Positions 1 to 64,000 of a stretch of DNA of 64,000 nucleotides are shown here, piece by piece. Origin of the DNA: a virus (Duplodnaviria; Heunggongvirae; Uroviricota; Caudoviricetes); the IMG/VR virus record IMGVR_UViG_2706795421_000001, positions 22,247 to 86,246 of that record. One strand, given 5' to 3'. The position numbers and the translations under genes were made by a program. Under the pieces are notes generated by a model. The model was given only the letters and a program-made list of their open reading frames with translations. It was not told the DNA's origin and made no database searches. Numbering within the stretch: position 1 is the first letter of the stretch; the number at the start of each line of letters is the position of its first letter.

Positions 1-378
1 AGAAACTTCAGCGGTCGCCTCTTGCTGGGGGCGTTTTTCTTCCGGTACCACAACGCTGTACAGAGCCTGGAGCATCAGGCCTACCTGGTCCTGGAGTTCA
101 GCTTGCACCACGGCGTAGCGGCCATTCACTTCCATGTAGTCCTTGGAACGAAGGAAGGAGTCCACCTTGCGGATTTTCTTCCAATCGGTGCCGTCTGCCG
201 TCATCACTCGGTCGAACTCTTTGGCCAGGGGTTCGAGGTTGACAACCTGTACAGCCTGGTGCAGGCGGTCCAGGGTTTCATCATCCGGCATAATCGGAAT
301 GAGAACACTCATGAGGGCGTCATGTGCCATTTTCTTGAACAGGTCCTGACGGCTCAGTTGGGTTGCTTTCTCGGTCAT
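1..378 (-). CDS. hypothetical protein, N-terminal part only (gene continues past window edge)
   Basis: ATG at 378..376 on the minus strand overlaps the stop of the downstream gene as ATGA. Frame stays open to position 1 (MTEKATQLSRQDLFKKMAHDALMS...). Co-oriented with the 375..912 gene. Confidence 0.45.
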   Translation of the reverse strand, partial: MTEKATQLSRQDLFKKMAHDALMSVLIPIMPDDETLDRLHQAVQVVNLEPLAKEFDRVMTADGTDWKKIRKVDSFLRSKDYMEVNGRYAVVQAELQDQVGLMLQALYSVVVPEEKRPQQEATAEVS

Positions 379-912
379 TCATTCTCTCCTTTTTCAGTTT
401 GTTCTTGCTCAGCTTGCGGCTTAACCTTTGGCTGACGCTTTTTACGGGCCGGTTTCTCAGGTGCCGGGGCCTCCTGTTTAGCCTCGGACTCAGAGGTGCC
501 AAAATCGAACACCACGTTCTCATCTTGACCCTTCTCCAGGACAGCCCAGTGAAGGCTGCTGGACAGCATGGACACTCGGGAGGTGTCCAGGGCGTATCCT
601 GCCATAACCTGGGATTGGAATGCAAGCAGGAAATTCATGAGGTTGTAGTCTTTGACCTCAACGGCGTTCTCAGAGAGACTCTTGACGGCCTCCGGGCTGG
701 CGACTTCAGTCGGGCCACACACTTCCTCGTGGAAGAGGGTGATGGTACGAACACCCGAAGCAGAGCTGACCACTGGGAATCCAGCCATGGTGTTCTCAAC
801 ACGGTAGCCTTCAGCGATGGCATCTTCCACGGCTTGCAGGAAGCTGATGGGGTTTTGTTCAACTACACGGACACGTTTACGGTCCGCAGGGTAAGCGGGT
901 TTGACGGACATT
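375..912 (-). CDS. hypothetical protein (about 179 aa, Lys/Glu-rich C-terminus)
   Basis: AGGAGG sits 8 nt upstream of the ATG at 912..910 (minus strand). A sigma70-like promoter lies just upstream. The longer ORF in the track (to 1028) has no RBS. Confidence 0.55.
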
Positions 913-939
913 TCGGTTCCTCCTTTGGATTGAGAGTTC

Positions 940-968
940 ACTATACCACTGCTTGGGAAAGAAGTCAA
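940..968 (-). promoter_or_regulatory. sigma70-like promoter for the minus-strand operon (TTGACT-N17-TATAGT)
   Basis: Reverse complement reads ttgact-17nt-tatagt, about 25 nt upstream of the RBS of the 912 gene. Confidence 0.5.
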
Positions 969-971
969 CCC

Positions 972-1000
972 TTGACAAACTAAAAAATTTATAGTAATAT
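972..1000 (+). promoter_or_regulatory. sigma70-like promoter (TTGACA-N17-TAATAT) in AT-rich island, divergent from the minus promoter
   Basis: ttgaca at 972-977, 17-nt spacer, taatat at 995-1000. Local GC is about 25%. Confidence 0.4.
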
Positions 1001-1025
1001 TATTAAATATATTATATATAATATA

Positions 1026-1059
1026 CAAGGGAGGGAGTGGGCAAGTGCCCCCTCCCTTG
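1026..1059. other. nested GC-rich hairpin (outer stem AAGGGAGGG/CCCTCCCTT, inner GGGCA-AG-TGCCC); second copy at 63084..63115
   Basis: Perfect inverted repeats. No U-tract follows, so it is unlikely to be a simple terminator. Confidence 0.6.
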
Positions 1060-1102
1060 TACTAAGTATATAATTAATATTAATTACTATAGGTTAATTT
1101 TT

Positions 1103-1279
1103 ATGAGATGTAAAGGATGTAATAGGATAATTAAATATCCTAGTAAGAATTCAGTTTCAGGAAAGCATGAGGACCTATGCTCCCTGTGTCAAGGCCGTGC
1201 CAGGATGGTAGGCCCTCCTGAGGACTATGCATTCCCTCACGTCAAGCAGGGGTTGACACCAGTACGCAAGTGTGACTAG
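1103..1279 (+). CDS. small Cys-rich protein (CxxC...CxxC), questionable
   Basis: ATG at 1103 (MRCKGCNR...SLCQGR...). No clear SD. Lies in the AT-rich island. Confidence 0.25.
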   Translation: MRCKGCNRIIKYPSKNSVSGKHEDLCSLCQGRARMVGPPEDYAFPHVKQGLTPVRKCD

Positions 1280-1389
1280 GTATTGACAAACACACCTTTA
1301 GGGTGCTATAGTGTCTATAGATATACCAGTTTAAGACCTGGGAGGGTTCCTCCTCCTTCCCCTCTCAGGCACCCAACCAAGGAGTAAGT

Positions 1390-1746
1390 ATGAGCAAGTT
1401 CGTAAAGGGCCAGAGTGGCAACCCTCGTGGTCGGCCCACCAAGGAAGCTCAGGCCCTCAAGGCGATGTCTGCCGGAGAGCTTGATCACATCCTCAAGAAG
1501 CTGAAGCCTGCCAGTGCCAAGGCCATTCAGCTCATGATCGACGAAATGACCAATGCGTCCCAGACATCTCCAGTCCGTCTCAAGATGGCTGACAAGGTGT
1601 TCGCTGCCTACCTGGCAGCCCTGAGGGCACAGGCGTCGATTGACGCAGCAAAGAACAAGTCTGACGGTGTTCCTGAGCAGGAGGATGAACCTTCGGCACA
1701 GGTCGTAGAATTCTCGCTCACTATGCCTGCCAAGAAAGGAGCATAG
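1390..1746 (+). CDS. terminase small subunit-like protein (N-terminal KGQSGNPRGRP motif)
   Basis: GGAG RBS. The GNPxGRP N-terminus is recalled from phage TerS-type proteins. A coiled region follows. Confidence 0.45.
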   Translation: MSKFVKGQSGNPRGRPTKEAQALKAMSAGELDHILKKLKPASAKAIQLMIDEMTNASQTSPVRLKMADKVFAAYLAALRAQASIDAAKNKSDGVPEQEDEPSAQVVEFSLTMPAKKGA

Positions 1747-1747
1747 C

Positions 1748-1996
1748 ATGCAAGTCCCAGTAGAAGTAATGGATCGGGTGTTTCCGGAGTCAAGGGTGTA
1801 TGTGGAGTCAGTTCTGGCTGATTGCCAAACTCTGGAAGACCTGGTGAACCACAGGATCAGCCTAATCCGCAAGATGGGACTCAAGGTTCCAGGCTCTCCG
1901 GAGTACCGAGAGCTGTGGCTGGCTGAGCAAAGTATCCACGAGATTGAGGGCTATGTCCTCGGCTCTTGTGGTGCAGGGGACTCCCAGCCCCACTAG
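1748..1996 (+). CDS. hypothetical protein (82 aa)
   Basis: Start shares sequence with the upstream stop. Confidence 0.4.
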   Translation: MQVPVEVMDRVFPESRVYVESVLADCQTLEDLVNHRISLIRKMGLKVPGSPEYRELWLAEQSIHEIEGYVLGSCGAGDSQPH

Positions 1997-2200
1997 GCGT
2001 TCCCGGAGCCGTATGGCGGGAGGGGTTGAAGGTTCACCACACGAACCCCCTATGCCCCGGAGGTTGCCGGGGTAGGTCCTTCAGGCTCTAAAGACCTGGA
2101 GAAGTGTCAGCCGGACCTTTGAGGATGGGAGTCCACCGGCACTCTTGACATAGCGTTCTGAACAAGGTTTAATGGCCTCCACGAAGAAACAGGAGGTATC

Positions 2201-2503
2201 ATGAGAAACATGTTCGTTACGCCCCATGCCAGGAAACGCTTTCGTGAGCGATTCCGGCTCCAGTTCCACCCGTCGGTTTTCGAGGACGGTCGAGACATCT
2301 ACGTCATACGGAAGCTTTTCGCTGAATCGAAATACTGCGACTTCGAGCTTCGTATGCGGGTAGGAAACTATAACGCTCTCTGCGTAAAGCACGGGAGGGT
2401 CGTAAGGGTTTCCAAGGTTCGGAATTTCGTATTCGTTCATGATGACTCGACGATCTACACAATCCTGAAGGAAGGGATGGTTCTGTCAAACGTGAGGTTT
2501 TAG
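2201..2503 (+). CDS. hypothetical protein (100 aa) in a lower-GC segment
   Basis: Perfect AGGAGG 6 nt upstream of the ATG at 2201. The antisense ORF 2081..2440 has no RBS. Confidence 0.45.
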   Translation: MRNMFVTPHARKRFRERFRLQFHPSVFEDGRDIYVIRKLFAESKYCDFELRMRVGNYNALCVKHGRVVRVSKVRNFVFVHDDSTIYTILKEGMVLSNVRF

Positions 2504-2575
2504 GGTAGGGGTCTTGGCGACCAGGTTGGACTCCAAATTCAACCCAGCTCAGTTCGAATCTGAGACTGCCCGCCA
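2503..2575 (+). tRNA. tRNA-like element, possible degenerate tRNA-Trp (anticodon CCA), atypical D-arm
   Basis: T-arm CTCAG-TTCGAAT-CTGAG, acceptor 3' ACTGCCC-G-CCA, anticodon stem-loop TTGGA-CTCCAAA-TTCAA. The acceptor has 6 of 7 pairs and the D-arm is reduced to a mini-hairpin. Confidence 0.3.
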
Positions 2576-2583
2576 AAAATCTC

Positions 2584-2611
2584 TTGACTTTATCGAAAAA
2601 TGTGGTAAAGT
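2584..2611 (+). promoter_or_regulatory. candidate promoter for the tRNA cluster (TTGACT-N16-TGgTAAAGT, extended -10)
   Basis: ttgact at 2584-2589, taaagt at 2606-2611, TG at -15/-14. Confidence 0.35.
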
Positions 2612-2767
2612 GGATTTAAGAGATTCAGATGTGGGACCGACGAAGCTGATGTGCAGAGGAGGTGATCCAGCATCTCCCGGACGGGTCCGGGTTACCAACC
2701 CGCTAATTTCTCAGCCCGACAGCAAGGGTAGTTCCTGCGGGGCCAGGGTCCAAGTGACCCTTCTACA

Positions 2768-2844
2768 TTCCGTTCGGTCCCTCAAGGCGAGGGAGCTTGA
2801 CTGTTAATCAAGACGTGCCTGGATCGATTCCAGGGAGCGGAGCC
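2768..2844 (+). tRNA. tRNA-Asn (anticodon GTT)
   Basis: Acceptor TCCGTTC/GAGCGGA with one G-U pair. D-stem TCCC/GGGA. Anticodon stem CTTGA/TCAAG, loop CTGTTAA. T-arm CCTGG-ATCGATT-CCAGG. Encoded GCCA end. Position 8 is G and position 54 is A, both unusual. Confidence 0.5.
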
Positions 2845-2902
2845 AAAAGAGTAACCTCCACGCATAAGGCCTGGCACTGCGCACCAGGAGGTTAGTTTCA
2901 AT

Positions 2903-2990
2903 GGAGGGGTGGCAGAGCGGTTTAATGCACCGGCCTGTAAATCCGGCGTCCGACCGAGCATCGCTGGTTCAAATCCAGCCCCCTCCACCA
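2903..2990 (+). tRNA. tRNA-Tyr (anticodon GTA), type II with long variable arm
   Basis: Acceptor GGAGGGG/CCCCTCC. D-stem GCA/TGC. Anticodon loop CTGTAAA. T-arm GCTGG-TTCAAAT-CCAGC. Discriminator A and CCA are encoded. Confidence 0.65.
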
Positions 2991-2993
2991 AAT

Positions 2994-3114
2994 GCTGTGT
3001 AAGTTGGACTGTTGCAGTGAAGCGATAGGCTCCCCGGATCGTAAGCCGGTAACGTGGGGATAGAGGGCTCCCACCGCTGAGCAACAGGAGGTTCGATTCC
3101 TCAACACAGCCCCA
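2994..3114 (+). tRNA. elongated 121-nt tRNA-like element (perfect acceptor stem, canonical T-arm, CCA; about 45 nt extra; anticodon unresolved)
   Basis: GCTGTGT at 2994-3000 pairs with ACACAGC at 3104-3110, then C and CCA. T-arm GGAGG-TTCGATT-CCTCA. Internal near-duplication GATAGGCTCC / GATAGAGGGCTCC. Starts 3 nt after tRNA-Tyr. Confidence 0.35.
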
Positions 3115-3191
3115 AAACTGCTCCAGGCAGTTCAGCTAGGCTAGGCTTGAGAGGTAGTAGCCCGTTTTTCCAAACCCTCTCACTTACAATC

Positions 3192-3267
3192 AGGCGTGTG
3201 GCGAAAAGGTTAACGCACTGGACTTTGACTCCAGCATTCGAGGGTTCGAATCCCTCCACGTCTGCCA
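3192..3267 (+). tRNA. tRNA-Gln (anticodon TTG)
   Basis: Acceptor AGGCGTG/CACGTCT with one G-U pair. Anticodon stem CTGGA/TCCAG, loop CTTTGAC. T-arm GAGGG-TTCGAAT-CCCTC. G and CCA are encoded. Length 76 nt. Confidence 0.65.
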
Positions 3268-3324
3268 ATACCCGATGCTAATTGGGTCTTGTCGCTCCGG
3301 GTCAGCGACTCAGAAGTGACCCTT

Positions 3325-3354
3325 AGCCCCGGCGATCTTCGCTGGGGCTTTTTA
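3325..3354 (+). terminator. rho-independent terminator after the tRNA cluster
   Basis: AGCCCCGGCGATCTTCGCTGGGGCTTTTT. Confidence 0.6.
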
Positions 3355-3376
3355 CTTTCTCAACCCGTAATGGAGG

Positions 3377-4201
3377 TTGCAAATGACGTTCCAACCCACT
3401 CACGCACAAGCCAGCGTGATGTCTGACGATAAACACATGATAATTCTCTACGCCTCCCACGCAGGAGGTGGCAAGTCTCACCTCGTGGCTAAGTGGCTCA
3501 CAGAGCCCATGCACTTGGAAGGCTACCGAGGCTTGGCAGCCCGGAAAACGATTCCATTCCTCCTAGGCCCTGGCGGCCTTTCGCAAAAGATAGTAGATGT
3601 TGATCCCTCTCTTCGGTTCTTTCGGAGAGATTTGATGGTAAGGGCTCCAGATCGCAGGTCTTCAATAGTTCTTCGTGGTATCTCAAGCGGGGAATCAGTT
3701 CGGAGCCTGGCAGGATTCGTATTTCAAAGGGCAGCATTTGACGAAGCCAATCAGATCGACAGCAGCGCCATAACGTACCTACTGAGCAGGCTTAGGAGCT
3801 TCCAATGCCCCGAGGTGACTCCCCAGGTTTTGATGGCATTCTCTCACGGCGACTACTCCAACACCTTCATGGACACCTTGGTAAGGCCGTTTATCAAGAG
3901 TAACGACAGTCAGAGAGGCCACGGAGGGGTAGGGCCGATTGATTCCGAGAAGAGCGGTCAGACACGTTGGCTCACCTTTGTACGGGGGCAGCCTATTGTG
4001 GCCTCAAGTCAAGAGTCTTTAATGGACATCCTGGAGTGCTACTCAGGTCGAAAACCTGAACAAGGAGCCTTGATTCCGTACACACTGTATTACCAGCCTG
4101 AAGTCCACCCAGTAGTAAAGGAGCTTCATCCGGAGTACGAATCATTCATTAAGAACCTCCAACCGCCCCTTCGTACCTGTATGAGCGGCTATTGGGGGTA
4201 A
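3377..4201 (+). CDS. terminase large-subunit ATPase-domain paralog (TerL N-domain-like, no nuclease domain), 274 aa
   Basis: GGAGG RBS. Aligns by eye to the N-terminal third of the downstream TerL: HAGGGKSHL vs GAGAGKSYL, RGLAARKTIPFLLGPGG vs RGLITRRTTPQIKGPGG, AFDEANQ vs LVDEGQQ, LLSRLRSFQCPEVTPQ vs LMSRMRGPKCPEVEPH. Confidence 0.65.
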   Translation: MQMTFQPTHAQASVMSDDKHMIILYASHAGGGKSHLVAKWLTEPMHLEGYRGLAARKTIPFLLGPGGLSQKIVDVDPSLRFFRRDLMVRAPDRRSSIVLRGISSGESVRSLAGFVFQRAAFDEANQIDSSAITYLLSRLRSFQCPEVTPQVLMAFSHGDYSNTFMDTLVRPFIKSNDSQRGHGGVGPIDSEKSGQTRWLTFVRGQPIVASSQESLMDILECYSGRKPEQGALIPYTLYYQPEVHPVVKELHPEYESFIKNLQPPLRTCMSGYWG

Positions 4202-4205
4202 CGAA

Positions 4206-4230
4206 TAGCCCCGCCTAGCGGGGCTTTTTT
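4206..4230 (+). terminator. rho-independent terminator
   Basis: TAGCCCCGCCTAGCGGGGCTTTTTT. Confidence 0.65.
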
Positions 4231-4273
4231 GTGCCTGGGGATTGGCCCTGGGCAATGCAACAAGGAGCCTGAC

Positions 4274-4699
4274 ATGGCTTATGAAATGACCCCGGAGGAT
4301 AAAGTCCTCTACGATGCAATTGCCCGAATCGGCATCCTGGGAGCTATCCAGGCTGGCCTGATGAAGGCAGGAGATGGTGGCGAGCCGACCCCTGCACCCA
4401 CCGTAGACACCCTGGAAGGAGCGGGCGCCACTGGCAAGGCAGTGATGAAGGCTGCTGACGCTGCTACTGCACGCACTGCGATTGGTGCAGGCACATCCAA
4501 CCTGGCCATCGGCACCAGCGCAAGCACCGCCAAGGCCGGTAACTGGAAACCTGCTTGGGCAGATGTCACAGGCGGAGATGCAGCCGTTTCTTCTGCTGTT
4601 AAGGCCAAGGTGAACGCTGTCGCAGCAGTCGCTGAAGATGCTGAGCTGGGAGCTGTAGCTGCTAAGCTTAACGAACTGTTGGCTGCTTTAAAAGCATAA
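4274..4699 (+). CDS. hypothetical Ala/Gly-rich protein (141 aa)
   Basis: AAGGAG RBS 6 nt before the ATG at 4274. Low-complexity Ala-rich sequence ending in a coiled-coil-like tail. Confidence 0.5.
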   Translation: MAYEMTPEDKVLYDAIARIGILGAIQAGLMKAGDGGEPTPAPTVDTLEGAGATGKAVMKAADAATARTAIGAGTSNLAIGTSASTAKAGNWKPAWADVTGGDAAVSSAVKAKVNAVAAVAEDAELGAVAAKLNELLAALKA

Positions 4700-4780
4700 A
4701 CAGGGTCTAGGGGCTTGACAAAGTTAAGCCCCTAGCATATACTGACCATATAAGCAAGAGAAACTTTGAGGGCTTGACAA

Positions 4781-6199
4781 ATGACTAAGACAGTCATCGG
4801 TCCTAAGTCTCCGAAGCAGGAAGCGTTTATCAACTCCACTGCGAACATCACCGTGTTCGGTGGAGCTGCCGGGGCTGGTAAATCCTACCTCGGAGTGATG
4901 GACTTTCTAAAGCATGTGAAGCACCCGATGTTCCGGGGCCTGATCACTCGACGGACCACGCCTCAGATCAAAGGTCCTGGCGGCATCTTGGATAACTGCC
5001 TTCAGTTGTACAAGCAGTTTGACAAGAAGGTCAAATGGAAGGACAAGGACGGGAAATTCGTCTTCTCCTCGGGAGCTGAGATTCACCTTCGACACTTTGC
5101 CCACATCGACGATAAGGACAACTACCAGGGTCTGGAAATCAACGAATTCCTCGTTGACGAAGGACAGCAATACACCCTGGACATGTTGCTTTACTTGATG
5201 TCTCGTATGCGTGGTCCGAAGTGCCCCGAGGTTGAACCTCACATGAAGATCACCTGCAACCCTGATTATAACAGTCCGCTGCGTAAGTGGCTGACTTGGT
5301 ACCTGGACCCTGAGACAGGTATCCCGCTCCCCGAGAGGGACGGAATCACTCGGTTCTTCACTATCCAAAACGGAGACATGGAGTTCGCTGACACAGCGGA
5401 AGAGCTGATTGAGAAGTACAACCTGAAGTCTCCTCCCCTGACTTTCAAGTTCATCTCCGCCAACGTATACGACAACCCTGTCGTAATGGAGATTAACCCC
5501 CAGTACGTTGCCTGGCTTGAAGGTTTGAACCGGGTTGAGAAACTTCGACTGCTCCATGGTAGTTGGTTTGCCCGAGAAGAAGCAAGCGGCTACTTCAAGC
5601 GAGAATGGACTCCAATCATTCCGCTTAGGCCTACAGATACCGTGAGACAGGTAAGAGCCTGGGATATCAGCGGTACGCTGCCATCTGACTCCAACAAAGA
5701 GCCAGACTGGACAGCAGGCGTATTGATGAGCAAAGGCCGGAGTACGCTATACACAATCGAGGATGTGGTAAGGGACCGACGCCGGATTGGCGGGGTTTTT
5801 GAACTGATCCTTGAGACAGCAAGACATGACGGAGCTGACACGACGATCCTGATTCCACGTGATCCAGGAGCGGCAGGCCAGCACCTCGCATGGGACTTTG
5901 TTCGCCGACTGGCTGAGCACGGTTTCCATGCCAGGACCCGTCCAACCAACAAATCAAAGGTCACCCGGTTCGGTCCTTTTGCCAGCATGGCAGAGGCTGG
6001 AGGTGTTCAGGTAGTAGAAGGCCCCTGGAACGAGGCTTACCTGACGGAGCTGGAGGTGTTTGACGGAAGCCGAAATGTGAAGGACGACCAGGTGGACGCC
6101 ACCTCGGACGCCTACACTTATCTGGCATCTGACATCCACATTCCCAACTTCATCCCTCCGGACCTAACCCGACCCAACCCGCTGGCCATTGAACGATAG
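4781..6199 (+). CDS. terL: terminase large subunit
   Basis: 472 aa. Walker A GGAAGAGKSY, Walker B LVDEGQQ. C-terminal nuclease-like region with acidic residues (DPGAAG..., DDQVDATSDAY). Confidence 0.9.
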   Translation: MTKTVIGPKSPKQEAFINSTANITVFGGAAGAGKSYLGVMDFLKHVKHPMFRGLITRRTTPQIKGPGGILDNCLQLYKQFDKKVKWKDKDGKFVFSSGAEIHLRHFAHIDDKDNYQGLEINEFLVDEGQQYTLDMLLYLMSRMRGPKCPEVEPHMKITCNPDYNSPLRKWLTWYLDPETGIPLPERDGITRFFTIQNGDMEFADTAEELIEKYNLKSPPLTFKFISANVYDNPVVMEINPQYVAWLEGLNRVEKLRLLHGSWFAREEASGYFKREWTPIIPLRPTDTVRQVRAWDISGTLPSDSNKEPDWTAGVLMSKGRSTLYTIEDVVRDRRRIGGVFELILETARHDGADTTILIPRDPGAAGQHLAWDFVRRLAEHGFHARTRPTNKSKVTRFGPFASMAEAGGVQVVEGPWNEAYLTELEVFDGSRNVKDDQVDATSDAYTYLASDIHIPNFIPPDLTRPNPLAIER

Positions 6200-6208
6200 G
6201 AGGCCCTT

Positions 6209-7702
6209 GTGGCTCGGAGAAAGAGGAACGTCAGAAAGGCGGCAACAGCGCCGGTGCCATCGGCCCCCCGCCTTCGGCTGGGCGAAATCGGACACACGGG
6301 CCTAAAGCAAAGCGGTGGTGCAATCTACGAGGAAACTCGGGCTGAGCTACGGTTCCCTGAGAACCTGAACACCTTCAAGGTGATGGCCCGAGACGCCACC
6401 ATTGCAAGTGCCCTGGCACTGTTCGAGTTGATGGTAAGCCGTGTAGAGTGGAGTGTCAAGGGTGGTACAGAGCCTGACACTGCCATGCAGGAGAAGGTGA
6501 AATTCCTCTCCCAGGTCATGCACGACATGGACCACACGTGGTACGACTTCATCAAAGAGGTGACCAGTTGCTTCACTTACGGCTTCTCGATCCATGAGAA
6601 GGTGTACCGGAAACGGACGTGGGCAAACGGTTCCAAGTACAATGACAACAAGATCGGCCTGAAGCGTCTCCCTGTTCGTTCTCAGGAGACCATCAGGAAG
6701 TGGCGGTTCAGTGACGATGGTCGGGACTTCTTGGGTGCTGTTCAATCTCCCAAGCTGATTAGCGGATGGGAGCAGCGGTACGGCACCTATCTGAAGAATC
6801 TCCCGAATGGCGGGGATGAGATTTTCATTCCGAAAGAGAAGTTCTTGAACTTCCGCATCGACCCGCGACGTGACAACCCTGAGGGTAATAGCCCTCTTAA
6901 AAACGTGTACTTCGCCTGGAGTTACCGGACTGCCCTGGAAGAGCAGGAAGCCGTAGGTATTACCCGAGATATGAACGGTATGCCTACCCTGTACATCCCT
7001 CCTCGGTACATGTCTCCGGACGCTTCGGACGAAGAGAAGGCGATCTACGAGTATTACAAGAACGCCATGCGGAACATCACCATGAATGAGCAAACGTCGC
7101 TCATTCTTCCGCAGCAGTTTGACCCGGAATCCCGCCTACCGCTGTTCAAGTTCGAGTTGACCAGCAGTCAGGGTGGTAAGATGTACGACACCGACGCAAT
7201 CATCAAGCGTTGGGATAACAAGATTCTTCAGGTCCTGTTCGCTGATGTTCTGAAGATGGGCCAGGACAACGTTGGCTCCTACAGCCTGGCAGGTGCTAAA
7301 ACCAACCTGATGGCAATGGCCATTGAAGCACGTTTGCAGATGATTCGGGACGTGCTGAACAACGACCTGGTACCTCAACTGTTCCGGTTAAACGGATATC
7401 GCCCCGATGAAGAGTTCCCCACCTTCGAGTTCGGCGACCTCGACGAGATTGACTTGGATGTTTACTCCAAGGCGATCCAGCGAATGATGTCCGTCGGTGG
7501 CCTAGAGTTTACTCGTGATGTGGCCAACCGAAACCGTAAGGCCATTGGCCTGCCGGAGCTTCCCGCCACTCAAGCTATCGACCGAGAGGCTTTGCCCTTG
7601 GCAAACGACAGCAAGGCGGGAGAGGGGATGAAGACGGCGGGTGAAGGGACTTCTAAGAGCCCCAGCGCCCGCGATGATTCAACCGCAAACCAGGATAACT
7701 GA
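6209..7702 (+). CDS. portal protein
   Basis: 497 aa with a GTG start after GGAGG. Sits immediately downstream of TerL. Size and position fit a DUF935/Mu gp29-type portal. Confidence 0.8.
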   Translation: MARRKRNVRKAATAPVPSAPRLRLGEIGHTGLKQSGGAIYEETRAELRFPENLNTFKVMARDATIASALALFELMVSRVEWSVKGGTEPDTAMQEKVKFLSQVMHDMDHTWYDFIKEVTSCFTYGFSIHEKVYRKRTWANGSKYNDNKIGLKRLPVRSQETIRKWRFSDDGRDFLGAVQSPKLISGWEQRYGTYLKNLPNGGDEIFIPKEKFLNFRIDPRRDNPEGNSPLKNVYFAWSYRTALEEQEAVGITRDMNGMPTLYIPPRYMSPDASDEEKAIYEYYKNAMRNITMNEQTSLILPQQFDPESRLPLFKFELTSSQGGKMYDTDAIIKRWDNKILQVLFADVLKMGQDNVGSYSLAGAKTNLMAMAIEARLQMIRDVLNNDLVPQLFRLNGYRPDEEFPTFEFGDLDEIDLDVYSKAIQRMMSVGGLEFTRDVANRNRKAIGLPELPATQAIDREALPLANDSKAGEGMKTAGEGTSKSPSARDDSTANQDN

Positions 7703-7704
7703 AA

Positions 7705-8120
7705 TGGCTGACGAAAACCAGCCGACTCCCAAAGAGGACGTGGTGAAGAGTGTTGACAAGGCCGAGCGCCGGGCACTCTTCGTCGTCCTGGCTCCGGATG
7801 AGGTGGACCTTCACGGGGACATCTACTCCGCAGTCGAGGTGGAGAAGGCATGTATTCAGTTCAACCGGCACTGCATGAAGGCCAACCTGTTCCACGCCGT
7901 CGAGACCGAGGCCGCCCAGATCGAACAAAGCTTCATCAACCTGGCAGACTTCGAAACCGACGATGGACGGACCATCACCAAAGGAACGTGGTGCGCTTGG
8001 ATGCACTTCCCAGAAGGTGATGCCCTGGCAGATGACGTGTGGGCAGGAGTGCTGGATGGATCGTTCAACGGCGTCAGTATCGGCGCCCGAGCAACTGTAG
8101 AGGACCTCCCCGATGAGTGA
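7705..8120 (+). CDS. XkdF-like protein (putative prohead protease/peptidase S78-like N-domain)
   Basis: LFVVLAPDEVDLHGDIYSAVEVEKACIQF resembles the XkdF-family motif. Lies between portal and scaffold. Confidence 0.4.
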
Positions 8121-9000
8121 TCGAAAAGCCAAACGCCGGCTGACTGACATCTCTTTTGACCATGAAGGCGCTCATCTGGCGCTGGTTCATAAGGGACAAG
8201 GTGGCCCAGCGAATGGGTATACGACCCTGGTAACCAAGGCACTTGATGCGGGTGTCCCGCAAGATGTGCTGAAGGCCACCAAGGTCAAAGTGGAACTGGA
8301 GTTCCCGGAGTTCCTCCGGAAGTTCTTCGGTATGTACTACAGCGAGGCAGAAATGTTGTCTGCTGCCCTGGGGTACGGCACCACTGAAGGAAAAGATTGG
8401 CAGATGGACGGAGAGTCGTACCAAGAGTACATCGAACGCCGCGTAGGTGGCATCGAGATTCTCAAGTCGCTGTACAAGAGCGAGGACCCCGTTGCTGGCT
8501 TGAACAAGCTTGACGACGCGGCAATCGTCAGCATCGCGAAAGCTCGTGACCTGCTGGAACCCCATATGGCCACCGCTTCTGGGGCCGACCACACCAACAA
8601 AGAGGAAAGCCCTGTGAGTCAAGAACTCATCGACAAAGCTGTACAGGCAGCCGAAGCAAAGCTGCAAGATGAACTCAAGAAGCAAGCCGACCTGCTGAAG
8701 GCTGCTACCGAACAGATCGCCGCCATGGAAGCCATTCAAAAGGCTGCCAAGGTAGAAGCCCGCAAGGCCGCTGTAGCTGGTTCCGGTGCTGACGCTGAAG
8801 CTCAAGTTGAGCTGATGAAAGCCATGGAAAGCCTGAGCGACGAAAGCTTCGCTGTCGTTCTCAAGCACATCACCAAAGCAAAAGAAGTTCCGGCTGGTCT
8901 GGACCGTGAAGTCGGTCTGAGCGGTGCATCTGACGCTGAAAACGCTAGCCAGGTAGAGACCCTCAAGGCTCTGATGCTGGCCAAGTACACCAAGCAATAA
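8113..9000 (+). CDS. scaffolding-like protein (coiled-coil, Ala/Glu/Lys-rich)
   Basis: Start overlaps the upstream stop. C-terminal half is predicted coiled coil. Sits upstream of the capsid gene. Confidence 0.45.
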   Translation: MSDRKAKRRLTDISFDHEGAHLALVHKGQGGPANGYTTLVTKALDAGVPQDVLKATKVKVELEFPEFLRKFFGMYYSEAEMLSAALGYGTTEGKDWQMDGESYQEYIERRVGGIEILKSLYKSEDPVAGLNKLDDAAIVSIAKARDLLEPHMATASGADHTNKEESPVSQELIDKAVQAAEAKLQDELKKQADLLKAATEQIAAMEAIQKAAKVEARKAAVAGSGADAEAQVELMKAMESLSDESFAVVLKHITKAKEVPAGLDREVGLSGASDAENASQVETLKALMLAKYTKQ

Positions 9001-9016
9001 GGTATAGGAGCCCATC

Positions 9017-9391
9017 ATGCCCGTTATCGCTACCGACCATCAGCGCCTGAGCAACTGGCTCAAGTACGAATACGACCCGGCCTCCGGCGTAACCCGTGAA
9101 GTCAAGCCGAAAACCTGGCTGGACCCGGCTGTGAAAGAGACCGGCTCGGTTCTGGACGCTGACGGCAAGCTGGTCACCAAGGCCACCGCTGCCAACGCTG
9201 CCTACATCCTGATCGATTGCGAGCACCGCGCCGCCGCTGACCAGTTCACTCAGGTCCTGCTGCTGGCTAGTGGCTTCGCCAAGATCGCAGACGAAGGTGT
9301 CATCTTTGCGGACGACGTAGAAGCCGCCGACAAGACCGCCGCTTTCGAAGAACTGGCGAAGAAGAACATCTTCGCTGTCCACCAGGTATAA
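9017..9391 (+). CDS. hypothetical head protein (124 aa)
   Basis: GGAG RBS. Lies between scaffold and capsid genes. Confidence 0.45.
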   Translation: MPVIATDHQRLSNWLKYEYDPASGVTREVKPKTWLDPAVKETGSVLDADGKLVTKATAANAAYILIDCEHRAAADQFTQVLLLASGFAKIADEGVIFADDVEAADKTAAFEELAKKNIFAVHQV

Positions 9392-9401
9392 GGAAGGAAC
9401 C

Positions 9402-10457
9402 ATGCGACCGATTCCCTCGCTTCAGAACAACTTCGAATACACCGACCTGACCGAACCGATGATCCTGATCCCGAACGTTTGGGGTCTGACTCAACAGCTC
9501 GGCATCTTCGGTGTTGACCGCACCACCCAAGAGTCTGTGACTCTGGAAGAAATCACCAAGTCGTTCGGCCTGATGGAAGACATCCATCGTGGTGCTCGCC
9601 ACCAGGCTGGTCGTGACTATGATCGTCAAATGCGTACCTTCGCGGTCCCGCACTTCACCTACGACGATTATATCACTCCTCGGGACATCCAGGGCAAGCG
9701 TGCCTACGGCAAGCAAGAGCTGGAAACCCTGGACCAGGTTCGTATGCGCAAGCTGGAGCGTCTGCGTGGCACTCACGCCGCTACCATGGAGTTTGCTCGT
9801 ATGCACACCCTGGTTACCGGCAAGCCCTACACCCCCAACAACACCGTTGGCGGCGCTACCGGTTACGACTGGTACCAAGAGTTCGGCAAGACCCGTTTCG
9901 AAGTCAACTTCGAGCTGGATACCCCGACCACCAACATCCTGGAGAAGAGCGAGCTGGTTTACGCTCACATGCAGGACGAGGCCTACACTGGCGGCGTAGT
10001 TGGCGATGTTATCGCTATCTGCTCCCAGGAGTTCTTCGGTAAGCTGATCAGCCACCCGACCGTGGTTGAGGCGTACAAATACTACGCCAGCCAGCCGCAG
10101 ATTCTTCGTGAGCGTCTGCGTGCTCGTGGCTTCGATGCCCGTTACCGTGAATTCTACTTCGGCAACGTGCTGTACATCGAGTACCGTGGTGGCTTCCAAG
10201 GCCGTCCGGGTGGCGATAAGCGCCGTTACGTTCCGGCTGGTGAAGCAGTCTTCATCCCCGGCAGCGGCACCGAAGACCTGTTCAAGACCTTCTTCGCTCC
10301 GGCGAGCAAGTTCGAACACGTCAACACCCCCGGCGAAGAAAGCTACGCGTTCGAGTACGTGGACCCGAAAGGTGAGTTCCTGGAGATTAACTCCGAGACC
10401 AACTTCATCGACGTCCTGATGTACCCGCAACTGGTCGTGAAAGGCAAAGCGGCCTAA
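9402..10457 (+). CDS. major capsid protein
   Basis: 351 aa. AAGGAAGG RBS. A strong terminator follows, as for a highly expressed gene. Position is the typical head-module slot. Confidence 0.75.
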   Translation: MRPIPSLQNNFEYTDLTEPMILIPNVWGLTQQLGIFGVDRTTQESVTLEEITKSFGLMEDIHRGARHQAGRDYDRQMRTFAVPHFTYDDYITPRDIQGKRAYGKQELETLDQVRMRKLERLRGTHAATMEFARMHTLVTGKPYTPNNTVGGATGYDWYQEFGKTRFEVNFELDTPTTNILEKSELVYAHMQDEAYTGGVVGDVIAICSQEFFGKLISHPTVVEAYKYYASQPQILRERLRARGFDARYREFYFGNVLYIEYRGGFQGRPGGDKRRYVPAGEAVFIPGSGTEDLFKTFFAPASKFEHVNTPGEESYAFEYVDPKGEFLEINSETNFIDVLMYPQLVVKGKAA

Positions 10458-10458
10458 G

Positions 10459-10489
10459 AAAACGGGGGCCTTCGGGCCCCCTTTTTTGG
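10459..10489 (+). terminator. rho-independent terminator after capsid gene
   Basis: AAAACGGGGGCCTTCGGGCCCCCTTTTTTGG. Confidence 0.7.
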
Positions 10490-10510
10490 TCCCGAGAAAA
10501 GGAGTAGGAT

Positions 10511-10996
10511 ATGCCCTACACAGGCGATCCGAAGAACAATGTGGTCGATCAGCTCCGCCTGATGGTGGGAGATATCTGGGACGACATTGAAATCTTGACG
10601 GACGAAGATTACCAATACTTTATCGACATGTACAATGGCAACATTCGCCGGGCTTTCCTGGACGTTGTACGGTCAATCCTCTTCAAGCTGGCACGTTACG
10701 TCAGGGAACGGACTGGTGATATCGAGGTCTACGGCAGTGACTGGTGGAAAGCCTACCGGCAGACACTTCAGGACATTCTGAAAGACCCGAACCTGACAAC
10801 CGTGATTGCGCTGCCCTACGTGGGAGGCGTGTCTGCCAAAGACATGGCCATGAACAACGCCAACCCCGACAACGTGGCACGGAAGATTTTCATCGGATTC
10901 AACCGCGATTTGCGACTGTACGAGCAGCAAAACGTGGGGTACAACGATATGCCGAGAATCGGGAAGGCCCTAGATGCCCAGTCGAGTCTCTGCTGA
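10511..10996 (+). CDS. hypothetical head/neck protein (161 aa)
   Basis: AAGGAG RBS. Structural-module position. Confidence 0.5.
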   Translation: MPYTGDPKNNVVDQLRLMVGDIWDDIEILTDEDYQYFIDMYNGNIRRAFLDVVRSILFKLARYVRERTGDIEVYGSDWWKAYRQTLQDILKDPNLTTVIALPYVGGVSAKDMAMNNANPDNVARKIFIGFNRDLRLYEQQNVGYNDMPRIGKALDAQSSLC

Positions 10997-11441
10997 TTTT
11001 CGAAAGCTAGATGCTCTGATTGCCCGGATGGAAGCCTTGGATGGCATGGCACTAGAAGGGGGCTTCTTTCCCGAAGACCGGTATGGCCCAGAGAACGGTA
11101 ACCTACCAGTCGCCCAGGTAGCAGCCTACAACGTTTTCGGAACGGAAACGAACCCGGAACGCGACTTCATGACTCCCAGCTTCAGTGATTGGGCCACGGT
11201 GAACTACTACCGGAAAGCCATGAAGCAGGTGGTTGAAGCTACCATCCGAGATGGGCGGACCCAGAAGGGTCAGCTCAACAAGATGGGCCGCACCATGGTG
11301 GAGATTATCCAGGTCAACATTGACGACTTCCCAGGCCACAACAGCGCTCGTTGGGCCCAGGTGAAAGGCTTTGACGACCCTCTGACCCATACGGGCAAGA
11401 TGCAGGATAGCGTCAAGTACAAGATCGTGAGGAGGAAGTGA
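10974..11441 (+). CDS. hypothetical virion morphogenesis protein (155 aa)
   Basis: Overlaps the upstream gene by 23 nt. Structural-module position. Confidence 0.45.
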   Translation: MPSRVSADFRKLDALIARMEALDGMALEGGFFPEDRYGPENGNLPVAQVAAYNVFGTETNPERDFMTPSFSDWATVNYYRKAMKQVVEATIRDGRTQKGQLNKMGRTMVEIIQVNIDDFPGHNSARWAQVKGFDDPLTHTGKMQDSVKYKIVRRK

Positions 11442-11812
11442 TGCTCACGCCACCCATGCTAAGCACGCACTTCGTCAAGAACGAGGTGATTCGCCGGCCC
11501 AGGAAGCGCCTGGTCCGAGGACGGCCTGTTCAAGACCCTCCGGAGATTTACATTGTTGAGGGAAGCTTCCAGCCCGTACTGAAAAGCACGGACACGATGC
11601 AACTCCCGGAGGGTGAACGGACCAAGAAGGCCTTGAAGGTCTACACCAGGAACCACACCACCCTGCGAGAGGCCAATGAGGCTGAGGACGGTTGGGATGC
11701 TGACCAGTTCTGGTGGAAAGGCGAGTTGTACGAGGTTGTGAAGACAGCTTCCTACGACATGAGGGTCCTGGATCACGTCAAAGCCATGTGCGTTCGTGTG
11801 GAGGGAACCTGA
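11438..11812 (+). CDS. hypothetical neck/tail-completion protein (124 aa)
   Basis: Start overlaps the upstream stop (GTGATG). Confidence 0.5.
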   Translation: MMLTPPMLSTHFVKNEVIRRPRKRLVRGRPVQDPPEIYIVEGSFQPVLKSTDTMQLPEGERTKKALKVYTRNHTTLREANEAEDGWDADQFWWKGELYEVVKTASYDMRVLDHVKAMCVRVEGT

Positions 11813-12432
11813 TGGCCCTGACCATGGACGAGCTGAGGGCGAAGTACCCTGGCATAGAGGACATTTACACTCAGTTGGAAGATGCTCTCTACAACGTAGC
11901 CGAAGCTGCCCTGGGGGATTTCCCTTTGGTGCTCAGCTATTGTGATAACCAACAGACCCAGACGCCTGCATTGTATATCGAACCGATGGATATCAAAGCA
12001 GTATTCACCGAACAGGTTGCAGGCACTCTGGAGATTGACCCAACAGACCCCGAAAGGGCTGTGCAAGAGGTCACCAAGTGGTATACCCTTAAAGCCCGTT
12101 TTACAGGCCTGGGAAGTCCACACAACCACGCCATGGCAGCGGCAGCAGTCCAGCATTTGGAATTCTTCCTCAGCACTGAGGATGGTTACCAGGCTTTGGA
12201 ATCCAACGGGTTCTCAAAGAACGGTGCCAATCCCATTCGCCGGATCAGGGATCAACGTCCCAATGAGTTGTACCAGCACTTCCGGTACGATGTCCATTTG
12301 TCCTACGCCATAACACGGAAAGAAGAGGTGACCTGGATCGAAGCTTTGGAGCTGGACGCGGTTTACACCAACGCCGGACGAGAGCCTGACCACGTTATCA
12401 AGAACCACATCTCACTCAACGAGGGACCCTGA
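11812..12432 (+). CDS. hypothetical structural protein (206 aa)
   Basis: TGATG overlap with the upstream stop. The in-frame 11713 start would overlap the upstream gene. Confidence 0.5.
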   Translation: MALTMDELRAKYPGIEDIYTQLEDALYNVAEAALGDFPLVLSYCDNQQTQTPALYIEPMDIKAVFTEQVAGTLEIDPTDPERAVQEVTKWYTLKARFTGLGSPHNHAMAAAAVQHLEFFLSTEDGYQALESNGFSKNGANPIRRIRDQRPNELYQHFRYDVHLSYAITRKEEVTWIEALELDAVYTNAGREPDHVIKNHISLNEGP

Positions 12433-12434
12433 AG

Positions 12435-13757
12435 ATGACCCGTCTTACCGACATCATCCAGATCACCATTGATCGGCAAACGCAGCCGGTAGCAACTACT
12501 GCGTTCAACGTGCCGATGTTCCTGGCTACCCACTCGAACTTCTCCGAGCGGGCGCGGGAATACGCATCGACGGAAGCTGTCATGGCAGACTTCCCGGACA
12601 ACAGCGCTGTCATGCGGGCCGCCCGTATGGCCTTCTCTCAGAACCCGCGCCCCAACCGCCTGATTGTAGGTCGCCGGAACGTGCCAGGAGCTACCGTCTC
12701 CATCGTAGAAGTGGCGCCTCAGACCACCTACACCATGACCCTGAACGGCATCCCGGTAAGCTACATGTCGAAGCCTGCCCCGGTAAACGAAGACGATGAA
12801 CCAGCAGACACCGCAGTAACCATTTGCGCCGGCCTGGTAGCTACTTTCAACGTCAGCCCGGTTCAAGGTATCACCTTGACCGACAATACCGACGGTACCA
12901 TCACTGTCCGTAGCTCTGAGACTGCCTGGTCGCTGACTACCTCGGCAAACCTGTCGAAGTCGAACATGCCGTCCACCGAAGGCTGGGGCGCTGCTGTTCT
13001 GGCTGTAAGCGCTGCCAACAGCAAGTGGTACGGTGCTACCATCGAATCTCACGTTCCGGCAGATGTTCTGGAAGTGGCTGCTACCATCGAGTCGATGAGC
13101 GCGAAGAAAATCTTCGGTACCTCTACCGACTCCGTAGCAGTGAAGAACGCCACTGCTGGCAACATCCTGGAGACCCTGAACAAGGCTGGTTACCATCGTA
13201 CCTTCCTGCTCTGGAATGCCCGTGCTGACCAGGACTTCCCGGAGCTGGGCTGGATGTCGAGCCAACTGCAAGAGCAGCCGGGCAGCAACACCTGGAGCTT
13301 CAAAGGCATCGCTGGCGCTACCTACGATGAGCTGGACGACCAAGAGTCTGCCAACATCCACGACAACAAGGGTAACACCTACGAGTTCGTTGGGGACGCC
13401 AACAGCACCACGTTCGGCAGCATGGTATCTGGCGAGTGGATCGACACCATGGTAGGCATCGACTGGTTTGAAGCCCGCCTCCGGGAGCGCCTGTGGTTCC
13501 GTCAGCGGAACAGCAAGAAAATCCCGTACACCAAGCAGGGCACCACCATCCTCGAAACGGATGTTCGAGCACAGCTCCAAGAGGGCATTCGAGTCCAACT
13601 GTTCACCGACACCCCGGCCCCTCGGGTCCGTGTACGGGACGCAAACAGCATGTCTCCGAATGATCGGGCTCGCCGGTTCTATGACGGTATCGAGTTCGAA
13701 GCTCAGCTCGCTGGTGCCATCCACATCATCGGTATCCGTGGCGTAGTCACGGCTTAA
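12435..13757 (+). CDS. putative tail sheath protein (440 aa)
   Basis: Immediately upstream of the tube-like paralogs, chaperones and tape measure. Size fits a sheath. Confidence 0.5.
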   Translation: MTRLTDIIQITIDRQTQPVATTAFNVPMFLATHSNFSERAREYASTEAVMADFPDNSAVMRAARMAFSQNPRPNRLIVGRRNVPGATVSIVEVAPQTTYTMTLNGIPVSYMSKPAPVNEDDEPADTAVTICAGLVATFNVSPVQGITLTDNTDGTITVRSSETAWSLTTSANLSKSNMPSTEGWGAAVLAVSAANSKWYGATIESHVPADVLEVAATIESMSAKKIFGTSTDSVAVKNATAGNILETLNKAGYHRTFLLWNARADQDFPELGWMSSQLQEQPGSNTWSFKGIAGATYDELDDQESANIHDNKGNTYEFVGDANSTTFGSMVSGEWIDTMVGIDWFEARLRERLWFRQRNSKKIPYTKQGTTILETDVRAQLQEGIRVQLFTDTPAPRVRVRDANSMSPNDRARRFYDGIEFEAQLAGAIHIIGIRGVVTA

Positions 13758-13767
13758 GGAGTAGACA

Positions 13768-14289
13768 ATGGCAGGCCGTACTTCCACTTACGCCCCTAAC
13801 CAGGTTACTATCGTAATCAACCATGCGGCTTCGGGTATCAGCCACACCCTGACCGGCTTCAGCGAAGACAGCATTGTCTCCGTTGAACGCCTGGTGGACA
13901 CGTTCACCGAGTACGTTGGTGCTGATGACACTCACACCCGAGTGTTCAACGCCAACTCAGGTGCTCGGGCTACCGTCAGCCTGGCTCAGACCTCGGAGTC
14001 GAACGATGTCCTGACCTTCCTTCACGAGTTTGACCGTGAAGCAATGTCCGCAGACGGTATGTTCGAGATGCTGATCAAGGACAACTCGGGCCGCTCCCTG
14101 TACTTCTCGGACGAGGCGTACATCGCAGTGATCCCGCAGGGCGGTTTCAGCAACCAGATGAACACCCGTGATTGGGTCATCTCCATGACCAACACTACGT
14201 TCCAACATGGCGGCAACCAGAAGGTGAGCCCCGCTACCGCAGACACCCTCACGGCTCTTGGTGTAAACCTCGACGCCCGCTGGCTGTAA
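13768..14289 (+). CDS. tail tube-like protein, paralog 1 (173 aa)
   Basis: Shares TYAP..VTIxI and LAQTSESNDVL-type motifs with the next two ORFs. A terminator follows. Confidence 0.5.
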   Translation: MAGRTSTYAPNQVTIVINHAASGISHTLTGFSEDSIVSVERLVDTFTEYVGADDTHTRVFNANSGARATVSLAQTSESNDVLTFLHEFDREAMSADGMFEMLIKDNSGRSLYFSDEAYIAVIPQGGFSNQMNTRDWVISMTNTTFQHGGNQKVSPATADTLTALGVNLDARWL

Positions 14290-14299
14290 GCGACAACCT

Positions 14300-14327
14300 G
14301 GCCGCCCCTCGTGGGCGGCCTTTTTTG
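14300..14327 (+). terminator. rho-independent terminator
   Basis: GGCCGCCCCTCGTGGGCGGCCTTTTTTG. Confidence 0.6.
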
Positions 14328-14341
14328 TACCTGGAGGAAAT

Positions 14342-14845
14342 ATGAACACCTTGACTTACTCTCCAAGAGAGGTTACGATCATCATCGCCGGAGCCCATGA
14401 AGTCACGGGTTACGCGGAGGGGGAGTTCGTTACGATCCAGAAAGAGGTCCAGGCCACACAGACCCAGCGAGCTATGGACGGATCAGTAGCCCGCCTGTAC
14501 ACCAAGGACGATGGTTATCGGATGACCCTCACCCTGGCACAATCCTCCCCAACCAACGACTTCTTGGGTGCCGTCTACAACCTGGACGCAGCAACCCGCA
14601 AAGGCAAGTTCCCTCTGGTGGTGAAAGACACCCTGGGAAACACGAACTTCTTCGCGGGTACGGCTTGGATCGAGACACCCCCTACCGTAGGGTTCGGTGG
14701 CACTCTCCGCGAAAACGTGTGGCGATTCGCCTGCTATGACGCTACCCTCCGGATTGGCGGGAACAGCGATCTTACTGACTTCGAGAACTATCTGAGTCAG
14801 GGCGCCGCCATTCTTCCAATCCTTCGACAGTACGGACTTATCTGA
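14342..14845 (+). CDS. tail tube-like protein, paralog 2 (167 aa)
   Basis: Paralogous to 13768..14289 (LTYSPREVTIIIA, LAQSSPTNDFL). Confidence 0.5.
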   Translation: MNTLTYSPREVTIIIAGAHEVTGYAEGEFVTIQKEVQATQTQRAMDGSVARLYTKDDGYRMTLTLAQSSPTNDFLGAVYNLDAATRKGKFPLVVKDTLGNTNFFAGTAWIETPPTVGFGGTLRENVWRFACYDATLRIGGNSDLTDFENYLSQGAAILPILRQYGLI

Positions 14846-15348
14846 TGACAAAGCGTGTGTTGACTTACGCTCCCGAGGATGTTAGACTGATAATCTCGGA
14901 GTTCGAATGCGTGGGTGTAGTCTCGGTTGAGGTGGTCTGGGACATGGAAATTTACCGTAAAGTGGTAGGTATCCGTGGTCAGGTGACCCGAGTTAGAAAC
15001 CTCAACCAATCTGCACGCATGCGGGTAGAGCTTCTACAGACCTCGGACACAAACGATGTCTTGTTCGACATCCTGACCCAAGACCGCGTGAACCAGTCCG
15101 GCAGGCTAGACCTGGCGTTGGCTGACAACAACGGCGATACCATCATCTACACCAACAACGCCTGGATTTCAGGCCACCCCCCGACTCGGAGGAGCTTAGG
15201 GTTTGACAACCCTGTGTGGACGATTGAGATTGCCCGAGTGACTGACCGCGACCTGTCAGGATCGAACAACCCCCTGGACTTCTTCAGCTTCGACGGGCTG
15301 AAGACAGCAGCAGACAATGCAATCAACTCGGTCTTAGACCAATTCTAA
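14845..15348 (+). CDS. tail tube-like protein, paralog 3 (167 aa)
   Basis: Paralogous (LTYAPEDVRLIIS, LLQTSDTNDVL). ATGA overlap with the upstream stop. Confidence 0.5.
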   Translation: MTKRVLTYAPEDVRLIISEFECVGVVSVEVVWDMEIYRKVVGIRGQVTRVRNLNQSARMRVELLQTSDTNDVLFDILTQDRVNQSGRLDLALADNNGDTIIYTNNAWISGHPPTRRSLGFDNPVWTIEIARVTDRDLSGSNNPLDFFSFDGLKTAADNAINSVLDQF

Positions 15349-15361
15349 AAGGAGAGCCCAA

Positions 15362-15748
15362 ATGGCACGCAAGCAACATTCCATCGAAATCAATGGTGAC
15401 CGTTTCCTGATCACCTCTATGCCGGCTACCACCGGCCTGACTCATCTTAAGATGCTTACCAAACTCCTCGGCCCGGCCCTGGCAGAAGCCGGTGCAGGCT
15501 CGAAAGAGGGGGCTGGTTCCCTTGACATCGCTACCCTGGTGGGCAAGGTGATCACCCGTATCGACGAGGTTGAGGTGGAGAAGATGATCATCGGTATGAT
15601 GACCAGCGTTTCCAAGAACAACATGGAAATCAACTTCAACGAGGAATTCTCGGCTGACTTCGGCAAGCTGTTCCAACTGGTGACTGAGGTGGTCAAGCTG
15701 AACTTCGGCTCGGTTTTTCAGGCACTCGGTTTCGACGGTCAACAGTAA
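15362..15748 (+). CDS. tail assembly chaperone (G-like)
   Basis: 128 aa. Canonical position between tube and tape measure. Confidence 0.5.
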   Translation: MARKQHSIEINGDRFLITSMPATTGLTHLKMLTKLLGPALAEAGAGSKEGAGSLDIATLVGKVITRIDEVEVEKMIIGMMTSVSKNNMEINFNEEFSADFGKLFQLVTEVVKLNFGSVFQALGFDGQQ

Positions 15749-15990
15749 GCGGGGAAGGGGGTGACCAGATGGTTCACCCCCGCCTGAAGCGGCTCATGAA
15801 GGAGTTCCAGAAGGACTACGAGGTCTATCAGGTGCTGACCCACTCTCTGCGCCTGGCCAGTCTTCACGAGCTGCAAACTCTGTACGATACCGAGGATTTG
15901 TATGACCTCCTAGAGTACCAGGCAGCCCACGACGAGGCCGCAGACATCGCCCGAGAAATAGCCAAGCTGAGGCAACAAGATGGCAACTGA
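15688..15990 (+). CDS. possible -1 frameshift extension of the tail chaperone (GT-like product)
   Basis: The -1 frame is open from 15688 to 15990 and overlaps the chaperone's last 60 nt. A U-rich stretch GGTTTTTC lies at 15712-15719. The in-frame ATG at 15769 could instead start an independent 73-aa ORF. Confidence 0.3.
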   Translation, partial: GGQAELRLGFSGTRFRRSTVSGEGGDQMVHPRLKRLMKEFQKDYEVYQVLTHSLRLASLHELQTLYDTEDLYDLLEYQAAHDEAADIAREIAKLRQQDGN

Positions 15991-18316
15991 AGAGATTACA
16001 AAACTCGTCGGGACGATCCAGTGGAGGGCGGATAACCGCCCCCTGCTGACGTTCAAGAAGAACCTGGAGCAGGTCCGGGACCGTCTCAACGAAGTGGCTG
16101 GCCTGGCCAACAAGAAAGTAACGATGAGGGTTGACCTTGATGGTCGTAGCCTGGCAGCCAAGATCAAGATGGCTACCAATGCCCAGATTCGTCTCAAGAA
16201 TGTGGACATCGCCCAGGACACCCTGGGAACGATGGTTAAGAAACTCAGCGAGCGGCTGGCAAACACTCCAGTCACGCTGAGCAATGTCCGTTTCAACATC
16301 AAGGATATCGCCCAACAGAAGCGATTCCTCCGCACGTTTATGCAGGGTTTGGCTCTGGAAATCCCCGTCTCGATCCGAGCGAGGAAGGCAGAACAGGCCC
16401 TGTTGGCATGGAAGCGGCAGACTGAGCAACGCTTCACGCTTCACCTGAATGCCGATATCAGTCAGTCCAAGTTCTACCGAAATGCTCGCCGGACCATCGA
16501 CGCAGTGATTCAAAGGCTGGGCACTATTACTCTCCGAACCCCCAACATCCGGTTGTCGGTTGACCGAGCCCATCTCAGGCAAGAGATTGCGGATGTTCTG
16601 GCGCAGATTCGCCGAGAGGCTCGGATTAGAATTGATTTGCAAGGCCATGTCAACCAGGTAAGGGGCAGGAATGCCCATGCTGTGGGTGGTTTGGCTGGTG
16701 CTGGTGCAGGGGCTGCTGTAGCCCACTGGGGACGAGGCTTCATCCCTGGCCTGGGAGGCGCGTTTGCCATTTCCCAGATGAACCAGATGGGTCAGCAGAT
16801 GATCGCGCAGCAGAACGCCATGGCTGCGGTAGGTGGTAGCCAGGAAGCTGGTCAAGCCACTATGGCACAGTTCAAGCAAATGGCCAACGAGGTAGGCTTC
16901 GATTGGCGGGCTGTTGCACCATCCTACACCAAAATGCTGGCCTCTGGTCAAGGGGCTGGGATGGATAAAGATGTTGTTGACAGCATCTTCCGTTCCATGA
17001 CAGAGTATGGTACTGTGATGGGCTTGGATACCGAGTCCATGAAGGGTTCTTTGCGAGCCGTCGAACAGATGATGAACAAAGAACAGGTGATGTCCGAAGA
17101 ACTGAAGCTCCAGTTGGGTGAACGGTTCCCGGCAGCCATGAGCCTGATGGCCCAGGCAGTCTCTGCGAGAGAAGGCAGAGAGATTAGCACCAGAGAACTC
17201 GGCGATATGATGGCGAAAGGGTTGGTCCGAACGGACGTGCTGCCCGAGTTTGCCCGTATCATTGCCGAGAAGGCCCGAGAAGGCGGTGCTTTGTCCAGGG
17301 CTCAGAACTCCACTGCGGCTCAGCAACAGCGGTTTAACAACGCCTGGTCGGACGCTGTAGGCTTGATCTACAACAACGGCATGGGTCAAGGAATGGCCAA
17401 CTTGTTCAAGGAGATGGCCAAGACGTTGAACGATAACGAGGAGGCCGTAAAAGGCTTGGGCGCTGCAATGGAGTGGCTCCTTTCCCCGTTCGAAGCGGCA
17501 GCTATCCTGATCCGACAGATGTTGCAGCAACTCCCCGACCTGGCCAGTAAGCTTGGCTTGACCTCTGGTCAGTTGATGGCTTTGGCTGGGGCTATTGGTC
17601 TGGCACTGTTCCCATTGGGGCAAATTGCCTTGGCCATTGGCGGCCTGTTCCTCGTGGTCGAAGACTTCGTTGGCTTCCTGCAAGGGAAGGATAGCGTTAT
17701 CGGAGACTTCTTCAACCAGTTGACGCCTGAACAGCAAGCTGTATGGCTGAAGATTGGTGGCGCAGTGGTTCAGACAGCCGAGGCAGTTGGGCGCCTGGCA
17801 GAGGCCATGGGGCAGCTTCTTGGTGGCTTTGCCGAGGGCGGGATGTTCTCCACGGCACTGGATTTCTTCACGTCGAAGATTCTAGCAGTGTTGACGGTGA
17901 TCACCAAGCTGGTTCAGGCCGCCGAGGCCCTTAAGAACCGGGACTTCGGTAAGGCTGCAAAGCTTGCTGGAGACGCCGGGGCCGTAGCACTGTCGAACAG
18001 CCCTGTAAACCTGCTCCTTAGGGAGGACCTCCGAGATAACCTGGAGGCTCGGGCACGCCGTGCTCAGAACGACATGGGCCGGAACATCGACGAAGACGTT
18101 CTACGCCGAGTCCCTGAGTACCTCAAAGCCGAGAACGGGGTTGGGGGTATGCCCAACGTGGGACAGATCACCCTGAACATCCCAATCCAGATCGAGAGTG
18201 CGCCTCAGATTCAGGACGAACGAGAGTTCAGCGAGATGCTGCAAACCCGGATCATGGACAGCTTCCATGACACTCTCCGCCAGGCCATGGTGGATGCGTC
18301 GGAGAACAAGAAATGA
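15980..18316 (+). CDS. tail tape measure protein (778 aa)
   Basis: Long alpha-helical/coiled protein with a Gly-rich hydrophobic segment (LALFPLGQIALAIGGLFLVV). Sits after the chaperones. Confidence 0.8.
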   Translation: MATEEITKLVGTIQWRADNRPLLTFKKNLEQVRDRLNEVAGLANKKVTMRVDLDGRSLAAKIKMATNAQIRLKNVDIAQDTLGTMVKKLSERLANTPVTLSNVRFNIKDIAQQKRFLRTFMQGLALEIPVSIRARKAEQALLAWKRQTEQRFTLHLNADISQSKFYRNARRTIDAVIQRLGTITLRTPNIRLSVDRAHLRQEIADVLAQIRREARIRIDLQGHVNQVRGRNAHAVGGLAGAGAGAAVAHWGRGFIPGLGGAFAISQMNQMGQQMIAQQNAMAAVGGSQEAGQATMAQFKQMANEVGFDWRAVAPSYTKMLASGQGAGMDKDVVDSIFRSMTEYGTVMGLDTESMKGSLRAVEQMMNKEQVMSEELKLQLGERFPAAMSLMAQAVSAREGREISTRELGDMMAKGLVRTDVLPEFARIIAEKAREGGALSRAQNSTAAQQQRFNNAWSDAVGLIYNNGMGQGMANLFKEMAKTLNDNEEAVKGLGAAMEWLLSPFEAAAILIRQMLQQLPDLASKLGLTSGQLMALAGAIGLALFPLGQIALAIGGLFLVVEDFVGFLQGKDSVIGDFFNQLTPEQQAVWLKIGGAVVQTAEAVGRLAEAMGQLLGGFAEGGMFSTALDFFTSKILAVLTVITKLVQAAEALKNRDFGKAAKLAGDAGAVALSNSPVNLLLREDLRDNLEARARRAQNDMGRNIDEDVLRRVPEYLKAENGVGGMPNVGQITLNIPIQIESAPQIQDEREFSEMLQTRIMDSFHDTLRQAMVDASENKK

Positions 18317-19080
18317 CGGTAGCTATTCAAAGAGAGTCTGGAGATATCATCTGGTTCGACGCCATTCTGAACCTCAGTATCTCCAGGGCCAACCAGGTGA
18401 CTCAGCACGTGGTAGAATCGGGAGCTTCGGTTACCGACCACGTGATTGCTCAGAATCAGAAGATGACCCTCTCGGGGGTCGTCTCTGACGCTGACTTCAA
18501 CCTGGACAGGCCGGTTATTACGGCTGCTGATGCTCAGGCTTTTGGGATCACTCCCAAGCCTTTTGTCAACAGTACGCCGGTGACATCGGGACCTATCATC
18601 ACTCCGGGAGCGGACACGGCATGGACCAGCTTCCTCCCGGAGACGGTCAACCAGTTCCTGGACTTGGACAGGCCAACCGTGGTGGTTCCAGCAGCCCCGA
18701 AAGAGAAGGGGGCAAACCTGATCCGAGAAGAATTGGACAGGATCACCAGGGACCGTGAGCGGATTGTTCTGCTGGACTTCGAAGGCTCTGCCGTGAGGAC
18801 CATCTTCCAGAACGTGGTGATCACCTCGATCAACTTCAAGGAAGACCCTCAGAGCGGAGAGTCGTTGTATGTGGACCTGGCATTTGAGGTGATCAGGACA
18901 ACCACCTTCCAGACGGCAGCCATTCCTAAGAAGGTGAGCGACTCGATCAAGAACAAGGCCAGCGAGAAGCAAGCCAAGGGCAAGCAAGCTCCGAAAGATG
19001 AGAAGGTGACGGACGCAGAAGGGAAGAACCCGAAAGGGGAAACCGTCCTGCACAGAATGACCAACCGGGAGGTGCGATAG
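18313..19080 (+). CDS. tail/baseplate assembly protein (255 aa)
   Basis: ATGA overlap with the tape-measure stop. Position matches the DNA-circulation/baseplate slot of Mu-like tails. Confidence 0.5.
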   Translation: MTVAIQRESGDIIWFDAILNLSISRANQVTQHVVESGASVTDHVIAQNQKMTLSGVVSDADFNLDRPVITAADAQAFGITPKPFVNSTPVTSGPIITPGADTAWTSFLPETVNQFLDLDRPTVVVPAAPKEKGANLIREELDRITRDRERIVLLDFEGSAVRTIFQNVVITSINFKEDPQSGESLYVDLAFEVIRTTTFQTAAIPKKVSDSIKNKASEKQAKGKQAPKDEKVTDAEGKNPKGETVLHRMTNREVR

Positions 19081-19445
19081 TGGCTATTCGAGAGCGGGCC
19101 AGGATGGTGGAGCTACCCACTTACCGAGACCCACAATACGCCTACCAAATGAAGCTGGGGGACCAAATCCGGTACCTCAGCTTTTCCTGGTCGGATAGGC
19201 AACGGTATTGGCACATGACCGTAGAAAACATGGACGGTGAGGTTATCATTCGGAACATGAAGTTGGTTCCGAACTACCCGCTAGGCTATGACTACGGATG
19301 GGCCAGTTACGGGTTGAACGGGTATTTCCTGGTTCTCCCGGACAACCACAAGAACGACATCTGTGAAGATATCTCTACTCTCAACGAGTTCTTCGAACTG
19401 TACTACGTGGAGATTGAGGAATACGACGATAGCGAGGAGGTGTAA
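19080..19445 (+). CDS. hypothetical baseplate protein (121 aa, GTG start)
   Basis: TAGTG overlap with the upstream stop. Confidence 0.45.
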   Translation: MAIRERARMVELPTYRDPQYAYQMKLGDQIRYLSFSWSDRQRYWHMTVENMDGEVIIRNMKLVPNYPLGYDYGWASYGLNGYFLVLPDNHKNDICEDISTLNEFFELYYVEIEEYDDSEEV

Positions 19446-20327
19446 ATGGAACAGTTCGAACGGGTGTACTTGCTCACCGTTGGGGATTACCGTACAGGCA
19501 GAGGCGTCTTGATCAAGGATGTACACATGCGGTTCGACATCAGCAAGTCGGCAGACAACAAGAAGAAGTCCAACAGTGCCACGGTCGAACTGTACAACCT
19601 CTCAGCAAGCACCCGAGCAATGCTTGATACGGATTATCTCTCGGTCAAGCTGGAAGTAGGCTATACAGCAGCCGGCACCCGAGTGGTTCTGGAAGGAAAT
19701 GTGGTTGAGCGTCGGACTGCTCAGCAGGGTCCGGACATGGTGACTCAGCTCATCCTGGGCGAGGGGTATACTGACCTCAACCACATCCGGCTCAAGCAGA
19801 CTATTCCTCCGGGACAGACTGCTAAGGATGTCATTGAGGCTGCAATGGGGCAGCTCCCTGGGGTAGTGCGAGGAGTGTTCTCGGGTACCAACATCAACAA
19901 CCCTGTAGTGTTCGGATACCCCATGGACGGAAGTGCCAAGGAAGTGTTGAACGACATTTGCCGGGACAACAACATGGAGTGGAGGTGCGATGCAGGAGCC
20001 CTCTACGTCAACGATATCAACGGTATCCACGACAAGAATATCAGGTCGGCCCCTGTGCTGAACGAGTCTACAGGCCTAATCGGCATCCCCTACCGGACAT
20101 CCTCCGAAGGTAACCGGCAGAAGGGAGACAAGAGACGGACGCAAGGGGTTCAATTCAAAGCCCTGCTGAACGCCGACTTTGCCCCTGGGCAAGTGGTTCG
20201 TATCGAGTCCAAAGAAGTCACAGGCTGGTATCGGATCAACTCAGCCAGGTACTACGGGGGCTACGATGACCAGGAATGGTACGTCGATTGCTTCTGTGGC
20301 ATCATTATCGAGGAAGACTTGAGATGA
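19446..20327 (+). CDS. baseplate hub-like protein (293 aa)
   Basis: Sits upstream of the V-like spike. Size and position fit a Mu gpP / P2 gpD-like hub. Confidence 0.5.
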   Translation: MEQFERVYLLTVGDYRTGRGVLIKDVHMRFDISKSADNKKKSNSATVELYNLSASTRAMLDTDYLSVKLEVGYTAAGTRVVLEGNVVERRTAQQGPDMVTQLILGEGYTDLNHIRLKQTIPPGQTAKDVIEAAMGQLPGVVRGVFSGTNINNPVVFGYPMDGSAKEVLNDICRDNNMEWRCDAGALYVNDINGIHDKNIRSAPVLNESTGLIGIPYRTSSEGNRQKGDKRRTQGVQFKALLNADFAPGQVVRIESKEVTGWYRINSARYYGGYDDQEWYVDCFCGIIIEEDLR

Positions 20328-21082
20328 TTGAACTAAGCTTTAGCAGCGTGGTGAACACGCTGATTGAGCAGCAACTGAACAACGTGAGAACAGCGATTCC
20401 GGGCCGGGTAATCCGAGTCTACAGAGACCTGGAAACGCTGATGATCGATGCCCAGCCTTTGGTCAACAGACTGTACGACGATGGCAGCTCCGAGGAGCAA
20501 CCTACCATCCTTTCCGTCCCTGTGCAAATGCCGGGTACTCGAAGGACCTTGGTAAGCTTCCCCTTGTTCCCTGGGGATGAGGTTCTCCTGATCTTCTGCG
20601 AACGTGGGATTGACAACTTCAAGGCAGGCACCGGAAACCCTACCAAACCTACCGGGTCTCGAACCTTCAGCGGGCGGGATGCTGTAGCGATTCCTGGGGT
20701 ATTCCCGTTTGCAGTGAGCCCCAACAACCCGGCTCACAGGAAGTTTCCTCACAGCACCTACGACCTGGTGGTGGCACACAACCTGGCCACTGCAACGGAG
20801 TGCGAGGTGAGGCTAAAGGAGAATGGGAACATCGAACTCCTGACGGACCTGGATGTGAACGTCAAGGCCCGGAACATCACCTTGGAGGGGTCAGAAGGGA
20901 TCACTCTGAACACCCCGTCCCTGAAAGTGCAGGCACAGACCACCACCTGGACAGGGAACATCACCCACTCTGGGAACTACACCCAGACAGGGGTATCGAC
21001 ATTTAACGGCATTCCGTTCCACACTCACGTGCATGGAGGGGTTATGCCTGGCGGTGGTACTACTGCCGTCCCACAAGCGTGA
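20324..21082 (+). CDS. baseplate spike/assembly protein V-like
   Basis: ATGA overlap. Begins MIELSFSSVVNTLIEQQL..IPGRVI. Gly-rich C-terminus. Confidence 0.7.
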   Translation: MIELSFSSVVNTLIEQQLNNVRTAIPGRVIRVYRDLETLMIDAQPLVNRLYDDGSSEEQPTILSVPVQMPGTRRTLVSFPLFPGDEVLLIFCERGIDNFKAGTGNPTKPTGSRTFSGRDAVAIPGVFPFAVSPNNPAHRKFPHSTYDLVVAHNLATATECEVRLKENGNIELLTDLDVNVKARNITLEGSEGITLNTPSLKVQAQTTTWTGNITHSGNYTQTGVSTFNGIPFHTHVHGGVMPGGGTTAVPQA

Positions 21083-21088
21083 GGTGTT

Positions 21089-21454
21089 ATGGACCTTCTA
21101 CTGGATGAAAATAGTCACGACATCGTGTTCGTGAACGGGAAAACCCCGGTTACCAAGGGGCAAGTACAGATTGTAGCTCAAAGGCTCAAAATCAAGCTCT
21201 GGACGTTCCTGGGAGAATGGTTCCTGAACCTGGATGTAGGGGTTCCCTATCGTCAAAGAATCCTCACCAAGGTGGCCCACAAGGCGACGGTGGACATCAT
21301 CTTTCAGCGCCTCCTAGCCGAGGATGAAGGGGTGAAGGAAATCCTGGAATACCGAAGCGAATACAACGCGCCCGCTCGGCGCTTCACCCTAGAATTCAAA
21401 GTGCGGACATACTCCAACGAAGAAGTAGCCGTGCGACTGCCACTGGAGGTATAA
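21089..21454 (+). CDS. baseplate protein W/gp25-like
   Basis: 121 aa. MDLLLDENSHDIVFVNG... Confidence 0.6.
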   Translation: MDLLLDENSHDIVFVNGKTPVTKGQVQIVAQRLKIKLWTFLGEWFLNLDVGVPYRQRILTKVAHKATVDIIFQRLLAEDEGVKEILEYRSEYNAPARRFTLEFKVRTYSNEEVAVRLPLEV

Positions 21455-22921
21455 ATGGCTGGATTGACTGACAAAGGGCTGGAAATCCGGTACCTTCCTG
21501 AGGTACTGGAGCAGTACCACAACCGTGCTCAAGACATCTTCTCTGACGAAGTTGAGCCTGGCGATGTAGTGGATACCAGTGAGAACTCAGCCCTGGGCCG
21601 AATGATCGGCGTTGTGGCACCAAGCGTAGCTGAACTGTGGGAAGCACTGCAAGAGGTTCATGACAGTTTCAACCCCAACGTGGCAACAGGCTACGCTCTG
21701 GATAACGAAGTCGCCCTGTCCGGTATCATCCGGTATGCCGAAGAGCCCACCAGGGCTCAGGTGGTGTTTGAGGGCAACTACAACATCGTGGTCAGCTCCG
21801 TAGGCTCTGTCTCCTCTAGCGTCACTCTGAGGCAGTTCCGGGTGATTACCCCGGTCCTGATGAACCTCCAACAGGCTTCAGGGGTAGCCTGGAGGGTTAC
21901 GGCAGTAGAAGCGGGTCATGAGTACAAGATTGGCTACTCGACCGATGGTGGCAGTAACTTCGTGTACGCCACTTACACTGCAACCGCCACAGATACAGCA
22001 GCGTCGATTCAGACTATGCTGGGCCAGAGAGTTTCTCAGTCGTGGACCAGCTTCGAAACACAGACTGATGCAAAGAACAACTACAACTGGGCACGTCGCC
22101 GGAATCGTCTCCAGATTGTCCACTTCGACTTGGACCCTCGTATCACTCCGATCAAGGTGGCGAAGCCTGGGGTGGTAGAGGATACCCAGATGGGGCCCTC
22201 GACTCAACTGCCCGGAACGATTGACACAATCTCGGTTCCGATCCTGGGCTGGGATTCGGTGTACAACCCCACCAACGCAGTATCTGGCAGGTTCCGGGAA
22301 ACGGATGTGGAACTCCGGGAACGGTGGAGGAACTCGAAGTTCTATCAGGCAGCGGCGATCTTGGAAGCGATGCTGGATGGTATGCACCAGGTTCCAGGGG
22401 TACGAGACGTAACCATCATCGAGAACGATACCAACAATCATGACTCGGTGCATAACGTCCCGCCCCACGCCTTCACGGTGATCACCCATGGAGGTGATGA
22501 TTCCGACATCGGGAAGATGATTTGGCAGAAGAAACCCACAGGCATCCAAGCCTACGGCGACACGGTGGTGCAGATCGCTGACTCCCAGGGCAAGGTTCAC
22601 TCCATCGGGTTCCGACGAGCCGAGGAATTGGAAGTACAGGTAAACCTGAACATCTCGGCTATTGCAGGGCAGGTTCTGCCAGGCGATGTGAAGGAACAGG
22701 TTACTGCTGCCATTCTGGCGTATCAAGATGGACTGGACAAAATCGGTAAAGAGGTGGTATACTCTAGACTATACACTCCAATTAACAGTGTTCCAGGGTT
22801 CCAGGTTAACAGCCTGACCATTGGAAAGAAAGGGGGCACCCAGGCCATGGCGAACATCCCTGTGGGGTACGACGAAGTGGCTATTTTCGATGCCACCCGT
22901 ATTGCAATTACGGTGACCTGA
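21455..22921 (+). CDS. baseplate J-like protein (488 aa)
   Basis: taaATG overlap. Position after W. Confidence 0.65.
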   Translation: MAGLTDKGLEIRYLPEVLEQYHNRAQDIFSDEVEPGDVVDTSENSALGRMIGVVAPSVAELWEALQEVHDSFNPNVATGYALDNEVALSGIIRYAEEPTRAQVVFEGNYNIVVSSVGSVSSSVTLRQFRVITPVLMNLQQASGVAWRVTAVEAGHEYKIGYSTDGGSNFVYATYTATATDTAASIQTMLGQRVSQSWTSFETQTDAKNNYNWARRRNRLQIVHFDLDPRITPIKVAKPGVVEDTQMGPSTQLPGTIDTISVPILGWDSVYNPTNAVSGRFRETDVELRERWRNSKFYQAAAILEAMLDGMHQVPGVRDVTIIENDTNNHDSVHNVPPHAFTVITHGGDDSDIGKMIWQKKPTGIQAYGDTVVQIADSQGKVHSIGFRRAEELEVQVNLNISAIAGQVLPGDVKEQVTAAILAYQDGLDKIGKEVVYSRLYTPINSVPGFQVNSLTIGKKGGTQAMANIPVGYDEVAIFDATRIAITVT

Positions 22922-22922
22922 C

Positions 22923-23687
22923 ATGTTGGAAAAGAACCAGTTCCGAATGATCGACTTCTTGAAAGTCGCTCAGAGCCGGTACACAGAGCAGTTCAAGAAG
23001 AAGCCGATCTTCGATAAGTTCGTAGAGCTGCTTCTTCAAGCTCAAGTTGAACTGCAAGAGGTTATGCGCCAGGTCCAGCAGGAGCGGACCTTGGACACGG
23101 CAGTAGGGGCTCAATTGGATGTTCTGGGGGAGATTGTAGGGCTTCCCCGGAGCCTCGTTACTGCCGAGATATTCAAGTTCTTCGGCTACAAAGATCGCCC
23201 TGACAATCCTACACCCTTGCCCACCCCGCACAACGCCGGGCCATACGGTTCGCTGAACGATCCTTCAGTCGGGGCTCCGTGGTGGGGTTTGGGACAAGCC
23301 ACAGAGATTTCCAGGGAGGCAACGGACGAAGAGTATCGCCTGATGATCAAGGCGAAGATTCTGAAGAACCGGACGCTATCCACCCCAGAGGATGTGATCG
23401 AGGCCTACAAGTTCCTGTTTGGAGCTAGCCAGATCATCATCGACGAGCTGGGAAATGCTAACTGCCGCATCGGCATCGGGAAGATTCTTTCTACTGTGGA
23501 AAGGGGTTTGCTGTTCGAGCTGGGCAACGTGGCAAGCTTGTTGCCTAAAACTCTAGGTGTGAACTACACCTATTCGGAATTCTCTGCTGACCGCCCGTTT
23601 GCCACTGAAGGCTTTCAGGGCGGGTTTGGCACGGGTGACCTGAACGACCCATCTGTAGGCGGTATTCTGTCGAACCTTCTAACGTAA
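22923..23687 (+). CDS. baseplate/tail protein I-like (254 aa)
   Basis: Immediately after J, before the tail fiber. Confidence 0.55.
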   Translation: MLEKNQFRMIDFLKVAQSRYTEQFKKKPIFDKFVELLLQAQVELQEVMRQVQQERTLDTAVGAQLDVLGEIVGLPRSLVTAEIFKFFGYKDRPDNPTPLPTPHNAGPYGSLNDPSVGAPWWGLGQATEISREATDEEYRLMIKAKILKNRTLSTPEDVIEAYKFLFGASQIIIDELGNANCRIGIGKILSTVERGLLFELGNVASLLPKTLGVNYTYSEFSADRPFATEGFQGGFGTGDLNDPSVGGILSNLLT

Positions 23688-23697
23688 GAGAGCAAAA

Positions 23698-25761
23698 ATG
23701 GCCAACATCAACAAGATCAGTATGAACCTGATTTGGGGAGTTTCCGGTGATATCACCGCCCCAGGTCCGGAAAAGATGAACAAGGGCTGGGAGGTGGAGG
23801 TAGTCCCCCGGCAGTGGTTGAACTACCTGCAAAACCGCCTGGACACTAACGTAGCCTACCTGCTTCAGAAAGGCCTTCCAGAGTGGGACAGTGAGACCGA
23901 GTACCAGGCAAATACCTCCTATGTGCAACGCAACGGTGTAGTGTACAAGGCCTCTCGGACGAACACCAACAGCGAGCCTGGCACGACTGCGGGAAACACC
24001 AACTGGAACCGGGCTTTTCAAGAGTGGTCCCAGGCGTTGGAGTCGTTGACTTCCCTGACACCGGCTGCTTGGCGGTTTCCGTACTACAACGCCTCGGGCG
24101 CGGCCACCCTGGGAGGAATTACCTCCTACACGGTAGGACTCATGGGCCTTAGCTCAGATGTGGCGTGGAGGGCAGAGCTGAAGGCCCAAGCGAGTGCCTC
24201 TCAGCTTACTTGGCTGTCCAACTTGGCGCCTGTGGCAGGAGCTATCCCGTACTTCAATACAGCTACCTCCATGGCCAACCTGGCGACTACTCCTTTTGGA
24301 CGTACCTGGATTGGTGTTGCTGACGCGGCAACAGGTCGGGCTCAACTCCAACTGGGCAATGCCGCAACTATGACGGCTACGGCCATCAACCAGGCCAACA
24401 CGATTGTTGCCCGAGATTCCACAGGAACTGCCGCCATCGGCACGGTGATCGGGAGCTTGACGGGGAACGCAACCTCTGCAACCCGTTTACAGACAGGCCG
24501 AAGGATTAATGGGGTTGTTTTCGATGGCACCCAGGATATCAACCTACCCCCTCTGACTCCAGATTACGCAGGGGTTGTAGCGAGGCTCCATATCAATGGG
24601 GCTAACATGACTGGAACAGATAAGACCACCCAGCTAGCTCTTAGAAATAAATCCGATACAGACTGGATTAGCTTGGTTACTCCTGATGATAGCTCGGTGG
24701 TGTTCCAATTCAGAGGCCCAGAAGCGGCTAATGCCTCTGTGCGGATTAACTCTAATATCGTATTCCACGCTGGGAACCAGTATGGACTAGGAGCTACTCA
24801 AACACAAGCCAGAGAGCGGCTTGGGGTTGACAGACTGGCACAGAACACAACTCAAACTGTGTTGTACAACGCAGATAGGAGCAGGTACTTCTGGTTGCAA
24901 GATAACGGTGTTGCTGGTATCTGGGACGCAGCGACTAACACTCCTTTGTGGCGTTTTTCTGGACTAGGGCAACTCGACTTCGGAACGGTTCCGGTTGCAC
25001 GGATTACAGGACTGGCCAACTCCGCAACAATCCCTGCATCTGTGTCCAATCAGACTAACCAGATTGTTGTAAGGAGCGGCGTAGGCGATATCGCAGTACA
25101 AGGTATCACTGCTTACGGGCCTGTACTAGGCACAGACTCCGTAAGCGTAAGGGCTGGAACTGGTAATGCCCATCTGACGTTCCAAAGGAACAATGGAACC
25201 GAGGTAGCGCTTATTTGGGGAATCCCGTCTGCCAACTCCTTGAACTTCAGGACAGCAGGTGGAGCTACGGGTATGTCTCTCGCAGGCCAAGACCTCACTG
25301 TAGTTGGCAGGGTAAATGCCGCAACACTTAACTCATCTGGTAACGTTAACTCCAGTGGAAACGTGATTGCTGCTGGGAGCGTACAGGCTAGCAACCGTGT
25401 GTACTGCGGTACTGCTTTTATGGGCAGCAACGGCAACATTACTGGCGGAGCTTTCGGCTCTTATGGGACTCTTACCAACTGGGTAGATTCCGTATATGCT
25501 AGAAAGACAGATGTAATGACTGACGCCCAAATCTTGGCTGCCACTTCTAGAGGTAGTGCTCAGGCTGTTGGAACATACGTCTTTGCGATGGCGGCGAGTG
25601 GGAGCGGGGATGTTGGGACTGTAGTAGCTGGTACGTCTCTAAGGTCTTCGTCTCCCATCAACTACCACGGAATTACGCTATCCGGAAGCTACAGGTGCAT
25701 GGGCAGGTTCGGAGCAGGAGCTTCTAACCAGATCACCTTGTTCCAGAAGGTTGCAGTTTAA
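23698..25761 (+). CDS. tail fiber protein (687 aa)
   Basis: Long Gly/Ser/Thr/Asn-rich beta-type sequence. A terminator follows. Confidence 0.6.
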   Translation: MANINKISMNLIWGVSGDITAPGPEKMNKGWEVEVVPRQWLNYLQNRLDTNVAYLLQKGLPEWDSETEYQANTSYVQRNGVVYKASRTNTNSEPGTTAGNTNWNRAFQEWSQALESLTSLTPAAWRFPYYNASGAATLGGITSYTVGLMGLSSDVAWRAELKAQASASQLTWLSNLAPVAGAIPYFNTATSMANLATTPFGRTWIGVADAATGRAQLQLGNAATMTATAINQANTIVARDSTGTAAIGTVIGSLTGNATSATRLQTGRRINGVVFDGTQDINLPPLTPDYAGVVARLHINGANMTGTDKTTQLALRNKSDTDWISLVTPDDSSVVFQFRGPEAANASVRINSNIVFHAGNQYGLGATQTQARERLGVDRLAQNTTQTVLYNADRSRYFWLQDNGVAGIWDAATNTPLWRFSGLGQLDFGTVPVARITGLANSATIPASVSNQTNQIVVRSGVGDIAVQGITAYGPVLGTDSVSVRAGTGNAHLTFQRNNGTEVALIWGIPSANSLNFRTAGGATGMSLAGQDLTVVGRVNAATLNSSGNVNSSGNVIAAGSVQASNRVYCGTAFMGSNGNITGGAFGSYGTLTNWVDSVYARKTDVMTDAQILAATSRGSAQAVGTYVFAMAASGSGDVGTVVAGTSLRSSSPINYHGITLSGSYRCMGRFGAGASNQITLFQKVAV

Positions 25762-25762
25762 C

Positions 25763-25788
25763 AAAAATAGGCCCGTAAGGGCCTTTAT
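25763..25788 (+). terminator. rho-independent terminator
   Basis: AAAAATAGGCCCGTAAGGGCCTTTAT. Confidence 0.6.
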
Positions 25789-25805
25789 AACTGGAGGTGA
25801 TTTTA

Positions 25806-26180
25806 ATGGAATTCAGAAACGTTGTAAAAATTAAAGCTGGGTTTGAGTGCGAAATAAACCATCCAGAATTGGGATGGATTCCTTACGGCGCTGTAAAGGG
25901 ATGTCCTACGTCTCACGCCATGTACGTGAGGATCGCCGCAGCGGTTGAAGATGGCTCTACGGAAGTGGTAGAAAAAGAGGATAAATACGATGTCTTTGAA
26001 GCCAGACTGTGGAGAGATAATGAGCTAACCCATGCAGATCGTCAAGTAGAGGTCGCTATCGACGATGAAGACGAAGTAAGAGAAAAGGCTTGGCGTAAGT
26101 ATCGTTCTGCACTCCGTAAGTGGCCAGAGCACAAGAGCTTCCCTTCCACTAAAAGCCGCCCTCGCCGCCCCAAGAATTGA
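25806..26180 (+). CDS. hypothetical protein, possible tail fiber assembly factor (124 aa)
   Basis: GGAGGTG sits 6 nt before the ATG at 25806. Lies between the two fiber genes. Confidence 0.4.
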   Translation: MEFRNVVKIKAGFECEINHPELGWIPYGAVKGCPTSHAMYVRIAAAVEDGSTEVVEKEDKYDVFEARLWRDNELTHADRQVEVAIDDEDEVREKAWRKYRSALRKWPEHKSFPSTKSRPRRPKN

Positions 26181-26189
26181 GGAAAGACT

Positions 26190-27683
26190 ATGCCGCTTCC
26201 AAAACCTGATGATTTGTCCGTAATCTGGGCATCCATTGGGCAGGCCACCAAACCTGCTCCAAACAAGATCATGACGGGCTGGACCAACGAAATCCCCCCG
26301 TACCAGTGGCACAACTGGTACTTCCAGAGGGTAGACAAGGCTCTAGCACACATTAACCAACAAGGCATTGCCATGTGGGATGCCGCGTCCACCTACGAAG
26401 GCGGTACCAGTCTGGCCAAAGGCTCCGATGGGGTGGTATACAAAGCCAAACGGTCCAGCCGGGGAGTTGATCCTGTAGCTCTGGCAAGCAACCTAGACTG
26501 GGAGCCTGCGTTCGAGCGGTACGGCGAGGCTGAGAAAGTCAACATCCAGCTCCAAGCTTTGAAAAAGGACTACGAAACCCTGGCCAACGTCAGCAACATC
26601 GCCATGGCCAGGCAAAACCTAGCAGTGTACTCGAAGTCTGAAGGGGATGTTCGCTACGCCTACAAAGCTGGTGCAGCCGGGCAGGTGTTTGCAGTTGCCC
26701 CCGCTACCGCAGGTAATCATGCCGTACCGAGGGATCAACTGCCAGCCCTGTACCCCCGCGCAGGGGCAGCTCCTGGTATCATCGCAGTGGCGAGCCAAGC
26801 TGAAGGGTTGGCCGGAACCCCAGAGAACAAGGCTATCCCTCCAAGTGTACTGAAAGCGCTTACCCTGTACAAGAATCAGAACCTGGCAGACCTTCCCGAT
26901 AAGCAAGTTGCTCGGGCGAACCTGGGCCTGGCCAGCTCTGCTGTGTTGCCGGAGAACACCTGGTTGAAGCGTACTGCCAACCTGGCAGACGTTGCGGACA
27001 AAGCAGCAGCTCGGGCCAACCTGGGCATTACGTCTTCGGCTCTTCTCCCGGAGAACACCTGGTTGAAGTCCGCCAGCAATCTGGCGGATGTACCCAACAA
27101 GTCGGCAGCTCGGGCCAACCTTGGTATTACCGACACTGCCACGCTGCCAGTTGGCGATGTGATGCGTAAGAGTCAGAACCTGGCAGGTTTGACCAACGTC
27201 CCTCAAGCTCGGGCCAACCTGGGCCTCGGAACAATGGCAACTGCCAACTCCGGAGACTTCCTCACCTCGGCGAACAACCTGAGTGATGTGAGGGACGCAC
27301 AGGCAGCCCGGAACAACCTGGGCTTGAAAGGATGTGCTACTCTGGACGCTCTGGGTCTACCTAACGGAGCAACTGGCCTAGACTTCCAATCGGAACAGTC
27401 TTCCAGTGCATCTGGCTGGGCAGCTCTACCGAACGGGCTAGTGCTTCAGTGGGGCCAAGGGCCTGCACTGTACGATGATCGGTCTACGATTGTCCGACTG
27501 CCACGCCAGGCTCGAATCCTGAACGTGAGCGTAACTGTGATGGGGACTTTCAACGCCTCTATCGGGCCGGGCGCCTACATGACGGACCAGTGGAGTAACA
27601 CCCAGTTCCGTGTGTCGTGCAACTGGGGCAACTGGGCGTATCCCTTCTGCTGGTTCGCTATCACCACCATCTACGGGATGTAG
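26190..27683 (+). CDS. tail fiber protein with tandem approx 37-aa repeats (ARANLGL...NLADV motif x5)
   Basis: GAGG RBS. Repeated KxxARANLG(L/I)..S..LPENTWLK units. Matching nucleotide direct repeats at about 26880-27330. Confidence 0.6.
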   Translation: MPLPKPDDLSVIWASIGQATKPAPNKIMTGWTNEIPPYQWHNWYFQRVDKALAHINQQGIAMWDAASTYEGGTSLAKGSDGVVYKAKRSSRGVDPVALASNLDWEPAFERYGEAEKVNIQLQALKKDYETLANVSNIAMARQNLAVYSKSEGDVRYAYKAGAAGQVFAVAPATAGNHAVPRDQLPALYPRAGAAPGIIAVASQAEGLAGTPENKAIPPSVLKALTLYKNQNLADLPDKQVARANLGLASSAVLPENTWLKRTANLADVADKAAARANLGITSSALLPENTWLKSASNLADVPNKSAARANLGITDTATLPVGDVMRKSQNLAGLTNVPQARANLGLGTMATANSGDFLTSANNLSDVRDAQAARNNLGLKGCATLDALGLPNGATGLDFQSEQSSSASGWAALPNGLVLQWGQGPALYDDRSTIVRLPRQARILNVSVTVMGTFNASIGPGAYMTDQWSNTQFRVSCNWGNWAYPFCWFAITTIYGM

Positions 27684-27684
27684 T

Positions 27685-28248
27685 ATGATCACCGACCAAG
27701 AGTATCAGCAAGCTGCTGAGATGTTGGGAGTAGATGTCCCAGCGATCAAAGCAGTGACCAAGGTGGAGGCCCCGGTAGGGGGCTTCCAGCCTACGGGAGA
27801 ACCTACCATCCTCTATGAGCGTCATCAGATGTACCGACAGCTCCAGGCCAAAGGACTCCCAACGGAAGGCCATCCCCCAGACCTGGTAAATAAGGTAGCT
27901 GGAGGGTATGGAAAATACAGCGAGCAACACGCTAAACTGGCCCGCGCCGTGAAGATCGACAGGGATAGCGCCCTGGAGTCCTGCTCCTGGGGAATGTTCC
28001 AGATCATGGGCTACCACTGGAAGCTGATGGGGTACCCTACCCTTCAAGCTTTCGTAAACGCCATGTACGCCAGCGAAGGAGCCCAGATGGACGCCTTCTG
28101 CCGGTTCATCAAGGCACAACCCACCACGCATGCTGCCTTGAAAGCCCATGATTGGGCCAAGTTTGCCAGACTGTACAACGGTCCAGGCTACGCCAAGAAC
28201 AAGTATGACGTGAAATTGGAGAAAGCATATGCTGAAGCTAGTGGCTGA
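27685..28248 (+). CDS. endolysin, putative N-acetylmuramidase (DUF3380-like)
   Basis: The SWGMFQIMG and RLYNGPGY motifs are recalled from DUF3380 muramidases. Immediately precedes the holin. Confidence 0.55.
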   Translation: MITDQEYQQAAEMLGVDVPAIKAVTKVEAPVGGFQPTGEPTILYERHQMYRQLQAKGLPTEGHPPDLVNKVAGGYGKYSEQHAKLARAVKIDRDSALESCSWGMFQIMGYHWKLMGYPTLQAFVNAMYASEGAQMDAFCRFIKAQPTTHAALKAHDWAKFARLYNGPGYAKNKYDVKLEKAYAEASG

Positions 28249-28495
28249 GAAGGCCAAGCTGCACCGTAGCAGTACAGTGGTGCTGAGCATCTTCCTCTTC
28301 ATCCTCTCGATGCTGATCATCTTCGAGCCGCTCATCCCCGGCCTTGCCGGTGTTCTCGGTCCCGACCTGTACCCTAAGGTCGTGGCAGGCGTCTCGATGC
28401 TGATTGCAGCAGGCCGGTACATCGTCCAAACCTCTCTCAGAGGTATGGTAGTGCAGGTGTCGGATGAGATTCCCAAGGAGGAAGAGGAAAAATGA
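28229..28495 (+). CDS. holin (88 aa, two TM segments, charged C-tail)
   Basis: Hydrophobic stretches VVLSIFLFILSMLIIF and VVAGVSMLIAAG, then EEEEK at the C-terminus. Confidence 0.5.
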   Translation: MLKLVAEKAKLHRSSTVVLSIFLFILSMLIIFEPLIPGLAGVLGPDLYPKVVAGVSMLIAAGRYIVQTSLRGMVVQVSDEIPKEEEEK

Positions 28496-28908
28496 AACTG
28501 ATGACTGCCATGCGGATAGCGTTGGTAGTCCTCGTTCTGGGGCTCTCCTGGCTTCTCCGGGAGAGTCATCAGAAAATCGACAGGCTAGAGCAGAGCCTGG
28601 CTTCCCTGGAGGCCAGCTACGCCGAGGCATCGGCATCGTACCGATCCTTCCGAAAGCAATGTCTGTCTGTATTCTCGATGAACGAGGAACTGGTGATTCA
28701 AAACAAGACCCTGGAGGCCTCTGTGGGCTCCGTGGTGCAACGTTTGGATCGGACCCCTACACTGACCCTACCCGAGGTGAAAGATGCGCCTACGAGCGTT
28801 CCTGGGCATGTGGCTACTGAGCGTCTCTCTCCTGGGACTATGGAGTTGCTCAACGAAGCCTTCTGTGCCGCAGCCCCCGCAGGTCATCCTGCCTGTACTA
28901 CCAAATGA
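28492..28908 (+). CDS. i-spanin (Rz-like)
   Basis: N-terminal TM segment followed by coiled-coil. ATGA overlap with the holin stop. Confidence 0.55.
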   Translation: MKLMTAMRIALVVLVLGLSWLLRESHQKIDRLEQSLASLEASYAEASASYRSFRKQCLSVFSMNEELVIQNKTLEASVGSVVQRLDRTPTLTLPEVKDAPTSVPGHVATERLSPGTMELLNEAFCAAAPAGHPACTTK

Positions 28909-29077
28909 GTGGACAACCCCCTGTGTAATCTTCCCGGTGGAAGAGGACACTGTAAAAGCCTTGGCCAGGGGGTACGTCCTGAACACTGGTGCAGCCGGCT
29001 GTGCCAACAACAAACTCCACTTCATCCAGCAGTGGTACAAAGACCTGGAGGCCCAGTATGGCAGCCGCACGCAGTAA
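28811..29077 (+). CDS. o-spanin (Rz1-like lipoprotein), overlapped with Rz in +1 frame
   Basis: MWLLSVSLLGLWSC signal/lipobox followed by a Pro-rich mature part. Starts inside Rz and extends past it. Confidence 0.55.
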   Translation, partial: WLLSVSLLGLWSCSTKPSVPQPPQVILPVLPNEWTTPCVIFPVEEDTVKALARGYVLNTGAAGCANNKLHFIQQWYKDLEAQYGSRTQ

Positions 29078-29357
29078 CAACGAAGACTCCCAGTGGAAGT
29101 ATGTACTGGACCTGGCAGCAAAGTTCCTCCTGCCCCTCCTAATGGCCTGGGCCACCTGGCAACAGACTCAGATCGGCAAGGTAGAGGACAGGCTGTATGC
29201 CCTCCAAGCTGTTGCTGTGACCGAGCAAAAACTGGTTGCCACGGAAAGCCGTATCCTGAACTACCTGGATGTTCGGCTAGGGGACCTGGACAAGAAGATG
29301 GAGGTCAATCAGAAATACTCCGAAATGATCATCCAGATGATGAAGCAGGAGCGGTAA
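29058..29357 (+). CDS. small membrane/coiled-coil protein (99 aa)
   Basis: One TM segment (FLLPLLMAWATW) plus coiled-coil. Confidence 0.4.
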   Translation: MAAARSNNEDSQWKYVLDLAAKFLLPLLMAWATWQQTQIGKVEDRLYALQAVAVTEQKLVATESRILNYLDVRLGDLDKKMEVNQKYSEMIIQMMKQER

Positions 29358-29372
29358 ACGAGAGGTGTCCTC

Positions 29373-29660
29373 ATGACGAAGGCCCACGAAATCACCGTCC
29401 TGGGGATGCTCTTCGCTACACTGCTGACTCTGGTGGTCGGTTTGGGAGTTCTGGTCTACTACGCCCAACGAGTGACCAGCACCGAGTACCAGTTCGACAT
29501 CATCCGGAAGGAGTACCGGCTCAGCCTGGAAGAGATGCGGCGAGACTTCGATATCCGAACGAACAGACTGCAAGAGCAAATCAATGCCATGCAGTATACC
29601 ACGTCCAAGCAGATGCGGCTGCTTCAAGAAGAGCAGGACAACCTCAAGCGGAAAAGATGA
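29373..29660 (+). CDS. small membrane/coiled-coil protein (95 aa)
   Basis: GAGAGG RBS. TM segment LGMLFATLLTLVVGLGVLVYY. Confidence 0.45.
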   Translation: MTKAHEITVLGMLFATLLTLVVGLGVLVYYAQRVTSTEYQFDIIRKEYRLSLEEMRRDFDIRTNRLQEQINAMQYTTSKQMRLLQEEQDNLKRKR

Positions 29661-29768
29661 GCCCCACTGGCCACAAGCTGGTGGGGCTTTTTCACGCCTG
29701 GAGAAAAGTAGTTGACATCTCAGACAACACCCTATAAAGTGGCCACATCAACCACTTGAGGAGGTTCC

Positions 29769-30188
29769 ATGGATAAGGTTTCCATCGACGCAACATTTGA
29801 CATTGAATCGGCGATCATCGAGCCGGATGGGATAGTTTACTCGGACTACCACAAAGGAACTCCCTTAGGAGTAACCGCCACTCTCCGCGTGAACATGCCC
29901 AAACGGGACTCCAACAGAGTGTGGAAGACGCTCCTGGCCATGGATTTCTCGGCTCTGGAGCAACGTGTCCTGGCAGCTATGCTGACTACGGGAGGGTTGG
30001 TTATGCTTCTAGAGGATGGTAAGCTGTACGATCAGACCGGTGCCCAGGTAGAGCACCCCCGTGATAAGCTCGTGGTGATCTTCGATGAGTGGGACAAGCT
30101 TTCCAAGAATCAGCGCCATCTTCGAGCCAAGAAGCACCGCACAGCACCCAAGAACCCTCAACTGAGAAAGAATCACTGGAACCGTTGA
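29769..30188 (+). CDS. hypothetical protein (139 aa)
   Basis: GAGGAGG RBS. Confidence 0.45.
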   Translation: MDKVSIDATFDIESAIIEPDGIVYSDYHKGTPLGVTATLRVNMPKRDSNRVWKTLLAMDFSALEQRVLAAMLTTGGLVMLLEDGKLYDQTGAQVEHPRDKLVVIFDEWDKLSKNQRHLRAKKHRTAPKNPQLRKNHWNR

Positions 30189-30211
30189 CACAGGAATAGA
30201 AAGGAGGAACA

Positions 30212-30424
30212 ATGAAGAACAGTACAGCAGCCCTCGGACTGGCATGTGCTCTGGCAACAATGATCACCTTGCCATCCACATACCCTGCTACGCTGAACAG
30301 TCGGGAGTGGGAGGTTGAAGTCCCGGCCCAGGAGGAATCGACCGACAAGAAGAAGGCTAAGAAAAAGAAACTGAAGGCCCTTCAAGCTGAAGCCGTTAAG
30401 TCGCGTAAGGGAGGTAAGAAGTGA
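30212..30424 (+). CDS. small secreted/lipoprotein-like Lys-rich protein (70 aa)
   Basis: AAGGAGG RBS. Signal-like N-terminus. Confidence 0.4.
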   Translation: MKNSTAALGLACALATMITLPSTYPATLNSREWEVEVPAQEESTDKKKAKKKKLKALQAEAVKSRKGGKK

Positions 30425-30798
30425 CTAAACCGCTCGATCCGCCTCCGACAGTGGAGTATGTTCGAACGACTCGGAAGGCCCCTCCCCCGCCTCCTCCAGG
30501 CCCTGCTGTGAGGTGGGTGAAAGAAGGGATAACTTTGGACGAACTATCGAGGGATTTGAGATTGCAATATATGAAAGCATGGGTTGTCGTGGTTTTAGTA
30601 GCTACCTTGGCGCTCGGCGTGACGTTCTTCTTCCTGGGCATGGCGCATCGCCTGGAAGAGGGCCAAGTGAAGCGTGAGTCTGAGAAGGTGCAAGCCGTAA
30701 AAGAAGCAATCGCCAAATGTGAGACGGGGGCTGGAGTGTTGGAAGTGACTCTGAAAGGAGACCGACTGACTTCCTACACTTGCAAGTTCTCGAAGTAG
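30421..30798 (+). CDS. membrane protein (125 aa, GTG start, Pro-rich N-terminus)
   Basis: GGAGG RBS. TM segment VVVVLVATLALGVTFFFLGM. Confidence 0.4.
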   Translation: MTKPLDPPPTVEYVRTTRKAPPPPPPGPAVRWVKEGITLDELSRDLRLQYMKAWVVVVLVATLALGVTFFFLGMAHRLEEGQVKRESEKVQAVKEAIAKCETGAGVLEVTLKGDRLTSYTCKFSK

Positions 30799-31025
30799 CT
30801 GCTATGATTCCAGACCTCAAGGAGGCTTACCAGAAAGCCTCCAAGAGGACTAAGCTGTTGATACTGGCTGCCCTGGTTAGCCAAGCAGCGATAGCCCTCT
30901 ACGAACAAGACCGAAGGTCTTTAAAAGACCCCTACCTGTCTAGGATGTGTTTCGAACAGCAGGGGGTTTTTGAAGTTACCCGGACAGGCCCTATCACCAA
31001 CATCTATTGCAAGAAAGGAGAGTAA
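30780..31025 (+). CDS. hypothetical protein (81 aa)
   Basis: ORF only. Start is uncertain (alternative ATG at 30804). Confidence 0.35.
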   Translation: MQVLEVAAMIPDLKEAYQKASKRTKLLILAALVSQAAIALYEQDRRSLKDPYLSRMCFEQQGVFEVTRTGPITNIYCKKGE

Positions 31026-31027
31026 AG

Positions 31028-31228
31028 ATGGTAGTTTTCACCAAAGAACGAAACAACTTGGCCAATAGCGCAATGATCGCTATCAACCCCAAACACGTCA
31101 CCGGGCTGGAAATCCCTGCGTCAAAGGAAGAAGTCCGAGTAGGACTCACAAGCGGGGTTATTATCCTGGACTTCCTCACCGCCCAGGATGCCAAACAAGC
31201 CTTCGAAACTCTAACTTTCGCCTGCTAA
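31028..31228 (+). CDS. hypothetical protein (66 aa)
   Basis: AAAGGAG RBS before the ATG at 31028. Confidence 0.4.
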   Translation: MVVFTKERNNLANSAMIAINPKHVTGLEIPASKEEVRVGLTSGVIILDFLTAQDAKQAFETLTFAC

Positions 31229-31238
31229 GGAGGTACAA

Positions 31239-31505
31239 GTGGAACTCGACATTCGCAACCCTGGCCCGCCCTTCGATACCATTCGGATCGCTGATATCCA
31301 CGAAGACCTGGCAAATGTCTGCCTGGTAACGTGCCAAGAGGCCCCTCACGGCGCTGTTCGTCTGGTTTACCCTGACGAAGGCCAGGGATCGTTCGGCATG
31401 CCTGGGGACACAGTGCATCAAGAGCTTCTGGTGGATGGCAAGGAACATGCGCTATTCCTTATCATGGCGCTGGAGAAGTCCATCGAGCTGGGGTGGCTGA
31501 AATGA
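31239..31505 (+). CDS. hypothetical protein (88 aa, GTG start)
   Basis: AAGGAGG RBS. Confidence 0.4.
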   Translation: MELDIRNPGPPFDTIRIADIHEDLANVCLVTCQEAPHGAVRLVYPDEGQGSFGMPGDTVHQELLVDGKEHALFLIMALEKSIELGWLK

Positions 31506-31870
31506 TGGGACTTCCGATTTACCTTAGCGTCAGCGCCTACCACCTCGCAGGCCTTATCGCAGTCGCCTGCCTGGTCTACTGGGGTATCATCAAGATGACC
31601 CGGAGCGAGGTGGAACGAGGGAACATGACCAAGAAGCAAGCCTCCTGGTGGAGGAAGTCGTACCCTGCATGGGCTGTCATCTGCATCTCGGTCTCGTGCC
31701 TGGGCTTCGGCTACAAGGTGGAAGAGATTCGCCCGGTGGGCACGTTCCAATCCCATCCCACAACTGTTGACACGGGGGAGAAGGAAGAGTATCGTGCATA
31801 CCGTGAAGAGGCAGAAGAGCGGTTCAACAAGACCCTCGAAGCCCTCGAAACGAAAAACAACCTGAAGTAA
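31493..31870 (+). CDS. two-TM membrane protein, possible NfeD-like partner of the downstream SPFH protein
   Basis: Two hydrophobic helices followed by a soluble tail. Directly upstream of the SPFH-like gene, as in NfeD-stomatin operons. Confidence 0.4.
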   Translation: MAEMMGLPIYLSVSAYHLAGLIAVACLVYWGIIKMTRSEVERGNMTKKQASWWRKSYPAWAVICISVSCLGFGYKVEEIRPVGTFQSHPTTVDTGEKEEYRAYREEAEERFNKTLEALETKNNLK

Positions 31871-31879
31871 GGAGGAAAT

Positions 31880-32731
31880 ATGTTCAAGAACCTGATGCGC
31901 GGCGTCGCCATTGTCCTGACCCTGGCCTTGGTTGCAGGCTGCTCTGATGTGGTACCACCCGCCATGAAAGGCAAGCACCTCAGCGGCAGTGGCTACAGCA
32001 CCAACGTCCTCGAACCTGGCCGTCACTGGCGCGCCCCGTGGACTCGCATCGTGATGCTGGATGTCTCCACCCAGACCGTTGCCGAGCCCCTGAAAGTGAA
32101 GATGGCAGACAATCTGGACCTGTCGTTCGTGGTACGCTTCCGTACTCGAATCGCCGGCACCGAGCGGACCATCAACGCCATGTTCAACGACATCCGAGTG
32201 GAGAATGACCGAGTAACCCTCCAGCAGGTGTATGGCGTCTACGGGAAGGATGTGGTACAACGTGTCAGCCGCTCTGTCCTGGGCAAGTACCGCACCCAAG
32301 ACGTGGCAGCCAACTTCGACAAGATCAACCAGGCCCTGCACTCCCAACTGGTAGCAGCAATGGAAGGTAGCCCTCTGGAGGTGAGCAACATCACCCTGGC
32401 TGATCTGCAATACCCGAAAGTTATCACCAAGGCTATCGAAGCTCAGAACGAGCGAGAACTGGCTATCAAGACCGCCGAAAACGAACAGGCTATCGAGATG
32501 GTCAAGCGTGAGAACGCCCTGAAGCTGGCCGAGGCTGATCGTGAAATCGAACTGACCAAGGCACGTACCCTGGCCGACCAGAACGAAATCACCAACCGAG
32601 GCCTATCGGAGCGACTGCTCCAGTACAAGGCGCTGGAAGTCCAGATGGAAATGACCAAGAACTCCTCTGCGGTGTTCGTACCCTACGAGGCTCTGACCAG
32701 CCCCGGCTTCCAGAACCGCGTCTACAAGTGA
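31880..32731 (+). CDS. SPFH/band-7 (stomatin/HflC-like) domain lipoprotein
   Basis: AAGGAGG RBS. Signal peptide with lipobox LVAGC. A band-7-like core followed by a long Ala/Glu/Lys coiled coil. Confidence 0.45.
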   Translation: MFKNLMRGVAIVLTLALVAGCSDVVPPAMKGKHLSGSGYSTNVLEPGRHWRAPWTRIVMLDVSTQTVAEPLKVKMADNLDLSFVVRFRTRIAGTERTINAMFNDIRVENDRVTLQQVYGVYGKDVVQRVSRSVLGKYRTQDVAANFDKINQALHSQLVAAMEGSPLEVSNITLADLQYPKVITKAIEAQNERELAIKTAENEQAIEMVKRENALKLAEADREIELTKARTLADQNEITNRGLSERLLQYKALEVQMEMTKNSSAVFVPYEALTSPGFQNRVYK

Positions 32732-32737
32732 CCGACA

Positions 32738-32766
32738 GGGGTCAGCCATGCTGACCCCATTCTTTT
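32738..32766 (+). terminator. rho-independent terminator
   Basis: GGGGTCAGCCATGCTGACCCCATTCTTTT. Confidence 0.6.
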
Positions 32767-32778
32767 GAAGGAGGATGT

Positions 32779-33075
32779 ATGGAACATAAAGCGTGGGAAG
32801 TAGTGGATAGTGAGTTTGACGGGGTTTATATTCGAGAAGCTCTCCCTAAAGTGAAGGGTGGGTACCTGGTCGAGTACGTGATTGCCTCGGATGTTAAGGA
32901 AGAGCATGCTGCTACCCTGTGTGCTGCTCGGGAGCTTAAAGCGGCGCTGGAGCGCCTGTGCCGGCTGAGTGAGTCCAGCTTTATCCTCTTGGGCTGGGAA
33001 GAAAAGGACATTGAGAGTGTCCTCGCTCCCGCAAAAGCAGCCCTGGCCCTGGCCAACCAAAACTGGGAGAAGTGA
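32779..33075 (+). CDS. hypothetical protein (98 aa)
   Basis: GAAGGAGG RBS. Confidence 0.45.
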   Translation: MEHKAWEVVDSEFDGVYIREALPKVKGGYLVEYVIASDVKEEHAATLCAARELKAALERLCRLSESSFILLGWEEKDIESVLAPAKAALALANQNWEK

Positions 33076-33448
33076 GATGGACGTGATGGATGACGATTTT
33101 GAGTTCCCTGATATCCTGCCGGAGTGGGCTGAAGAGTTTCACCCCTCGGAAGGTAAGCACCAGATAGGGGCCCAGTTGGCGACTAAGGATGGACGGGTCA
33201 CGGGGAATGGGGTGATCTTCTGTGCTGTGCCGTGGAAATTCTGCCCTGAGCTTTACCTGTTCCTTGTGGTGACGGACGCAGGAAACGTTCTCACGTTGAC
33301 CGAGGCGGAGCTGCACAGTCTGTTCCACTGGCCACAATATATCGCTGACCTCAACCAGAAGACGCCGGCTGAGGTGATGTACACTGTTATGACGGGTCCA
33401 ATCGGGGACCTTATTCAAGATTTCAAGGAGGCAAACGGACATGCGTAA
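33076..33448 (+). CDS. hypothetical acidic protein (124 aa)
   Basis: Begins MDVMDDDFEF... GGAG RBS upstream. Confidence 0.45.
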
Positions 33449-34661
33449 ACTGGCTTCAATTCGTCAAGTGTCGGGGATCGAGCCCATCGATGGTGCAGAC
33501 CGGATCGAGAAGGCCTTCTTCGGAGGCTGGACCACCATCGTCCCGAAAGGCGTGCTGTCGCCCGGCGACCTGGCAGTCTACTTCGAGATTGACAGCCTTC
33601 TGCCGGTGGCAGACCCGGCGTTCTCCCACCTCACCAAGAACCTGGTGAAGATTACCCGGAAGAAAGAGGCCTGTTCCCTGGGACTGGGTTGTGAGATATC
33701 AGGAGTGTGCTATGCTATGACGCAAGGCTGCCCCCAAGAGTGCGGCGGCGAAGAGGAGGTGGTATACTCTCGTCTGCGGACCATGAAAATGCGAGGTGTC
33801 ACCTCACAAGGTCTGGCCCTGCCTCTACGAGCCTTCCCAGAACGCCTGGCCCCGTTGGAAGCTGGCATCCTCCGCCGGCTACAGAAGGCACCTGTTCAAG
33901 AGGTGTTGGACGATCTGAATGAGAAGATGCCACTGGATGAAATGCTCGGCGTGCTGAAGTACGAGAAACCTGAAGAGGTGGAGGCAGGGAACAGTAATGT
34001 CTCCCGTATCAGCACGTTCCCCCGCTACATCCCGAAGACGGACCAGGAACGGGTTCAGAACATCCCTCTGGAGAAGATCATCACAGATGGGCCGTACCAG
34101 GTGACCATCAAGATGGACGGCTCCAGTTGCACTGTGTGGGTGCATGAGGACGGTGTTGGCATGGCAAGCCGGAATCAGACTCTGGTGGAGCCTACCTGGA
34201 CTGATTTCCCCAGTTTCGAGAATTGCAACCACTTTGGCCAGGCTGTTCTGGATCAGGACATTCCTCGCAAGCTGGCAGAGTTTTACGAACTGAGCAAGCA
34301 GCCCTTTGCCATCCAAGGAGAGGTGTGTGGTCCGTCTATCCAGGGTAATAAGGAGAAACTGGAGAAGCCTACCTTCTTCTTGTTCAGCGTCTTCAACATC
34401 AAGGAGGGTGCTTACGAGTCTCCAGAGTATTGCAGGATGCTGGCAGAAACTCTCGGTATTAAGCATGTGCCTGTACTCTCGACTCGACATGTGTTTGAAG
34501 ATGTCACTTATGCCGACATCCTTGCCATGGCTGAAGGTAAGAGCTATAATCCTAACACCAACAGGGAAGGCCTTGTTTTCACAGCGGTAGACAAGAACCG
34601 CTATGGTCACTACCCTCATTTCAAAGCTATCAGTCAATCTTGGCTGGCGAAACACGAGTAA
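33441..34661 (+). CDS. ATP-dependent RNA ligase-like nucleotidyltransferase (DraRnl-type: N-terminal OB-like domain + KxDG adenylyltransferase)
   Basis: AAGGAGG RBS. Motif I IKMDGSS. EG-motif QGEVCGPSIQGNKE. Motif V-like NREGLVFT...FKAIS. N-terminus SIRQVSGIEPIDGADRIEKAFFGGWTTIVPKG. Confidence 0.55.
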   Translation: MRKLASIRQVSGIEPIDGADRIEKAFFGGWTTIVPKGVLSPGDLAVYFEIDSLLPVADPAFSHLTKNLVKITRKKEACSLGLGCEISGVCYAMTQGCPQECGGEEEVVYSRLRTMKMRGVTSQGLALPLRAFPERLAPLEAGILRRLQKAPVQEVLDDLNEKMPLDEMLGVLKYEKPEEVEAGNSNVSRISTFPRYIPKTDQERVQNIPLEKIITDGPYQVTIKMDGSSCTVWVHEDGVGMASRNQTLVEPTWTDFPSFENCNHFGQAVLDQDIPRKLAEFYELSKQPFAIQGEVCGPSIQGNKEKLEKPTFFLFSVFNIKEGAYESPEYCRMLAETLGIKHVPVLSTRHVFEDVTYADILAMAEGKSYNPNTNREGLVFTAVDKNRYGHYPHFKAISQSWLAKHE

Positions 34662-34670
34662 GGAGAGTCC

Positions 34671-34856
34671 ATGCAGTCCCAGTTCCAAAACATCCTGAAA
34701 TCCCTGGAAATCGCTCGCCAGATTCGAGACGATGAAGAGTTCGCCCGATTGGTCGAGCTGGGCATGGTACAGGCCGACATCATGAATGAATCGTTCTACT
34801 GGGTTGACATGCAGGGGCGTTTCAGGCAGTATACTCCTCACGGCTTCGAACACTGA
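34671..34856 (+). CDS. hypothetical protein (61 aa)
   Basis: AAGGAGAG RBS. A hairpin follows. Confidence 0.35.
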   Translation: MQSQFQNILKSLEIARQIRDDEEFARLVELGMVQADIMNESFYWVDMQGRFRQYTPHGFEH

Positions 34857-34897
34857 CCAACATGGCCCGGATCATCCGGGCCTTACAGGAGGAAACA

Positions 34898-35292
34898 TGA
34901 GCGAAATCAACGTTTATCCCAGCATTGCTGAGAATATTTACCCTGGACTGACCCAGGCGGCCAAGATCGTCCTGCTGATGACCGTTCCGGAGCTTCGAGG
35001 AGTCATCTGCCCTGACACAGGTGAACGTCTGCGAGAAGGCCTGGGGATGCATGGTATTCTGGAGTGCGTATGGGAAAGCCGCCACAAGGTCCATGCCATG
35101 GACCAATGGGCCAACTTCATGCAAGGCTACAAGTCCGAAATGCCCGGCTCCAGCGACATGTATGACCAGATTCAAAGTGTACTCCCAGCCCGGAACTCTC
35201 TGAAACACCTGCTGATGCCGTACCTGGAAGCTTGCAAGCGCATTACCCGCGAAGAACGCATTGCGCAGGAGAAGTACCGTGAGCAAATTTGA
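34898..35292 (+). CDS. hypothetical protein (131 aa)
   Basis: GGAGG RBS before the ATG at 34898. Confidence 0.45.
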
Positions 35293-35293
35293 A

Positions 35294-35815
35294 ATGCTTG
35301 ACCTGGTGTGCATTCATCCGGACCCGGAAGTGTCTGGGAGCAAGGGCACGCTATTCGGGGAATTCCGGGAGAAAGGTGCCATCGGTATCGTGTTCTACAT
35401 CCCTCACGGGATCAGCACAACAGGTAAGGTTAAGAACCTCTGCAATGAAAAAGGCTACGGGATAGTCTGGCATGTTGATGGGCGCCTTCGCGTTATGTAC
35501 GGCGTACCCGAAACTGACCTGGTACCCTACAAAGGCCTTCGCCAGGAGGATGATTTCCCGTGGTCTGAACTCCCTCTTCCTGGGGAAGTCATCCTCTTCC
35601 GCGAAGAGGGGTATGTGAATGGGGTAGACGGCAATGCCAAGAAAGCCCAGTATGACACCGTTTCAACTGGGGCGGTGTACGGCTACTCCTCAGACATGAA
35701 ACTTCTGCTGGTGTCGGTACTCCCCCACGGAGATGAAGAGGAGGTACCTGTAGAAAACGTGATCGGACTGAGGATGTCCATCACAGACCGGATGCCGGAG
35801 GAGGGATATCAATAA
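35294..35815 (+). CDS. hypothetical protein (173 aa)
   Basis: ORF only. The in-frame 35261 start would overlap the upstream gene. Confidence 0.4.
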   Translation: MLDLVCIHPDPEVSGSKGTLFGEFREKGAIGIVFYIPHGISTTGKVKNLCNEKGYGIVWHVDGRLRVMYGVPETDLVPYKGLRQEDDFPWSELPLPGEVILFREEGYVNGVDGNAKKAQYDTVSTGAVYGYSSDMKLLLVSVLPHGDEEEVPVENVIGLRMSITDRMPEEGYQ

Positions 35816-36081
35816 TGGCAAAGCTGAAGCTGGATGGTAATATCCTCACCGTAATGGACCTCACGGCAGGCCAGGCCGTCGAGAAGGTGAAGCAACGTAT
35901 CCGAACGGATGTTGACTTTACCCAGGTAACTGTGGTACAGTCTGGTCCTGGAGTCTTCCAAGTCTCTTACCCTCTGAACAAGGGTGAGCGTGGAAGCTAC
36001 AAGCACCTCTATGACAAGCAGGAGAAGGAGCGAAAGGCGAACAACCCGCCTCCCGAGCCACCACCCCTCCTGCTGGCGTAA
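35815..36081 (+). CDS. hypothetical protein (88 aa)
   Basis: ATAATG overlap with the upstream stop. A terminator follows. Confidence 0.45.
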   Translation: MAKLKLDGNILTVMDLTAGQAVEKVKQRIRTDVDFTQVTVVQSGPGVFQVSYPLNKGERGSYKHLYDKQEKERKANNPPPEPPPLLLA

Positions 36082-36085
36082 CCCT

Positions 36086-36113
36086 AAGGGGCCCTGATTG
36101 GGCCCTTTTTATT
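36086..36113 (+). terminator. rho-independent terminator
   Basis: AAGGGGCCCTGATTGGGCCCTTTTTATT. Confidence 0.65.
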
Positions 36114-36129
36114 GCAGAAGGAGTAGGAA

Positions 36130-38082
36130 GTGCTGATTGGGAAGTTCGCCTGTGTCCTGCCAGGATGTAATAGCAGCGACGCTATGGCGGTCTACGAGGA
36201 TGAGCCTGGGGTCTTCGGCGGACGCTGTTTCAGTTGTGATCGGATGGTTTCGAACAACACCCTGGCAAGGTCTCCCCTGGGGGAAGAGTTGGGAGCGGTG
36301 ATCATCAAAGGTGATCGACGTGCCCAGGCCCAGCGGAGGAAAGAGGAGAAAGAAGTGAGAGAGATTCAACGTAAGCCCGTCATCACTGCCGAAGACCGGG
36401 AGAAAATCCAGGGCAACGGTGGGGCTGACACGACGCTGTTCCGTGGCATAGCCCGGCAGACCAACGAGAAGTACGGGTGTATCACACACTACGCAGACAA
36501 CGAGCCTGTGGTGCGATACTACCCGATTCACGACCACGGTGAGCTGGTAGGATATAAGGTCCGTCAGGTTCCCAAGTCCTTCTACGCCATCGGTCGGAAC
36601 GACAAGCACTGTGAGCTTTATGGTCAACACCTGTTCCCTGCTGGAGGCAAATACCTCCTCATTGTAGGCGGCGAGGAAGATGCTCATGCAGCTTATCAGA
36701 TGCTTCGGGTTGACCAGCTCCAACGCTGGAAGAAGAAGAACCCTTACGCGGACATCGCAGATGCACCCCTACCGTACCCGGTAGTAAGTCCGACTGTAGG
36801 TGAAACCTCGGCAGCTAGCCAGTTGGCAGCCAACTATGAGTACATCAACTCTTTCGACGAAATCATCCTCATGTTCGACGCGGATGAAAAGGGAGAGCAG
36901 GGTGCTCAGGCGGCGCTGGAAGTGTTGCCCATGGGGAAGGTACGGATTGCCAACCTCCCAGGGAAAGACCCCAACAAGATGTTGGAGGACAAGCAGTCCA
37001 AGGCGTTCATCAATGCCTTCTTCGACGCCCGTAAGGCATCCCCGGCAGGTATCGTGGGGTCGGGGCAGATTCGAGAGGCCATGCTGAACAAGGCAATGGC
37101 ACCCAAGCTGCCTCTGCCTTCGTTCCTGTACGAGTTGTCCCGGAAGACCGCTGGAGGTTTCCCGCTGAACTCCATCGTCAACCTGATCGCCGGCTCCGGC
37201 ATCGGTAAGACCACCTGGGTCAACGAACTGGTGTACCATTGGATTTTCAACAGTCCGTACAAGATGGGCATCGTGACCCTGGAGGCAGACATCGCAGAGT
37301 ACGGGGGTTACCTGCTGTCCCGACACTTGGGCCAGAAGCTGGCCTTGATTGAAGACCCTCAGGAGTACCTGGCTACAATCGAATCCGACCGCGTGGAGCA
37401 GGCCAGCAACGAGCTGTTCCTTAACGCAGATGGTTCTGACCGATTCCTGTTGGTGGATGATCGAGGTGACCACGACGCGATCAAGCAGAAGATCGAACAG
37501 ATGATCATTTCGGGGGGCATCCAGGTGATCGTACTGGACCCGATGTCGGACTTGATCGACGGGATGGACACAGGTGAACAAGCGCTGTTCATGAAGTGGC
37601 AGAAGCAGATGGTGAAGGCCTACGATGTAATCTTCATCAACGTCAACCACACCCGTAAGGGCAAGGACAACAAGACCGCTGCCAGCCGTGGCGCAGAGTT
37701 GAGCGAGGAAGACATCATTGGCTCCTCGACCATCTACAAGTCGGGCAACATCAACATCACCTTGGTGCGAAACAAGCACGCGGAGGATGATTTGGAACGG
37801 AACACCACCCTGGTGACCCTTACCAAATGCCGCCACACAGGGTACACGGGACCAGCGGGACGGGTCCTGTACAACATCAAGACACACACCTTGATTTCCC
37901 TGACGGACTTCCTCAACCAGCAGGTGGAGGAGTACAACCAGGAACACGGAGAGTCTGAGGGGTTAGAGCAATACCCTGAAGCAGAGTGTGTCGAGCAAGT
38001 CCATTCGCCGGAAGATGAGGCTCCCGTCTACCCTCAGTTGGACGGCCCGCCGCCGACCGGGGACGATGATATTCCGTTCTAA
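36130..38082 (+). CDS. primase-helicase (T7 gp4-like: Zn-ribbon + Toprim primase + DnaB-family helicase)
   Basis: Cys4 element CVLPGCN...CFSCD. Toprim acidic motifs VGGEEDAH and MFDADEKGE. Walker A GSGIGKTTW, Walker B VIVLDPMSD. C-terminus ends DDDIPF. Confidence 0.85.
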   Translation: MLIGKFACVLPGCNSSDAMAVYEDEPGVFGGRCFSCDRMVSNNTLARSPLGEELGAVIIKGDRRAQAQRRKEEKEVREIQRKPVITAEDREKIQGNGGADTTLFRGIARQTNEKYGCITHYADNEPVVRYYPIHDHGELVGYKVRQVPKSFYAIGRNDKHCELYGQHLFPAGGKYLLIVGGEEDAHAAYQMLRVDQLQRWKKKNPYADIADAPLPYPVVSPTVGETSAASQLAANYEYINSFDEIILMFDADEKGEQGAQAALEVLPMGKVRIANLPGKDPNKMLEDKQSKAFINAFFDARKASPAGIVGSGQIREAMLNKAMAPKLPLPSFLYELSRKTAGGFPLNSIVNLIAGSGIGKTTWVNELVYHWIFNSPYKMGIVTLEADIAEYGGYLLSRHLGQKLALIEDPQEYLATIESDRVEQASNELFLNADGSDRFLLVDDRGDHDAIKQKIEQMIISGGIQVIVLDPMSDLIDGMDTGEQALFMKWQKQMVKAYDVIFINVNHTRKGKDNKTAASRGAELSEEDIIGSSTIYKSGNINITLVRNKHAEDDLERNTTLVTLTKCRHTGYTGPAGRVLYNIKTHTLISLTDFLNQQVEEYNQEHGESEGLEQYPEAECVEQVHSPEDEAPVYPQLDGPPPTGDDDIPF

Positions 38083-38102
38083 CGGAGGAAAGGAGGAGTA
38101 AC

Positions 38103-40760
38103 GTGGAAGAGGTACAGAAACGCCGGGTAGTATTCGATATCGAGGGTACCGGGCTGATCGGGGAGGGGACGGTGGATTACACCGCCTCACCCTGGCGCCT
38201 GAAAGAGGATTTCAAGCTGCACTGCGCTGTGGCCCGAGACATTGACACCAACGAGGTGTTCAAGTGGGGCCCTGACGAGGTGATGGACTTCGCCAAGTGG
38301 CTGGGAGAAGAGTGCTCGGTCGTAATTGGCCACAACATCATCAACTACGACTTGCTGGCCCTGAAGTTGACCTGTGGGCTGGAGTACACTATTGGTTGGG
38401 GAGAGACCAAGGACACCATCAACGGCAACCCCGTAAAGATCGTGGATACCCTGGTAATCTCCAAAACCCTTAACCCGGACCGACGCCCTGGCCACGGTAT
38501 CGGGGCGTGGGGTGACAAGCTGGGCCTGGCCAAGATTGATTGGCGTGCGAAGGCTGTTGAACTGGGACTGATTACCGAGAACGCCCCCCGTGGTGCAGAG
38601 TTCAAGACGTATCACCCGGAGATGCTGGAGTACAACGTCCGAGACGTGGATGTCAACCTGCTGGTCTACAAAGCCCTGATGGCAGAGTGGGGTGCCTGGA
38701 ACTGGGCCCCGGCAGTCCAGACCGAAAGCTACGTGGCTTGGGTGGTAACCCGTCAAAGTCACCGAGGGTTCTTCTTCGACGAGCGACTGGCCCAGGCCAA
38801 CGTTCGGGAGTTGGACAAGCTGATGGAGGAGTGTCGTGCCATTGTTGAGCCGATCCTTCCCCCGAAGAAGCCGACCAAGACGGAAGCAGCCAAGTATTGC
38901 TTCCCGAAGACCCAGGAGAAGAAGATCAAGGGTGGCCTTGGACTCTCCAGCAACATGGAGAAGTTCCTGGAGAAGATGGGTGGTAAGCACCTTCCACGCT
39001 CGGGTCCGGACGCTCCCAACTACGTGGAAATCAACGGCAGGACGTATGGCCTACCGTTCGACCATACGGTAAGCTTGCTCACCGAGGTGCCAGCCAAGAT
39101 CAGCGATACAACCCACATCAAGGGTTGGCTGGTGGACATGGGCTGGGACCCGACTTCGTGGAAGGAACGCGATCTTTCGTCGGATCAGAAGACGAAGGCC
39201 CAGCTTCCCTTCGAGAAGTTCGAGAAGGTGGTTACCTCGTACATCGAGCAAACCTATGCAAGCCCGTTCAAGAAGTACCGCTTGGAGCAACTGAAAGAGA
39301 AGCTTCGAGCTAAGTGGTCGCTGCCCTTCATGATGGACAACCCAGATATCGTTCTGGAGTACATCCTGGAGCGAGGCAATGATCGGCAGTTGAAGGTGTG
39401 GACCAACCCGGAGTTCACCGTAGGCCAGGACAAGGACCTGTGTCCGGCCCTGGAACGAATCTCCGAGAAGTTCCCCCACGTCCGTCACGTGACCAACTAC
39501 CTGACGTACCGCCATCGTCGTAACTCGATCCTTGGCGGGGGGTATGACCCGGATGACTTGGACGAAGACGGTATGCCTGTCAAGGGGTACATGGCCTACC
39601 AGCGTGAAGATGGTCGGATTGCAACCCCGGCAGACAGTTGTGGTGCCGGTACCAGCCGGTTCAAGCACAAGCAGGTGGCCAACATTCCTCGTGTGACCTC
39701 GCTGTACGGGGTACCTATGAGAAACCTGTTCGGTGTTGACACCAACAAGTGCTGGCAGATCGGCTACGACTTTGACTCCCTGGAGGCGAAGATTGAAGCC
39801 CACTACTGCCTGAGCACGGCTATGCGTCTGAGTCCTGCGGCTGCACAGAAGCTCAAGATCAAGTTTGGGTCCAACTTCGCCAAGTACCGGGAAGCGTGCA
39901 TCCAGGCTGCGAAGGAGTATGCAGTAGCACTCGTGGCTGAGAAGCCGAACGACATCCATACGGTGACGGCGGCCAAGATTTCCACCATCATCGGTGGCGA
40001 CTTCAGCCGTACCAACGCCAAGTCGGTTAAGTATGGCTGCTCCTACGGCGCCCAGGTGGCCCGTGTAGCGAAGATCGTCGGTTGCTCGATGCAGGAAGCC
40101 CAGGCCATCTTTGACGCGTTCTGGGAGGCTGCTAGCCCCCTTGCACTGCTTAAGACGGTGCTTACCGACTTCTGGAAAGAGAAGGGCAACAAGAAGTACA
40201 TCGTAGGTATCGATGGCCGTCAGATTCCGACGCGTTCTGAACATGCTCTGGTTAACAGCCTGTTCCAGTCGGCTGGTGTTATCTGTGCCAAGGTGGCGAT
40301 GATCATGCACGACCAGAAGCTGATGGCTGAAGGTCTGTTGGTAGACTTCTGGAAGGATGACTGGAAGAATAAGTCGTACTGCCAGCAACTCATTGCGTAC
40401 CACGATGAGAGCCAGTTGGAAGTGACCAAGGATTTGGTCAAGTTCAAGATGTTCTCCAAGGAAGCCCTGGGCTGGCAAGAGATGCAGCACGAGGACCCAG
40501 AGGAGCAGAAGAAGCTTCAGAAGAAGGAAGACGCTCGATGCAAGGCCTTGGTCCAGCAGTGGAAGGACGAGATGGAAGAGTCCTCGGGTCAAATCTGGAG
40601 CGATATTGGAGAGTCCCCGAAGGGCGGTTGGTTCGTAGGCTACAGTCGGGCAGGGGAGACGGCTATCGAGGCTGTCAAAGCTGCTGGTGAGCACTTCAAT
40701 CTGCGAGTAGACCTGTCCGCAGGGTACATGTTGGGAACCACGTGGGGCACCTGCCACTAA
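38103..40760 (+). CDS. DNA polymerase, family A, with 3'-5' exonuclease domain
   Basis: GTG start after GGAGGAAAGGAGG. Exo I VVFDIEGTGL, Exo II IGHNIINYDL, Exo III YNVRDVD. Pol motif A DFDSLEAKIEAHY, motif B RTNAKSVKYGCSYGA, motif C YHDESQLEV. Confidence 0.85.
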   Translation: MEEVQKRRVVFDIEGTGLIGEGTVDYTASPWRLKEDFKLHCAVARDIDTNEVFKWGPDEVMDFAKWLGEECSVVIGHNIINYDLLALKLTCGLEYTIGWGETKDTINGNPVKIVDTLVISKTLNPDRRPGHGIGAWGDKLGLAKIDWRAKAVELGLITENAPRGAEFKTYHPEMLEYNVRDVDVNLLVYKALMAEWGAWNWAPAVQTESYVAWVVTRQSHRGFFFDERLAQANVRELDKLMEECRAIVEPILPPKKPTKTEAAKYCFPKTQEKKIKGGLGLSSNMEKFLEKMGGKHLPRSGPDAPNYVEINGRTYGLPFDHTVSLLTEVPAKISDTTHIKGWLVDMGWDPTSWKERDLSSDQKTKAQLPFEKFEKVVTSYIEQTYASPFKKYRLEQLKEKLRAKWSLPFMMDNPDIVLEYILERGNDRQLKVWTNPEFTVGQDKDLCPALERISEKFPHVRHVTNYLTYRHRRNSILGGGYDPDDLDEDGMPVKGYMAYQREDGRIATPADSCGAGTSRFKHKQVANIPRVTSLYGVPMRNLFGVDTNKCWQIGYDFDSLEAKIEAHYCLSTAMRLSPAAAQKLKIKFGSNFAKYREACIQAAKEYAVALVAEKPNDIHTVTAAKISTIIGGDFSRTNAKSVKYGCSYGAQVARVAKIVGCSMQEAQAIFDAFWEAASPLALLKTVLTDFWKEKGNKKYIVGIDGRQIPTRSEHALVNSLFQSAGVICAKVAMIMHDQKLMAEGLLVDFWKDDWKNKSYCQQLIAYHDESQLEVTKDLVKFKMFSKEALGWQEMQHEDPEEQKKLQKKEDARCKALVQQWKDEMEESSGQIWSDIGESPKGGWFVGYSRAGETAIEAVKAAGEHFNLRVDLSAGYMLGTTWGTCH

Positions 40761-40776
40761 GGTGCCTGGAGGAAAT

Positions 40777-40983
40777 ATGAGCAAGAAAGGCAATACCGAA
40801 CCCACAGGAATGGCGGTCCTGGATTACGTGAACATGCGTCACCAGGAATTGGAGGACTTCCTACTGTACTGGGTAGAGAACCACGCCAAGGGGAAGAACT
40901 TCCCTCTGGAGATGCCCAACGACGCGGAGTGGTTTGAACATGAGCTGGCCTACCTGACGGTGGAAGGCATCCGAGAGGCTTGA
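40777..40983 (+). CDS. hypothetical protein (68 aa)
   Basis: GGAGGAAAT RBS before the ATG at 40777. Confidence 0.4.
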   Translation: MSKKGNTEPTGMAVLDYVNMRHQELEDFLLYWVENHAKGKNFPLEMPNDAEWFEHELAYLTVEGIREA

Positions 40984-41001
40984 CATTGCCAGCGGATTGT
41001 G

Positions 41002-41106
41002 CTTCAATAGGCTCCTCGCTGCGATAATGCGCGGGGAGCTATCAACCCGAAGTATGCAAGTTTTTGATAAAAGTCCTTGACTTTCAATAGCTTATATGCT
41101 TCAATA
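41002..41106. repeat. three direct copies of (C)TT(T)CAATAG in the promoter-like intergenic region upstream of the 41130 and SSB-like genes
   Basis: GCTTCAATAGG at 41001-41011, CTTTCAATAGC at 41081-41091, GCTTCAATAGC at 41097-41107. TTGACT at 41077 lies between copies. Confidence 0.4.
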
Positions 41107-41129
41107 GCGTTCCAAATGAGGAGGACATC

Positions 41130-41315
41130 ATGTCTATTCAGGTAGAGGAGACCACGGAATATGTGGTCTGCAACAAGTACGATCTGACCAGCCGGTCCTA
41201 TGCCTTCAGCCTTCGGGAAGACGCCCGGAAGATGAAAGCTCAACTGGGTGGCAAACAGCTAGGGTGGATCATCGAGCGAATCACTCGCAAGATTGTCACC
41301 GAAGAAGTTCGCTAA
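41130..41315 (+). CDS. hypothetical protein (61 aa)
   Basis: GAGGAGG RBS. Confidence 0.4.
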   Translation: MSIQVEETTEYVVCNKYDLTSRSYAFSLREDARKMKAQLGGKQLGWIIERITRKIVTEEVR

Positions 41316-41382
41316 CAAGCGACAAACCCCCCGACTAGGGGCAACTACCGCCCGATAGGGTAATTGATAGGAGAAGTAAAAC

Positions 41383-42276
41383 ATGGCACTGCGTCCCAAA
41401 AGCACTGGCAACACTGGTACCCCTCGTGAGTTCGTCAACCTGCCCGAGCCGACTCCGGGCAACCACGAAGCCCGCGTCTCGCTGATCGTCTACCTCGGCG
41501 AGCAAAACCGGGAAGACTTCGTTGACGAGAACGGAGAGAGCAAAGCTCAAAAGCCTGTGGATCAGGTGGCAGTATTCGCCGACCTGGTGGAAGAAGTAGT
41601 GGACTACGGTGGCGACATCGGTGAGCAACAGTACCGACTGATGCTGAACAAGTCCTTCCGTGGTGAAGTGAGCGGTATCACCCTCCAGGCCACCCCGCCC
41701 CGTGATGGTGAAGGCCGTATCGTTGAAGGTGGTATCTGGACCTACCACCCGAACAGCCCGCTGACCAAGCTGGCGAAAGCGATGCAACCGGGTGCAGCGA
41801 CCGCGATCCTGGACGGCACCGACCTGGATATCGAGCCGCTGCTGAACCAGCCGTTCATGTGTACTGTGAACGTCAAGAAGACCCCGGCGAAGAACGACAA
41901 GAAGGACAAAGACGGAAACCCGCTCATCTACACCAACGTCAGCTTCGGTGGCGCCACCCAGGTACCGGCCAAGATGATGCGTGCAGGTGTCGCGGAGCTG
42001 CGTCAGAAGCCGCTTCTAATCGACTTCGACAACGTGACTATCGAATCTGCCCGACTGCTCCGTCGAGACGTGATTCGTAAGATTCAGCAGGCCAACAACC
42101 TGGCTGGCACCCGCATGGAAGCAGTTCTCCGTGAACTGGCCAAGGAACGCGGCGACAAGGCACCGGAAGCCAGAGAAGCCCCCGCCCCGCGTCCCGTAGC
42201 AACCCAGCAGAGCGCTCCTCCGGCTCAGGGTCCCGCCTCGGACGTGGACAGCTTCGACGACGATATTCCGTTCTAA
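41383..42276 (+). CDS. ssDNA-binding protein-like (SSB-type acidic C-terminal tail ending DDDIPF)
   Basis: 297 aa. GGAG RBS. The C-terminus ...SDVDSFDDDIPF is identical to the canonical bacterial SSB tail and to the primase-helicase C-terminus. A strong terminator follows. Confidence 0.5.
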   Translation: MALRPKSTGNTGTPREFVNLPEPTPGNHEARVSLIVYLGEQNREDFVDENGESKAQKPVDQVAVFADLVEEVVDYGGDIGEQQYRLMLNKSFRGEVSGITLQATPPRDGEGRIVEGGIWTYHPNSPLTKLAKAMQPGAATAILDGTDLDIEPLLNQPFMCTVNVKKTPAKNDKKDKDGNPLIYTNVSFGGATQVPAKMMRAGVAELRQKPLLIDFDNVTIESARLLRRDVIRKIQQANNLAGTRMEAVLRELAKERGDKAPEAREAPAPRPVATQQSAPPAQGPASDVDSFDDDIPF

Positions 42277-42287
42277 GACGGAACCCT

Positions 42288-42315
42288 CAGGGCCCTTCGG
42301 GGCCCTTTCTTTTAC
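42288..42315 (+). terminator. rho-independent terminator
   Basis: CAGGGCCCTTCGGGGCCCTTTCTTTTAC. Confidence 0.65.
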
Positions 42316-42328
42316 TCCAAAAGAGGAG

Positions 42329-42529
42329 ATGAGGATGAAAGATTACGTGGTGATCAAATGCCGCGTTGACACTGGTTTCGCAGGAGGTGTTCATGAAGAT
42401 GAAGAACACCTGCCACGGGGCGAGTGGGAAGAGATGTCAGAGGAAAAGAGGGAGAAGTTCCTGGCGGAGTTAGCCCAGGACATGGTAAGCAACTACATTG
42501 ATGCCTACGCGTGGGTGGAGGAAGAGTAA
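42329..42529 (+). CDS. hypothetical acidic protein (66 aa)
   Basis: AGAGGAG RBS. Confidence 0.4.
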   Translation: MRMKDYVVIKCRVDTGFAGGVHEDEEHLPRGEWEEMSEEKREKFLAELAQDMVSNYIDAYAWVEEE

Positions 42530-42805
42530 ATGGCACAGAACAACACTATCATCGTGAACGACCAGCACAACGTCTACGTCCTTCGACTGCCGAACGCCTA
42601 CTTTGGCAAGGACATCCCGGTAGAACTGAAAGAGGACTTCCAGTATTGGAAAGAGCAGCTACATGCTGTTGCTCAGGGATACAAGAACACGCTGATGCTT
42701 CCCAGCGTAACTGACTATGAGTCCCGTCAGCCGCTGTACGACTTCCAAATTCTGCCTCGGAAAACCGAGCAGGTTTCCCCCAGCACCATCACCATCCAAA
42801 ACTGA
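42530..42805 (+). CDS. hypothetical protein (91 aa)
   Basis: TAAATG overlap with the upstream stop. Confidence 0.45.
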   Translation: MAQNNTIIVNDQHNVYVLRLPNAYFGKDIPVELKEDFQYWKEQLHAVAQGYKNTLMLPSVTDYESRQPLYDFQILPRKTEQVSPSTITIQN

Positions 42806-42816
42806 AGGAGAGAAAC

Positions 42817-43083
42817 ATGGAAAACTACAACGACGAGCGTGAAGGCCAGATGACTGAGAAGGAACTGTTCGACCGCCTGGTGACCCTGCACCGTGAAAAG
42901 CTGACCAACGCCGACGACCGTTCTCAGCTCAAGAAGGATGCCAAGGAGCACGGCCTGGACAAGGACCGCATCAAGCTGATCGACAAGGCAGCGGCCCACG
43001 ACGCAAAGCGTGACTTCGAAGAGAAGGACTACGAGTTCTCCCAACTTCGTCAAGTCTATGAGGAACTCTCGGAGGACGCATAA
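42817..43083 (+). CDS. hypothetical charged helical protein (88 aa)
   Basis: AAGGAGAG RBS. Confidence 0.45.
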   Translation: MENYNDEREGQMTEKELFDRLVTLHREKLTNADDRSQLKKDAKEHGLDKDRIKLIDKAAAHDAKRDFEEKDYEFSQLRQVYEELSEDA

Positions 43084-44171
43084 TGTCCCAACCGGCAAAT
43101 ACTATTGCCGTAATCGACGGTGATGAGTGGGCCTTCAAGGCCTGCTCCGCCGCTGAAGGGCGTGCTATCATAGCGAAGCACATCCCAAGCGGCAGGGAGA
43201 AGGAATTCAACCATCGCACGGAATTCCGAGACTTCCTGAAGACCCAGCACGATGGGAAGTTCACAGAAGACCAGTTCGAAATTAGGGATGTCCAGTACCC
43301 TGAGCCCATTGAGAACGTCCTTTTCACCCTCAAGCAAATGATTGTTGGGGTGTGTGCTGAGGTGAATGCCTCAGGGTATCAGGTTCTGATTTCAGGTCCG
43401 GACAACTTCCGACTCGACATCGACCTACCTAAGCGCTACCGTACACCGCCAAGCAAGCGGGCGCCTAACGGTACTGAGAAGGCAGGCCGGTACAAGGAGT
43501 CCCGAGGGGATTCTCTGCGTCCGGTACACTTGTCCGACGCCAAGAAGTACCTGATCAAAAAGCACGGGGCCCTGACCACTTACCGCTGCGAGGCAGACGA
43601 TGCTCTGGCAACCCGAGGGTACGCCGGACGCATTGCCGAGCTGAAGGGTGCTGCTCAATGGATTATCCCTTGCACGCAGGACAAGGATGCGATGGGCGTG
43701 GAGAGCCGTCTCTACAACCCCAACAAACCTGGCCTGGGCATTATGGATAACCGAGGGTTTGGTCAGCTCGTCGAGATGGGGAAGGATATCAAGGGTCATG
43801 GTCGGATGTGGCTGTACTTCCAGATTCTCCTAGGAGACAGTACGGACAACTACAACCCTCGTGACATCCTTGAGTGGGCCACCTACCAGGCTGGAGGAAT
43901 TCCAAAGCCATTCGGGGAGAAGAAGGTCTACTCTGTCCTGAAGGACTGCCAGGATGACCGGGACGCCTGGAAGGCAATGTACGACCAATACAAGCTCTGG
44001 TACCCGGAGGAAGTGGAGTACGTGAGCTGGACCGACGAGGTGATGCGAAAGGACGCCATCGACATCATGCAGATGTACGTGGACTGTGCTCACATGCAGC
44101 GTTGGGAAAACGACCGAATCAATGTCCGGCAGACGCTGGAGAAAATGGGAGTGATAGAATGCAGCAAGTAA
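43083..44171 (+). CDS. 5'-3' exonuclease (T7 gp6-like, FEN/PIN-like fold)
   Basis: ATAATG overlap with the upstream stop. IAVIDGDEWAFKACSAAEG matches the gp6 N-terminal VMDGDWLVFQAMSAAEF. Confidence 0.65.
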   Translation: MSQPANTIAVIDGDEWAFKACSAAEGRAIIAKHIPSGREKEFNHRTEFRDFLKTQHDGKFTEDQFEIRDVQYPEPIENVLFTLKQMIVGVCAEVNASGYQVLISGPDNFRLDIDLPKRYRTPPSKRAPNGTEKAGRYKESRGDSLRPVHLSDAKKYLIKKHGALTTYRCEADDALATRGYAGRIAELKGAAQWIIPCTQDKDAMGVESRLYNPNKPGLGIMDNRGFGQLVEMGKDIKGHGRMWLYFQILLGDSTDNYNPRDILEWATYQAGGIPKPFGEKKVYSVLKDCQDDRDAWKAMYDQYKLWYPEEVEYVSWTDEVMRKDAIDIMQMYVDCAHMQRWENDRINVRQTLEKMGVIECSK

Positions 44172-44320
44172 GCCTGACGGATTGGCTGGAAGAGTTGGAC
44201 CTGGTTCTCGAAAGTCGTGGTCTGCCCTCCGCCCATGAGTATTTCCTGGAAGGCCTCTACGGGGACTACTACGACCAAGGCCTGACTCCCGAGGAGGCGG
44301 TAGAAGAGGAGTTCGGCTGA
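44159..44320 (+). CDS. small acidic ORF (53 aa) overlapping exonuclease 3' end
   Basis: ATG at 44159 (MQQVSLTDWLEELDLV...). No strong RBS. Confidence 0.3.
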   Translation: MQQVSLTDWLEELDLVLESRGLPSAHEYFLEGLYGDYYDQGLTPEEAVEEEFG

Positions 44321-44493
44321 TGGAGTCGGTCACCGAGAAAGGTAAGCTGTGGGGGTGGTTCCCTCACACCTACTTCATGCGGGCTGGTCGCATCTGTGTG
44401 ATCCAAGTTGGACCTCTGAAGTTGTCCAAGGTCGGGGATATCTACGGTGTGGGCCTGTTCAATCGGCTACTGCTTCAGTGGGGTGGGAAATGA
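44320..44493 (+). CDS. small ORF (57 aa)
   Basis: ATG at 44320. ATGA junctions link it to both neighbours. Confidence 0.3.
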   Translation: MESVTEKGKLWGWFPHTYFMRAGRICVIQVGPLKLSKVGDIYGVGLFNRLLLQWGGK

Positions 44494-45053
44494 GCGTCCG
44501 GCGACGTCCCTGGGAAGAACTCCCAGAGGTGTGGAAGACCGAGGCCTCATTCCTATCCTGGCTGCGAGGAGGTATCCGGCGAGCCATGTGGATGAGGCAC
44601 CCTGTCAAGCTGGAGTTCATCAAGAACAACTCTGTGGAGATGGTGAACACCAACCCTAGAAGCATGAAGCGGTTTCCAACCGTAAAAGGCGCCCAGTGCT
44701 CCAAGTGTGGAGAGGTGAAGCGTGCAGCGGACATGGAAGTCGATCACCGGACAGGGGAATACAGCCTACGCTCTATCGAGGACCTGCAACGGTTCATCGA
44801 AGGAGTGGTGCTGGTAGGTATGGACGACCTTGCCTGGCTGTGCAAGCCGTGCCATGAAATCAAAACTCACATGGAGAGGCAGGGCTTCCAGTCCTGGGGA
44901 GAGGCCCAAGCTGACAAGGAAGCTATCGCCATTGGCAAGAAGGGTGTCAACGTTGTCAAGGCGTGGCTGAAAGATCACGGGGTAGAGCCAGACACCACAG
45001 CAGCTAAACGGAGGGATCAAATCTTCACGGTCCTGAAGGAGAAGTACAAATGA
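44490..45053 (+). CDS. HNH endonuclease
   Basis: ATGA overlap start (MSVRRRP...). Motifs CSKCGE...DHRTGEY...CKPCHEIKTH, i.e. H-N-H with Cys4 zinc ligands. Confidence 0.6.
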   Translation: MSVRRRPWEELPEVWKTEASFLSWLRGGIRRAMWMRHPVKLEFIKNNSVEMVNTNPRSMKRFPTVKGAQCSKCGEVKRAADMEVDHRTGEYSLRSIEDLQRFIEGVVLVGMDDLAWLCKPCHEIKTHMERQGFQSWGEAQADKEAIAIGKKGVNVVKAWLKDHGVEPDTTAAKRRDQIFTVLKEKYK

Positions 45054-45265
45054 CCAAGCGGTGTATGTTCAGGCAGGATGATTCCTGCCACTGGTACCTG
45101 GTCCCGGAAGAAGAGTGCAAGCGGTTCGATGAGCTGTGTGCCTTGATTACCGGGGAATTAGAGCAGGACTCGGAAGAGTGGTTCGACACCATCTGCGAGT
45201 TCGACAACAGCTATGGCCACCTCCGCTGTGGTCACCCGTCCAATTACGTCATCACGGCGCACTAA
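45050..45265 (+). CDS. small Cys/His-rich protein (71 aa)
   Basis: ATGA overlap with the upstream stop. Confidence 0.4.
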   Translation: MTKRCMFRQDDSCHWYLVPEEECKRFDELCALITGELEQDSEEWFDTICEFDNSYGHLRCGHPSNYVITAH

Positions 45266-45274
45266 GGAGATTTC

Positions 45275-46192
45275 ATGAAACCGTGGCACAATACCGCTCT
45301 AGAACTGGCAGCAGCCGGGAAGTCCTGGCGTCAGATTGCCGTGGAGCTGGGCATGGCCAAGTCCACTGTGAGCGACTTCCTTCGAACTCAAAATATCACC
45401 TGCAACAAACCGATGCCCAAAGTGCTGATCCTCGATATTGAGACGGCCCCAGCTATCGGCTACTACTGGAGCCGCTGGAAGACCACAGTGGGCCAGAACC
45501 AGGTTCTGCAAGAGGGTTACTTGCTCACCTTCTCGGCCAAGTGGCTGGGCAGTGATGATATTCTGGAGTGTAAGCTCCCTGACTTCGACCTGTACAACAC
45601 CGAGCCGAAGAACGACCGAGAGCTTCTCAAGGTCCTAGTGGGCCTGCTGGAGGAAGCAGACTTCGTAGTGGCCCACAACGGGCGGAAGTTCGACCTGCCG
45701 ACGATCAATGCTCACCTGGTGAAGCACGACATCATGCCTCCCAGCCCGTACAAGATCATCGACACGTGCGACATCGCCAAGAAGGTGTTCAAGTTCCCGA
45801 GCAACTCCTTGAAGTCCCTGGCGATTTTCCTGAAGTGCCAGCACGACAAACTCGACACTGGTGGTTTCGAATTGTGGGCGAGGGTTATGGATGGTGACCC
45901 CGAGGCTTGGGATCACATGATGGAGTACAACGTCTTCGACGTGATTGTCCTGGAAGAGGTTTACTTGAAGCTGCGTGCGTGGTATAATACCCACCCATCG
46001 CTCTCTGCGTTGATCCCTCAGAAGGTCACTCCTCTTTGCCCTGTGTGCTGTTCGGACGATCTTCGTCCCACTGGCAAGCTGTACTATACCGCAGTGTCGG
46101 CCTTCGAGGTTCTCCGCTGCCATAGCTGTGGGAAGCACTCCCGCACACGTCAGAACGTCCTGGACCGGGAACACCTGGTAGTCGGCATCTGA
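45275..46192 (+). CDS. HTH-domain + DEDD(h/y) 3'-5' exonuclease (DnaQ/RNase T-like) + C-terminal Zn-ribbon fusion protein
   Basis: HTH GKSWRQIAVELGMAKSTVSDFL. Exo I VLILDIETAP, Exo II VVAHNGRKFDLP, Exo III EYNVFDVIVLEEVY. CPVCC...CHSCGKH zinc ribbon. A terminator follows. Confidence 0.55.
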   Translation: MKPWHNTALELAAAGKSWRQIAVELGMAKSTVSDFLRTQNITCNKPMPKVLILDIETAPAIGYYWSRWKTTVGQNQVLQEGYLLTFSAKWLGSDDILECKLPDFDLYNTEPKNDRELLKVLVGLLEEADFVVAHNGRKFDLPTINAHLVKHDIMPPSPYKIIDTCDIAKKVFKFPSNSLKSLAIFLKCQHDKLDTGGFELWARVMDGDPEAWDHMMEYNVFDVIVLEEVYLKLRAWYNTHPSLSALIPQKVTPLCPVCCSDDLRPTGKLYYTAVSAFEVLRCHSCGKHSRTRQNVLDREHLVVGI

Positions 46193-46195
46193 CAC

Positions 46196-46224
46196 AAAGC
46201 CCACCTTCGGGTGGGCTCTTTCAT
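46196..46224 (+). terminator. rho-independent terminator
   Basis: AAAGCCCACCTTCGGGTGGGCTCTTTCAT. Confidence 0.65.
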
Positions 46225-46245
46225 ATCTACAAGGAGAATTCACGC

Positions 46246-46470
46246 ATGATCATGAGCGACCTGCTCGACGCCCCAGAGAAGCCTGAGACCACTGAGATGG
46301 AAGTGTCCATCGATCAGGAGTTGGGCGCTGACCTGCTGATGTGGTTGGAAAAGAACTACCCTGACACCCCGATGATCACTGTGTACGTGACCCTGCTGGC
46401 TGCCACGCAGATGATTGCCGAGACTATGAAGGTGGCTTCCACCTCCCTGGACGAAGGAGTGAAACTGTGA
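46246..46470 (+). CDS. hypothetical protein (74 aa)
   Basis: AAGGAG RBS. Confidence 0.4.
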   Translation: MIMSDLLDAPEKPETTEMEVSIDQELGADLLMWLEKNYPDTPMITVYVTLLAATQMIAETMKVASTSLDEGVKL

Positions 46471-46880
46471 AACTGGGACCATCTGTAATGATCACTGCCA
46501 GCGAGTACGTCGCTTCCAAGGAGGCGGCAGAGATGTTCAAAACCATTGGGAGTCCGACTGGATGGGTAAACCCTGTAGCTCCCGCCGAAGATGAAGGGGA
46601 ACACACAGGAGGTTCTTCCAGCTACTACCAGGTGGAGGTGCGTAATCCCACCTCTGGCGGGGAACCGTACATCGGCGAGTGCAACGATTTTATCGAAGCA
46701 CTGGACATGACCTTCGCCGAGGCGAACGTGTTCAAGGCAATCTGGCGAAAAGCAGCCGAGCGTACCCTGGGCAAGAAAAAGAAAGGCAACAACGCTGTCT
46801 ATGACGCAGAGAAGATGGTATTCTTCTCTCAACGGGAGCTGATCCAGACCCGTGCCAAAGCAGCTATGAAGAAGGAGTAA
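46467..46880 (+). CDS. DUF3310-like phage protein
   Basis: GTGA overlap with the upstream stop. The SSYYQVEV...GECNDFIEAL...FAEANVFKAIWR pattern is recalled from the DUF3310 family. Confidence 0.4.
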   Translation: MKLGPSVMITASEYVASKEAAEMFKTIGSPTGWVNPVAPAEDEGEHTGGSSSYYQVEVRNPTSGGEPYIGECNDFIEALDMTFAEANVFKAIWRKAAERTLGKKKKGNNAVYDAEKMVFFSQRELIQTRAKAAMKKE

Positions 46881-46883
46881 CCA

Positions 46884-47783
46884 ATGAAAGCGAGCGTGAT
46901 CGCCAAAAGCATTTCCTACCCAGGTACGTCCCCGTTCCCGGTAACAATCACCACCTTCGAGCTGGAGTATCCCCGGTTCATCCACGCCGAGCTGATGACG
47001 CACCACGCTCTCTTCAAGAACTGTGCTTCCAGTCGGGCTATCCCCACCAAGAAGCTTATCGAGCAGGTGAGGAATAACCCGGCAATGCCAGTCCACTGGG
47101 GTGCTAACCAGGCTGGTATGCAGGCTCACAAGGAGCTTTCCAAACCTCTTCAAGTGGCAGCCAAGTACCTCTGGATCAAAGCTGCCAAGGCAGCCGCTGG
47201 GATGGCCCTGGCTATGCACAAGGTTGGCCTGCACAAGCAGATTGTCAACCGGGTGCTAGAACCCTTCCAGATGATGAAAACGGTAGTGACTGCCACCGAG
47301 TGGGAAAACTTCTACTGGCTCCGTGACCATGAAGACGCTCAGCCGGAGTTTCAGCACCTGGCTCGAATGATGAAGGAAGCCACTGCCAAGGTGGCCCCTG
47401 AGTTACTGGTCCCTGGACAATGGCACGTTCCCTACGTGAAAACGGAGTTCATCCCCGGCCTGGGCCGGCAATACTACGATGAAAACGGGAACAGCATCTC
47501 GGTAGAACAGGCCTTGAAGCTCTCTGCAAGTTGCTGTGCTCAGACCAGCTATCGGGCGACCGATAAGAGCCAAGACAAGGCTGAAGTGATCTTCGACAAG
47601 CTGATCAACAGCGAGCCAGTACATGCCAGTCCTACCGAGCACCAGGCCACCCCCATGCGCCCAGGCGGTGGCTGGGAGAAGGGTGTGACCCACCAGGATC
47701 GTGCTGGCTTCTTCTGGTCCTCCGGCCTGAAAGGTTGGATTCAACATCGTCAACTAATTCCGAACAACTGCAAGAAGGGGTAA
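46884..47783 (+). CDS. ThyX-like (flavin-dependent thymidylate synthase-like) protein with non-canonical THH in place of the RHR motif
   Basis: AAGGAG RBS. LMTHHALFKNCASSRAIP aligns with the ThyX RHRxxxxxxxSxR signature. VVTATEWENFYWLRDHEDA aligns with the ThyX VVTGNYRAWRHF region. Sits in the nucleotide-metabolism block. Confidence 0.45.
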   Translation: MKASVIAKSISYPGTSPFPVTITTFELEYPRFIHAELMTHHALFKNCASSRAIPTKKLIEQVRNNPAMPVHWGANQAGMQAHKELSKPLQVAAKYLWIKAAKAAAGMALAMHKVGLHKQIVNRVLEPFQMMKTVVTATEWENFYWLRDHEDAQPEFQHLARMMKEATAKVAPELLVPGQWHVPYVKTEFIPGLGRQYYDENGNSISVEQALKLSASCCAQTSYRATDKSQDKAEVIFDKLINSEPVHASPTEHQATPMRPGGGWEKGVTHQDRAGFFWSSGLKGWIQHRQLIPNNCKKG

Positions 47784-47786
47784 GCT

Positions 47787-48161
47787 GTGAGTCAAGGTAA
47801 GGTCGAGTTTTCGCTGTCCGTGTCGGACCTGCGACTGGTAACTGGTTTCAAGGAAGCGTTCGCCGCCTACCAGGCAGGTAACTCCAAGGTATTGGCAGCC
47901 CTGCTGTACAGGAACGGCATGGACACCACACAACCCTACGAAGTGGTTCACCGGGAACACCGGAACCTCCGTGGGCAACACATCTCCGGCGAACGTTTCG
48001 AAGGCTATGAGCGCCTGGACGAGAGCTGGATCAAAAAGGGGGCGCCGAGTGAAGAGGCAATCATCGCCTCTGCCAAGGACGGTAGCCTCCGTGACGAGCT
48101 GATCCATATGGGTCGGCGACTAAACCCTGCACAGGCTATGGTGGATTTCCTGAATGAGTGA
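47787..48161 (+). CDS. hypothetical protein (124 aa, GTG start)
   Basis: Lies between the ThyX-like gene and nrdA. Confidence 0.4.
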   Translation: MSQGKVEFSLSVSDLRLVTGFKEAFAAYQAGNSKVLAALLYRNGMDTTQPYEVVHREHRNLRGQHISGERFEGYERLDESWIKKGAPSEEAIIASAKDGSLRDELIHMGRRLNPAQAMVDFLNE

Positions 48162-50010
48162 GAGTGTTCAGCCGTACAACGGCATTCTGATTGATTATTC
48201 CCTGGACCGGACGATCCCGGAACAAGGATTGGCGATGCTCACCTCGGACGGCTTCTACAAGAAGGAACACGAGACTTCGCCTCAACAAACGCTGTCACGA
48301 GCAGCGGTAAGCTATTGCTTCGGTGACTACGATTTTGCTCAGCGGATGTATGGCTACTTCAGCCGGCAGTGGGCAGTACCCGCAAGCCCGGTACAGACCA
48401 ACGCCCTGGACATTGAGTGGCCCAATTTCACCGAAGAACAGTTCGACGAAGCAGGGGATTGGCTGCAAGAGAGCATCGACACCAACGGGATGCCCATCAG
48501 TTGCTTCCTGTCGATGATCGCGGACAGCCGTAAAGGCCTCACAACGGCCTCTGGTGAGGCGAAAGAGTTGAGCATGGCTGGTGGTGGGGTCGGCGTCTAC
48601 GCAGGCATCAGGGCCCCGGACGAGCTGTCTACGGGCGTCATTGAGCATGCTGGGGACTACGATGTCATGTGCCGTGCTTACCGTCAGACCCGTACTCGTC
48701 GTGGCAGCATGGCCATGTACCTGGACGTGGCTCACCCCGAGTTCCCTGTGTTCCTTCAGATGCGGAACCCGGTAGGCGGTGACCCGAAGCTGAAGCGCTT
48801 CAACCTGAACAACGGTGCTAACATCCCGGACGCCTTCATGGAGGCTGTCATCAAGGGTGAGGATTGGGAGTTCGTTGATCCCAAGCATGGTAAGACTGGG
48901 CGTAAGGTTCCGGCACGTGAGTTGTGGGAAGAGATGCTACAGGTCCGAAAGGATACCGGGGAACCGTTCATGTTGTTCGTGGACACGGTAAACCGTAACC
49001 TGCCGGAGTGCATCACTCATCCCCTGTACCGGGTACGCCAGAGCAACCTGTGCTCTGAAATCACCCTGTACACCAGCTTCAAGCGTACTGCGGTGTGCTG
49101 CCTGTCGAGTGTGAACCTGGGCACCTACGATGAGTGGAAGGACGATCCCCTGTTCATCGCAGATATGGTCCGGTTCCTGGACAACGTGTTGGAGTTCTTC
49201 ATCCGGCTGGCACCTCCGAGCATGCACCGAGCAGTACACTCTGCTTCGAAGGAGCGTGCCATCGGTTTGGGTACCATGGGCTTCCATACTCTGCTCCAAC
49301 AGCGTATGATCCCGTTCGAGTCTGGCGGTATGGGCGGCATGCAGCAGCTCAACTACCAGGTCTACAAGCAAATCAAGGAGCAGGCCGTACAGGCCAGCCT
49401 GGAGCTGGGACGCTCCCGAGGAGAGGCCCCCGACTGTCAAGGTAGCGGGCGTCGGAACAGCCACTTGCTGGCGATTGCTCCTAATGCCAACAGCTCCAGT
49501 TTGGTCAACGTGTCTCCGTCCACTGAGCCATGGGCTGGTAACTGCTTCAACGCTCAAGGTCGGGCAGGTAGCTTCCTGATCAAAAACGAATACCTCCGGC
49601 GAGAGCTGGAAAAAGTCGGCCTGGACACCAAGGAAACCTGGCGTTCGATCAACGATGCTGAAGGCTCTTGCCAGCACATCGAAGGGTTGAGCGATGAGGT
49701 GAAAGCGGTGTTCAAGACGATCCGGGAGATTAGCCCAATGTGGCTGATTGAGGCAGCAGCAGGGCGTCAACCCTTCATCTGCCAGTCTCAGTCGGTCAAC
49801 TTGTACGTTCACCCGGACATCACGCTGCAAGAGATGTCGGACATCCACATCTACGCGTGGCACAAGGGGCTGAAGAGCCTCTACTACTGCCGCTCCAAGG
49901 CGGCGAAGAGCATGAAGGTTGGTACCGGGGGCGCTGAGCCTCTGAATGCCCTCCCAGTGCGATACACAATCTCCCTGGACGAGGACACTTGCCTGTCCTG
50001 CCAAGGGTAA
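48154..50010 (+). CDS. nrdA: ribonucleotide reductase large subunit (class I-like, no ATP cone)
   Basis: 618 aa. Active-site NLCSEITL. C-terminal Cys pair CLSCQG. Paired with the R2 subunit downstream. Confidence 0.75.
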   Translation: MSESVQPYNGILIDYSLDRTIPEQGLAMLTSDGFYKKEHETSPQQTLSRAAVSYCFGDYDFAQRMYGYFSRQWAVPASPVQTNALDIEWPNFTEEQFDEAGDWLQESIDTNGMPISCFLSMIADSRKGLTTASGEAKELSMAGGGVGVYAGIRAPDELSTGVIEHAGDYDVMCRAYRQTRTRRGSMAMYLDVAHPEFPVFLQMRNPVGGDPKLKRFNLNNGANIPDAFMEAVIKGEDWEFVDPKHGKTGRKVPARELWEEMLQVRKDTGEPFMLFVDTVNRNLPECITHPLYRVRQSNLCSEITLYTSFKRTAVCCLSSVNLGTYDEWKDDPLFIADMVRFLDNVLEFFIRLAPPSMHRAVHSASKERAIGLGTMGFHTLLQQRMIPFESGGMGGMQQLNYQVYKQIKEQAVQASLELGRSRGEAPDCQGSGRRNSHLLAIAPNANSSSLVNVSPSTEPWAGNCFNAQGRAGSFLIKNEYLRRELEKVGLDTKETWRSINDAEGSCQHIEGLSDEVKAVFKTIREISPMWLIEAAAGRQPFICQSQSVNLYVHPDITLQEMSDIHIYAWHKGLKSLYYCRSKAAKSMKVGTGGAEPLNALPVRYTISLDEDTCLSCQG

Positions 50011-50019
50011 GGAGCACAC

Positions 50020-50385
50020 ATGGCGTTAACCGTGGAAAGCTGTCTGGCGTTGCAATACAAGTACGTCAACTTCAGTTATCCGATCACGATGAACGAAGAC
50101 ATGATGTTCGTGGTGCCAATTCCACCATACAACACCTACTTCCTCATCGACGCAATGGACCATTCCTCCACTCACGGAGGGTCCCAACTCAAGCTGCTGA
50201 TCGCTGGTTGGTTCCTCTTCCCTCCGTCGAACACCTATGAGTGGAACATCATGGGCGTTGCCGAGGCTGAAAAGAACGAACTGTTCATCCCCCACGAGGT
50301 GGAAGAGGCAGACATCATCCTCAACCCGATGCAACCCCCGCCAGAAGGCCAGCTATGGCCGCATGAAATCTGGACCGGGCAGTAA
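50020..50385 (+). CDS. hypothetical protein (121 aa)
   Basis: AAGGAG RBS. A terminator follows. Confidence 0.4.
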   Translation: MALTVESCLALQYKYVNFSYPITMNEDMMFVVPIPPYNTYFLIDAMDHSSTHGGSQLKLLIAGWFLFPPSNTYEWNIMGVAEAEKNELFIPHEVEEADIILNPMQPPPEGQLWPHEIWTGQ

Positions 50386-50389
50386 AATA

Positions 50390-50417
50390 GAGGGGCCTTC
50401 GGGCCCCTTCTTTAAAA
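50390..50417 (+). terminator. rho-independent terminator
   Basis: GAGGGGCCTTCGGGCCCCTTCTTTAAAA. Confidence 0.65.
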
Positions 50418-50426
50418 GGAGAGATT

Positions 50427-51446
50427 GTGAGCGTATTTGTTGAAAGCACCAGTTACCGTCCCTTTGTGTACCCCTGGGCAGTCGAGGCAGCTCGTGTCCA
50501 CGCCATCGATATGCACTGGGATGTTCACCAGGCAGACCTGACAGACGACAAACAGCAGTATTTCAGCACCTCTGGTCTGGGCACCAACCAGGTCCCCCAC
50601 GAGAACCATAAGTGGCTGCTGGACAAAACTCTGTCCATGTTCACCGAGATGGACCGGACAGTCGGCGAGGGTTATACCAAGCTCCTCCCGTACATCAAGA
50701 ACAACGAGATTCGAAACTGGCTCATCACTGCGGCTTCTCGTGAGGTGGTTCACCAGCGAGCCTATGCCCTGGCAGCCGAGGAGTTCGGGTTCACCGATGG
50801 CGATTGGAAAGCTTTTGCCTCCTATAAGGAGATGCGAGACAAGCTGGAGGTGATGGGAGAGAACCGTATCGATACAAGTTGGTCCGAGCCCCTTCAAGCT
50901 GCCTGTATCCTGGCCCAGCTTCTGACAGGTGAAGGTGTCGGCCTGTTCGGTGCCTTTACCGTGCTGCTGAACATGAAGCGCTGTGGCAAGCTGATCGGGT
51001 TCAACGACATCAACCAGTGGAGCCTGGCGGATGAGACCGACCACGTGGAGAAGAACATCCGCGTCCTGAAGGCCATGCGTAAGGACCTGACCCCAGAAGA
51101 GAACGCCATCCTGGACCAGGAAATCCGATACCTGATCGAGGACTATCGAGAGGCCGAGGTCAAGTATCTGGTCCTGGCCTTCGAGAAGGGCCCCCAGCAC
51201 GATCTGACCTTCGAGCAGACTGTTGAGTACATCGACTACCTGTGCCGCCTCCGACTGTTCGAATGCGAGCTTCTCAAGGAGCACCAGGTAGGAGAGAACC
51301 CGTTGCCCTGGATGGAGTGGATGATCAACGCTGCCCGGCACGACAACTTCTTCGAGAAGAAGGTGACGGACTACAGCCACTCCAAGCTGAGCGGTGACGT
51401 GGATTACTCCAAGTACAATTTCATGTTGACTAGCCGATCTGGTTGA
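50427..51446 (+). CDS. nrdB: ribonucleotide reductase small subunit (ferritin-like di-iron R2)
   Basis: GTG start after AAGGAGAG. Motifs EVVHQRAY and ADETDHVEKN, the E/H iron ligands. Confidence 0.75.
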   Translation: MSVFVESTSYRPFVYPWAVEAARVHAIDMHWDVHQADLTDDKQQYFSTSGLGTNQVPHENHKWLLDKTLSMFTEMDRTVGEGYTKLLPYIKNNEIRNWLITAASREVVHQRAYALAAEEFGFTDGDWKAFASYKEMRDKLEVMGENRIDTSWSEPLQAACILAQLLTGEGVGLFGAFTVLLNMKRCGKLIGFNDINQWSLADETDHVEKNIRVLKAMRKDLTPEENAILDQEIRYLIEDYREAEVKYLVLAFEKGPQHDLTFEQTVEYIDYLCRLRLFECELLKEHQVGENPLPWMEWMINAARHDNFFEKKVTDYSHSKLSGDVDYSKYNFMLTSRSG

Positions 51447-51454
51447 CCTATCAT

Positions 51455-51491
51455 AGCCCCCACGAGCTGAAGAGCCGTGGGGGCTTTTTCG
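51455..51491 (+). terminator. rho-independent terminator
   Basis: AGCCCCCACGAGCTGAAGAGCCGTGGGGGCTTTTTCG. Confidence 0.65.
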
Positions 51492-51506
51492 TACCTGGAG
51501 GATTTT

Positions 51507-51989
51507 ATGGCATCTCTTTTCATTCTTCGAATTGAAACCGTGTGTGGTAAGGGTATGTATGCCGACGCACTAAGCAGCAGGGTGCAATCCAAGGTTCTCC
51601 AGGCACTGGGATACCCCCGATGGCAGGCTACCGGCCTCTATATCGATCTTTGCATGTGCTTGGATAAGGAAAAGGAGCTACACCCCATCCCGGAGGAAGA
51701 CATCCCTGGGTGGACAGACCTTGCCAAGAATGAAAAAGAGATGCTCACTTATTATTTCGGCTTCAGTTCGTGGGAGCAAGCGCGGGAGTGGGTAGGCTTG
51801 CGTGCTTTCAACGAGATGGGTATGATAGGGGCCAACCTTTGCATTTACGAGATGAAAGAGGAAGATGTCCTGCTGGGAGGGAAACAGGCCGCCTTCAAAA
51901 TGGACAACGCTCTCCGGGTATTGAAGATGCCCATTAACAAGCGTATGCAAGATTTGATATGGGAGGAGATTGAAGGGTATGACGACTAA
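51507..51989 (+). CDS. hypothetical protein (160 aa)
   Basis: GGAGG RBS before the ATG at 51507. Confidence 0.45.
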   Translation: MASLFILRIETVCGKGMYADALSSRVQSKVLQALGYPRWQATGLYIDLCMCLDKEKELHPIPEEDIPGWTDLAKNEKEMLTYYFGFSSWEQAREWVGLRAFNEMGMIGANLCIYEMKEEDVLLGGKQAAFKMDNALRVLKMPINKRMQDLIWEEIEGYDD

Positions 51990-52242
51990 GCTGCTACGTT
52001 TCCAGGCAGAGAGCCCGAAAGGGGAGAAGATCACATTTTCCTTGAACTGGTGGTCAGATGGAAGTACAATCTGGTACCGTATCCAGGCAGATCGGGGAGC
52101 CTCCAGGGCTTTCACCGACATCCCATGCCAACGTGAAGCCATGAAGGACCTGATGGAGGCGAGAGATGTCTGGGTCCGGGAAGGGTTCTTAGACAAGTTC
52201 ACCATGTTTACCACGAAAGGAGGAGTTGGATTCCATGAGTAA
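51970..52242 (+). CDS. hypothetical protein (about 88 aa; alternative ATG at 51979)
   Basis: GGAGG upstream. Overlaps the upstream 3' end. Confidence 0.4.
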   Translation: MKGMTTKLLRFQAESPKGEKITFSLNWWSDGSTIWYRIQADRGASRAFTDIPCQREAMKDLMEARDVWVREGFLDKFTMFTTKGGVGFHE

Positions 52243-52465
52243 AGAAATCGAAGCGTTTGACGTAGCAGGCCGCCGGCTGCATGTGGGCGACCAGGTTGCC
52301 ATCGCCAGCACCGCAGGGAAAGCAACCGAAATGGTGGTCACCACTGTGGAAGCTGTCCGGGCGAAGACCGTGATCCTGAAACATCCAACTGCCTGGGGTG
52401 CTCAAACCTCTCGGCGTCACGCGGCTGTGTGCAAGATTCCCGAACTGGCTGGAAAGGAGGTATAA
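52226..52465 (+). CDS. hypothetical protein (79 aa)
   Basis: AGGAGTTGGA RBS. Confidence 0.4.
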   Translation: MDSMSKEIEAFDVAGRRLHVGDQVAIASTAGKATEMVVTTVEAVRAKTVILKHPTAWGAQTSRRHAAVCKIPELAGKEV

Positions 52466-52466
52466 A

Positions 52467-52700
52467 GTGAACAAGACTATTCGTAAGCAGCTCAACGACC
52501 ACTACGACCGTCAAGGGCTGACGGGCAATCATCGCCGTCTGGCAATGAAGGCTGACCTCCGCCTGGTGGAGAAATACACGGACCCTGACATGGCAGCCTG
52601 GCTGAAGGCTTACCCTGTCGGCCTGGACGGTGCCTTCGTATGGTCGAACACTCCGGAGGGTCATAACTCCTGGTTGGATAAAAAGGTTCCCAACCGTTGA
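52467..52700 (+). CDS. hypothetical protein (77 aa, GTG start)
   Basis: GGAAAGGAGG RBS before the GTG at 52467. Confidence 0.4.
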   Translation: MNKTIRKQLNDHYDRQGLTGNHRRLAMKADLRLVEKYTDPDMAAWLKAYPVGLDGAFVWSNTPEGHNSWLDKKVPNR

Positions 52701-52751
52701 CAGGCTGTACGGGGCCGGGTAAACTGGCCCTATTTCAACCGGGAGGTAAAG

Positions 52752-53306
52752 ATGAACGATCAAAACTACGATTTTCATGCAGAGGGGAAATTCCCCGCCC
52801 ACTGTGACGAACGGGCTGACCGCTTCTTCTCTCGGGTTTTCGTAGGGAAGAGTGTCAAGGGTGCGGATAAGTACGGCTACACCTACAGTTGGAACTCCCG
52901 TCACGCCGACCTTCAACCTACTTCCACCCTTCAACAGCGAGGGTCCCACTCCTGCTCCTTCTGTGGTCGTGCTGCTCTCCCTATCCAGAACAGCGGGGAT
53001 CGGTTTGCCGGGTACGACTACTCCGTCGAGGGGTACACCTGCATCTGCTCCGGCGCCATGGACGAGCTTGACTGGATTGTTCAGGCCCAGAGGATGAAGA
53101 AACGTCACCAGGAGGAAGCGGAAGAGATGTTGCTTCAACGTCCGGTACCTCCAAAAGATGTCCGCCAGGAGCTGACAAAAAATCGTCTGATGAGGTTGCT
53201 TTCTGACGTGGAGAATAGTAACCTTGTCTCCGCAATGAGGCTCCTGGAGATAACCTCCAACCGCCCCTCAGTATGGAACGAAAGCTATGAACACTTGGGC
53301 AGCTAA
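52752..53306 (+). CDS. hypothetical Cys-rich protein (184 aa)
   Basis: GGGAGG RBS. Contains CDER...CSFCGR...CICSG. Confidence 0.45.
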   Translation: MNDQNYDFHAEGKFPAHCDERADRFFSRVFVGKSVKGADKYGYTYSWNSRHADLQPTSTLQQRGSHSCSFCGRAALPIQNSGDRFAGYDYSVEGYTCICSGAMDELDWIVQAQRMKKRHQEEAEEMLLQRPVPPKDVRQELTKNRLMRLLSDVENSNLVSAMRLLEITSNRPSVWNESYEHLGS

Positions 53307-53469
53307 ACGCCAGGAAGAGATGGTCGAGTGCGGGTACTCTTTCAAAAAGCATGACGACGGGTACTGGGAGTGCCGAGACGAAGAAGGCGTCCTGATCGAG
53401 ACTCATCGTCAACTAGGTAAACTGATTTCACTAATGGCCAACTCCCTGGGCATTGATTAGGAGGATTCC

Positions 53470-53790
53470 ATGCAAGACCTTTATCGCCAACACCGTGCCG
53501 CTGTCAAGTCCCTCATCGAAGAGGGGCGAAAGCTGAAGGCCACCTACGTAATGACCCTCTACATGGAGGGTTCCAGCCCGAAGGATGAAGACCCTGCGGT
53601 AGCCCACCTCACGTTGGGTAAAACCTACGATGTTATCACAGACGGCCTGTACAAGGACGGTTCCTTCTACGTGGTGGACGATGAGGGCTGGGATCACCTG
53701 TTTCCCCTGGATATCCTGCCCGAAGAAGATGGATGCCCACGGTTCGATGTGTTCGATCACTTTGTGTTTAATGTGGAGGGTCCTCTCTGA
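53470..53790 (+). CDS. hypothetical protein (106 aa)
   Basis: AGGAGG RBS. Confidence 0.4.
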   Translation: MQDLYRQHRAAVKSLIEEGRKLKATYVMTLYMEGSSPKDEDPAVAHLTLGKTYDVITDGLYKDGSFYVVDDEGWDHLFPLDILPEEDGCPRFDVFDHFVFNVEGPL

Positions 53791-53958
53791 TGTACGAGAT
53801 TCAGTTGATCAACGACTGCAACGGTTGCACTGCTACTCTACAGGTGGCCGATGAAGAGGCCGCTCTGGATTTAATGGAGGAGATGGAGTATGCCTGGACC
53901 CGCTATGGCAGTGATTGGATGCCGTCTTGGTTAGGGTTTAATCCGAAACTCTCTTGAC
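53790..53958 (+). CDS. small ORF (55 aa, CNGC motif)
   Basis: TGATG overlap with the upstream stop. Confidence 0.35.
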
Positions 53959-53980
53959 AACACCGGAGGGCTCTTATACA
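53954..53980 (+). promoter_or_regulatory. sigma70-like promoter (TTGACA-N15/16-TATACA)
   Basis: ttgaca at 53954 and tataca at 53975, upstream of the 54010 gene. Confidence 0.35.
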
Positions 53981-54009
53981 CTGAGCCCTCAACCACCTTT
54001 GGAGGATTT

Positions 54010-54507
54010 ATGAACACTGCTCAAACCGTCGCAGACATCCTGATTCACCTCGCTGACCGTCTGTACACTCAGAAGGGTCGATGCCTCATCGACGGGCGCT
54101 GCAACTATGTAGATGGCCAGGGAAATCACTGTGCTGTTGGGCACCTCCTAAGCTCCCAGTCGTGGGAGTTCGCTTCCAAGTGCCACGGCGGCGTGCCATC
54201 CCTGGAGAACGACTGGGCGCGGCGTAAAGATGGAAGTGTGGAGACTCTCTATGACGAGAAGTTCTTCATCGCAGACATCGGTGTTCGCCGCCGTCTGTTG
54301 GACTCTTTGCAGTTCTACCATGATGAGCCGTCTATGTACTGGACAGTGGCTAAAAGCCCGTCATTCTCAAAGGTAAGCCTCCTGTTGTCTATGGTGGATT
54401 TCCTGAACACTCAAGGCCTGGACTTTGTTGAGCGCCCCCAATCTAGTGTTAAGGGCTTCTGGTCGGAAGCTAAAGGAATTCTTCGCAATCGGGGGTACCA
54501 CGTATGA
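54010..54507 (+). CDS. hypothetical protein (165 aa)
   Basis: GGAGG RBS. Confidence 0.45.
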   Translation: MNTAQTVADILIHLADRLYTQKGRCLIDGRCNYVDGQGNHCAVGHLLSSQSWEFASKCHGGVPSLENDWARRKDGSVETLYDEKFFIADIGVRRRLLDSLQFYHDEPSMYWTVAKSPSFSKVSLLLSMVDFLNTQGLDFVERPQSSVKGFWSEAKGILRNRGYHV

Positions 54508-54983
54508 ACAAGGCTCTCCTTCTGAAAGACCAGTTGGCAGCAGCCCTACGATGTGAAGACCATACCCTGCAAGGTGTTGTCAGTTCTATCGTGTTCGGCC
54601 CTGCCCAGGGGCTTGATCATAACGGTATTGCGATCCGTGGGCCGGGGCTTCTAAGTGATCACCGGGAACTGGTACAGCGAGCCGACAGGGTATGGATGAA
54701 CATCGCCTACCGTCGAGCAGGTTTGCTAGTCAACATGAACGGCTTTACCCGGTCTGTGGTAGATGTGTTTATTCTCAAAGACAGGTATCACGGGCTGACA
54801 GGGTTGAGGTCCGTGGGTGTGGGGGAGGGATGGGCAAATGCCCTGGCCATCGACTGTGCCCTGCTGAAGAAGCAGTTCGAAGTTATTGTCGAAATCCCTT
54901 ACCAGTACGAGGGGTGGGCAACCGACCTGGTACGGGCAGGTGAGATTCCTGAAGGTGTGACCATCATGTCCTCGGGGGTGTAG
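54504..54983 (+). CDS. hypothetical protein (159 aa)
   Basis: ATGA overlap with the upstream stop. Confidence 0.45.
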   Translation: MNKALLLKDQLAAALRCEDHTLQGVVSSIVFGPAQGLDHNGIAIRGPGLLSDHRELVQRADRVWMNIAYRRAGLLVNMNGFTRSVVDVFILKDRYHGLTGLRSVGVGEGWANALAIDCALLKKQFEVIVEIPYQYEGWATDLVRAGEIPEGVTIMSSGV

Positions 54984-55051
54984 ATATTTGAGGGGCTGGG
55001 GATATTTGCTCTAGATATTTGGGTGGCCCCCTATTTCGAGCTAGATATTTG
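54981..55051. repeat. iteron-like array A: three copies of TAGATATTTG(R)GGG at about 30-31 bp spacing, plus a fourth GATATTTG
   Basis: Copies at 54981, 55012 and 55042, with GATATTTG at 55001. Noncoding. Confidence 0.55.
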
Positions 55052-55154
55052 AAGGGGCCTCCCAGCCTCGCTATCACATTTTTAAGCCGGCCCCTGACTC
55101 ACGGCCTAGGTTAGGGGAAAAATCGTCTCCTAGGCCCCTCAGAGGAGCTTACAA

Positions 55155-55367
55155 GTGCATATCAACATCACGCTTACAGTCGGTCCTGAGATTCGTTGTA
55201 AGAAGTGCGACTGCCCCACCCCTGCCCGGGATATCGTAGAAGGCCTCTGCCCTTCCTGCCGGACACTCAAGGCCTGGGAGGCGCTCGGGCAGGCTGCTCA
55301 AGAGCTGTGGGCTTCCACTTTCAAGAGCGTCAAGATCGATTCCGTTCGGCTTGAGCAAGGTACCTGA
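55155..55367 (+). CDS. small Zn-finger-like protein (70 aa, CxxC-x16-CxxC), GTG start, flanked by two iteron arrays
   Basis: GAGGAG upstream. Contains CKKCDC...CPSC. Confidence 0.45.
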   Translation: MHINITLTVGPEIRCKKCDCPTPARDIVEGLCPSCRTLKAWEALGQAAQELWASTFKSVKIDSVRLEQGT

Positions 55368-55443
55368 CAGATTTTCACAGCCGGGCGTAAGGTACTCGAC
55401 AGATTTTCACCGAGCGCCCAAGGTACTCGACAGATTTTTACAG
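55359..55443. repeat. iteron-like array B: three 22-bp direct repeats GGTACYYGACAGATTTT(C/T)AC at 31-32 bp spacing
   Basis: Copies at 55359, 55391 and 55422. The first overlaps the stop codon of the 55155 ORF. Confidence 0.6.
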
Positions 55444-55504
55444 AGACAGGTATCAAAAGAACTGTCAAGTTTCCCTCCCCAGGCGGCCCGACCCCTCGGC
55501 CTCT

Positions 55505-55544
55505 TGTAGCACGTCAACTTCCCGCTGTAGCACGTCACTCCCCC
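55505..55544. repeat. two direct repeats TGTAGCACGTCA(A/C)T(T/C)CCC
   Basis: Copies at 55505 and 55526. Confidence 0.4.
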
Positions 55545-55812
55545 GGTAAGTAGCTCCCTATCTATCCCTCCCTCACCGAAACTACCTTTCACATGCAATC
55601 ACCATGCCAACCTTGAAAAGCGCGCAGGGGCGGTGTTTGTCTCCGGCGCCCGGCCCCTCCGGCCTGCTTTCCCGCATGCCTACAGAATGCCAGGATGAGC
55701 CTGGAGTGTCAAGCCTTGGGCCAGGATTTTTCATCGCCGACCTGGCATGCTCTTTGCTACGCTTGCGCGTTCCTCTACCTGGCGTTGCCGGAGCAATTTC
55801 TTAAAAAAGGGG

Positions 55813-55840
55813 GTTGACTTCTAACCGTGCCACCGTAGAA
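55813..55840 (+). promoter_or_regulatory. sigma70-like early promoter TTGACT-N16-TAGAAT
   Basis: Consensus elements at 55813 and 55835. Confidence 0.6.
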
Positions 55841-55880
55841 TGACCCTCAAGCAAGGCAAACAACCTGTAGGAAGGTAACC

Positions 55881-56180
55881 ATGCAAAAAGCTCTCTGCAA
55901 TCAACGTGACCTGTACGCTGCCTATAACCGTGGCGAGTATGACCGCGTGGCCGTAGACCTGAATCGGTACTTCCCTATCGAACGGGACAACCAATGGGAA
56001 GACGGAGATGCTAACCTTCGTCGCCGCACCTATCTGGTGAAGCACTCGAAGGGCGTGGCCAGGTGGCACACTCTCTATCGTAATGGCCAGGTTCACGGCG
56101 TCGGCGTTATCTTCGACGTGAAACCAGATGAACCCTGGCAGTATCTCCAACGTAAAGCCGGGTCGAGTCCTTCCGCATAG
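55881..56180 (+). CDS. hypothetical early protein (99 aa)
   Basis: GGAAGG RBS. Sits downstream of the promoter. Confidence 0.5.
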   Translation: MQKALCNQRDLYAAYNRGEYDRVAVDLNRYFPIERDNQWEDGDANLRRRTYLVKHSKGVARWHTLYRNGQVHGVGVIFDVKPDEPWQYLQRKAGSSPSA

Positions 56181-56196
56181 CTTGAGGAGATGCAAG

Positions 56197-56340
56197 ATGC
56201 AAGCCTGGAACGTATTCCTTAACGGCCAATTGATCGATACTGTTTTCTTCGACGTGATGGCGGATACCGAAGAGGTTCGGAAATCGTTGATCAATCACGA
56301 CGGGTACCACTCTGACATTGTTGTAAAGGAGGCACAGTGA
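56197..56340 (+). CDS. small early ORF (47 aa)
   Basis: GAGGAG sits 7 nt before the ATG at 56197. Confidence 0.4.
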   Translation: MQAWNVFLNGQLIDTVFFDVMADTEEVRKSLINHDGYHSDIVVKEAQ

Positions 56341-56573
56341 TGCCCATCAAGGTAGGGGATATCGTAGCCATCCGGGGCGACCTTCGGAAAAAGCTCGACG
56401 GAACGTGCCAGTATCTGCCTGAACAGCTAGTGGACGGTAAATTCCTCAAGCATACCGGCACGGGAGAAATGTGGACTGGCCAGGTGGAACGTGTCCAGGG
56501 TGATATGGCCAAGGTAGGCGGGGGCTGGCGCGGAATTGAATCCTATGTGCCAGTCAGTGAAATAAACGCTTGA
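56337..56573 (+). CDS. hypothetical early protein (78 aa)
   Basis: GTGATG overlap with the upstream stop. Confidence 0.45.
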   Translation: MMPIKVGDIVAIRGDLRKKLDGTCQYLPEQLVDGKFLKHTGTGEMWTGQVERVQGDMAKVGGGWRGIESYVPVSEINA

Positions 56574-56598
56574 CAACCTGGCTAACCGTCCGCACAAT
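56570..56598 (+). promoter_or_regulatory. sigma70-like promoter TTGACA-N17-CACAAT
   Basis: Elements at 56570 and 56593. Confidence 0.45.
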
Positions 56599-56631
56599 AG
56601 CACTCACTAACACCAACAGAGGTAACACACA

Positions 56632-56835
56632 ATGCAAATTCATTTCTCCTCCCGCCCCGCAGCCCGTGCTTTCGTGAAGGGTTCTGCCGTACCTCGCCAG
56701 GTTGCTGATAACGGCGCTGAAGCCTCTCGCCGCTGGGGCGTCAAGCTGAGTATCTCGCCGTGCGTTCGCGTGTTGGGTTGTGATCACTTCGCCACTGGCA
56801 AGACTGGCAACATGGTGCCGGTTTACATCAAGTAA
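56632..56835 (+). CDS. hypothetical early protein (67 aa)
   Basis: ORF lies downstream of the promoter. Confidence 0.4.
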   Translation: MQIHFSSRPAARAFVKGSAVPRQVADNGAEASRRWGVKLSISPCVRVLGCDHFATGKTGNMVPVYIK

Positions 56836-56910
56836 CGTCAGAGTGCTTTTAGGGTTGCCCCTGGACGCCGGGGGCAGCTTGCCTAAATCCACTCCTGAGG
56901 AGAACACACG

Positions 56911-57459
56911 ATGAACATTGCTCAAAAAACCCTCCTGGCTTTCGCTCTGGTCACTCCCCTGGCCGTGGCAACCGGCGCAATGATCGGCAAGGCCGTTGCC
57001 CTGCCCCCTGCCCTGGAAGCTCAAGCTATGAGCCTGAAGGCTGAACACGCCAAGGATGTGGCAGACAACTATGTCCCCAAAATGAACATCATCCATACCG
57101 CTACAGGCGCCATCGAGTTGGGCCAAGTGTTCGGTGATCGCTTGGCGGGGAAGGTTGAAATGATCGTCAGGGGCAAGGTGCTGGCCAGCACTCATATCAA
57201 CGGTCGTAGTGTTCAGCAAGCCCTGGAAGAGGCGGCGGGCGGGACTATCGAAGACCGCGTACTGAATAAAGATGTCACTTTCCGAATCACCATGGATCGC
57301 CTGTACCAGTCCGAAAACTTCCCTCAGTTTACGGTGGTGATGCTCAATTCCTACGTCTATGGCAAGGACGGGGACAGCATGACAGCCCTGGCCGCCCGCC
57401 TGGAAAAACAGCGCCTGGCAACTGTGAAGATGTTCGAAGAAACTCGAATCCTGAAATAA
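56911..57459 (+). CDS. secreted/periplasmic early protein (182 aa, signal peptide)
   Basis: GAGGAG RBS. Signal peptide MNIAQKTLLAFALVTPLAVATGAMIG. Confidence 0.5.
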   Translation: MNIAQKTLLAFALVTPLAVATGAMIGKAVALPPALEAQAMSLKAEHAKDVADNYVPKMNIIHTATGAIELGQVFGDRLAGKVEMIVRGKVLASTHINGRSVQQALEEAAGGTIEDRVLNKDVTFRITMDRLYQSENFPQFTVVMLNSYVYGKDGDSMTALAARLEKQRLATVKMFEETRILK

Positions 57460-57463
57460 AGTG

Positions 57464-57491
57464 TTGACACGGAATCTCGTGTCTGTAGAAT
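57464..57491 (+). promoter_or_regulatory. sigma70-like early promoter TTGACA-N16-TAGAAT (with AATAAAGTG upstream box)
   Basis: aataaagtgttgacac...tgtagaat. The same upstream box recurs at 60052. Confidence 0.6.
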
Positions 57492-57540
57492 AGGCATCAC
57501 AGAGGGGGACGGTCCCCCTCCTCCTAAAAGGAAAGCTTGC

Positions 57541-57942
57541 ATGACCACTCTCGATCCTAAAGTTCTGGCACGTCAAGGCATGATCAAGGAAGCTGTTCAA
57601 GCTTTCAAAGATATGGGCGTAGACTCCCCCCCCTGGAATGCTGAGAATGTGGCAACATTCCGAAACTACGATGTCACCTTGGGCGAGGTAGACTTGTCTG
57701 AAGAGGAGTTTGTGGAAGAGTTGGATTCTATCCACGAAGCGATTAAGATCGGAAACATCTCCTTCTCTGCCGGTCAAGTGCTGCTCAAACTGGACCCTGT
57801 AGCCTTCCGTTGTGCATGCGGGGAGTATGAGTCTCAGTTGGACGCAGAGCTTGAGGAGGCACTGCAACACGAAGATGACGATTGTATCGAATTCTTCGTC
57901 GATCCTGCCGATTGGGGAGAGGTGGAAGAAGAGGAAGAATAA
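57541..57942 (+). CDS. hypothetical acidic early protein (133 aa)
   Basis: AAAGGAAAG RBS. C-terminus is EEVEEEEE. Confidence 0.5.
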   Translation: MTTLDPKVLARQGMIKEAVQAFKDMGVDSPPWNAENVATFRNYDVTLGEVDLSEEEFVEELDSIHEAIKIGNISFSAGQVLLKLDPVAFRCACGEYESQLDAELEEALQHEDDDCIEFFVDPADWGEVEEEEE

Positions 57943-57945
57943 GGG

Positions 57946-57974
57946 TTGACAAGGGGCCAGGAAACTCCTAAACT
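57946..57974 (+). promoter_or_regulatory. sigma70-like promoter TTGACA-N17-TAAACT
   Basis: Elements at 57946 and 57969. Confidence 0.4.
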
Positions 57975-58008
57975 GGCCCCAACACCAACGAACTGAGGGT
58001 AACACAAC

Positions 58009-58398
58009 ATGGTCAAGTTCGAAGAGATTGCACAGCGTTTCAAGAATTCCCAACGCCGCTGGGACAAGCCAGGCGTCATGGCTGCCATGCAAGAGGCGGT
58101 CAATAACGCCCCCGTCAAGGTGGTGGTAGAGTCCACCAGCAAGGCGCTCAAGCCGGACACTCCTACCGTTCGGATCATCGTCCGGAAGTGGATCAAAGCT
58201 CGGCTCGGCGAGGAGTTCACCGTGTACGATATCATCCCCTACGTCCACCACCTGGCCACCCCCAGTGACGTGAACAACGCCCTCAAGCATTGGAAATTGC
58301 AAGGCGTGCAAATCCCCACCATTCGCCAGCAGCAGCGGGAAGCGGGGAAAGCTGGCCGTCCTATCAACGTGTATCGTTGCGATGAGTTCGCAGCCTGA
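58009..58398 (+). CDS. hypothetical early protein (129 aa)
   Basis: GAGGG RBS. Confidence 0.5.
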   Translation: MVKFEEIAQRFKNSQRRWDKPGVMAAMQEAVNNAPVKVVVESTSKALKPDTPTVRIIVRKWIKARLGEEFTVYDIIPYVHHLATPSDVNNALKHWKLQGVQIPTIRQQQREAGKAGRPINVYRCDEFAA

Positions 58399-58422
58399 CC
58401 TTTCACTCTGAGGAGATATATC

Positions 58423-58536
58423 ATGCGTACTGACAAATCCGGCGCCCGTTCCGAACGTAAAGAAGCCATCAAGGCGAGCCGTGAGCTTCTTTACGTTCGG
58501 AAGAACAAGCGGAAACAATGGGTCAGTAAGGATTGA
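58423..58536 (+). CDS. small basic ORF (37 aa)
   Basis: GAGGAG sits 8 nt before the ATG. A terminator-like hairpin follows. Confidence 0.3.
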   Translation: MRTDKSGARSERKEAIKASRELLYVRKNKRKQWVSKD

Positions 58537-58560
58537 CCTGGCGCCGGGGGCGCCTTCCCT

Positions 58561-58585
58561 AAACCCTGGACATTCTCCAGGGTTT
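58561..58585 (+). terminator. hairpin terminator candidate
   Basis: AAACCCTGGACATTCTCCAGGGTTT. Confidence 0.45.
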
Positions 58586-58756
58586 ACGAAAGATGCTCTA
58601 AATGATACACTGCAACCCCACATTTGAGGTTTAATCATGGTCATTGAATGTTGTCCTGGACCCGTAGAGTATTGCTTTTCCCTGGCGCTGTGCCTGGCTA
58701 AGGCTGGGGTTAAAGTGAAACTGTTCCGAACCGGTAAAGAGTGGGGAGTGATTCCG

Positions 58757-59148
58757 TGCCGAGACGTTTAAGAGCCATTCCGACCTGGGTATCTGGGGGA
58801 GATGAAGAAGACACCCCGCGCAAGCCTGTCCTTTCAGTGATAGACCGGGCTTGCCCTATTCAACGGAAGTTAAATGCCCTGGACCGAGATTGCGAGGAGT
58901 TACGGCGCAAGCAAGATACCCTAGAGCCTGCCACTTTTGACCAACTGGCCAATAGCCTGGAAGAGCGGCGGCAAGCCTTGTGGAAGGCCTTTGAATCCAA
59001 GTACGGCGCAGAGCCTGAAGAGGACAGCCACGACACCATCAAGGCCCTGGCTGACGCCAGTATTCAGCCCGCGCAACATGTGGACAGCGGGGCATTGCTG
59101 TTGTTGGGCTTAGCGGCGGTACTCTTCGCCGCCTGGCTGTTCAAATAA
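58757..59148 (+). CDS. hypothetical protein with C-terminal TM anchor (about 130 aa, GTG start; alternative GTG at 58741)
   Basis: GGGGAG sits 8 nt before the GTG at 58757. C-terminal LLLLGLAAVLFAAWLFK. Confidence 0.35.
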
Positions 59149-59163
59149 AAGATCAAAAAGGGC

Positions 59164-59192
59164 TTGACGTGCGCAACGGATGGCCCTAGCAT
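59164..59192 (+). promoter_or_regulatory. sigma70-like promoter TTGACG-N17-TAGCAT
   Basis: Elements at 59164 and 59187. Confidence 0.5.
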
Positions 59193-59236
59193 CTCTCTCA
59201 TAAACACAAACCCTTACTTACAAGGTAGATCGAAAC

Positions 59237-59500
59237 ATGAATACCAATGCAAACCCCGCGCAAACCCTTACTCCCGCCGACGCTTTGGAAGCGGTGGAAC
59301 TTCTGATGATCCTGGGAATCGAGGCGTACCAATCCGGTGCATGGTTGAATGAAAGTGATTCAACTGTTCAGGTTACTGACAGCGCTATTGCGTTGTGGAG
59401 CAGCACTCTTAACCGCTACAAGCTGCTGGACCTGGCACGGACGTTTGCTGAAGAAGCCAGCTTGTTAGAACTTCAAATCAAAGCCCGGGAGGTTTGCTAA
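59237..59500 (+). CDS. hypothetical early protein (87 aa)
   Basis: ORF lies downstream of the promoter. Confidence 0.45.
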   Translation: MNTNANPAQTLTPADALEAVELLMILGIEAYQSGAWLNESDSTVQVTDSAIALWSSTLNRYKLLDLARTFAEEASLLELQIKAREVC

Positions 59501-59736
59501 TGATCAGTCTCGTTCTCACTCTCTGCACTGCCCTGGCATGTGATGATTATGTGATCGCGCAAGACAGCGATGCTGACATCATCAATCACACCCTGTACGT
59601 TGAATCTGAAGAGTTAGGCGATGCCTGGGTGGCCCCTAACGCCAACGACCGCATTGGCCGCTACCTGGCACGGTTCAACATCTCCACTCCCCCGGCTATG
59701 GTAGTGGACTACGACTACACTGTGGAGGGTAACTGA
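59494..59736 (+). CDS. hypothetical early protein (80 aa)
   Basis: Overlaps the upstream gene by 7 nt. Confidence 0.45.
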   Translation: MLMISLVLTLCTALACDDYVIAQDSDADIINHTLYVESEELGDAWVAPNANDRIGRYLARFNISTPPAMVVDYDYTVEGN

Positions 59737-59737
59737 A

Positions 59738-60016
59738 ATGCATTGGAACATTCTCGACGATGTACGCGCCAGCCTGGCAATGGTTTTCCTGTTCGAAGCG
59801 GTCCATGATGTGGCTGCCTGGACCCTGCTAGGCCATAAGCATGGCTTTGCCATTGAAGACGTGGCCGCCCTGTCCGCCGAGTTCTACCTACCTCTGACGG
59901 AAGTATTCCAAGCCCTGGAGGAAGCATCTGGCGATGTGGAAGAGGTAAGGGAAACCCTGCAACAGGCCGCCGCAAGTCGATTAGTCGATGACTCCCTGGA
60001 CTACTACAGTCGCTAA
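59738..60016 (+). CDS. hypothetical early protein (92 aa)
   Basis: TGAAATG junction. A terminator follows. Confidence 0.45.
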   Translation: MHWNILDDVRASLAMVFLFEAVHDVAAWTLLGHKHGFAIEDVAALSAEFYLPLTEVFQALEEASGDVEEVRETLQQAAASRLVDDSLDYYSR

Positions 60017-60019
60017 CAC

Positions 60020-60048
60020 CAGCCCCGCTCATGCGGGGCTTTTGTTTG
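60020..60048 (+). terminator. rho-independent terminator
   Basis: CAGCCCCGCTCATGCGGGGCTTTTGTTTG. Confidence 0.65.
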
Positions 60049-60060
60049 CCTGAAATAAAG

Positions 60061-60088
60061 TGTTGACACTATAGGCCCTTCCTGTAGA
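60061..60088 (+). promoter_or_regulatory. sigma70-like early promoter TTGACA-N16-TAGAAT
   Basis: aataaagtgttgacac...ctgtagaat. Confidence 0.6.
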
Positions 60089-60139
60089 ATGGCCGCCATA
60101 CACAAGGAAAATGTTCCACAACATCCTCTGGAGATAATC

Positions 60140-60271
60140 ATGCGTTCGATCAAATCCCTCGCACGAGAAGCCTACAAAAACCGCTATGCGTTTGCACGTG
60201 TAACCGTTGCCCGTGATGGAAATATGCTCGGGCATTGGGCCGGAGTTCGAACCCCTTCTTTTCACGTCTAA
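60140..60271 (+). CDS. small ORF (43 aa); may be the 5' part of a gene completed in the +1 frame
   Basis: GGAG RBS before the ATG at 60140. The frame closes at 60271 while the +1 frame continues to 60413. Confidence 0.3.
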   Translation: MRSIKSLAREAYKNRYAFARVTVARDGNMLGHWAGVRTPSFHV

Positions 60272-60413
60272 GAGTCTTGCTGTTCAATACGCCAAGCAAA
60301 TCATCAAGCACGGAAAAGCGCACGACGTTTTCCCACCCTTTACGCCTGTTATCGAGACCCGTCACAAGGCGGATATGCACCGGTTCACCGTCCACGACAA
60401 AATCCCTGAATAA
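60207..60413 (+). CDS. ORF (68 aa) overlapping the previous one in +1 frame; possible frameshift partner
   Basis: No RBS of its own. Fills the space up to the next promoter. Confidence 0.3.
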   Translation: MPVMEICSGIGPEFEPLLFTSKSLAVQYAKQIIKHGKAHDVFPPFTPVIETRHKADMHRFTVHDKIPE

Positions 60414-60425
60414 AAGCTTGACTTC

Positions 60426-60453
60426 CCTCCCGCTTCCCGTAGAATAGGCTTCA
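60426..60453 (+). promoter_or_regulatory. sigma70-like early promoter TTGACT-N16-TAGAAT
   Basis: Elements at 60426 and 60448. Confidence 0.6.
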
Positions 60454-60488
60454 AAGGGCAAGGGCCCTCTTTCATAAAGGTGACACAA

Positions 60489-61034
60489 ATGAAAAATATC
60501 GAACTGAACATCGGCGGCAAAGACTTCACTTTCAAGGTGGAGGTGGTGAGAGATGATGAGCATGGGGCGCCTTGGGAAGAGCAAGATGGGCATGGCCCTG
60601 TGAGCGATTGGACCTGTCGAGATAAGCGCCCTGGCGAGTTAGTCTTGAACAGTGACGGAGCCAGGAAGCGTTTCTATGACTTCTCCGAGGCCTGCCGGAT
60701 TGCCCTCCGTGATGGTTGGGATTCTTATCCTCACAACCTCTTTGGCGAGCAATCCAAACGCCAGCAAGCTGCAAAGGCAGCCCGTGCCGACTTCGAATAT
60801 CTTCGCGCATGGTGCCAGGATGAATGGTATTGGGTAGGGATTATCGTCACTTTGCTGGACGAAGATGGGAATAAAACGGACATCCGCGACTCTTTGTGGG
60901 GACTGTCCAGTAACGATGAAGACGGCATAGCTTATGAGGCTGGAATCATCGCCGATGACCTGGCAAGGGGTTATGACGTCCGTTGGGGCGAGGTCGTAAA
61001 AAAAATACGTATGAATTCTTCTAAAATCGCTTGA
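60489..61034 (+). CDS. hypothetical early protein (181 aa)
   Basis: AAAGG sits 8 nt before the ATG at 60489. The track starts at the GTG at 60480. Confidence 0.5.
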   Translation: MKNIELNIGGKDFTFKVEVVRDDEHGAPWEEQDGHGPVSDWTCRDKRPGELVLNSDGARKRFYDFSEACRIALRDGWDSYPHNLFGEQSKRQQAAKAARADFEYLRAWCQDEWYWVGIIVTLLDEDGNKTDIRDSLWGLSSNDEDGIAYEAGIIADDLARGYDVRWGEVVKKIRMNSSKIA

Positions 61035-61058
61035 CAGTCTAGGCCATTCGCGTAGAAT
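61031..61058 (+). promoter_or_regulatory. sigma70-like early promoter TTGACA-N16-TAGAAT
   Basis: Elements at 61031 and 61053. Confidence 0.6.
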
Positions 61059-61110
61059 GGCCCTCAAGCAAGACAAACCGCCGACAGGCAAAACCTCAAG
61101 GAACTAAGCC

Positions 61111-61626
61111 ATGACTACCGAAAACCTTTCCTCTCAAGAAATTGAAACCGCCGTTGACGAATTCCTGAAGTCAATCGACGTTACCCTGGCCACCGTGTGC
61201 CGAGGTGAGCGCAACAGTGAAGGTTGGGTGCATGACCTGTGGGATGTAAGCCTCATCCGTGGTGATGGACGCCCTGGAGTTCTCGACACTGAATTCCGCA
61301 CTGGCGTGGGGCATCGCAGAACTACAGTCCCCATGCCGTTTGAGATACGTCGTCTGGCTCCGAACATTCTGGCACGGGTGGAGTGGGAAAAACGTTACCT
61401 CAAACCTGTAGCGCCTAAGGCTGCCTGTATCCTGTCCAACCTTATCCTCGACTGCGATGTCGGTGGTCACACCTTCGAAGAGTTCTGCTGCGACTTAGGT
61501 TATGACACAGATAGCCGGAAGGCCTTGGACACTTACATGGCGTGTCAAGAGACTACATCCAAGCTTCGCCGATTCTTCTCTCAGGAAGAGATCGAAACCC
61601 TCCGCCGACTGGTCGAGCATTACTGA
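61111..61626 (+). CDS. hypothetical early protein (171 aa)
   Basis: Sits downstream of the promoter and is followed by a terminator. Contains the 29-bp repeat copy 1. Confidence 0.5.
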   Translation: MTTENLSSQEIETAVDEFLKSIDVTLATVCRGERNSEGWVHDLWDVSLIRGDGRPGVLDTEFRTGVGHRRTTVPMPFEIRRLAPNILARVEWEKRYLKPVAPKAACILSNLILDCDVGGHTFEEFCCDLGYDTDSRKALDTYMACQETTSKLRRFFSQEEIETLRRLVEHY

Positions 61627-61660
61627 AAACCGAGCCCCCGTAATGGGGGCTTTCTTTTTC
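61626..61660 (+). terminator. rho-independent terminator
   Basis: AAAACCGAGCCCCCGTAATGGGGGCTTTCTTTTTCC. Confidence 0.65.
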
Positions 61661-61669
61661 CTAAAAGGC

Positions 61670-61697
61670 TTGACCTGGCTACCGCTTCCTGTAGAAT
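61670..61697 (+). promoter_or_regulatory. sigma70-like early promoter TTGACC-N16-TAGAAT
   Basis: Elements at 61670 and 61692. A leader of about 180 nt without ORF follows. Confidence 0.6.
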
Positions 61698-61890
61698 GCG
61701 CATCAAAGGGAAGCACAAAGCTCCCCAAGCATGAGAAATGCACTCGCAAAATCACCTTGCTAGCGCCTTCTGGAATTTCTGCCATCGACGCCAAGGAGCG
61801 TGCTGAAGTCGCCGCAATGATTGGTTAGTATATTCTAGCAGGATTCGAAGTTTCGATTCAGCACTAACACCTTAAACCCGGAGTACCGAC

Positions 61891-62061
61891 AATGAAACGT
61901 CAATATACTGATTCCTACTATTGCAAAGCAATCACCGGCATGATCTCTGTCCTCGGCAGCAAGAAAGTTACCACTCAAGCGCCGCCGTCGATGAAAGCCT
62001 CTCGAAATAAACTGCTGAAAAAGATGATAAAATACGTCGCACGGGCAGGATGGAAACCGTA
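61891..62061 (+). CDS. small basic protein (56 aa)
   Basis: GGAG RBS. MKRQYTDSYYCKAITG... Confidence 0.4.
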
Positions 62062-62113
62062 ATCGACTAATTATCACAGCCCCGGCTTGCCGGGGCCTCT
62101 CACAGGAAAGGCC

Positions 62114-62250
62114 ATGAAAAACGTTCAAATCTGCTGTCCGAAGTGTGGAGCCATCAACGGCGGCAACAGTAAACACAAGTGGTCAGTCGCATTAGGTAAG
62201 AAGTGGTGCGGCCATTGTGGGTCTAACCTCTCAAGCAAGGAAAGAACATG
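62114..62250 (+). CDS. small Zn-ribbon protein (45 aa; CPKC...CGHC)
   Basis: GGAAAGG RBS. A hairpin lies upstream. Confidence 0.4.
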
Positions 62251-62359
62251 AACGCCACCCTGGCACGCCTACAGAACGAACGCTGTGCAACCCTTCGCCT
62301 GATGCTTCTGCCGGAGCATCGTGGATACCAGTTCACTGGCCACCGTGTGCCGAGGTGAG
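62249..62359 (+). CDS. small ORF (36 aa) ending inside 29-bp repeat copy 2
   Basis: GGAAAG upstream. ATGA junction with the upstream ORF. Confidence 0.25.
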
Positions 62360-62414
62360 CGCAATCTCCACGATGAAGCCAGGTCCATCCGCAGCCATCA
62401 CAGCTAACCCTTAC

Positions 62415-62440
62415 CAGCCCGGCACAGCCGGGCTTTCTCT
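62415..62440 (+). terminator. hairpin with short U-tract, shares motif with the hairpin at 62078
   Basis: CAGCCCGGCACAGCCGGGCTTTCTCT, then CACAGGAGGAAACATG. Confidence 0.45.
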
Positions 62441-62454
62441 CACAGGAGGAAACA

Positions 62455-62673
62455 TGAAAATTCAGATTGGCCAGCATACCCTGGAAATTACAGCCCCGAT
62501 CCGCAACAACCACCTAGCTACAGAGTATTGCAGTGTGTCCTTGAACGGGAAACGTATCTACGGAGGTTTCAACCCTTTTGAAGCCTGGGGACTGTTCGAA
62601 GCCCTGGAGAAAGCCCTACTCACTGTCGAAGCTCAGGCAGCGCCCCTAGAGGAAAGCTTGCATGACTGGTGAT
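62455..62673 (+). CDS. hypothetical protein (72 aa)
   Basis: CAGGAGG sits 6 nt before the ATG at 62455. Confidence 0.45.
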
Positions 62674-62880
62674 CTGAGCAGCCCCTTCGTCCCCTATGCC
62701 TCAGTGCCAGAGCCTATGTTTGAATTCGAATGGTTCGACGTAGGGAATGCCGTCATCGAGCTAGAGCCAGGATGGCTAGTAGGGGTCGGGTTTGGAGTGG
62801 ATAGCTTATTTGTGCTCACCTACGTCGAAAAGGAACCATTCGCCGAGTGGCTGCCCTGGACCCCCAACCTGAGGTCATAG
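62662..62880 (+). CDS. hypothetical protein (72 aa)
   Basis: Overlaps the upstream gene by 12 nt. Last gene before the repeat-dense noncoding region. Confidence 0.45.
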   Translation: MTGDLSSPFVPYASVPEPMFEFEWFDVGNAVIELEPGWLVGVGFGVDSLFVLTYVEKEPFAEWLPWTPNLRS

Positions 62881-64000
62881 ACTCCTATTCGGTGTGACTA
62901 GGTTTCTATTCGGTCGCCATAATAATGACCCTGGGGAGGGTCCTACGGACCGTCACGATAACAGGGGAATTATGGCCATGTTAACAGGGCCTAGAGGCTT
63001 CTACGAAGCCAGTTTAGCCTAGGCAGTACCCTAGGATGGGAATGGCCTTGAAAAGGCCGTATGCGCGCCCCCAGGGGGCCTATCGGGGAGGGAGTGGGCA
63101 AGTGCCCCCTCCCCGTGTCTAAGCCTTACCAACTGGACTCTACGAGTCTATTTCAACAGGCTTCTACGAAGCCATATGATCACCAGGCATAACACCAATC
63201 ATGCGCAGAGCATCCGGGTAGGATGTTCAAGCCATTGGTCCCTCCTCTCTGTCAAGAATTCTGTAACATTCACTAGGTCACGTCGTGACCCATTGTGTAA
63301 CAGTCAGCAGACTGTCATTCGGGCAGGGGCATTTGCCCCCTTCCTGCCCTCCTAAACTGACTGGCTTCGTCGAAGCCTTCCCATGCCACCAGCCCGATTA
63401 TGTAACAGCCTGGCCATGACCATGGCCCATTGTGTAACGGCATTGCATGCCAGGATCACCAGACAGCCTCAGCCAGGGCAATTGTGTAACCATTCCCCAT
63501 CCCAGCAGCAGAATATCCCCAGCCAGGAAGCCCATGACCACCCCCATTGCATCTCAGGTGATCAGCCCCTGGAATACGGCCATTGTGTAACGGAACACAG
63601 GGACACCAATGCCTACCCATGCCCTAGTAGGCTTCTTCGAAGCGAGCTAATGCCGGCGTCTCTCTACCCTAACGGGAAGAGTTCCCCCTTTATTATGGCG
63701 ACCGAATAGAGAATGCCCGGTTCATGCGGCCTGTAGGCCATTACAATGGCCAGCCATGGGAAGGATTGCATTACACAATAGGCTTGCCCTCACCCATGAA
63801 TTGACAGGCCTCTACGAGGCTAGCCAGGCTCAGCTAGTGAGCTTGAGTTACACAATTCATCCTCACATATTGCCCCACTCCCCATGCCACACCCCTGACA
63901 TTCAACCCCATGCCCCAGCTTCAGCAGATACATTTGCTTCGACGAAGCCTGGATATTTCCAGATCATGACGGCGCCTCATGGCCACCCTAGGGTCTTGTT
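62881..64000. repeat. 1.1-kb noncoding region dense in short repeats and palindromes (candidate ori/pac/regulatory hub)
   Basis: No ORF with an RBS. CATTGTGTAAC occurs 4 times forward (63291, 63428, 63480, 63581) and twice reversed (63769, 63848). Six or more GGCTTCnnnGAAGCC palindromes. 14-16 bp palindromes GGTCACGtCGTGACC, GGCCATGacCATGGCC and GGCCATTacAATGGCC. A 20-bp inverted repeat CTATTCGGTCGCCATAATAA (62911) pairs with TTATTATGGCGACCGAATAG (63683). Confidence 0.6.
63084..63115. other. second copy of the nested hairpin (CGGGGAGGG-AGT-GGGCA-AG-TGCCC-C-CCTCCCCG)
   Basis: The 28-nt core is identical to 1029..1056. Outer stem ends differ in a base-pair-preserving way. Confidence 0.6.

Follow-up and report, generated by a model that had tools for sequence, protein, structure and literature searches.

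What might a GC-rich hairpin be doing that stands, its core unchanged, at two distant places in one phage genome, one beside a strong promoter and the other on the approach to the genome end? The question is raised by a 64,000-nt stretch of DNA, here called the window, which megablast identifies as Pseudomonas phage vB_PaeM_PAO1_Ab03, genus Nankokuvirus (LN610573 / NC_026587), with a linear genome of 86,246 bp; the window is record positions 22247-86246, + strand. A preliminary description made from the letters of the window had noticed the pair of hairpins and offered as candidate roles an RNA processing site, a DNA signal and a transcriptional pause site. The layout of the genome and the features discussed below are collected in Table 1. 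The 771-bp terminal repeat of Ab03 had already been published (PMC4482731), and for phage PAK_P3 of the same genus the termini are T7-like direct terminal repeats according to PhageTerm (PMC13510664). The sequence of PAK_P3 is identical to that of Ab03 at the two hairpin sites, A and B; transcription start sites (TSS) and 3′ ends were taken from the ONT-cappable-seq tables for PAK_P3 in the supplement of bioRxiv 10.1101/2023.10.13.562163, published as PMC10914365.

Table 1. Layout of the Ab03 genome and features around the two hairpins. Positions are those of the window unless marked as record positions.
Feature	Position	Strand	Remarks
Ab03 genes	record 1-12 kb	+	
Ab03 genes	record 12-23.2 kb	-	
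AT-rich noncoding island	record 23.2-23.6 kb		
Ab03 genes	record 23.6-85.1 kb	+	all on this strand
Leftward sigma-70 promoter TTGACT-N17-TATAGT	933..968	-	= PAK_P3 P069; TSS 84247 = window 933
Sigma-70 promoter TTGACA-N17-TAATAT	972..1007	+	= PAK_P3 P070; TSS 84321 = window 1007
AT-rich island, block of 131 nt	985..1116		no Ab03-PAK_P3 difference; flanks ~9% divergent
Hairpin copy A, full stem	1024..1061	+	TACAAGGGAGGG / CCCTCCCTTGTA, 12-bp perfect outer stem
CTAAG tail of A	1062..1066	+	same offset from core as in B
CxxC...CxxC ORF, 58 aa (PAK_P3 gp160)	1103..1279	+	first gene of the transcript with hairpin A in its leader
Noncoding, repeat-dense DNA leading into right terminal repeat	~1.1 kb of Ab03		
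Small GC hairpin upstream of B	63044-63058	+	GGCCTTGAAAAGGCC
Small GC hairpin upstream of B	63067-63079	+	GCCCCCAGGGGGC
Hairpin copy B	63084..63115	+	CGGGGAGGGAGTGGGCAAGTGCCCCCTCCCCG, 9-bp outer stem
CTAAG tail of B	63119..63123	+	
Right copy of 771-bp direct terminal repeat	63230..64000 (record 85476-86246)		identical to record 1-771
Third hairpin	63321..63349	+	inside terminal repeat, hence also record 92-120

The duplicated hairpin

The 28-nt core, GGGAGGGAGTGGGCAAGTGCCCCCTCCC, lies at 1029-1056 (A) and 63086-63113 (B), both times on the + strand, and site A in the form first described, 1026-1059, reads CAAGGGAGGGAGTGGGCAAGTGCCCCCTCCCTTG. These two are the only occurrences in the window even with up to 3 mismatches, 100 shuffles yielded 0 matches, and the 22 kb of the Ab03 genome outside the window hold no third copy; the duplicated nested hairpin is real and non-random. 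Its fold consists of an outer stem, a bulge of 3-4 nt on the 5′ side (AGU(G) in copy A), an inner stem of 3-4 bp and an AAGU loop, with helix lengths of 12+3 bp at A and 9+3 bp at B, only A being extendable, via weak A-U pairs. The centres of the two nested palindromes do not coincide but are 2 bp apart. For the + strand the predicted RNA fold has -25.4 kcal/mol at A (z = -4.2) and -25.3 kcal/mol at B (z = -1.0), where z is low because the G+C-rich flanks of B fold well even when shuffled; the predicted values for the - strand are -27.2 kcal/mol for A and -29.4 kcal/mol for B.

Does the repeat end where the core ends? Both stems continue, by 5 bp at A (A-T, A-T, C-G, A-T, T-A outwards of the core) and by 2 bp at B (G-C, C-G); when the flanks are shuffled, extensions of at least 5 bp and of at least 2 bp arise with P = 0.009 and P = 0.059, respectively, and the joint probability is ~5e-4. 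Beyond the paired bases, CTAAG at +6..+10 and TA at -5..-4 are common to A and B, and when one indel is allowed the flanks align as TAT-(ACAA or CG)-core-(T or CG)-TGT(A)CTAAG, which makes the whole repeat a unit of ~45 nt: TAT, 2-4 nt, the 28-nt core, 1-2 nt and TGT(A)CTAAG. The pentamer CTAAG is under-represented in the Ab03 genome: base composition predicts ~79 per strand, and the + strand has 36, the - strand 22. That neither copy is followed by a U-tract, as had been said from the start, is confirmed by the tails, UUGUACUAAG at A and CGUGUCUAAG at B, and a scan with a terminator pattern called neither site. An Rfam covariance-model search gave no match at site B and at site A only MIR7994, a chance match whose 23 bits are far below the threshold of 100.

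A third, related hairpin had also been proposed. It is present inside the terminal repeat, but the relatedness does not stand: it resembles the core at 15/18 positions over the inner palindrome GGGCA..TGCCC only, carries its bulge on the opposite side, and in blastn-short shares with the core nothing longer than 8-mers, so that homology is not shown and its membership of a family with A and B was set aside as lacking statistical support. Within the coding sequence of ORF135, GGGAGGGATGGGCAAATGCCC at 54823-54843 resembles the 5′ arm plus inner hairpin at 21/23 positions with one gap; as a partial copy of the core it was rejected, the blastn-short E of 0.65-2.6 being compatible with chance. The sequence GGGGGCCTATCGGGGAGGGAGTGGG at 63074-63098, which overlaps the 5′ arm of B, is one of four four-tract G-quadruplex motifs on the + strand genome-wide. 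Copy A has three G-tracts only, and a G-quadruplex was discarded as the basis of the repeat, the four-tract motif being at B and absent at A.

The records inspected, those of Ab03, PAK_P3 and RP15, carry no annotation of the hairpin element, and no published description of it was found in the literature searchable; it is distinct from the 41-nt promoter repeats that Henry et al. reported. Some annotations that lie over the hairpins look spurious, namely gp112 (PAK_P30112, 62602-62817) and ‘putative promoter_15’ (84325-84358) of PAK_P3 NC_022970.1, and the ‘hypothetical protein’ across hairpin A in RP-series and LSL4 records, e.g., RP15 ON524861 22266-22508. The GenBank ‘putative promoter_15’ over hairpin A has no mapped TSS, the leftward TSS being 84247.

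Conservation and distribution

Over 54 nt, copy A shows no difference among 41/41 Nankokuvirus records, representing 34 distinct phages, and the core of copy B is identical in the 40/40 records that contain the site; what differs at B, a single base in Epa17's CTAAG tail and homopolymer-type indels in PAK_P5, falls outside the core. Thus the hairpin is present in every Nankokuvirus record holding the sites, and the preliminary description's worries, that relatives might not conserve it or that it might be a common host REP-like repeat, have both been dispelled. The core pattern with a free loop has 0 exact matches in 185,579 bacterial/archaeal species genomes, which rules out a host REP element, and in IMG/VR the same pattern matches only in KPP10. 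Among the 34 phages the flanks of both cores differ by 5-9%, with zero substitutions in the cores. The conservation is regional rather than hairpin-specific, each hairpin being part of a longer block without change, 131 nt at A and 85 nt at B, where the surrounding Ab03-PAK_P3 divergence is 6-9%, and another invariant run, of ~92 nt, lies near site B.

Such rigidity has a price. With no orthologous variation in the hairpin, covariation of the R-scape type cannot be tested, and what can be compared is two stem pairs (five at A), and these only between the two paralogues. The compensatory differences reported at the outset are there, the outer-stem pairs differing yet pairing as described; to call them a ‘signature of selection’ was an overstatement for a comparison of paralogues only, and template-switch correction of quasi-palindromes would give the same paired flanks without selection on RNA.

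Outside the genus the hairpin disappears. Phages vB_PseuGesM_254 and Boevelstad retain the AT island along with the promoter and the Zn-ribbon ORF, but have no hairpin in their plain, AT-rich leader, while Pakpunavirus Ab02 and Otagovirus phiPsa315 have no hairpin and instead a ~330-nt leader of ordinary composition; nor does Ab02 have a comparable hairpin before its terminal repeat. A search for wider orthologues via the DUF5681 protein in IMG/VR and JGI metagenomes returned unrelated contexts only. To judge from these genomes, the element is a Nankokuvirus-specific acquisition that was frozen afterwards. The ~330-nt leaders have a normal G+C content (Ab02 ~1020-1390, on the - strand of the locus numbered L017; phiPsa315 ~1000-1390 of L018) and share blocks such as GGAGAGATATGTCTG and ACGTCTTAGGCAGATT; they match no Rfam family, and may be an undescribed structured leader RNA.

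Site A: the promoter island

Hairpin A does lie, as had been stated, just 3′ of divergent promoters in an AT-rich island. It occupies +18..+55 of the 5′ UTR from P070 and is not transcribed from P069, which is back-to-back with P070; on each side it is flanked by ~60 nt of roughly 90% A+T, and low read coverage of the AT-rich region has been remarked on (PMC4482731). In the ONT-cappable-seq tables P070 starts the PAK_P3 transcription units TU114, which extends to 85458, and TU115, which extends to 86017; the longest read reaches 86928, and around 84.34-84.40 kb neither strand has an entry for a transcription termination site (TTS). The P070 TSS and the long transcripts together mean that hairpin A is transcribed and at least largely read through. 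No short leader RNA from P070 is reported by this method, from which a ~60-nt leader RNA would escape because reads under ~80 nt are lost. RNA-seq levels of gp160 in PAK_P3 are alike early and late, and the gp160-like ORF and its promoter are kept in the sister genera without the hairpin.

Several further features of the neighbourhood may be recorded. Pfam and PHROGs place ORF51, ORF52 and the gp160-like ORF in families of unknown function only. Between the Ab03 and PAK_P3 clades the ORF51 (375-911) protein is ~82% identical and that of ORF52 (1390-1746) 97.5%, and the 100% identity of the AT island between such unequal neighbours suggests a possible recombination joint. On the - strand a promoter-like TTTACA-N17-TATAGT at 1086-1114 faces A from the right, at a distance similar to that of P070; there is no TSS at the corresponding PAK_P3 position, and the match probably reflects chance, the DNA being AT-rich.

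Site B: the approach to the terminal repeat

Hairpin B follows the final ORF of the rightward early arm at a distance of ~205 nt, and another 115 nt separate it from the right terminal repeat; the repeat-dense noncoding region in which it had been placed is the approach to that repeat. With the two small GC hairpins upstream it forms a three-hairpin cluster. In PAK_P3, where it occupies 62625-62656, where do the transcripts stop? For reads of both P048 and P050 the most distant 3′ end, a value that is the extreme of single reads and not a peak, is 62661 (window 63120), the U of CUAAG with AAG beyond it, 5 nt after the last paired base of B and 7 nt after the GC core stem. The most distant 3′ ends of other TSS groups are 62440, 62684, 62729 and 62885, the last of these 5 nt past the inner stem of the third hairpin, and the next TSS is 63712; reads that pass B end 23-224 nt beyond 62661 and none extends further. 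The nearest TSS upstream, 61068, is 1.5 kb away, and the TTS calls that flank B are T031 at 61972 and T032 at 68654, B itself being uncalled by ONT-cappable-seq. Early RNA-seq counts in PAK_P3 fall from 30649 for gp110 to 2943 for gp111, 2769 for gp112, which contains B, and 0 for gp113, which begins 300 nt 3′ of B, coverage being already low before B, with two canonical terminators lying upstream. The terminal region of PAK_P3 has been called devoid of genes and transcription in the Hi-C study (PMC13510664).

This end of the genome is rich in other repeats. Within 62900-64000 there are six copies of the palindrome GGCTTCNNCGAAGCC, ATTGTGTAAC in five direct and two or three inverted copies, and a perfect 21-nt inverted repeat, 62905-62925 / 63690-63710, one arm of which is outside and the other inside the terminal repeat; these are candidate sites for packaging or replication proteins. 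Some 8 kb to the left of B, in an early region with a gene-free PAK_P3 Hi-C loop anchor, the noncoding 54984-55140 after ORF135 has three TAGATATTTG and one GGATATTTG interleaved with GC hairpins.

A proposed role at transcript ends and in leaders

Our tentative preference, held with somewhat less than even confidence, is that the element is a cis-acting RNA stem-loop that makes or protects transcript 3′ ends and maybe attenuates at A. The ~45-nt unit would act in cis on rightward (+) transcripts of the host RNA polymerase. As the last strong hairpin of its cluster, B would stop RNA polymerase or block 3′-exonucleases, early transcripts would thereby end a few nucleotides past the B stem, and transcription would be kept out of the terminal repeat and, after circularisation or concatemerisation, out of the next block of genes. 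A, in the same orientation in the P070 leader that opens the late/structural arm, might attenuate leakily, serve as a pause site or stabilise the leader, and would give a ~60-nt leader RNA plus a read-through mRNA. We infer both that the hairpin causes the 3′ ends at B and that it has any effect at A.

What speaks for such a role? That both copies are on the rightward-transcribed strand supports action on + transcripts, and the terminator-like reading of B is favoured by the mapping of a 3′ end within the shared single-stranded CTAAG tail, by the loss of RNA signal beyond B, by the extension of both stems beyond the shared core and by the 62885 end, whose geometry with respect to the third hairpin is as at B. 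The missing canonical U-tract is not disqualifying, as PAK_P3 has TTS that ARNold does not label: among the five PAK_P3 TTS rows listed, one is ‘intrinsic’ and T038, T039 and T040 have no label. PAK_P3 has 43 mapped TTS, and >70% of the 84 intrinsic terminators predicted by ARNold in six phages are those of phiKZ. Nevertheless, the lack of a U-tract does weaken the reading, the clear terminators of this phage carrying T-tracts, and it is weakened too by A and B being uncalled as TTS, by 3′-end evidence that consists of single longest reads, by the reads that pass B, by the lack of covariation among orthologues that do not vary, by the transcription through A to 86928, which makes A leaky at best, and by sister genera that do without a hairpin at the equivalent of locus A. 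The pausing or termination suggested from the sequence thus receives modest support at B from the public 3′-end data, and at A is countered by read-through.

Other readings

Might the hairpin instead be a signal in DNA? That the palindrome marks two landmarks of DNA metabolism, whether as cruciform, as single-strand hairpin or as binding site of a protein, is unlikely, though it deserves a hearing: A could lie in an AT-rich unwinding island that is a replication origin, and B could be a hairpin used in the duplication or cutting of the terminal repeat by analogy with what has been proposed for T7 concatemers. The 115 bp between B and the right terminal repeat fit this, as do the T7-like ends of PAK_P3, the further repeats crowding the terminal region and, for T7, a hairpin DNA intermediate with the terminal repeat, reported by Chung & Hinkle 1990 as cited in PMC4281155. 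For A there is the very AT-rich DNA between strong divergent promoters, together with PAK_P3 Hi-C coverage that is skewed from the record extremities to the centre and from which its authors infer theta replication from a single start (PMC13510664), site A being 3.7 kb from the PAK_P3 record end. The cumulative GC-skew minimum of Ab03, at 22-23 kb, points the same way at first sight; however, it coincides with the switch of coding strand, so that it is no independent evidence for an origin, and as such it was set aside as confounded. Against a DNA signal stand the 2-bp offset of the centres, which suits a bulged single-strand hairpin over a symmetric duplex site, the lack at B of AT-rich flanks that would aid extrusion, the example of Pakpunavirus, which shares the terminal-repeat architecture yet has no such hairpin, and the same orientation and conserved 3′ tail of the two copies, for which a DNA site has no need. 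An equation of A and B with Hi-C loop anchors was also considered and rejected, the anchors being ~14 kb apart vs 21.7 kb between B and A.

Slightly less probable still is that the palindrome has no function of its own, having been duplicated once, through ectopic recombination or gene conversion, in the ancestor of the Nankokuviruses and then kept inside blocks that are conserved for their promoters or their packaging or replication repeats, with its paired flanks coming from quasi-palindrome template switching. The existence of two copies only, the regional character of the conservation with an invariant run of comparable length near B, and an absence from vB_PseuGesM_254, Boevelstad, Pakpunavirus and Otagovirus that makes it a lineage-specific insertion are all compatible with this. 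Less easily accommodated are cores that have no substitution in 34 phages despite the divergence of their flanks, stems that are extended in both copies, a rare pentamer at the same offset in each, and RNA 3′ ends that coincide with B.

A site for RNA processing or recognition, be it of RNase III type, bound by an antitermination protein of nut/put type or protective against infection-induced decay, we consider improbable. Two identical structured RNAs on phage transcripts, with A directly 3′ of a promoter as nut and put are, would suit it, and PAK_P3 infection strongly alters RNA metabolism, its sRNAs arising by processing; but the helix, ~15 bp at A and ~12 bp at B, is short for RNase III, whose sites of the T7 R type comprise about two helical turns of dsRNA, frequently interrupted by an internal loop, which leaves the RNase III role of the preliminary description poorly supported, no Rfam family is matched, 1.5 kb separate B from the closest TSS upstream of it, there is neither a boxA-like element nor a second stem-loop, and no processed 5′ ends are reported.

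Both 5′ arms carry a Shine-Dalgarno-like GGAGG/GGAG, with the GUG of the loop 7-10 nt downstream opening an in-frame six-codon ORF, GUG CCC CCU CCC, then UUG UAC at A or CGU GUC at B, and UAA, the stop codon coming from the shared CTAAG (peptides M-P-P-P-L-Y and M-P-P-P-R-V, respectively). That the hairpin is on this account a translated sensor, in which a ribosome stalled on Pro-Pro-Pro, in a manner that would depend on EF-P and prolyl-tRNA, melts the stem and couples host translation to read-through at the early/middle and middle/late borders, is very improbable indeed, and by a rough estimate such features arise by chance in ~10% of hairpins with a G-rich and a C-rich arm.

Why the element matters

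Nankokuviruses (PAK_P3, KPP10 and the Ab and RP series) are candidate phages for therapy, and they run a three-stage programme with the host RNA polymerase only, from mostly sigma-70-like promoters. Judging by RNA-seq class labels and the Hi-C description, B, which is close to the termini, appears to lie where early and middle regions meet, and A at the middle/late border. An invariant cis element at both borders is a concrete and mutable handle on the separation of the stages, and also on the keeping of transcription out of the terminal repeat. More modestly, the spurious ORFs and the predicted promoter that some records place over the element can be corrected. Should it prove to be just a leaky terminator, this would be ordinary biology.

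Comparison with known systems

With host REP/BIME sequences the element has in common that it is a short, GC-rich, imperfect palindrome in noncoding DNA, and there the likeness ends, as it is phage-specific, has two copies and is absent from the representative genomes searched. T4-type PeSL cassettes combine an early promoter with stem-loop repeats at module boundaries. Element A is likewise a stem-loop with a sigma-70 promoter of early type, at the border of a highly mosaic region; unlike PeSL, there are two copies only, A is downstream of its promoter and B has none.

Lambda nutL/nutR and HK022 putL/putR are also two near-identical structured RNAs, one directly 3′ of a strong promoter. However, B is not promoter-proximal, and the element shares with them neither boxA nor a second stem-loop, nor any similarity of sequence or in Rfam.

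In T7, Chung, Nardone and Hinkle are said to have described in 1990 a hairpin at the concatemer junction that is an inverted repeat left of the terminal repeat. B is an inverted repeat similarly placed, 115 bp to the left of a terminal repeat in a genome with T7-like ends, but the element has a second, identical copy in a promoter island 23 kb from the genome end, and Ab03 is an unrelated myovirus that relies on host RNA polymerase.

A further comparison is with intrinsic terminators and leader attenuators. As with these, A and B are stable GC-rich stem-loops on the transcribed strand, and A is in a 5′ leader, a location where early termination is common in Pseudomonas phages, with 42 TTS in six of them. 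At B the longest reads from two TSSs end 5-7 nt after the stem, where 7-9 nt would be expected of an intrinsic terminator. Unlike intrinsic terminators, the tails UUGUACU and CGUGUCU have no U-tract, for which some 5 U or more among 8 nt would be needed, the stem has a bulge and is nested, there is no TTS call, and A is read through. Taking the likenesses and differences together, the element is best filed with the broad class of phage stem-loops that stand at transcript ends or in leaders.

Follow-up and report, generated by a model that had tools for sequence, protein, structure and literature searches.

Two tRNA-like elements at a Pseudomonas phage tRNA operon: a probable tRNA-scaffolded stable RNA and a compact tRNA-Trp-like gene

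What are the two odd tRNA-like elements that lie among the tRNA genes of Pseudomonas phage vB_PaeM_PAO1_Ab03 (hereafter Ab03; genus Nankokuvirus), and do they work as tRNAs? Ever since species 1 and 2 of phage T4, phage tRNA operons have been known to encode stable RNAs that are tRNA-shaped without being tRNAs, and these have never been explained. The window analysed here, the whole stretch of 64,000 nucleotides, comes from Ab03, of which PAK_P3 is a sister phage. A first-pass annotation had reported both elements, here called Element 1 and Element 2, and the sequence agrees with it base for base at both places (Table 1). The explanation developed below combines an operon, a tRNA-scaffolded stable RNA (Element 2) and a compact tRNA-Trp (Element 1), and we consider it likely to be right as a whole.

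The tRNA operon of Ab03 lies where the leftward early and middle genes meet the module for packaging and structure, which runs rightward. Its content is three standard tRNAs (Asn, Tyr and Gln) and the two tRNA-like elements. All three tRNAs were found by ARAGORN in default mode, in line with their earlier description as canonical folds, and the G8 and A54 that had been flagged as unusual in the Asn gene are both present. The Asn gene scores 21.2 bits on the Rfam tRNA model against a gathering score of 29, and its T-loop, with A54, reads AUCGAUU. G8 is common to the Asn genes of Nankokuvirus Ab03, phipa10, COT4 and Boevelstad; among the phage Asn genes compared, A54 was seen in the Nankokuvirus sequence only. 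The promoter site found by our consensus scan carries the annotation 'putative promoter_18' in PAK_P3. Transcription from this sigma-70-type promoter would yield a single precursor of tRNA-Asn, tRNA-Tyr, Element 2 and tRNA-Gln that stops at the terminator. Element 1 overlaps the ORF54 stop codon (TAG, 2501-2503) by one base, its own first and the codon's last, and would sit at the 3' terminus of the transcript of that preceding gene, separate from this precursor.

Table 1. Features of the tRNA operon and of the two tRNA-like elements (window coordinates).
Feature	Position	Strand	Remarks
Element 1, compact tRNA-Trp(CCA)-like gene	2503..2575	+	70 nt plus encoded CCA
Element 1 acceptor	2503-2509/2565-2571	+	7th pair G x A
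Element 1 short D arm	2510-2522	+	
Element 1 anticodon arm	2526-2542	+	anticodon CCA 2533-2535, loop CUCCAAA
Element 1 T arm	2548-2564	+	G73 at 2572; CCA at 2573-2575
Sigma-70-like promoter	2584..2611	+	TTGACT, 16 nt, TAAAGT with TG; consensus scan
tRNA-Asn(GTT), atypical	2769..2845	+	G8, G9, A54; ARAGORN default
tRNA-Tyr(GTA), class II	2903..2990	+	CCA encoded; ARAGORN default; Rfam 57.5 bits
Element 2, tRNA-like stable RNA, 121 nt	2994..3114	+	PAK_P3 ncRNA2/sRNA2; covariation
Element 2 acceptor stem, perfect 7 bp	2994-3000/3104-3110	+	GCUGUGU/ACACAGC; stem covaries
Element 2 stemless D-loop-like linker	3001-3008	+	AAGUUGGA; GG inside
Element 2 helix A, 7 bp, in place of anticodon stem	3009..3015 with 3081-3087	+	
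Element 2 kink-turn-like internal loop, bulged strand	3016..3023, partner 3076-3080	+	bulge 3016-3018
Element 2 hairpin 2	3034..3049	+	CCGG/CCGG stem, invariant loop AUCGUAAG
Element 2 hairpin 3	3054..3074	+	6-bp stem, invariant loop AUAGNGGGC
Element 2 T arm	3088-3102	+	GAGG-UUCGAUU-CCUC; one compensatory pair, loop invariant
Element 2 discriminator C	3111	+	
Element 2 encoded CCA	3112-3114	+	
tRNA-Gln(TTG), canonical	3192..3267	+	ARAGORN default; Rfam 66.9 bits
Intrinsic terminator, end of tRNA operon	3325..3349	+	11-bp G+C-rich stem, then T run

Element 2 had been described as a 121-nt element with a perfect 7-bp acceptor stem, a discriminator, an encoded CCA and a near-direct duplication, beginning only 3 nt after tRNA-Tyr. 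All of this is borne out: the spacer after the CCA of tRNA-Tyr is AAT, and the near-repeats are GATAGGCTCC at 3024-3033 and GATAGAGGGCTCC at 3059-3071. The T arm, which had been called canonical, is so in its loop but not in its stem, which comprises only 4 bp plus a G.A in Ab03 (5 bp in phipa10 and EM). Compared with a canonical tRNA, Element 2 thus has the acceptor stem, discriminator and 3' CCA, and a T arm with a UUCRANY loop; CCA is encoded in Nankokuvirus only and is absent from the Pakpunavirus genes. In place of a D stem-loop there is only the unpaired, GG-containing linker between the acceptor stem and helix A (8 nt, or 7 nt in Pakpunavirus), and the 5-bp anticodon stem with its 7-nt loop is replaced by a 7-bp helix, a GA/GA loop and a three-way junction bearing hairpins 2 and 3. 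Among the variants of Element 2 no anticodon-like loop, discriminator (C or A) or CCA is conserved.

Software for tRNA detection did not assign the 121-nt region to a standard tRNA with other boundaries. ARAGORN was silent on Element 2 in default, -ps80, intron, mitochondrial and tmRNA modes; the Rfam tRNA model RF00005 gave no match even at E <= 10, and the best match within its clan was tRNA-Sec at 12.4 bits. A standard tRNA elsewhere within 2994-3114 was accordingly rejected, since neither the ARAGORN modes nor Rfam, at gathering threshold or at E <= 10, returned one. The 'tRNA-Gly' annotated across Element 2 in phiMK is a coordinate typo with a span of 61 kb. It had also been proposed that Element 2 is a tRNA with an insertion or intron, to be spliced or used for decoding, and the perfect acceptor stem, T arm, discriminator and CCA of the Nankokuvirus copies fit such a gene. 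We found, however, that no single deletion of 15-65 nt (about 2400 variants per homologue, three homologues) produced a tRNA call by default ARAGORN, and that under relaxed settings the homologues disagree (Gly-CCC in one, none in another, Ala-AGC or Arg-GCG in the third), so that the 'anticodons' vary by homologue. With ARAGORN intron mode and Rfam silent, no D stem, and discriminator and CCA unconserved, the proposal does not hold up and we regard a genuine intron-bearing tRNA as very improbable. Element 2 also appears not to be spliced, because the mature RNA of PAK_P3 is ~120 nt long (PMC10914365).

The region 2985-3125 is 100% identical to PAK_P3, for which expression data exist. The text passages of two papers describe the RNA. 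As sRNA2, it is flanked by two phage tRNAs, ranks with the most strongly expressed late features and has an 11-nt match to the tRNA T-loop that is kept in PAK_P1-like phages (Chevallereau et al. 2016; PMC4933390). As ncRNA2, it was mapped by nanopore sequencing to PAK_P3 86307-86426 without a transcription start site (TSS), was enriched in the processed-RNA library, and gave a ~120-nt band on a northern blot that grows stronger as infection proceeds (Putzeys et al. 2024; PMC10914365). These coordinates correspond to window positions 2994-3113, that is, from the first acceptor base to the CC of CCA. As far as the published text goes, sRNA2/ncRNA2 and Element 2 are therefore the same RNA, in the same place between tRNAs and present as a processed late species of ~120 nt; a stable RNA does come from this locus, in a phage of identical sequence. 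The text of these papers treats it as an sRNA or, in the later paper, as a fragment processed from an upstream 3' UTR (PMC10914365), with just the 11-nt T-loop match noted, as opposed to the full tRNA-like fold described here. Our literature search found no description of the tRNA-like fold, its covariation, the GA/GA loop or the three-way junction in the text passages of the papers or in the further literature searched. Thus the existence of Element 2 is already published, and its tRNA-like architecture appears to be new.

The original proposal for sRNA2 was a trans-acting base-pairing sRNA, or a ribosome blocker, working through the T-loop-like 11-mer, which matches gp67 and host tRNA T-loops over 11 nt (Chevallereau 2016; PMC4933390). 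In our fold, however, this 11-mer is the T loop and is buried in a hairpin. The text of the same paper reports no differential expression of the predicted host targets, and the proposal rested on boundaries (window ~3031-3164; PMC4933390) that were later corrected (PMC10914365). We consider this reading improbable.

Is the fold maintained by selection on structure? We aligned eight sequence variants of Element 2, drawn from ~170 Nankokuvirus and Pakpunavirus genomes, and found that 96.4% of cells are paired and that ten pairs have changes on both sides; slid-register controls give 31-51%. These ten compensatory pairs support, at the level of sequence comparison, the acceptor stem, the T arm, the stemless GG linker and the 7-bp helix. 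Four pairs of helix A are changed on both sides, hairpin 2 has one compensatory pair (C-G to U-A), and the stem of hairpin 3 has two, plus two one-sided changes; all three helices are 100% paired. Two loops are invariant between the two genera, which are otherwise ~75-80% identical. Natural variants that restore pairs are found in EPA1 (C7 to U) and Adele (U to C). For both elements, slid registers fall to 28-52% of cells paired and at most 11 of 500 column shuffles match any observed measure expected to rise with real structure; these results need to be read with caution for Element 2, as its eight variants span just two related genera and the shuffle control can overstate covariation. Folding energy did not set either element apart from shuffled sequence (z = -1.5 and -1.1). 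Both are nevertheless kept in other phage genera with compensatory changes, which argues that they are more than chance.

The internal loop next to helix A deserves separate mention. Kink-turns consist of a Watson-Crick helix, a 3-nt bulge, tandem G.A and A.G pairs and a short second helix. The corresponding sequence pattern is found in Element 2, namely the C-G pair 3015/3081, the bulge, tandem sheared pairs G3019.A3080 and A3020.G3079, and a short distal (NC) stem of A3021-U3078, G3022-C3077 and C3023-G3076. GA/GA is kept in seven of the eight aligned variants, the bulge and the 3b.3n position being variable; the exception is PaoP5, with G to U at the 2n position, and pPA-3099, one of six further PAK_P1-type isolates checked, is likewise changed. 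We infer a kink-turn fold from this pattern. A weak Rfam alignment of Element 2 to the C/D-box sRNA sR44 falls on the GUGA and CUGA of this loop. Two other pairings were rejected: none of the six Pakpunavirus variants keeps the minimum-energy junction helix 3016-3019/3075-3078 intact, and the GCUC/GAGC alternative from RNAalifold is incompatible with helix A, which covaries, and is disrupted by the G-to-U change of PaoP5 and pPA-3099. A pseudoknot between GGGC in the loop of hairpin 3 (3065-3068) and GCUC (3029-3032) is possible, with four potential pairs, all of them invariant.

The family appears to be confined to Nankokuvirus and Pakpunavirus, because wider searches gave only known isolates or chance matches. 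Our model of Element 2 (model R1) scores it at 134.5 bits in the window; over ~1.27 Mb of phage tRNA-cluster loci the same model gave weak matches only (at most 25 bits), which stem from the acceptor/T likeness to ordinary or other odd tRNAs. IMG/VR patterns built from the hairpin-2 loop and the T loop returned known isolates only. A looser IMG/VR pattern, ATCGTAAG...TAGNGGGCTC, matched an unrelated coding gene of gut phages, and the chance matches from scans of GTDB genomes and JGI metagenomes consisted of coding DNA, a single probable tmRNA 3' end, and genes for tRNA-Thr and tRNA-Ala with GATCGTAAGCC ahead of them.

Taken together, Element 2 is most likely a tRNA-scaffolded stable non-coding RNA and not a decoding tRNA. 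The acceptor stem stacked on the T arm, with the stemless GG linker, would mimic the elbow of a tRNA and its 'top half' of acceptor and T arm. This would allow host RNase P to cut the 5' end, 3 nt past tRNA-Tyr, and host 3' trimming and CCA enzymes to complete the 3' end, and maturation of this type would account for its stability and its late abundance. Both RNAs are most likely cut by host tRNA enzymes from the tRNA precursor. Among the RefSeq product names at positions 1-45000 of the Ab03 record there is no tRNA-processing, RNA-ligase or L7Ae-like gene. Of the roles suggested in the first-pass annotation, a processing scaffold is the one that fits Element 2 best, the published RNA being, in the text of the papers, processed, without a TSS and with tRNA-type ends. 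A decoy for anticodon nucleases, also suggested there, draws neither support nor contradiction from the data. In place of the D stem and anticodon arm stands a presumptive effector module (the 7-bp helix, GA/GA loop, 3-bp stem and three-way junction), whose ligand would most likely be a protein or another RNA from the host translation or tRNA apparatus.

Element 2 could also be without any function in trans: it might be a decayed tRNA, or serve solely for processing or punctuation, helping to part tRNA-Tyr from tRNA-Gln, and accumulate merely through its tRNA shape. Its place inside a polycistronic tRNA precursor, 3 nt past a tRNA, and the tRNA ends of the processed species described in the published text agree with this. 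An acceptor/T minihelix alone would suffice for such a role, however, whereas helix A, the GA/GA loop and both hairpins (2 and 3) have been preserved through compensatory changes, and two loops do not vary between the genera. Furthermore, Element 2 moves as a unit, since the Pakpunavirus copy has different flanking tRNAs, with tRNA-His before it and tRNA-Thr after it (Tyr and Gln in Nankokuvirus). A mere punctuation module or relic seems to us rather unlikely, as does accumulation through shape alone.

A further reading is a refinement of our explanation and not a contradiction of it: Element 2 may be an anti-defence decoy or sponge. Its top half would lure a host immune nuclease or sensor that is directed at tRNA, and its lower half, unlike a tRNA, would resist or trap the enzyme, so that host and phage tRNAs are spared late in infection. 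Published work describes phage tRNAs that counter tRNA-cleaving defences (PARIS, retron/PtuAB and Septu acting on tRNA-Tyr, and Schlafen and OLD), and Tyr, a target of those defences, is among the few tRNAs kept by Ab03. The text on PAK_P3 also reports that the RNA is plentiful late, and that infection strongly induces a host rtcB-containing RNA-repair operon, tied by the authors to tRNA damage (PMC4933390). On the other hand, plating is stated there to be unaffected by deletion of host rtcB (PMC4933390), Element 2 has no anticodon-like loop for cleavage, and no known defence system recognises an acceptor/T minihelix with such an arm. We therefore hold both the lure and the trap only as minority possibilities.

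The position of Element 2 upstream of TerL, with the terminase genes adjoining, might suggest a packaging-motor RNA like phi29 pRNA, and the GCUC/GGGC complementarity could act between molecules. Beyond this position and loop match, the ~120-nt size, the late timing and the three-way junction, nothing speaks for such a role: there is no sequence or structural likeness to pRNA, which is known just from phi29-like phages, the TerL here is a standard T4-type terminase, and a tRNA operon occupies that position in all these phages, which explains the location. A packaging RNA is scarcely credible.

Returning to a scaffolded RNA with an effector module, Element 2 might, as a minority possibility, be the first structurally defined example of 'half-tRNA' effector RNAs in phages, a class in which the top half would recruit host tRNA-maturation enzymes and give stability. 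The kink-turn/three-way-junction module would then capture a host factor directed at tRNA; candidates are the RtcR damage sensor, factors of the SmpB/EF-Tu type, and an immune nuclease or sensor. If true, this would make Element 2 an RNA-based counter-defence or translation-control device.

We now consider Element 1. A CCA (Trp) anticodon loop with good T and acceptor arms had been noted here, and these are present in the sequence, the minimum-energy fold of which is a cloverleaf. The D arm had been described as a mini-hairpin with a 3-nt loop; it is indeed short, and ARAGORN draws its 13-nt region as UUGG/CCAG with a 3-nt loop, but the minimum-energy fold has GGUC/GACC with a 5-nt loop. Standard tools miss Element 1 because of this shrunken D arm. 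ARAGORN is silent by default and calls a tRNA-Trp at 2503-2575 solely under -ps90, -ps80 or -mt, and the best Rfam match is tRNA-Sec at 17.8 bits, below threshold. Relaxed ARAGORN makes 72 calls in the window compared with ~40 per 64 kb of shuffled sequence; we did not take it as proof, because it is too permissive.

The evidence comes instead from comparison. In an alignment of six sequences (Ab03, COT4, Boevelstad and three IMG/VR contigs), 96% of cells in 21 pairs are paired and eight pairs are changed on both sides, against 33-45% paired in slid controls. Across the six sequences the pairs of the T stem occur in five forms, and the anticodon loop, G73 and CCA are invariant in all six. Element 1 thus has acceptor, anticodon and T arms in cloverleaf order, kept by covariation; it lacks a standard D arm and U8, and scores under the tool thresholds. 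Anticodon CCA and G73, both present, are TrpRS determinants in bacteria. Among 125 phage Trp-like genes that share the anticodon and T-loop pattern 106 are canonical, and the short D arm therefore marks a distinct derived type. As judged from sequence, Element 1 is conserved with covariation in Otagovirus-like phages.

Might Element 1 be no working tRNA but a tRNA-Trp pseudogene in decay? Default ARAGORN and Rfam both miss it, it is annotated in no record, acceptor pair 7 is G x A, U8 is lacking, and the D arm is at least 3 nt shorter than that of any standard tRNA. Decay is at odds, however, with the compensatory changes found in all three stems (acceptor, anticodon and T) between Nankokuvirus and Otagovirus-like phages, with the invariant anticodon loop, G73 and CCA, and with the fact that Element 1 is the sole Trp-type gene in the ~5-kb tRNA-array stretches scanned of COT4 and Boevelstad. 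We rate a pseudogene as unlikely, and prefer to see in Element 1 a real, though non-canonical, tRNA-Trp instead of an aberrant relic. Because the anticodon, G73 and CCA are kept, it probably still works in decoding as a Trp tRNA, which would imply aminoacylation. The nanopore pipeline used on PAK_P3 misses RNAs below ~80 nt, according to the text of that paper (PMC10914365).

These results matter in two ways. Element 2 occurs in therapy-relevant Pseudomonas phages (~170 sequenced genomes), and expression data are already published, in the text cited, for an identical sequence; its covariation-supported secondary structure distinguishes a general tRNA 'handle' from a presumptive effector module that is both conserved and mutable. 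Given these expression data, the occurrence in therapy-relevant phages and the covariation-backed structure, the question it poses is directly testable. For Element 1, a conserved tRNA-Trp gene has been missed by standard annotation in all Nankokuvirus records examined and in related phages, which bears on counts of phage tRNA repertoires and on arguments about phage tRNAs and tRNA-targeting defences.

How do the elements compare with known RNAs? Element 1 has 0-1 nt between acceptor and D stems, a very short D loop and, in Ab03, an anticodon stem that can reach 7 bp; in this it resembles compact non-canonical tRNAs such as mammalian mitochondrial tRNA-Ser(UCN), and the metazoan-mitochondrial mode of ARAGORN recognises it. 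It differs in being a phage gene in a bacterial host with a fully canonical T arm and loop and an encoded CCA, and the likeness is structural only. The kink-turn-like loop of Element 2 differs from kink-turns of the C/D-box and Kt-7 type in that it is known here from sequence and that one lineage has U at 2n; we know of no L7Ae-type binding protein in Pseudomonas.

In the tRNA-like domain of tmRNA the acceptor stem is on a T arm, the D-loop analogue has no D stem, and a long helix starts from the anticodon-stem position without a variable loop. Element 2 shares the acceptor/T stack, the stemless D-loop analogue, the helix at the anticodon-stem position and the lack of a variable loop. It has no G3.U70 alanine identity pair, however (position 3:70 is U-A, C-G or U.G), and neither a tag reading frame nor a pseudoknot ring, and it is 121 nt long as opposed to ~350 nt. 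ARAGORN reported no tmRNA on Element 2, and the sole Rfam match of this kind, tmRNA_permuted, reached 11.1 bits where the gathering score is 47.

A further parallel lies in T4, where species 1 (rnaC, 139 nt) and species 2 (rnaD, 119 nt) are small stable RNAs within the phage tRNA cluster. We detected no homology of Element 2 to rnaC or rnaD with model R1, which matched neither and found just tRNA-Thr (16.4 bits) at the T4 locus (L017), and BLAST of 2991-3192 gave no link to T-even phages. The phage families and hosts differ, and the T4 RNAs have another internal architecture, with no GA/GA loop at that place. Like Element 2, however, rnaC folds so that its 5' and 3' ends pair with each other; its T arm is canonical (CCGGG-UUCGAAU-CCCGG), its linker contains GG but no stem, and a long arm replaces the anticodon arm. 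Both are, in the published text, stable, processed non-tRNA products of a phage tRNA operon. If the 'half-tRNA' idea were true, Element 2 would serve as a model, open to testing, of what the T4 species 1 and 2 RNAs do, a function that has stood unexplained for ~50 years.

Both aberrant members of the tRNA cluster, a compact tRNA-Trp(CCA)-like gene (Element 1) and a 121-nt tRNA-like RNA (Element 2), lie where the first-pass annotation had placed them, and a sequence check found the features described there. Neither is called by ARAGORN at default settings or by Rfam, and their folding energies are no better than those of shuffled sequence. With -ps90, with -ps80 or in mitochondrial mode ARAGORN does report Element 1, as tRNA-Trp(cca); as these settings yield dozens of false calls, shuffled sequence included, the relaxed call alone is little proof. 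On the sequence data, the case for both elements is a comparative one.

Element 2 is overlapped by 'sRNA2', an RNA-seq-derived annotation in phage PAK_P3. The passages on sRNA2 in Chevallereau et al. 2016 (PMC4933390) describe an abundant late transcript of ~100 nt, flanked by two phage tRNAs and carrying an 11-nt stretch that is identical to host tRNA T-loops and kept in PAK_P1-like phages; sRNA-type or ribosome-blocking roles were put forward. According to the corresponding passages in Putzeys et al. 2024 (PMC10914365), ONT-cappable-seq refined this RNA, as ncRNA2, to PAK_P3 86307-86426(+); it has no transcription start site, is enriched in the processed-RNA library and appears on a northern blot as an abundant species of ~120 nt that rises during infection. 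PAK_P3 is 100% identical to the window over 2985-3125, and the published ends therefore correspond to window 2994-3113. The mapped 5' end falls on the opening base of the predicted acceptor stem and the mapped 3' end on the CC of the CCA that the gene encodes; we infer that the terminal A is unresolvable after poly(A) tailing. The region is not reassigned to a standard tRNA by default ARAGORN or Rfam, and the passages in PMC10914365 document a stable RNA of ~120 nt from identical sequence. The existence, size, timing and processed nature of this RNA are, on the passages cited, already published.

Element 2 is conserved at ~75-80% identity in Pakpunavirus (PAK_P1, JG004, PaP1, phipa10, EM and others), where it follows tRNA-His and precedes tRNA-Thr. 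It is annotated in none of the Pakpunavirus records, several of which show a spurious ORF over it on the opposite strand. We compared eight distinct variants, six of them from Pakpunavirus. Five helices of the minimum-energy fold are supported: the acceptor stem, the T stem and, in the arm that replaces the anticodon arm, a 7-bp helix A, hairpin 2 and hairpin 3. A 4-bp helix closing the junction is disrupted in every one of the six Pakpunavirus variants and was dropped in favour of a kink-turn-type arrangement (table), to which the model adds a possible pseudoknot between GCUC (3029-3032) and GGGC (3065-3068), whose bases are invariant. With kink turn and pseudoknot, 96.4% of cells are paired across the eight variants and 10 pairs are changed on both sides, against 31-51% paired in slid-register controls. 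The GA/GA bases are kept in seven of the eight variants, the exception being a G-to-U change common to PaoP5 and pPA-3099; the bulge and the adjacent pair are variable. Below threshold, Rfam aligns the archaeal C/D-box sRNA sR44 to the same GUGA and CUGA bases. Natural PAK_P1-type variants tend toward pair repair: C7-to-U in EPA1 restores the seventh acceptor pair, and G.U becomes G-C in the Adele variant. The linker 3' of the acceptor stem keeps GG and forms no stem (AAGUUGGA, AAUGGUA, AAUGGAA, AACGGAA), and the three-way junction carries two invariant loops, AUCGUAAG (hairpin 2) and AUAGAGGGC. Nankokuvirus has C as the discriminator and Pakpunavirus has A; CCA is encoded in Nankokuvirus only. 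The near-direct duplication reported earlier is real; in the model its copies differ in role, one being the junction strand and the other the loop and 3' stem strand of hairpin 3.

The suggestion that Element 2 is a tRNA with an insertion or intron did not hold. Among ~2400 single-deletion variants per homologue there were no default ARAGORN calls, the anticodons of relaxed calls disagree between homologues, and the mature RNA stays at ~120 nt in the passages on ncRNA2 (PMC10914365). A tmRNA reading was also rejected, as G3.U70, a tag frame and a tool call are all lacking.

The tRNA top half of Element 2 would be a handle for processing and stability, and the RNA would display a conserved kinked arm with a three-way junction and two invariant loops at its end. 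Because arm and loops are so strongly conserved, the comparison argues for a function in trans, most plausibly the binding of a component, protein or RNA, of the host's tRNA or translation machinery. That Element 2 may be a decoy, as had also been proposed, has only circumstantial grounds: phage tRNAs are described in the literature as countering tRNA-cleaving defences, and passages of PMC4933390 report that PAK_P3 induces the host rtcB operon.

Coordinates of features in and around the tRNA cluster and of tRNA-like sequences elsewhere (window positions unless a genome or a locus handle, L plus number, with locus-internal positions, is named)
Feature	Position	Strand	Source
Element 1	2503-2575	+	
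sigma-70-like promoter	2584-2611		
leader, conserved block	2646-2700		
leader, Shine-Dalgarno region	2647-2667		
tRNA-Asn	2769-2845		ARAGORN default
tRNA-Tyr	2903-2990		ARAGORN default; Rfam 57.5 bits
Element 2	2994-3114	+	
helix A terminal pair	C3015-G3081		kink-turn-type model
3-nt bulge	3016-3018		kink-turn-type model
tandem pairs	G3019.A3080, A3020.G3079		kink-turn-type model
distal pairs	A3021-U3078, G3022-C3077, C3023-G3076		kink-turn-type model
antisense RNA as19	L001 2057-2186 = window ~3007-3136	-	PAK_P3 annotation
spacer	3134-3181		
KIL1 counterpart of spacer block	L005 2501-2545		
tRNA-Gln	3192-3267		ARAGORN default; Rfam 66.9 bits
strong terminator	3325-3349		
274-aa ORF	3377-4201	+	
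T4-type terminase large subunit	4781-6199		
ncRNA1	PAK_P3 85248-85458 = window ~1935-2145		published
over-long tRNA-like gene	L127 9915-10031	-	IMG/VR
over-long tRNA-like gene	L054 2003-2120	-	IMG/VR
over-long tRNA-like gene	L066 4244-4361	+	IMG/VR
over-long tRNA-like gene	L051 7552-7667	+	IMG/VR
over-long tRNA-like gene	L137 7463-7578	-	IMG/VR
over-long tRNA-like gene	L150 4082-4220	-	IMG/VR
over-long tRNA-like gene	L124 228-355	-	IMG/VR
over-long tRNA-like gene	L157 4537-4656	+	IMG/VR
Pirellulaceae tRNA-like sequence	L169 1121-1215	-	MAG

Element 1 has homologues in Otagovirus COT4, phage Boevelstad and three uncultured viral contigs, always inside a large tRNA array. Its T stem takes five forms in six sequences (CUCAG/CUGAG, CUCCG/CGGAG, CUUAG/CUAAG, CUUCG/CGAAG, CUUGG/CCAAG), and the acceptor and anticodon stems show compensatory changes as well. 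Pairing reaches 96% of cells overall, with 8 pairs changed on both sides, against 33-45% paired in slid controls. No sequence departs from CUCCAAA in the anticodon loop, from G73 or from CCA. The D region, GGUCUUGGCGACC, is likewise invariant, and the comparison therefore does not discriminate between two drawings of the D-arm. Among 125 phage Trp-like genes that share its anticodon and T-loop pattern, 106 are canonical according to ARAGORN, and the short-D type forms a separate group that it leaves uncalled. The scanned tRNA-array stretches (~5 kb) of COT4 and Boevelstad hold no other tRNA-Trp. Element 1 shares one base with the stop codon of ORF54 and lies upstream of the promoter driving the other tRNAs; the PAK_P3 nanopore pipeline, as described in the passages on it (PMC10914365), misses RNAs shorter than ~80 nt. 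On these comparisons we read Element 1 as a probably working but compact tRNA-Trp; a pseudogene, the other reading of a gene that default tools pass over, is unlikely. A Trp-like gene found in two IMG/VR loci (L050 and L148), also without a default ARAGORN call, has an acceptor stem and 3' end near-identical to those of Element 1 (GGGUAGC...GCUGCCC-G-CCA) and a longer D region, and may be an intermediate in D-arm shrinkage.

The region 2450-3380 matches Pseudomonas phage vB_PaeM_PAO1_Ab03, a Nankokuvirus, at 100% identity and ~40 sister genomes, including KPP10 and PAK_P3, at >=98% (BLAST); annotation there in the Ab03 RefSeq record is limited to tRNA-Asn, tRNA-Tyr and tRNA-Gln. The cluster is flanked on one side by a small rightward module, made up of a DUF5681 protein, a small ORF and ORF54, and on the other by the true terminase genes, so that its earlier placement between TerS-like and TerL-paralog genes was roughly right; the downstream 274-aa ORF, 'terminase large subunit' in PAK_P3, has no Pfam match, is represented in Ab03 RefSeq only by the 59-aa C-terminal ORF55, and is distinct from the real TerL. 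The tRNA-Asn scores only 21.2 bits in Rfam (gathering score 29) and has the G8 and A54 noted previously, together with G9; phipa10, COT4 and Boevelstad also have G8 in their Asn genes, and A54 is confined to the Nankokuvirus sequence among the phage Asn genes compared. In tRNA-Tyr, ARAGORN and the Rfam alignment alike flag a C x U mismatch at 31:39, the final anticodon-stem pair, adjoining the loop.

Promoter and terminator would bound one precursor (leader, Asn, Tyr, Element 2, spacer, Gln), from which host RNase P and 3' maturation enzymes would free each tRNA-shaped unit. The leader, between promoter and tRNA-Asn, carries AGGAGGUGAUCC, a 12-nt perfect Shine-Dalgarno sequence complementary to the 16S rRNA 3' end, within a hairpin (GGAGGUG-AUCCAG-CAUCUCC) whose 3' strand resembles an anti-SD. 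The surrounding block (2646-2700) is kept in Pakpunavirus directly 5' of tRNA-Cys. The frame that follows is not kept (19 codons in the window, 7 in Pakpunavirus), and the block has the look of an RNA element, not of the beginning of a gene. The spacer between Element 2 and tRNA-Gln holds a 45-nt block with 89% identity to KIL1 and KIL4, phages of P. syringae; there, too, the block stands directly 5' of a tRNA (Arg), after an annotated promoter. It forms a hairpin, GAGAGG...CCUCUC, whose stem has changed in a compensatory way in KIL1 (GUCAGG...CCUGAU). The loop, of 21 nt, is conserved, and its AGCC could form a pseudoknot with upstream GGCU. Two antisense RNAs are annotated in PAK_P3: as19, a late RNA, opposite Element 2, and as20, opposite the start of the downstream ORF. 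Another PAK_P3 RNA, ncRNA1 (~210 nt), described in the published passages as abundant late and processed, overlaps the ORF53 3' end and the ORF53-ORF54 spacer.

No further members of the Element 2 family emerged from pattern scans of IMG/VR, GTDB genomes and JGI metagenomes or from a covariance-model search of ~1.27 Mb of phage tRNA-cluster loci. A tRNA-like sequence of ~130 nt in a Pirellulaceae MAG (acceptor stem GCCGGGU/(G)CCCCGGC, and a T arm) contains a hairpin identical to hairpin 2, CCGG-AUCGUAAG-CCGG. This match may be coincidental because the search pattern pre-selects part of the sequence; chance is an improbable source of the additional stem bases that match, at ~1 in 1000 per match. 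Other phage tRNA clusters in IMG/VR also hold over-long tRNA-like genes (116-139 nt), and none of the eight in the table shows homology to Element 2. In some, the acceptor, D and T arms are normal, 40-60 nt are inserted and CCA is encoded; one resembles tRNA-Leu(UAA) with a 24-nt hairpin directly after the anticodon, and two have two T arms each.

Set against the passages of the two PAK_P3 papers found by term search and the searchable literature, the tRNA-like description of Element 2, covering covarying helices, a stemless D linker, a kink-turn-like loop and a three-way junction, appears to be new, as does the unannotated compact tRNA-Trp gene. No relation of Element 2 to T4 rnaC or rnaD is detectable. 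T4 species 1 and 2 are the same old kind of object, a stable non-tRNA RNA within a phage tRNA operon, and rnaC is of like design: its ends pair, its T arm is canonical, its linker holds GG and lacks a D stem, and it has a long arm.

Follow-up and report, generated by a model that had tools for sequence, protein, structure and literature searches.

A stand-alone homolog of the terminase ATPase domain encoded upstream of a complete large terminase in Nankokuvirus phages

Viral packaging motors are homomeric rings of the large terminase (TerL), regulated by an unrelated small subunit (TerS). Why, then, would a tailed phage that encodes a complete TerL carry, just upstream, a second gene resembling only the ATPase half of that protein? 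The question is raised by a stretch of 64,000 nucleotides (the window; positions 22,247 to 86,246 of IMG/VR record IMGVR_UViG_2706795421_000001), which belongs to Pseudomonas phage vB_PaeM_PAO1_Ab03 (Nankokuvirus; KPP10/PAK_P3 group). We analyzed the gene model, homology, conservation and expression of this gene, and weighed the functions that it may have.

Gene model and homology to the large terminase

The gene is located in the packaging/head module, with tRNAs on one side and TerL-portal on the other (Table 1). An earlier note, made from the sequence alone, had described an ORF of 274 aa at 3377..4201. Its frame is intact, but the TTG at 3377 is not the start: this codon sits between the ribosome-binding site (RBS) and an ATG at 3383, and the ortholog annotations begin at the ATG, giving a protein of 272 aa (hereafter the ATPase-only protein). 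The orthologs are PAK_P3 gp164 (PAK_P30164), KPP10_gp158, G1 gp049 and LSL4_gp20. In the Ab03 record, the gene is annotated merely as a 59-aa C-terminal piece (ORF55). The gene does have its own RBS and terminator, as the same note had claimed, and another hairpin with a T-run precedes it. Describing the nearby ORFs as low in GC is a weak characterization, given a GC content of 0.49-0.52 there versus ~0.55 around.

Table 1. Coordinates of the ATPase-only gene, its neighbors and its putative regulatory signals in the window
Feature	Position	Strand	Details
DUF5681 protein	1390..1746	+	118 aa; Pfam PF18932, 30.9 bits; first gene of the rightward late unit
Intrinsic terminator-like hairpin and T-run	3325..3353 (hairpin 3325-3349)	+	Pattern scan; RNA fold -21.2 kcal/mol, z=-5.5
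Antisense RNA, as_20 equivalent	3335..3540	-	PAK_P3 annotation; in Ab03 inferred from sequence conservation only
Shine-Dalgarno GGAGG	3372..3376	+	6 nt 5' of ATG 3383; read from sequence; invariant in four genomes
Stand-alone TerL-type ATPase domain protein (ATPase-only protein), CDS	3383..4201	+	272 aa; ATG start, stop TAA 4199-4201
Intrinsic terminator-like hairpin and T-run	4207..4230 (hairpin 4207-4225)	+	-19.2 kcal/mol, z=-4.1; 5 nt past the stop
Head-fibre gene	4274..4699	+	141 aa; phrog_1954/5711; RefSeq annotation; between the ATPase-only gene and TerL
Near-consensus sigma-70-type promoter, TTGACA-17-TATACT	4715..4743	+	11/12 matches; dedicated to TerL
Complete TerL	4781..6199	+	472 aa; Terminase_6N ATPase and Terminase_6C RNaseH-like nuclease; Pfam/PHROG

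The ATPase-only protein is free-standing and homologous to the ATPase domain of TerL. Formal alignment bears out the block-by-block resemblance that had been claimed: BLASTP aligns it with the N-terminal ATPase half of the resident TerL over 254 aa at 26% identity (62.4 bits, E=2e-15), and hhalign pairs its residues 2-262 with TerL residues 5-252 (99.9% probability, E=3.2e-31, 233 columns). The shared blocks include the P-loop (SHAGGGKSHL versus AAGAGKSYL in TerL, one letter of which had been miscopied in the earlier note), the Walker B region (AAFDE versus FLVDE) and the pairs RGLAARKTIPFLLGPGG versus RGLITRRTTPQIKGPGG and LLSRLRSFQCPEV versus LMSRMRGPKCPEV. The protein matches phrog_979, the PHROG of the resident TerL (E=6.6e-21), and its own family, phrog_15848, over profile positions 1-272 of 272 (residues 3-274, E=3.2e-157). 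Curated models missed it because the sequence is too divergent: Pfam returned just a sub-threshold hit to Terminase_3 (15.8 bits; gathering cut-off 23.2) and NCBIfam returned no match.

A search of PDB chain sequences with the ATPase-only protein and TerL found nothing for the former even at E<=10, so the fold search was run on a model instead. The AF2 model is a single-domain alpha/beta P-loop ATPase (pLDDT 86.3, pTM 0.86). In the PDB, Foldseek places at the top the ATPase domains of TerL from P74-26, Sf6, D6E, HK97, phi29 and T4; in BFVD, the model superposes on full-length TerLs along their first ~280 residues (TMq 0.81-0.83). As modeled, the protein corresponds to one complete TerL ATPase domain (the Rossmann core and lid, up to the hinge) and nothing more. 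No TerS family matched it in Pfam, PHROG or NCBIfam, nor among the PDB fold matches listed.

The ATPase-only protein keeps K31, R54, D120, E121, R136, R138, Y252, G269 and W271, residues that show no or almost no variation across 20 TerLs. These include the Walker A lysine, the Walker B aspartate, the catalytic glutamate E121 and three invariant arginines, which the earlier note had singled out in part for checking. The Walker A motif conforms to [G/A/S]xxxxGK[ST] and reads 25-SHAGGGKS-32, with the catalytic K31 present and K31, G28 and G30 invariant. Its glycine at -6, found in the TerLs of the clade, is indeed replaced by serine; a serine at this first Walker A position is also found in T4 gp17. 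The Walker B motif and catalytic glutamate read 116-RAAFDE-121; all four alleles keep D120 and E121, P0003 reading VDE here.

Other clade-invariant motifs are altered, namely GG to AS before the P-loop, NP to SH in the C-motif and DN to VH in the DNP motif. The C-motif, or motif III, terminates the strand that follows Walker B and couples hydrolysis to translocation. In the ATPase-only protein the TCNP of the clade is not preserved and reads [A/T]FSH: the N and P are invariant in the 20 TerLs, and S154 and H155 are fixed in all ATPase-only alleles. Partial C-motif function is possible since a polar serine remains. In total, 14 of the 32 most conserved TerL positions deviate from the TerL consensus, Q110 included, and 12 of the 14 are fixed across all alleles. 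Given these deviations, the ATPase activity could be impaired or re-purposed.

The nuclease domain is absent, as had been noted: the protein terminates (...GYWG-stop) at the G-x-W hinge and nothing aligns to TerL 266-472. RefSeq (YP_008857799.1 and orthologs) and PHROG 15848 label the family "terminase large subunit". This label misleads, as the protein has no nuclease half and the true TerL lies 580 bp downstream; a protein that ends at the hinge without Terminase_6C is not functionally a TerL, despite the RefSeq name. These annotations, together with Henry et al. 2015 (S1 Text, PMC4309531), who called the protein "Terminase?" and suggested a small-terminase role, precede the earlier note, which was wrong to regard the arrangement as undescribed. 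A literature search for TerL paralogs or second, truncated terminase genes found nothing relevant.

Conservation, origin and expression

The ATPase-only gene is a genuine, selectively maintained gene. Among 41 Nankokuvirus records, 40 contain the 272-aa frame unbroken; in the remaining one, only the record ends interrupt it. For every allele pair dN/dS is 0.14-0.25, and differences among the alleles of Ab03, PAK_P3, G1 and LSL4 fall mostly at third codon positions. In codons 161-272 (the 3' half) dS is saturated and the protein is still kept. Only 2 of the 32 columns most conserved in TerL vary among the four alleles, versus 74 of 240 elsewhere (Fisher p=0.0027). One may still suspect that the ORF is an artefact of annotation or a functionless leftover in decay, be it a pseudogene, a piece of TerL or part of a split gene, as the Ab03 record has only the 59-aa fragment and the Terminase_3 hit is below threshold. 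This reading is hardly credible and is refuted by the intact frame in all 41 genomes, the purifying selection with saturated dS, the conserved RBS, the confident single-domain fold and the late transcription of the PAK_P3 ortholog. Thus the earlier claim that the gene, with its own RBS and terminators, is not a pseudogene fragment stands. A split TerL gene was also rejected: the resident TerL (dN/dS 0.009) is complete and collinear with its counterpart in Pakpunavirus JG004 (60% identical). Because that TerL has its own complete ATPase domain, 26% identical to the ATPase-only protein, the gene is an extra copy and not half of a split gene.

The gene is restricted to one genus. Stand-alone copies of the TerL N-terminal domain, which the earlier note had proposed to look for in other phages, are present in every Nankokuvirus (41 records) and in none of the other sequenced phage groups. 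A homolog search with the ATPase-only protein retrieved three clusters, all Nankokuvirus-like, and a phmmer search of 1.84 billion representative proteins gave 22 matches and no related stand-alone family: all matches are 409-517 aa long, bar one 216-aa entry that is a contig-end fragment. In IMG/VR we found KPP10 only, and in JGI metagenomes nothing. The sister genus Pakpunavirus has no ATPase-only gene; it possesses an orthologous TerL and likewise packages a genome with direct terminal repeats.

In the phylogeny, a very long branch leads to the ATPase-only protein, and ~2 substitutions per site separate it from every TerL. None of 200 bootstraps groups it with the resident or the sister-genus TerL, and its score against the resident TerL is not above those against other TerLs of the clade. 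For these reasons paralogy to the resident TerL in the strict sense, which the earlier note had assumed, is not demonstrable, and a recent in-genome duplication was rejected on the tree and the score comparison. The protein probably derived long ago from a TerL of the same broad clade, by an old duplication or acquisition, and then diverged fast.

Together with the head-fibre gene, the ATPase-only gene forms a Nankokuvirus-specific, unusually divergent block (dS of 0.77 and 0.95, respectively, versus ~0.2 in the flanks). The head-fibre gene is absent at the corresponding position in JG004, and its product was detected in the PAK_P3 virion as gp166. The two allele groups of the ATPase-only protein are 79% identical whereas TerL is 99.6% identical between the same phages, so a tight co-evolving interface with TerL is not evident. 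The one other candidate for a small terminase is the DUF5681 protein, encoded upstream. It has a weak syntenic homolog in JG004 (E=3e-5) and no match to a TerS family in Pfam, PHROG or NCBIfam; the search for relatives to align retrieved its own cluster only.

The hairpin preceding the gene is identical (100%) in Ab03, PAK_P3, G1 and LSL4, and none of 200 shuffles was as stable. It closes the tRNA/sRNA transcription unit directly 5' of the ATPase-only gene. Since this terminator ends the preceding unit, transcription of the gene must rely either on read-through or on a late promoter that escaped recognition; the pattern scan found no recognisable promoter for it between its two strong flanking terminators. 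The PAK_P3 ortholog gp164 is a late gene (log2FC 6.37), with late normalised counts of ~43,000 over 819 nt versus ~472,000 over 1419 nt for TerL, which is ~16% of TerL per kb. The promoter dedicated to TerL fits the substantial early TerL mRNA in PAK_P3. The PAK_P3 antisense RNA as_20 overlaps the ortholog from its RBS through the start to about codon 50, and was classified as "early specific" (log2FC late/early -2.3; Chevallereau 2016 S-tables). In the virion proteome of PAK_P3, where the earlier note had suggested looking for the protein, the ortholog is not marked as detected; this gives no positive support and is unsurprising, as it is expected for a terminase component.

Possible roles of the ATPase-only protein

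We tentatively propose that the ATPase-only protein is an accessory packaging ATPase that modulates TerL, a reading to which we assign a probability of roughly 45%. It would be a non-core component of the packaging module. To judge from its retained residues, it would bind and probably hydrolyse ATP. It is predicted to be unable to cut DNA or to serve as a translocating motor, because it has no nuclease or C-terminal domain and the TCNP of the C-motif is replaced. Most likely, it would associate with TerL, the DNA substrate or both, either when packaging starts or while it proceeds. In that case it would not be a second motor but a TerS-like activator or modulator, or else a member of the TerL ring present in sub-stoichiometric amounts. 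An accessory status of the gene fits the situation in Pakpunavirus, where TerL is orthologous, the genome has direct terminal repeats and no such gene occurs. Overall, the data favour a packaging-associated accessory role and speak somewhat against a stoichiometric decoy. A bolder and less likely version is a non-canonical Nankokuvirus terminase with an ATPase-only working subunit. This subunit would be either a regulatory protomer of the TerL pentamer (a heteromeric motor) or the bearer of a TerS-type, ATP-dependent role in initiation or activation; the protomer would be catalytically active, non-cutting and non-translocating, and would be intercalated into or docked onto the pentamer.

Could the protein instead substitute for the canonical TerS as the DNA-recognition subunit of the holoenzyme, as proposed by Henry et al. 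2015 and by the earlier note? The gene lies 5' of TerL in the late packaging unit and is expressed late, and no recognisable TerS is annotated in these phages. Still, we consider this unlikely. Its predicted P-loop ATPase fold, where a helix-turn-helix and an oligomerisation ring would be expected, excludes identity with a canonical TerS. The sister genus packages its direct-terminal-repeat genome with an orthologous TerL and without such a protein. In addition, a head-fibre gene, a terminator and a separate promoter intervene before TerL, and another candidate for the TerS exists in the DUF5681 protein, which is small and basic and is found in syntenic position in both genera.

Some immune sensors of the host, the Avs-type receptors, recognise TerL. 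By mimicking the TerL ATPase domain, the protein might serve as a decoy that blunts such TerL-sensing immunity, or as a subunit that poisons the packaging motors of related competitors (superinfection interference). The gene is accessory and genus-restricted, and sits in a mosaic block with a synonymous divergence 4-5x that of the flanks, as is usual for accessory loci that can be exchanged. Its late expression coincides with that of TerL, and its product keeps the nucleotide-binding site while having lost the coupling motifs. A decoy nevertheless seems quite improbable. With an mRNA at just ~16% of TerL per kb, and antisense silencing early, when TerL mRNA is already present, the gene would be poorly designed for a stoichiometric decoy. 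Its dN/dS (0.14-0.25) gives no sign of diversifying selection, no PADLOC defence-related model matched the protein, and the catalytic glutamate and arginines that it keeps are unneeded for a decoy. More doubtful again is a re-purposing for a non-packaging late function tied to the neighboring gene, such as head-fibre assembly or attachment. The two genes adjoin, are both specific to KPP10-like phages and missing from PAK_P1-like phages, share the elevated divergence and have similar late mRNA levels. However, a strong terminator separates them, linkage alone explains their co-divergence, and the constraint in the ATPase-only protein tracks the nucleotide-site residues of TerL. Nor do we know of any case in which a TerL-type ATPase serves as a chaperone of assembly.

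Significance and comparison with known systems

The scope of the finding is one genus, and the existence of the gene was noted in 2015. A conserved, late-expressed gene with intact catalytic residues and altered coupling motifs, placed beside a complete TerL, is nonetheless a natural experiment in setting ATP binding and hydrolysis apart from the cutting and translocation of DNA. If the ATPase-only protein partners with TerL, it would offer a tractable system for inter-subunit (trans) regulation in packaging motors. If a heteromeric motor or a takeover of the TerS role proved true, this would be a previously uncharacterised packaging architecture in tailed phages. PAK_P3 and KPP10 are well-studied therapeutic phages for which transcriptomes and proteomes exist, and the misleading label can distort TerL-based phylogenies and predictions of packaging strategy for these phages.

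The Ab03 protein does not differ from PHROG 15848, the RefSeq family and "family 201" of Henry et al. 2015 (PMC4309531), which are all the same protein family. With canonical TerLs (the T4-gp17/Felix-O1-like clade; Terminase_6N and Terminase_6C; PHROG 979) it has in common the ASCE P-loop fold and lid, the Walker A lysine, the Walker B aspartate and the catalytic glutamate, as well as the R-x-T and S-R-x-R arginines, the clade-specific C-PEV-P block and the P-x-Y...G-x-W hinge. Unlike them, it possesses no RNaseH-like nuclease or C-terminal domain, its GG, C-motif N-P and D-N-P are replaced, and it is encoded by its own cistron, at ~16% of TerL mRNA, beside a complete TerL. TerS proteins are likewise small, encoded 5' of TerL and late, and the ATPase-only protein could in principle regulate TerL as they do. 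It differs from them by its P-loop ATPase fold, by not being encoded immediately next to TerL and by being missing in the sister genus.

A free-standing ATPase-domain ORF can also result when TerL is split into separately encoded ATPase and nuclease halves, or when introns, inteins or homing endonucleases interrupt it, and the BFVD matches include several intein-/HEG-containing TerLs and a few short TerL-fold proteins. In contrast to split TerLs, the downstream TerL of Ab03 keeps a complete orthologous ATPase domain. The packaging ATPases of phi29-like phages (phi29 gp16 and phi28 gp11) are nuclease-less too, and are among the structural matches (5hd9, E=2.5e-4; 7jq6, E=3e-4). Their C-terminal domain docks on pRNA/portal. 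Whereas these ATPases are the sole motor ATPase, the ATPase-only protein has no C-terminal domain at all and coexists with a full TerL.

A stand-alone TerL-type ATPase domain

The window corresponds to positions 22247-86246 of vB_PaeM_PAO1_Ab03 (LN610573/NC_026587; identified by megablast), a virulent myovirus of the genus Nankokuvirus. This genus comprises the KPP10/PAK_P3-like phages, whose fixed genome ends carry a ~771-bp direct terminal repeat (Essoh et al. 2015, PMC4482731). The late packaging and head module begins at the region of the short open reading frame (ORF) studied here. The earlier note had described this ORF as a free-standing paralog of the ATPase domain of the terminase large subunit (TerL); the feature is real and was correctly spotted. 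By BLASTP, the short ORF matches the N-terminal half of the resident TerL (the complete 472-aa protein of the same phage) over 254 residues with 26% identity (E=2e-15). Comparing a profile of the four known alleles of the short protein with a profile of 20 TerLs (hhalign) gave a probability of 99.9% (E=3.2e-31) over 233 columns, with paralog residues 2-262 aligned to TerL residues 5-252. Homology to the TerL ATPase half is thus formally supported, and all the sequence blocks quoted in the earlier note are present in the alignment.

Aligning the alleles with related TerLs yielded a confident AlphaFold2 model (mean pLDDT 86.3, pTM 0.86). Its best matches in a Foldseek search of the PDB are packaging ATPases, with the P74-26 TerL ATPase domain on top (E=8e-7), followed in order by Sf6 gp2, D6E, HK97, phi29 gp16 and T4 gp17. 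In a search of predicted viral structures, the entire model overlays the N-terminal ~280 residues of complete TerLs (TMq 0.81-0.83). The BFVD matches also include short viral proteins with the TerL ATPase fold, namely A0A7G5AYQ1 (244 aa), A0A8F3EBT8 (225 aa), A0A514AB09 (222 aa) and H9YTM0 (327 aa), which have no detectable sequence similarity to the short-protein family. They may be split-TerL halves, fragments or independent stand-alone ATPase-domain proteins.

Features of the region around the short ATPase gene (positions in the window)
Feature	Position	Remarks
AT-rich intergenic stretch	~900-1350	GC 0.35-0.41; separates divergent leftward and rightward gene blocks
DUF5681 gene	1390-1746	first in module order; first gene of the late rightward unit
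Two small ORFs		after the DUF5681 gene, before the tRNAs
Three tRNAs	2769-3267	before the short ORF
tRNA-Asn(GTT)	2769-2845	called by ARAGORN
Upstream hairpin	3325-3349	intrinsic-terminator-like; -21.2 kcal/mol, z=-5.5
Antisense RNA as20	3335-3540 (equivalent)	PAK_P3 record 86650-86855; minus strand
Shine-Dalgarno GGAGG	3372-3376	six bases 5' of the start codon
Short ORF (ATPase-domain gene)	3383-4201	plus strand; Ab03 record 25629-26447; between tRNAs and head-fibre gene
Mosaic block	~3400-4700	short ATPase gene and head-fibre gene
Downstream hairpin	4207-4225	intrinsic-terminator-like; -19.2 kcal/mol, z=-4.1
Head-fibre gene	4274-4699	between short ORF and TerL
TerL promoter	4715-4743	sigma-70, TTGACA-17-TATACT
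TerL	4781-6199	plus strand; after head-fibre gene
Portal	6209-7702	after TerL

The gene starts at ATG 3383 rather than at TTG 3377 as first proposed, based on the Shine-Dalgarno spacing and on orthologs annotated from the same ATG as 272-aa proteins. Strong hairpins flank it on both sides, and the 95 nt upstream (terminator, ribosome-binding site and start) are 100% identical in the DNA alignment of the alleles. Both the GenBank and the RefSeq record of Ab03 annotate just the final 59 codons (ORF55, 'hypothetical protein'), although the full 272-aa frame is intact. The PHROG phrog_33771 (59 aa, unknown function) appears to have been built from truncated gene calls of this kind.

Elsewhere in the region, a 5.5-kb scan of both strands found 10 sigma-70-like promoter matches versus 3.0 expected, most of them within the AT-rich intergenic stretch, which is the AT-rich low-coverage region near 23,000 of Essoh et al. 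2015 (PMC4482731). At the gathering threshold, Rfam's tRNA model recovered the Tyr and Gln tRNAs alone; the tRNA-Asn(GTT), which is also missing from the RefSeq annotation of PAK_P3, may be atypical or degenerate.

Motifs retained and altered

Relative to the ATPase half of the 20 aligned TerLs, the short protein retains every invariant or near-invariant residue: Walker A G28/G30/K31, R54, Walker B D120, the catalytic E121, R136, R138, Y252 and the terminal G269-x-W271. It ends two residues past this G269-x-W271 hinge, the point where the TerL nuclease domain begins, and is therefore a complete ATPase domain (core and lid) alone. The residue differs at 14 of the 32 columns most conserved in TerLs, and 12 of these changes are fixed across all alleles. 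The P-loop is preceded by A-S instead of GG, the N-P of the C-motif is altered (TCNP to [A/T]FSH), the D-N of the 'DNP' motif becomes V-H with a 4-residue insertion, and Q110 is changed as well. In ASCE motors such as T4 gp17, hydrolysis is coupled to translocation through the C-motif. From this residue pattern, the short protein would be a module that binds and probably hydrolyses ATP, with altered mechanochemical coupling.

Integrity, selection and expression

The short ORF is a functional gene, as indicated by its integrity, selection and expression. Using tblastn, we found an unbroken 272-aa frame in 40 of the 41 Nankokuvirus records, and the remaining one is split merely by the record ends. 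Between the Ab03 and KPP10/G1 clades the gene has a DNA identity of only 78% and a protein identity of 79%, against a DNA identity of about 95-97% in the genes on either side, yet its dN/dS is 0.146 (dN 0.139, dS 0.95); the corresponding ratios are 0.009 for TerL, 0.023 for the portal and 0.16 for the DUF5681 gene, and other allele pairs of the short gene give 0.14-0.25. The allele DNA alignment has a third-position substitution pattern, and in codons 161-272 the protein is retained with synonymous sites saturated (dS>3). Substitutions avoid the TerL-conserved columns (2/32 versus 74/240 elsewhere, Fisher p=0.0027).

In the RNA-seq data of PAK_P3 (Chevallereau et al. 2016, PMC4933390, S tables), the ortholog gp164 is expressed late (log2 late/early 6.37). 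It reaches ~43,000 late normalised counts on its 819 nt, compared with ~472,000 on the 1419 nt of TerL. Its late mRNA thus amounts to ~16% of that of TerL per kb, similar to the adjacent head-fibre gene. The antisense RNA as20 (as_20), over the ribosome-binding site and start of gp164, is early-specific in the tables of that study (log2FC -2.3), whereas its GenBank note reads 'only expressed during late stage of infection'. A search of the window's minus strand turned up no sigma-70-like promoter from which this antisense RNA could be transcribed. The intact frame across the Nankokuvirus records, the dN/dS and the late transcription refute the alternative of a non-functional remnant.

Together with the head-fibre gene, the short ATPase gene makes up a mosaic block whose synonymous sites have diverged 4-5 times as much as those of the flanks. 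Against the KPP10/G1 clade, DNA identity is 71-89% within the block (dS 0.77 for the head-fibre gene) and 93-99% in the flanking genes (dS about 0.2). Divergence climbs steadily along the short ATPase gene, a gradient suggestive of recombination breakpoints within the gene. An early TerL transcript driven by host RNA polymerase is unusual for a packaging gene. TerL has a near-consensus promoter of its own downstream of the head-fibre gene, and the PAK_P3 TerL (gp001) already reaches 12,000-28,000 normalised counts at 3.5 min, unlike other head genes (Chevallereau 2016 S5).

Distribution, origin and possible role

The short-protein family is extremely narrow and confined to one genus. At 90% identity its members fall into three clusters among 5.8 billion proteins, and at 50% identity they make up a single cluster among 1.84 billion representatives (exhaustive search). 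The other 21 matches of the exhaustive search are weak (E of at least 6e-8) and 409-517 aa long, except one contig-end fragment. The IMG/VR search returned KPP10 only, and the search of JGI metagenomes returned none. The best-scoring TerLs belong to the subclade of the resident TerL (phrog_979), and no other subclade has the C-PEV-P block in common with the short protein. The short protein scores no higher against its own TerL (62 bits) than against the TerL of JG004, a phage of the sister genus Pakpunavirus (73 bits), or the metagenomic TerL P0004 (74-89 bits). In a bootstrapped neighbor-joining tree its branch is ~2 substitutions per site long, and it joins the TerL of its own phage or of the sister genus in 0/200 bootstraps. 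These results rule out a recent duplication of the resident TerL and point to an old paralog or xenolog that diverged fast.

The earlier note took the arrangement for undescribed, which is incorrect. In Henry et al. 2015 (PLoS One, PMC4309531; S1 Text and family table) the protein appears as 'family 201 - Terminase?' (numbered PAK_P30165 there), specific to KPP10-like phages, with HHpred probabilities >99.5% to Sf6 and T4 terminases; their table flags the adjacent head fibre among PAK_P3 virion proteins and does not flag family 201. The orthologs are 'terminase large subunit' in RefSeq and have a dedicated PHROGs family (phrog_15848). Our literature search found no paper taking the analysis further. 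The present analysis adds the domain-exact anatomy, the pattern of motif retention and loss, measures of selection, evidence that excludes a recent duplication, the family's global rarity and the link to expression data. The interest lies in a natural 'ATPase-only' TerL derivative, albeit one limited to a single genus and already noted and annotated.

Our preferred explanation, tentatively held at a probability of roughly 45%, is an accessory packaging ATPase. Made late and at a sub-TerL level, the protein would bind and probably hydrolyse ATP, would be unable to cut DNA or to translocate it alone, and would modulate or activate packaging by associating with TerL, with the DNA substrate or with both. 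A strict role as a substitute for the small terminase subunit (TerS) is weakened by the fold, by the sister genus lacking the gene and by the small DUF5681 protein, which has a weak syntenic counterpart in both genera (PJG4_045 in JG004, E=3e-5). The latter protein (118 aa, with a basic N-terminus, GNPRGRP), for which the homolog search for modelling found no wider homologs, may be the real small terminase. A decoy or poison role is less likely: the mRNA ratio is low, the gene is silenced early by antisense RNA at a time when TerL mRNA is already there, and diversifying selection is lacking. A role tied to the head fibre has the linkage of the two genes as its sole basis.

In Pakpunavirus JG004 the tRNA cluster abuts TerL and both the short gene and the head-fibre gene are absent, while its TerL is collinear with that of Ab03 and 60% identical. 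Direct terminal repeats are found in Pakpunavirus too (Essoh et al. 2015, PMC4482731). The absence of the short gene despite such a similar TerL and the terminal repeats indicates that it is accessory rather than part of the core packaging machinery.
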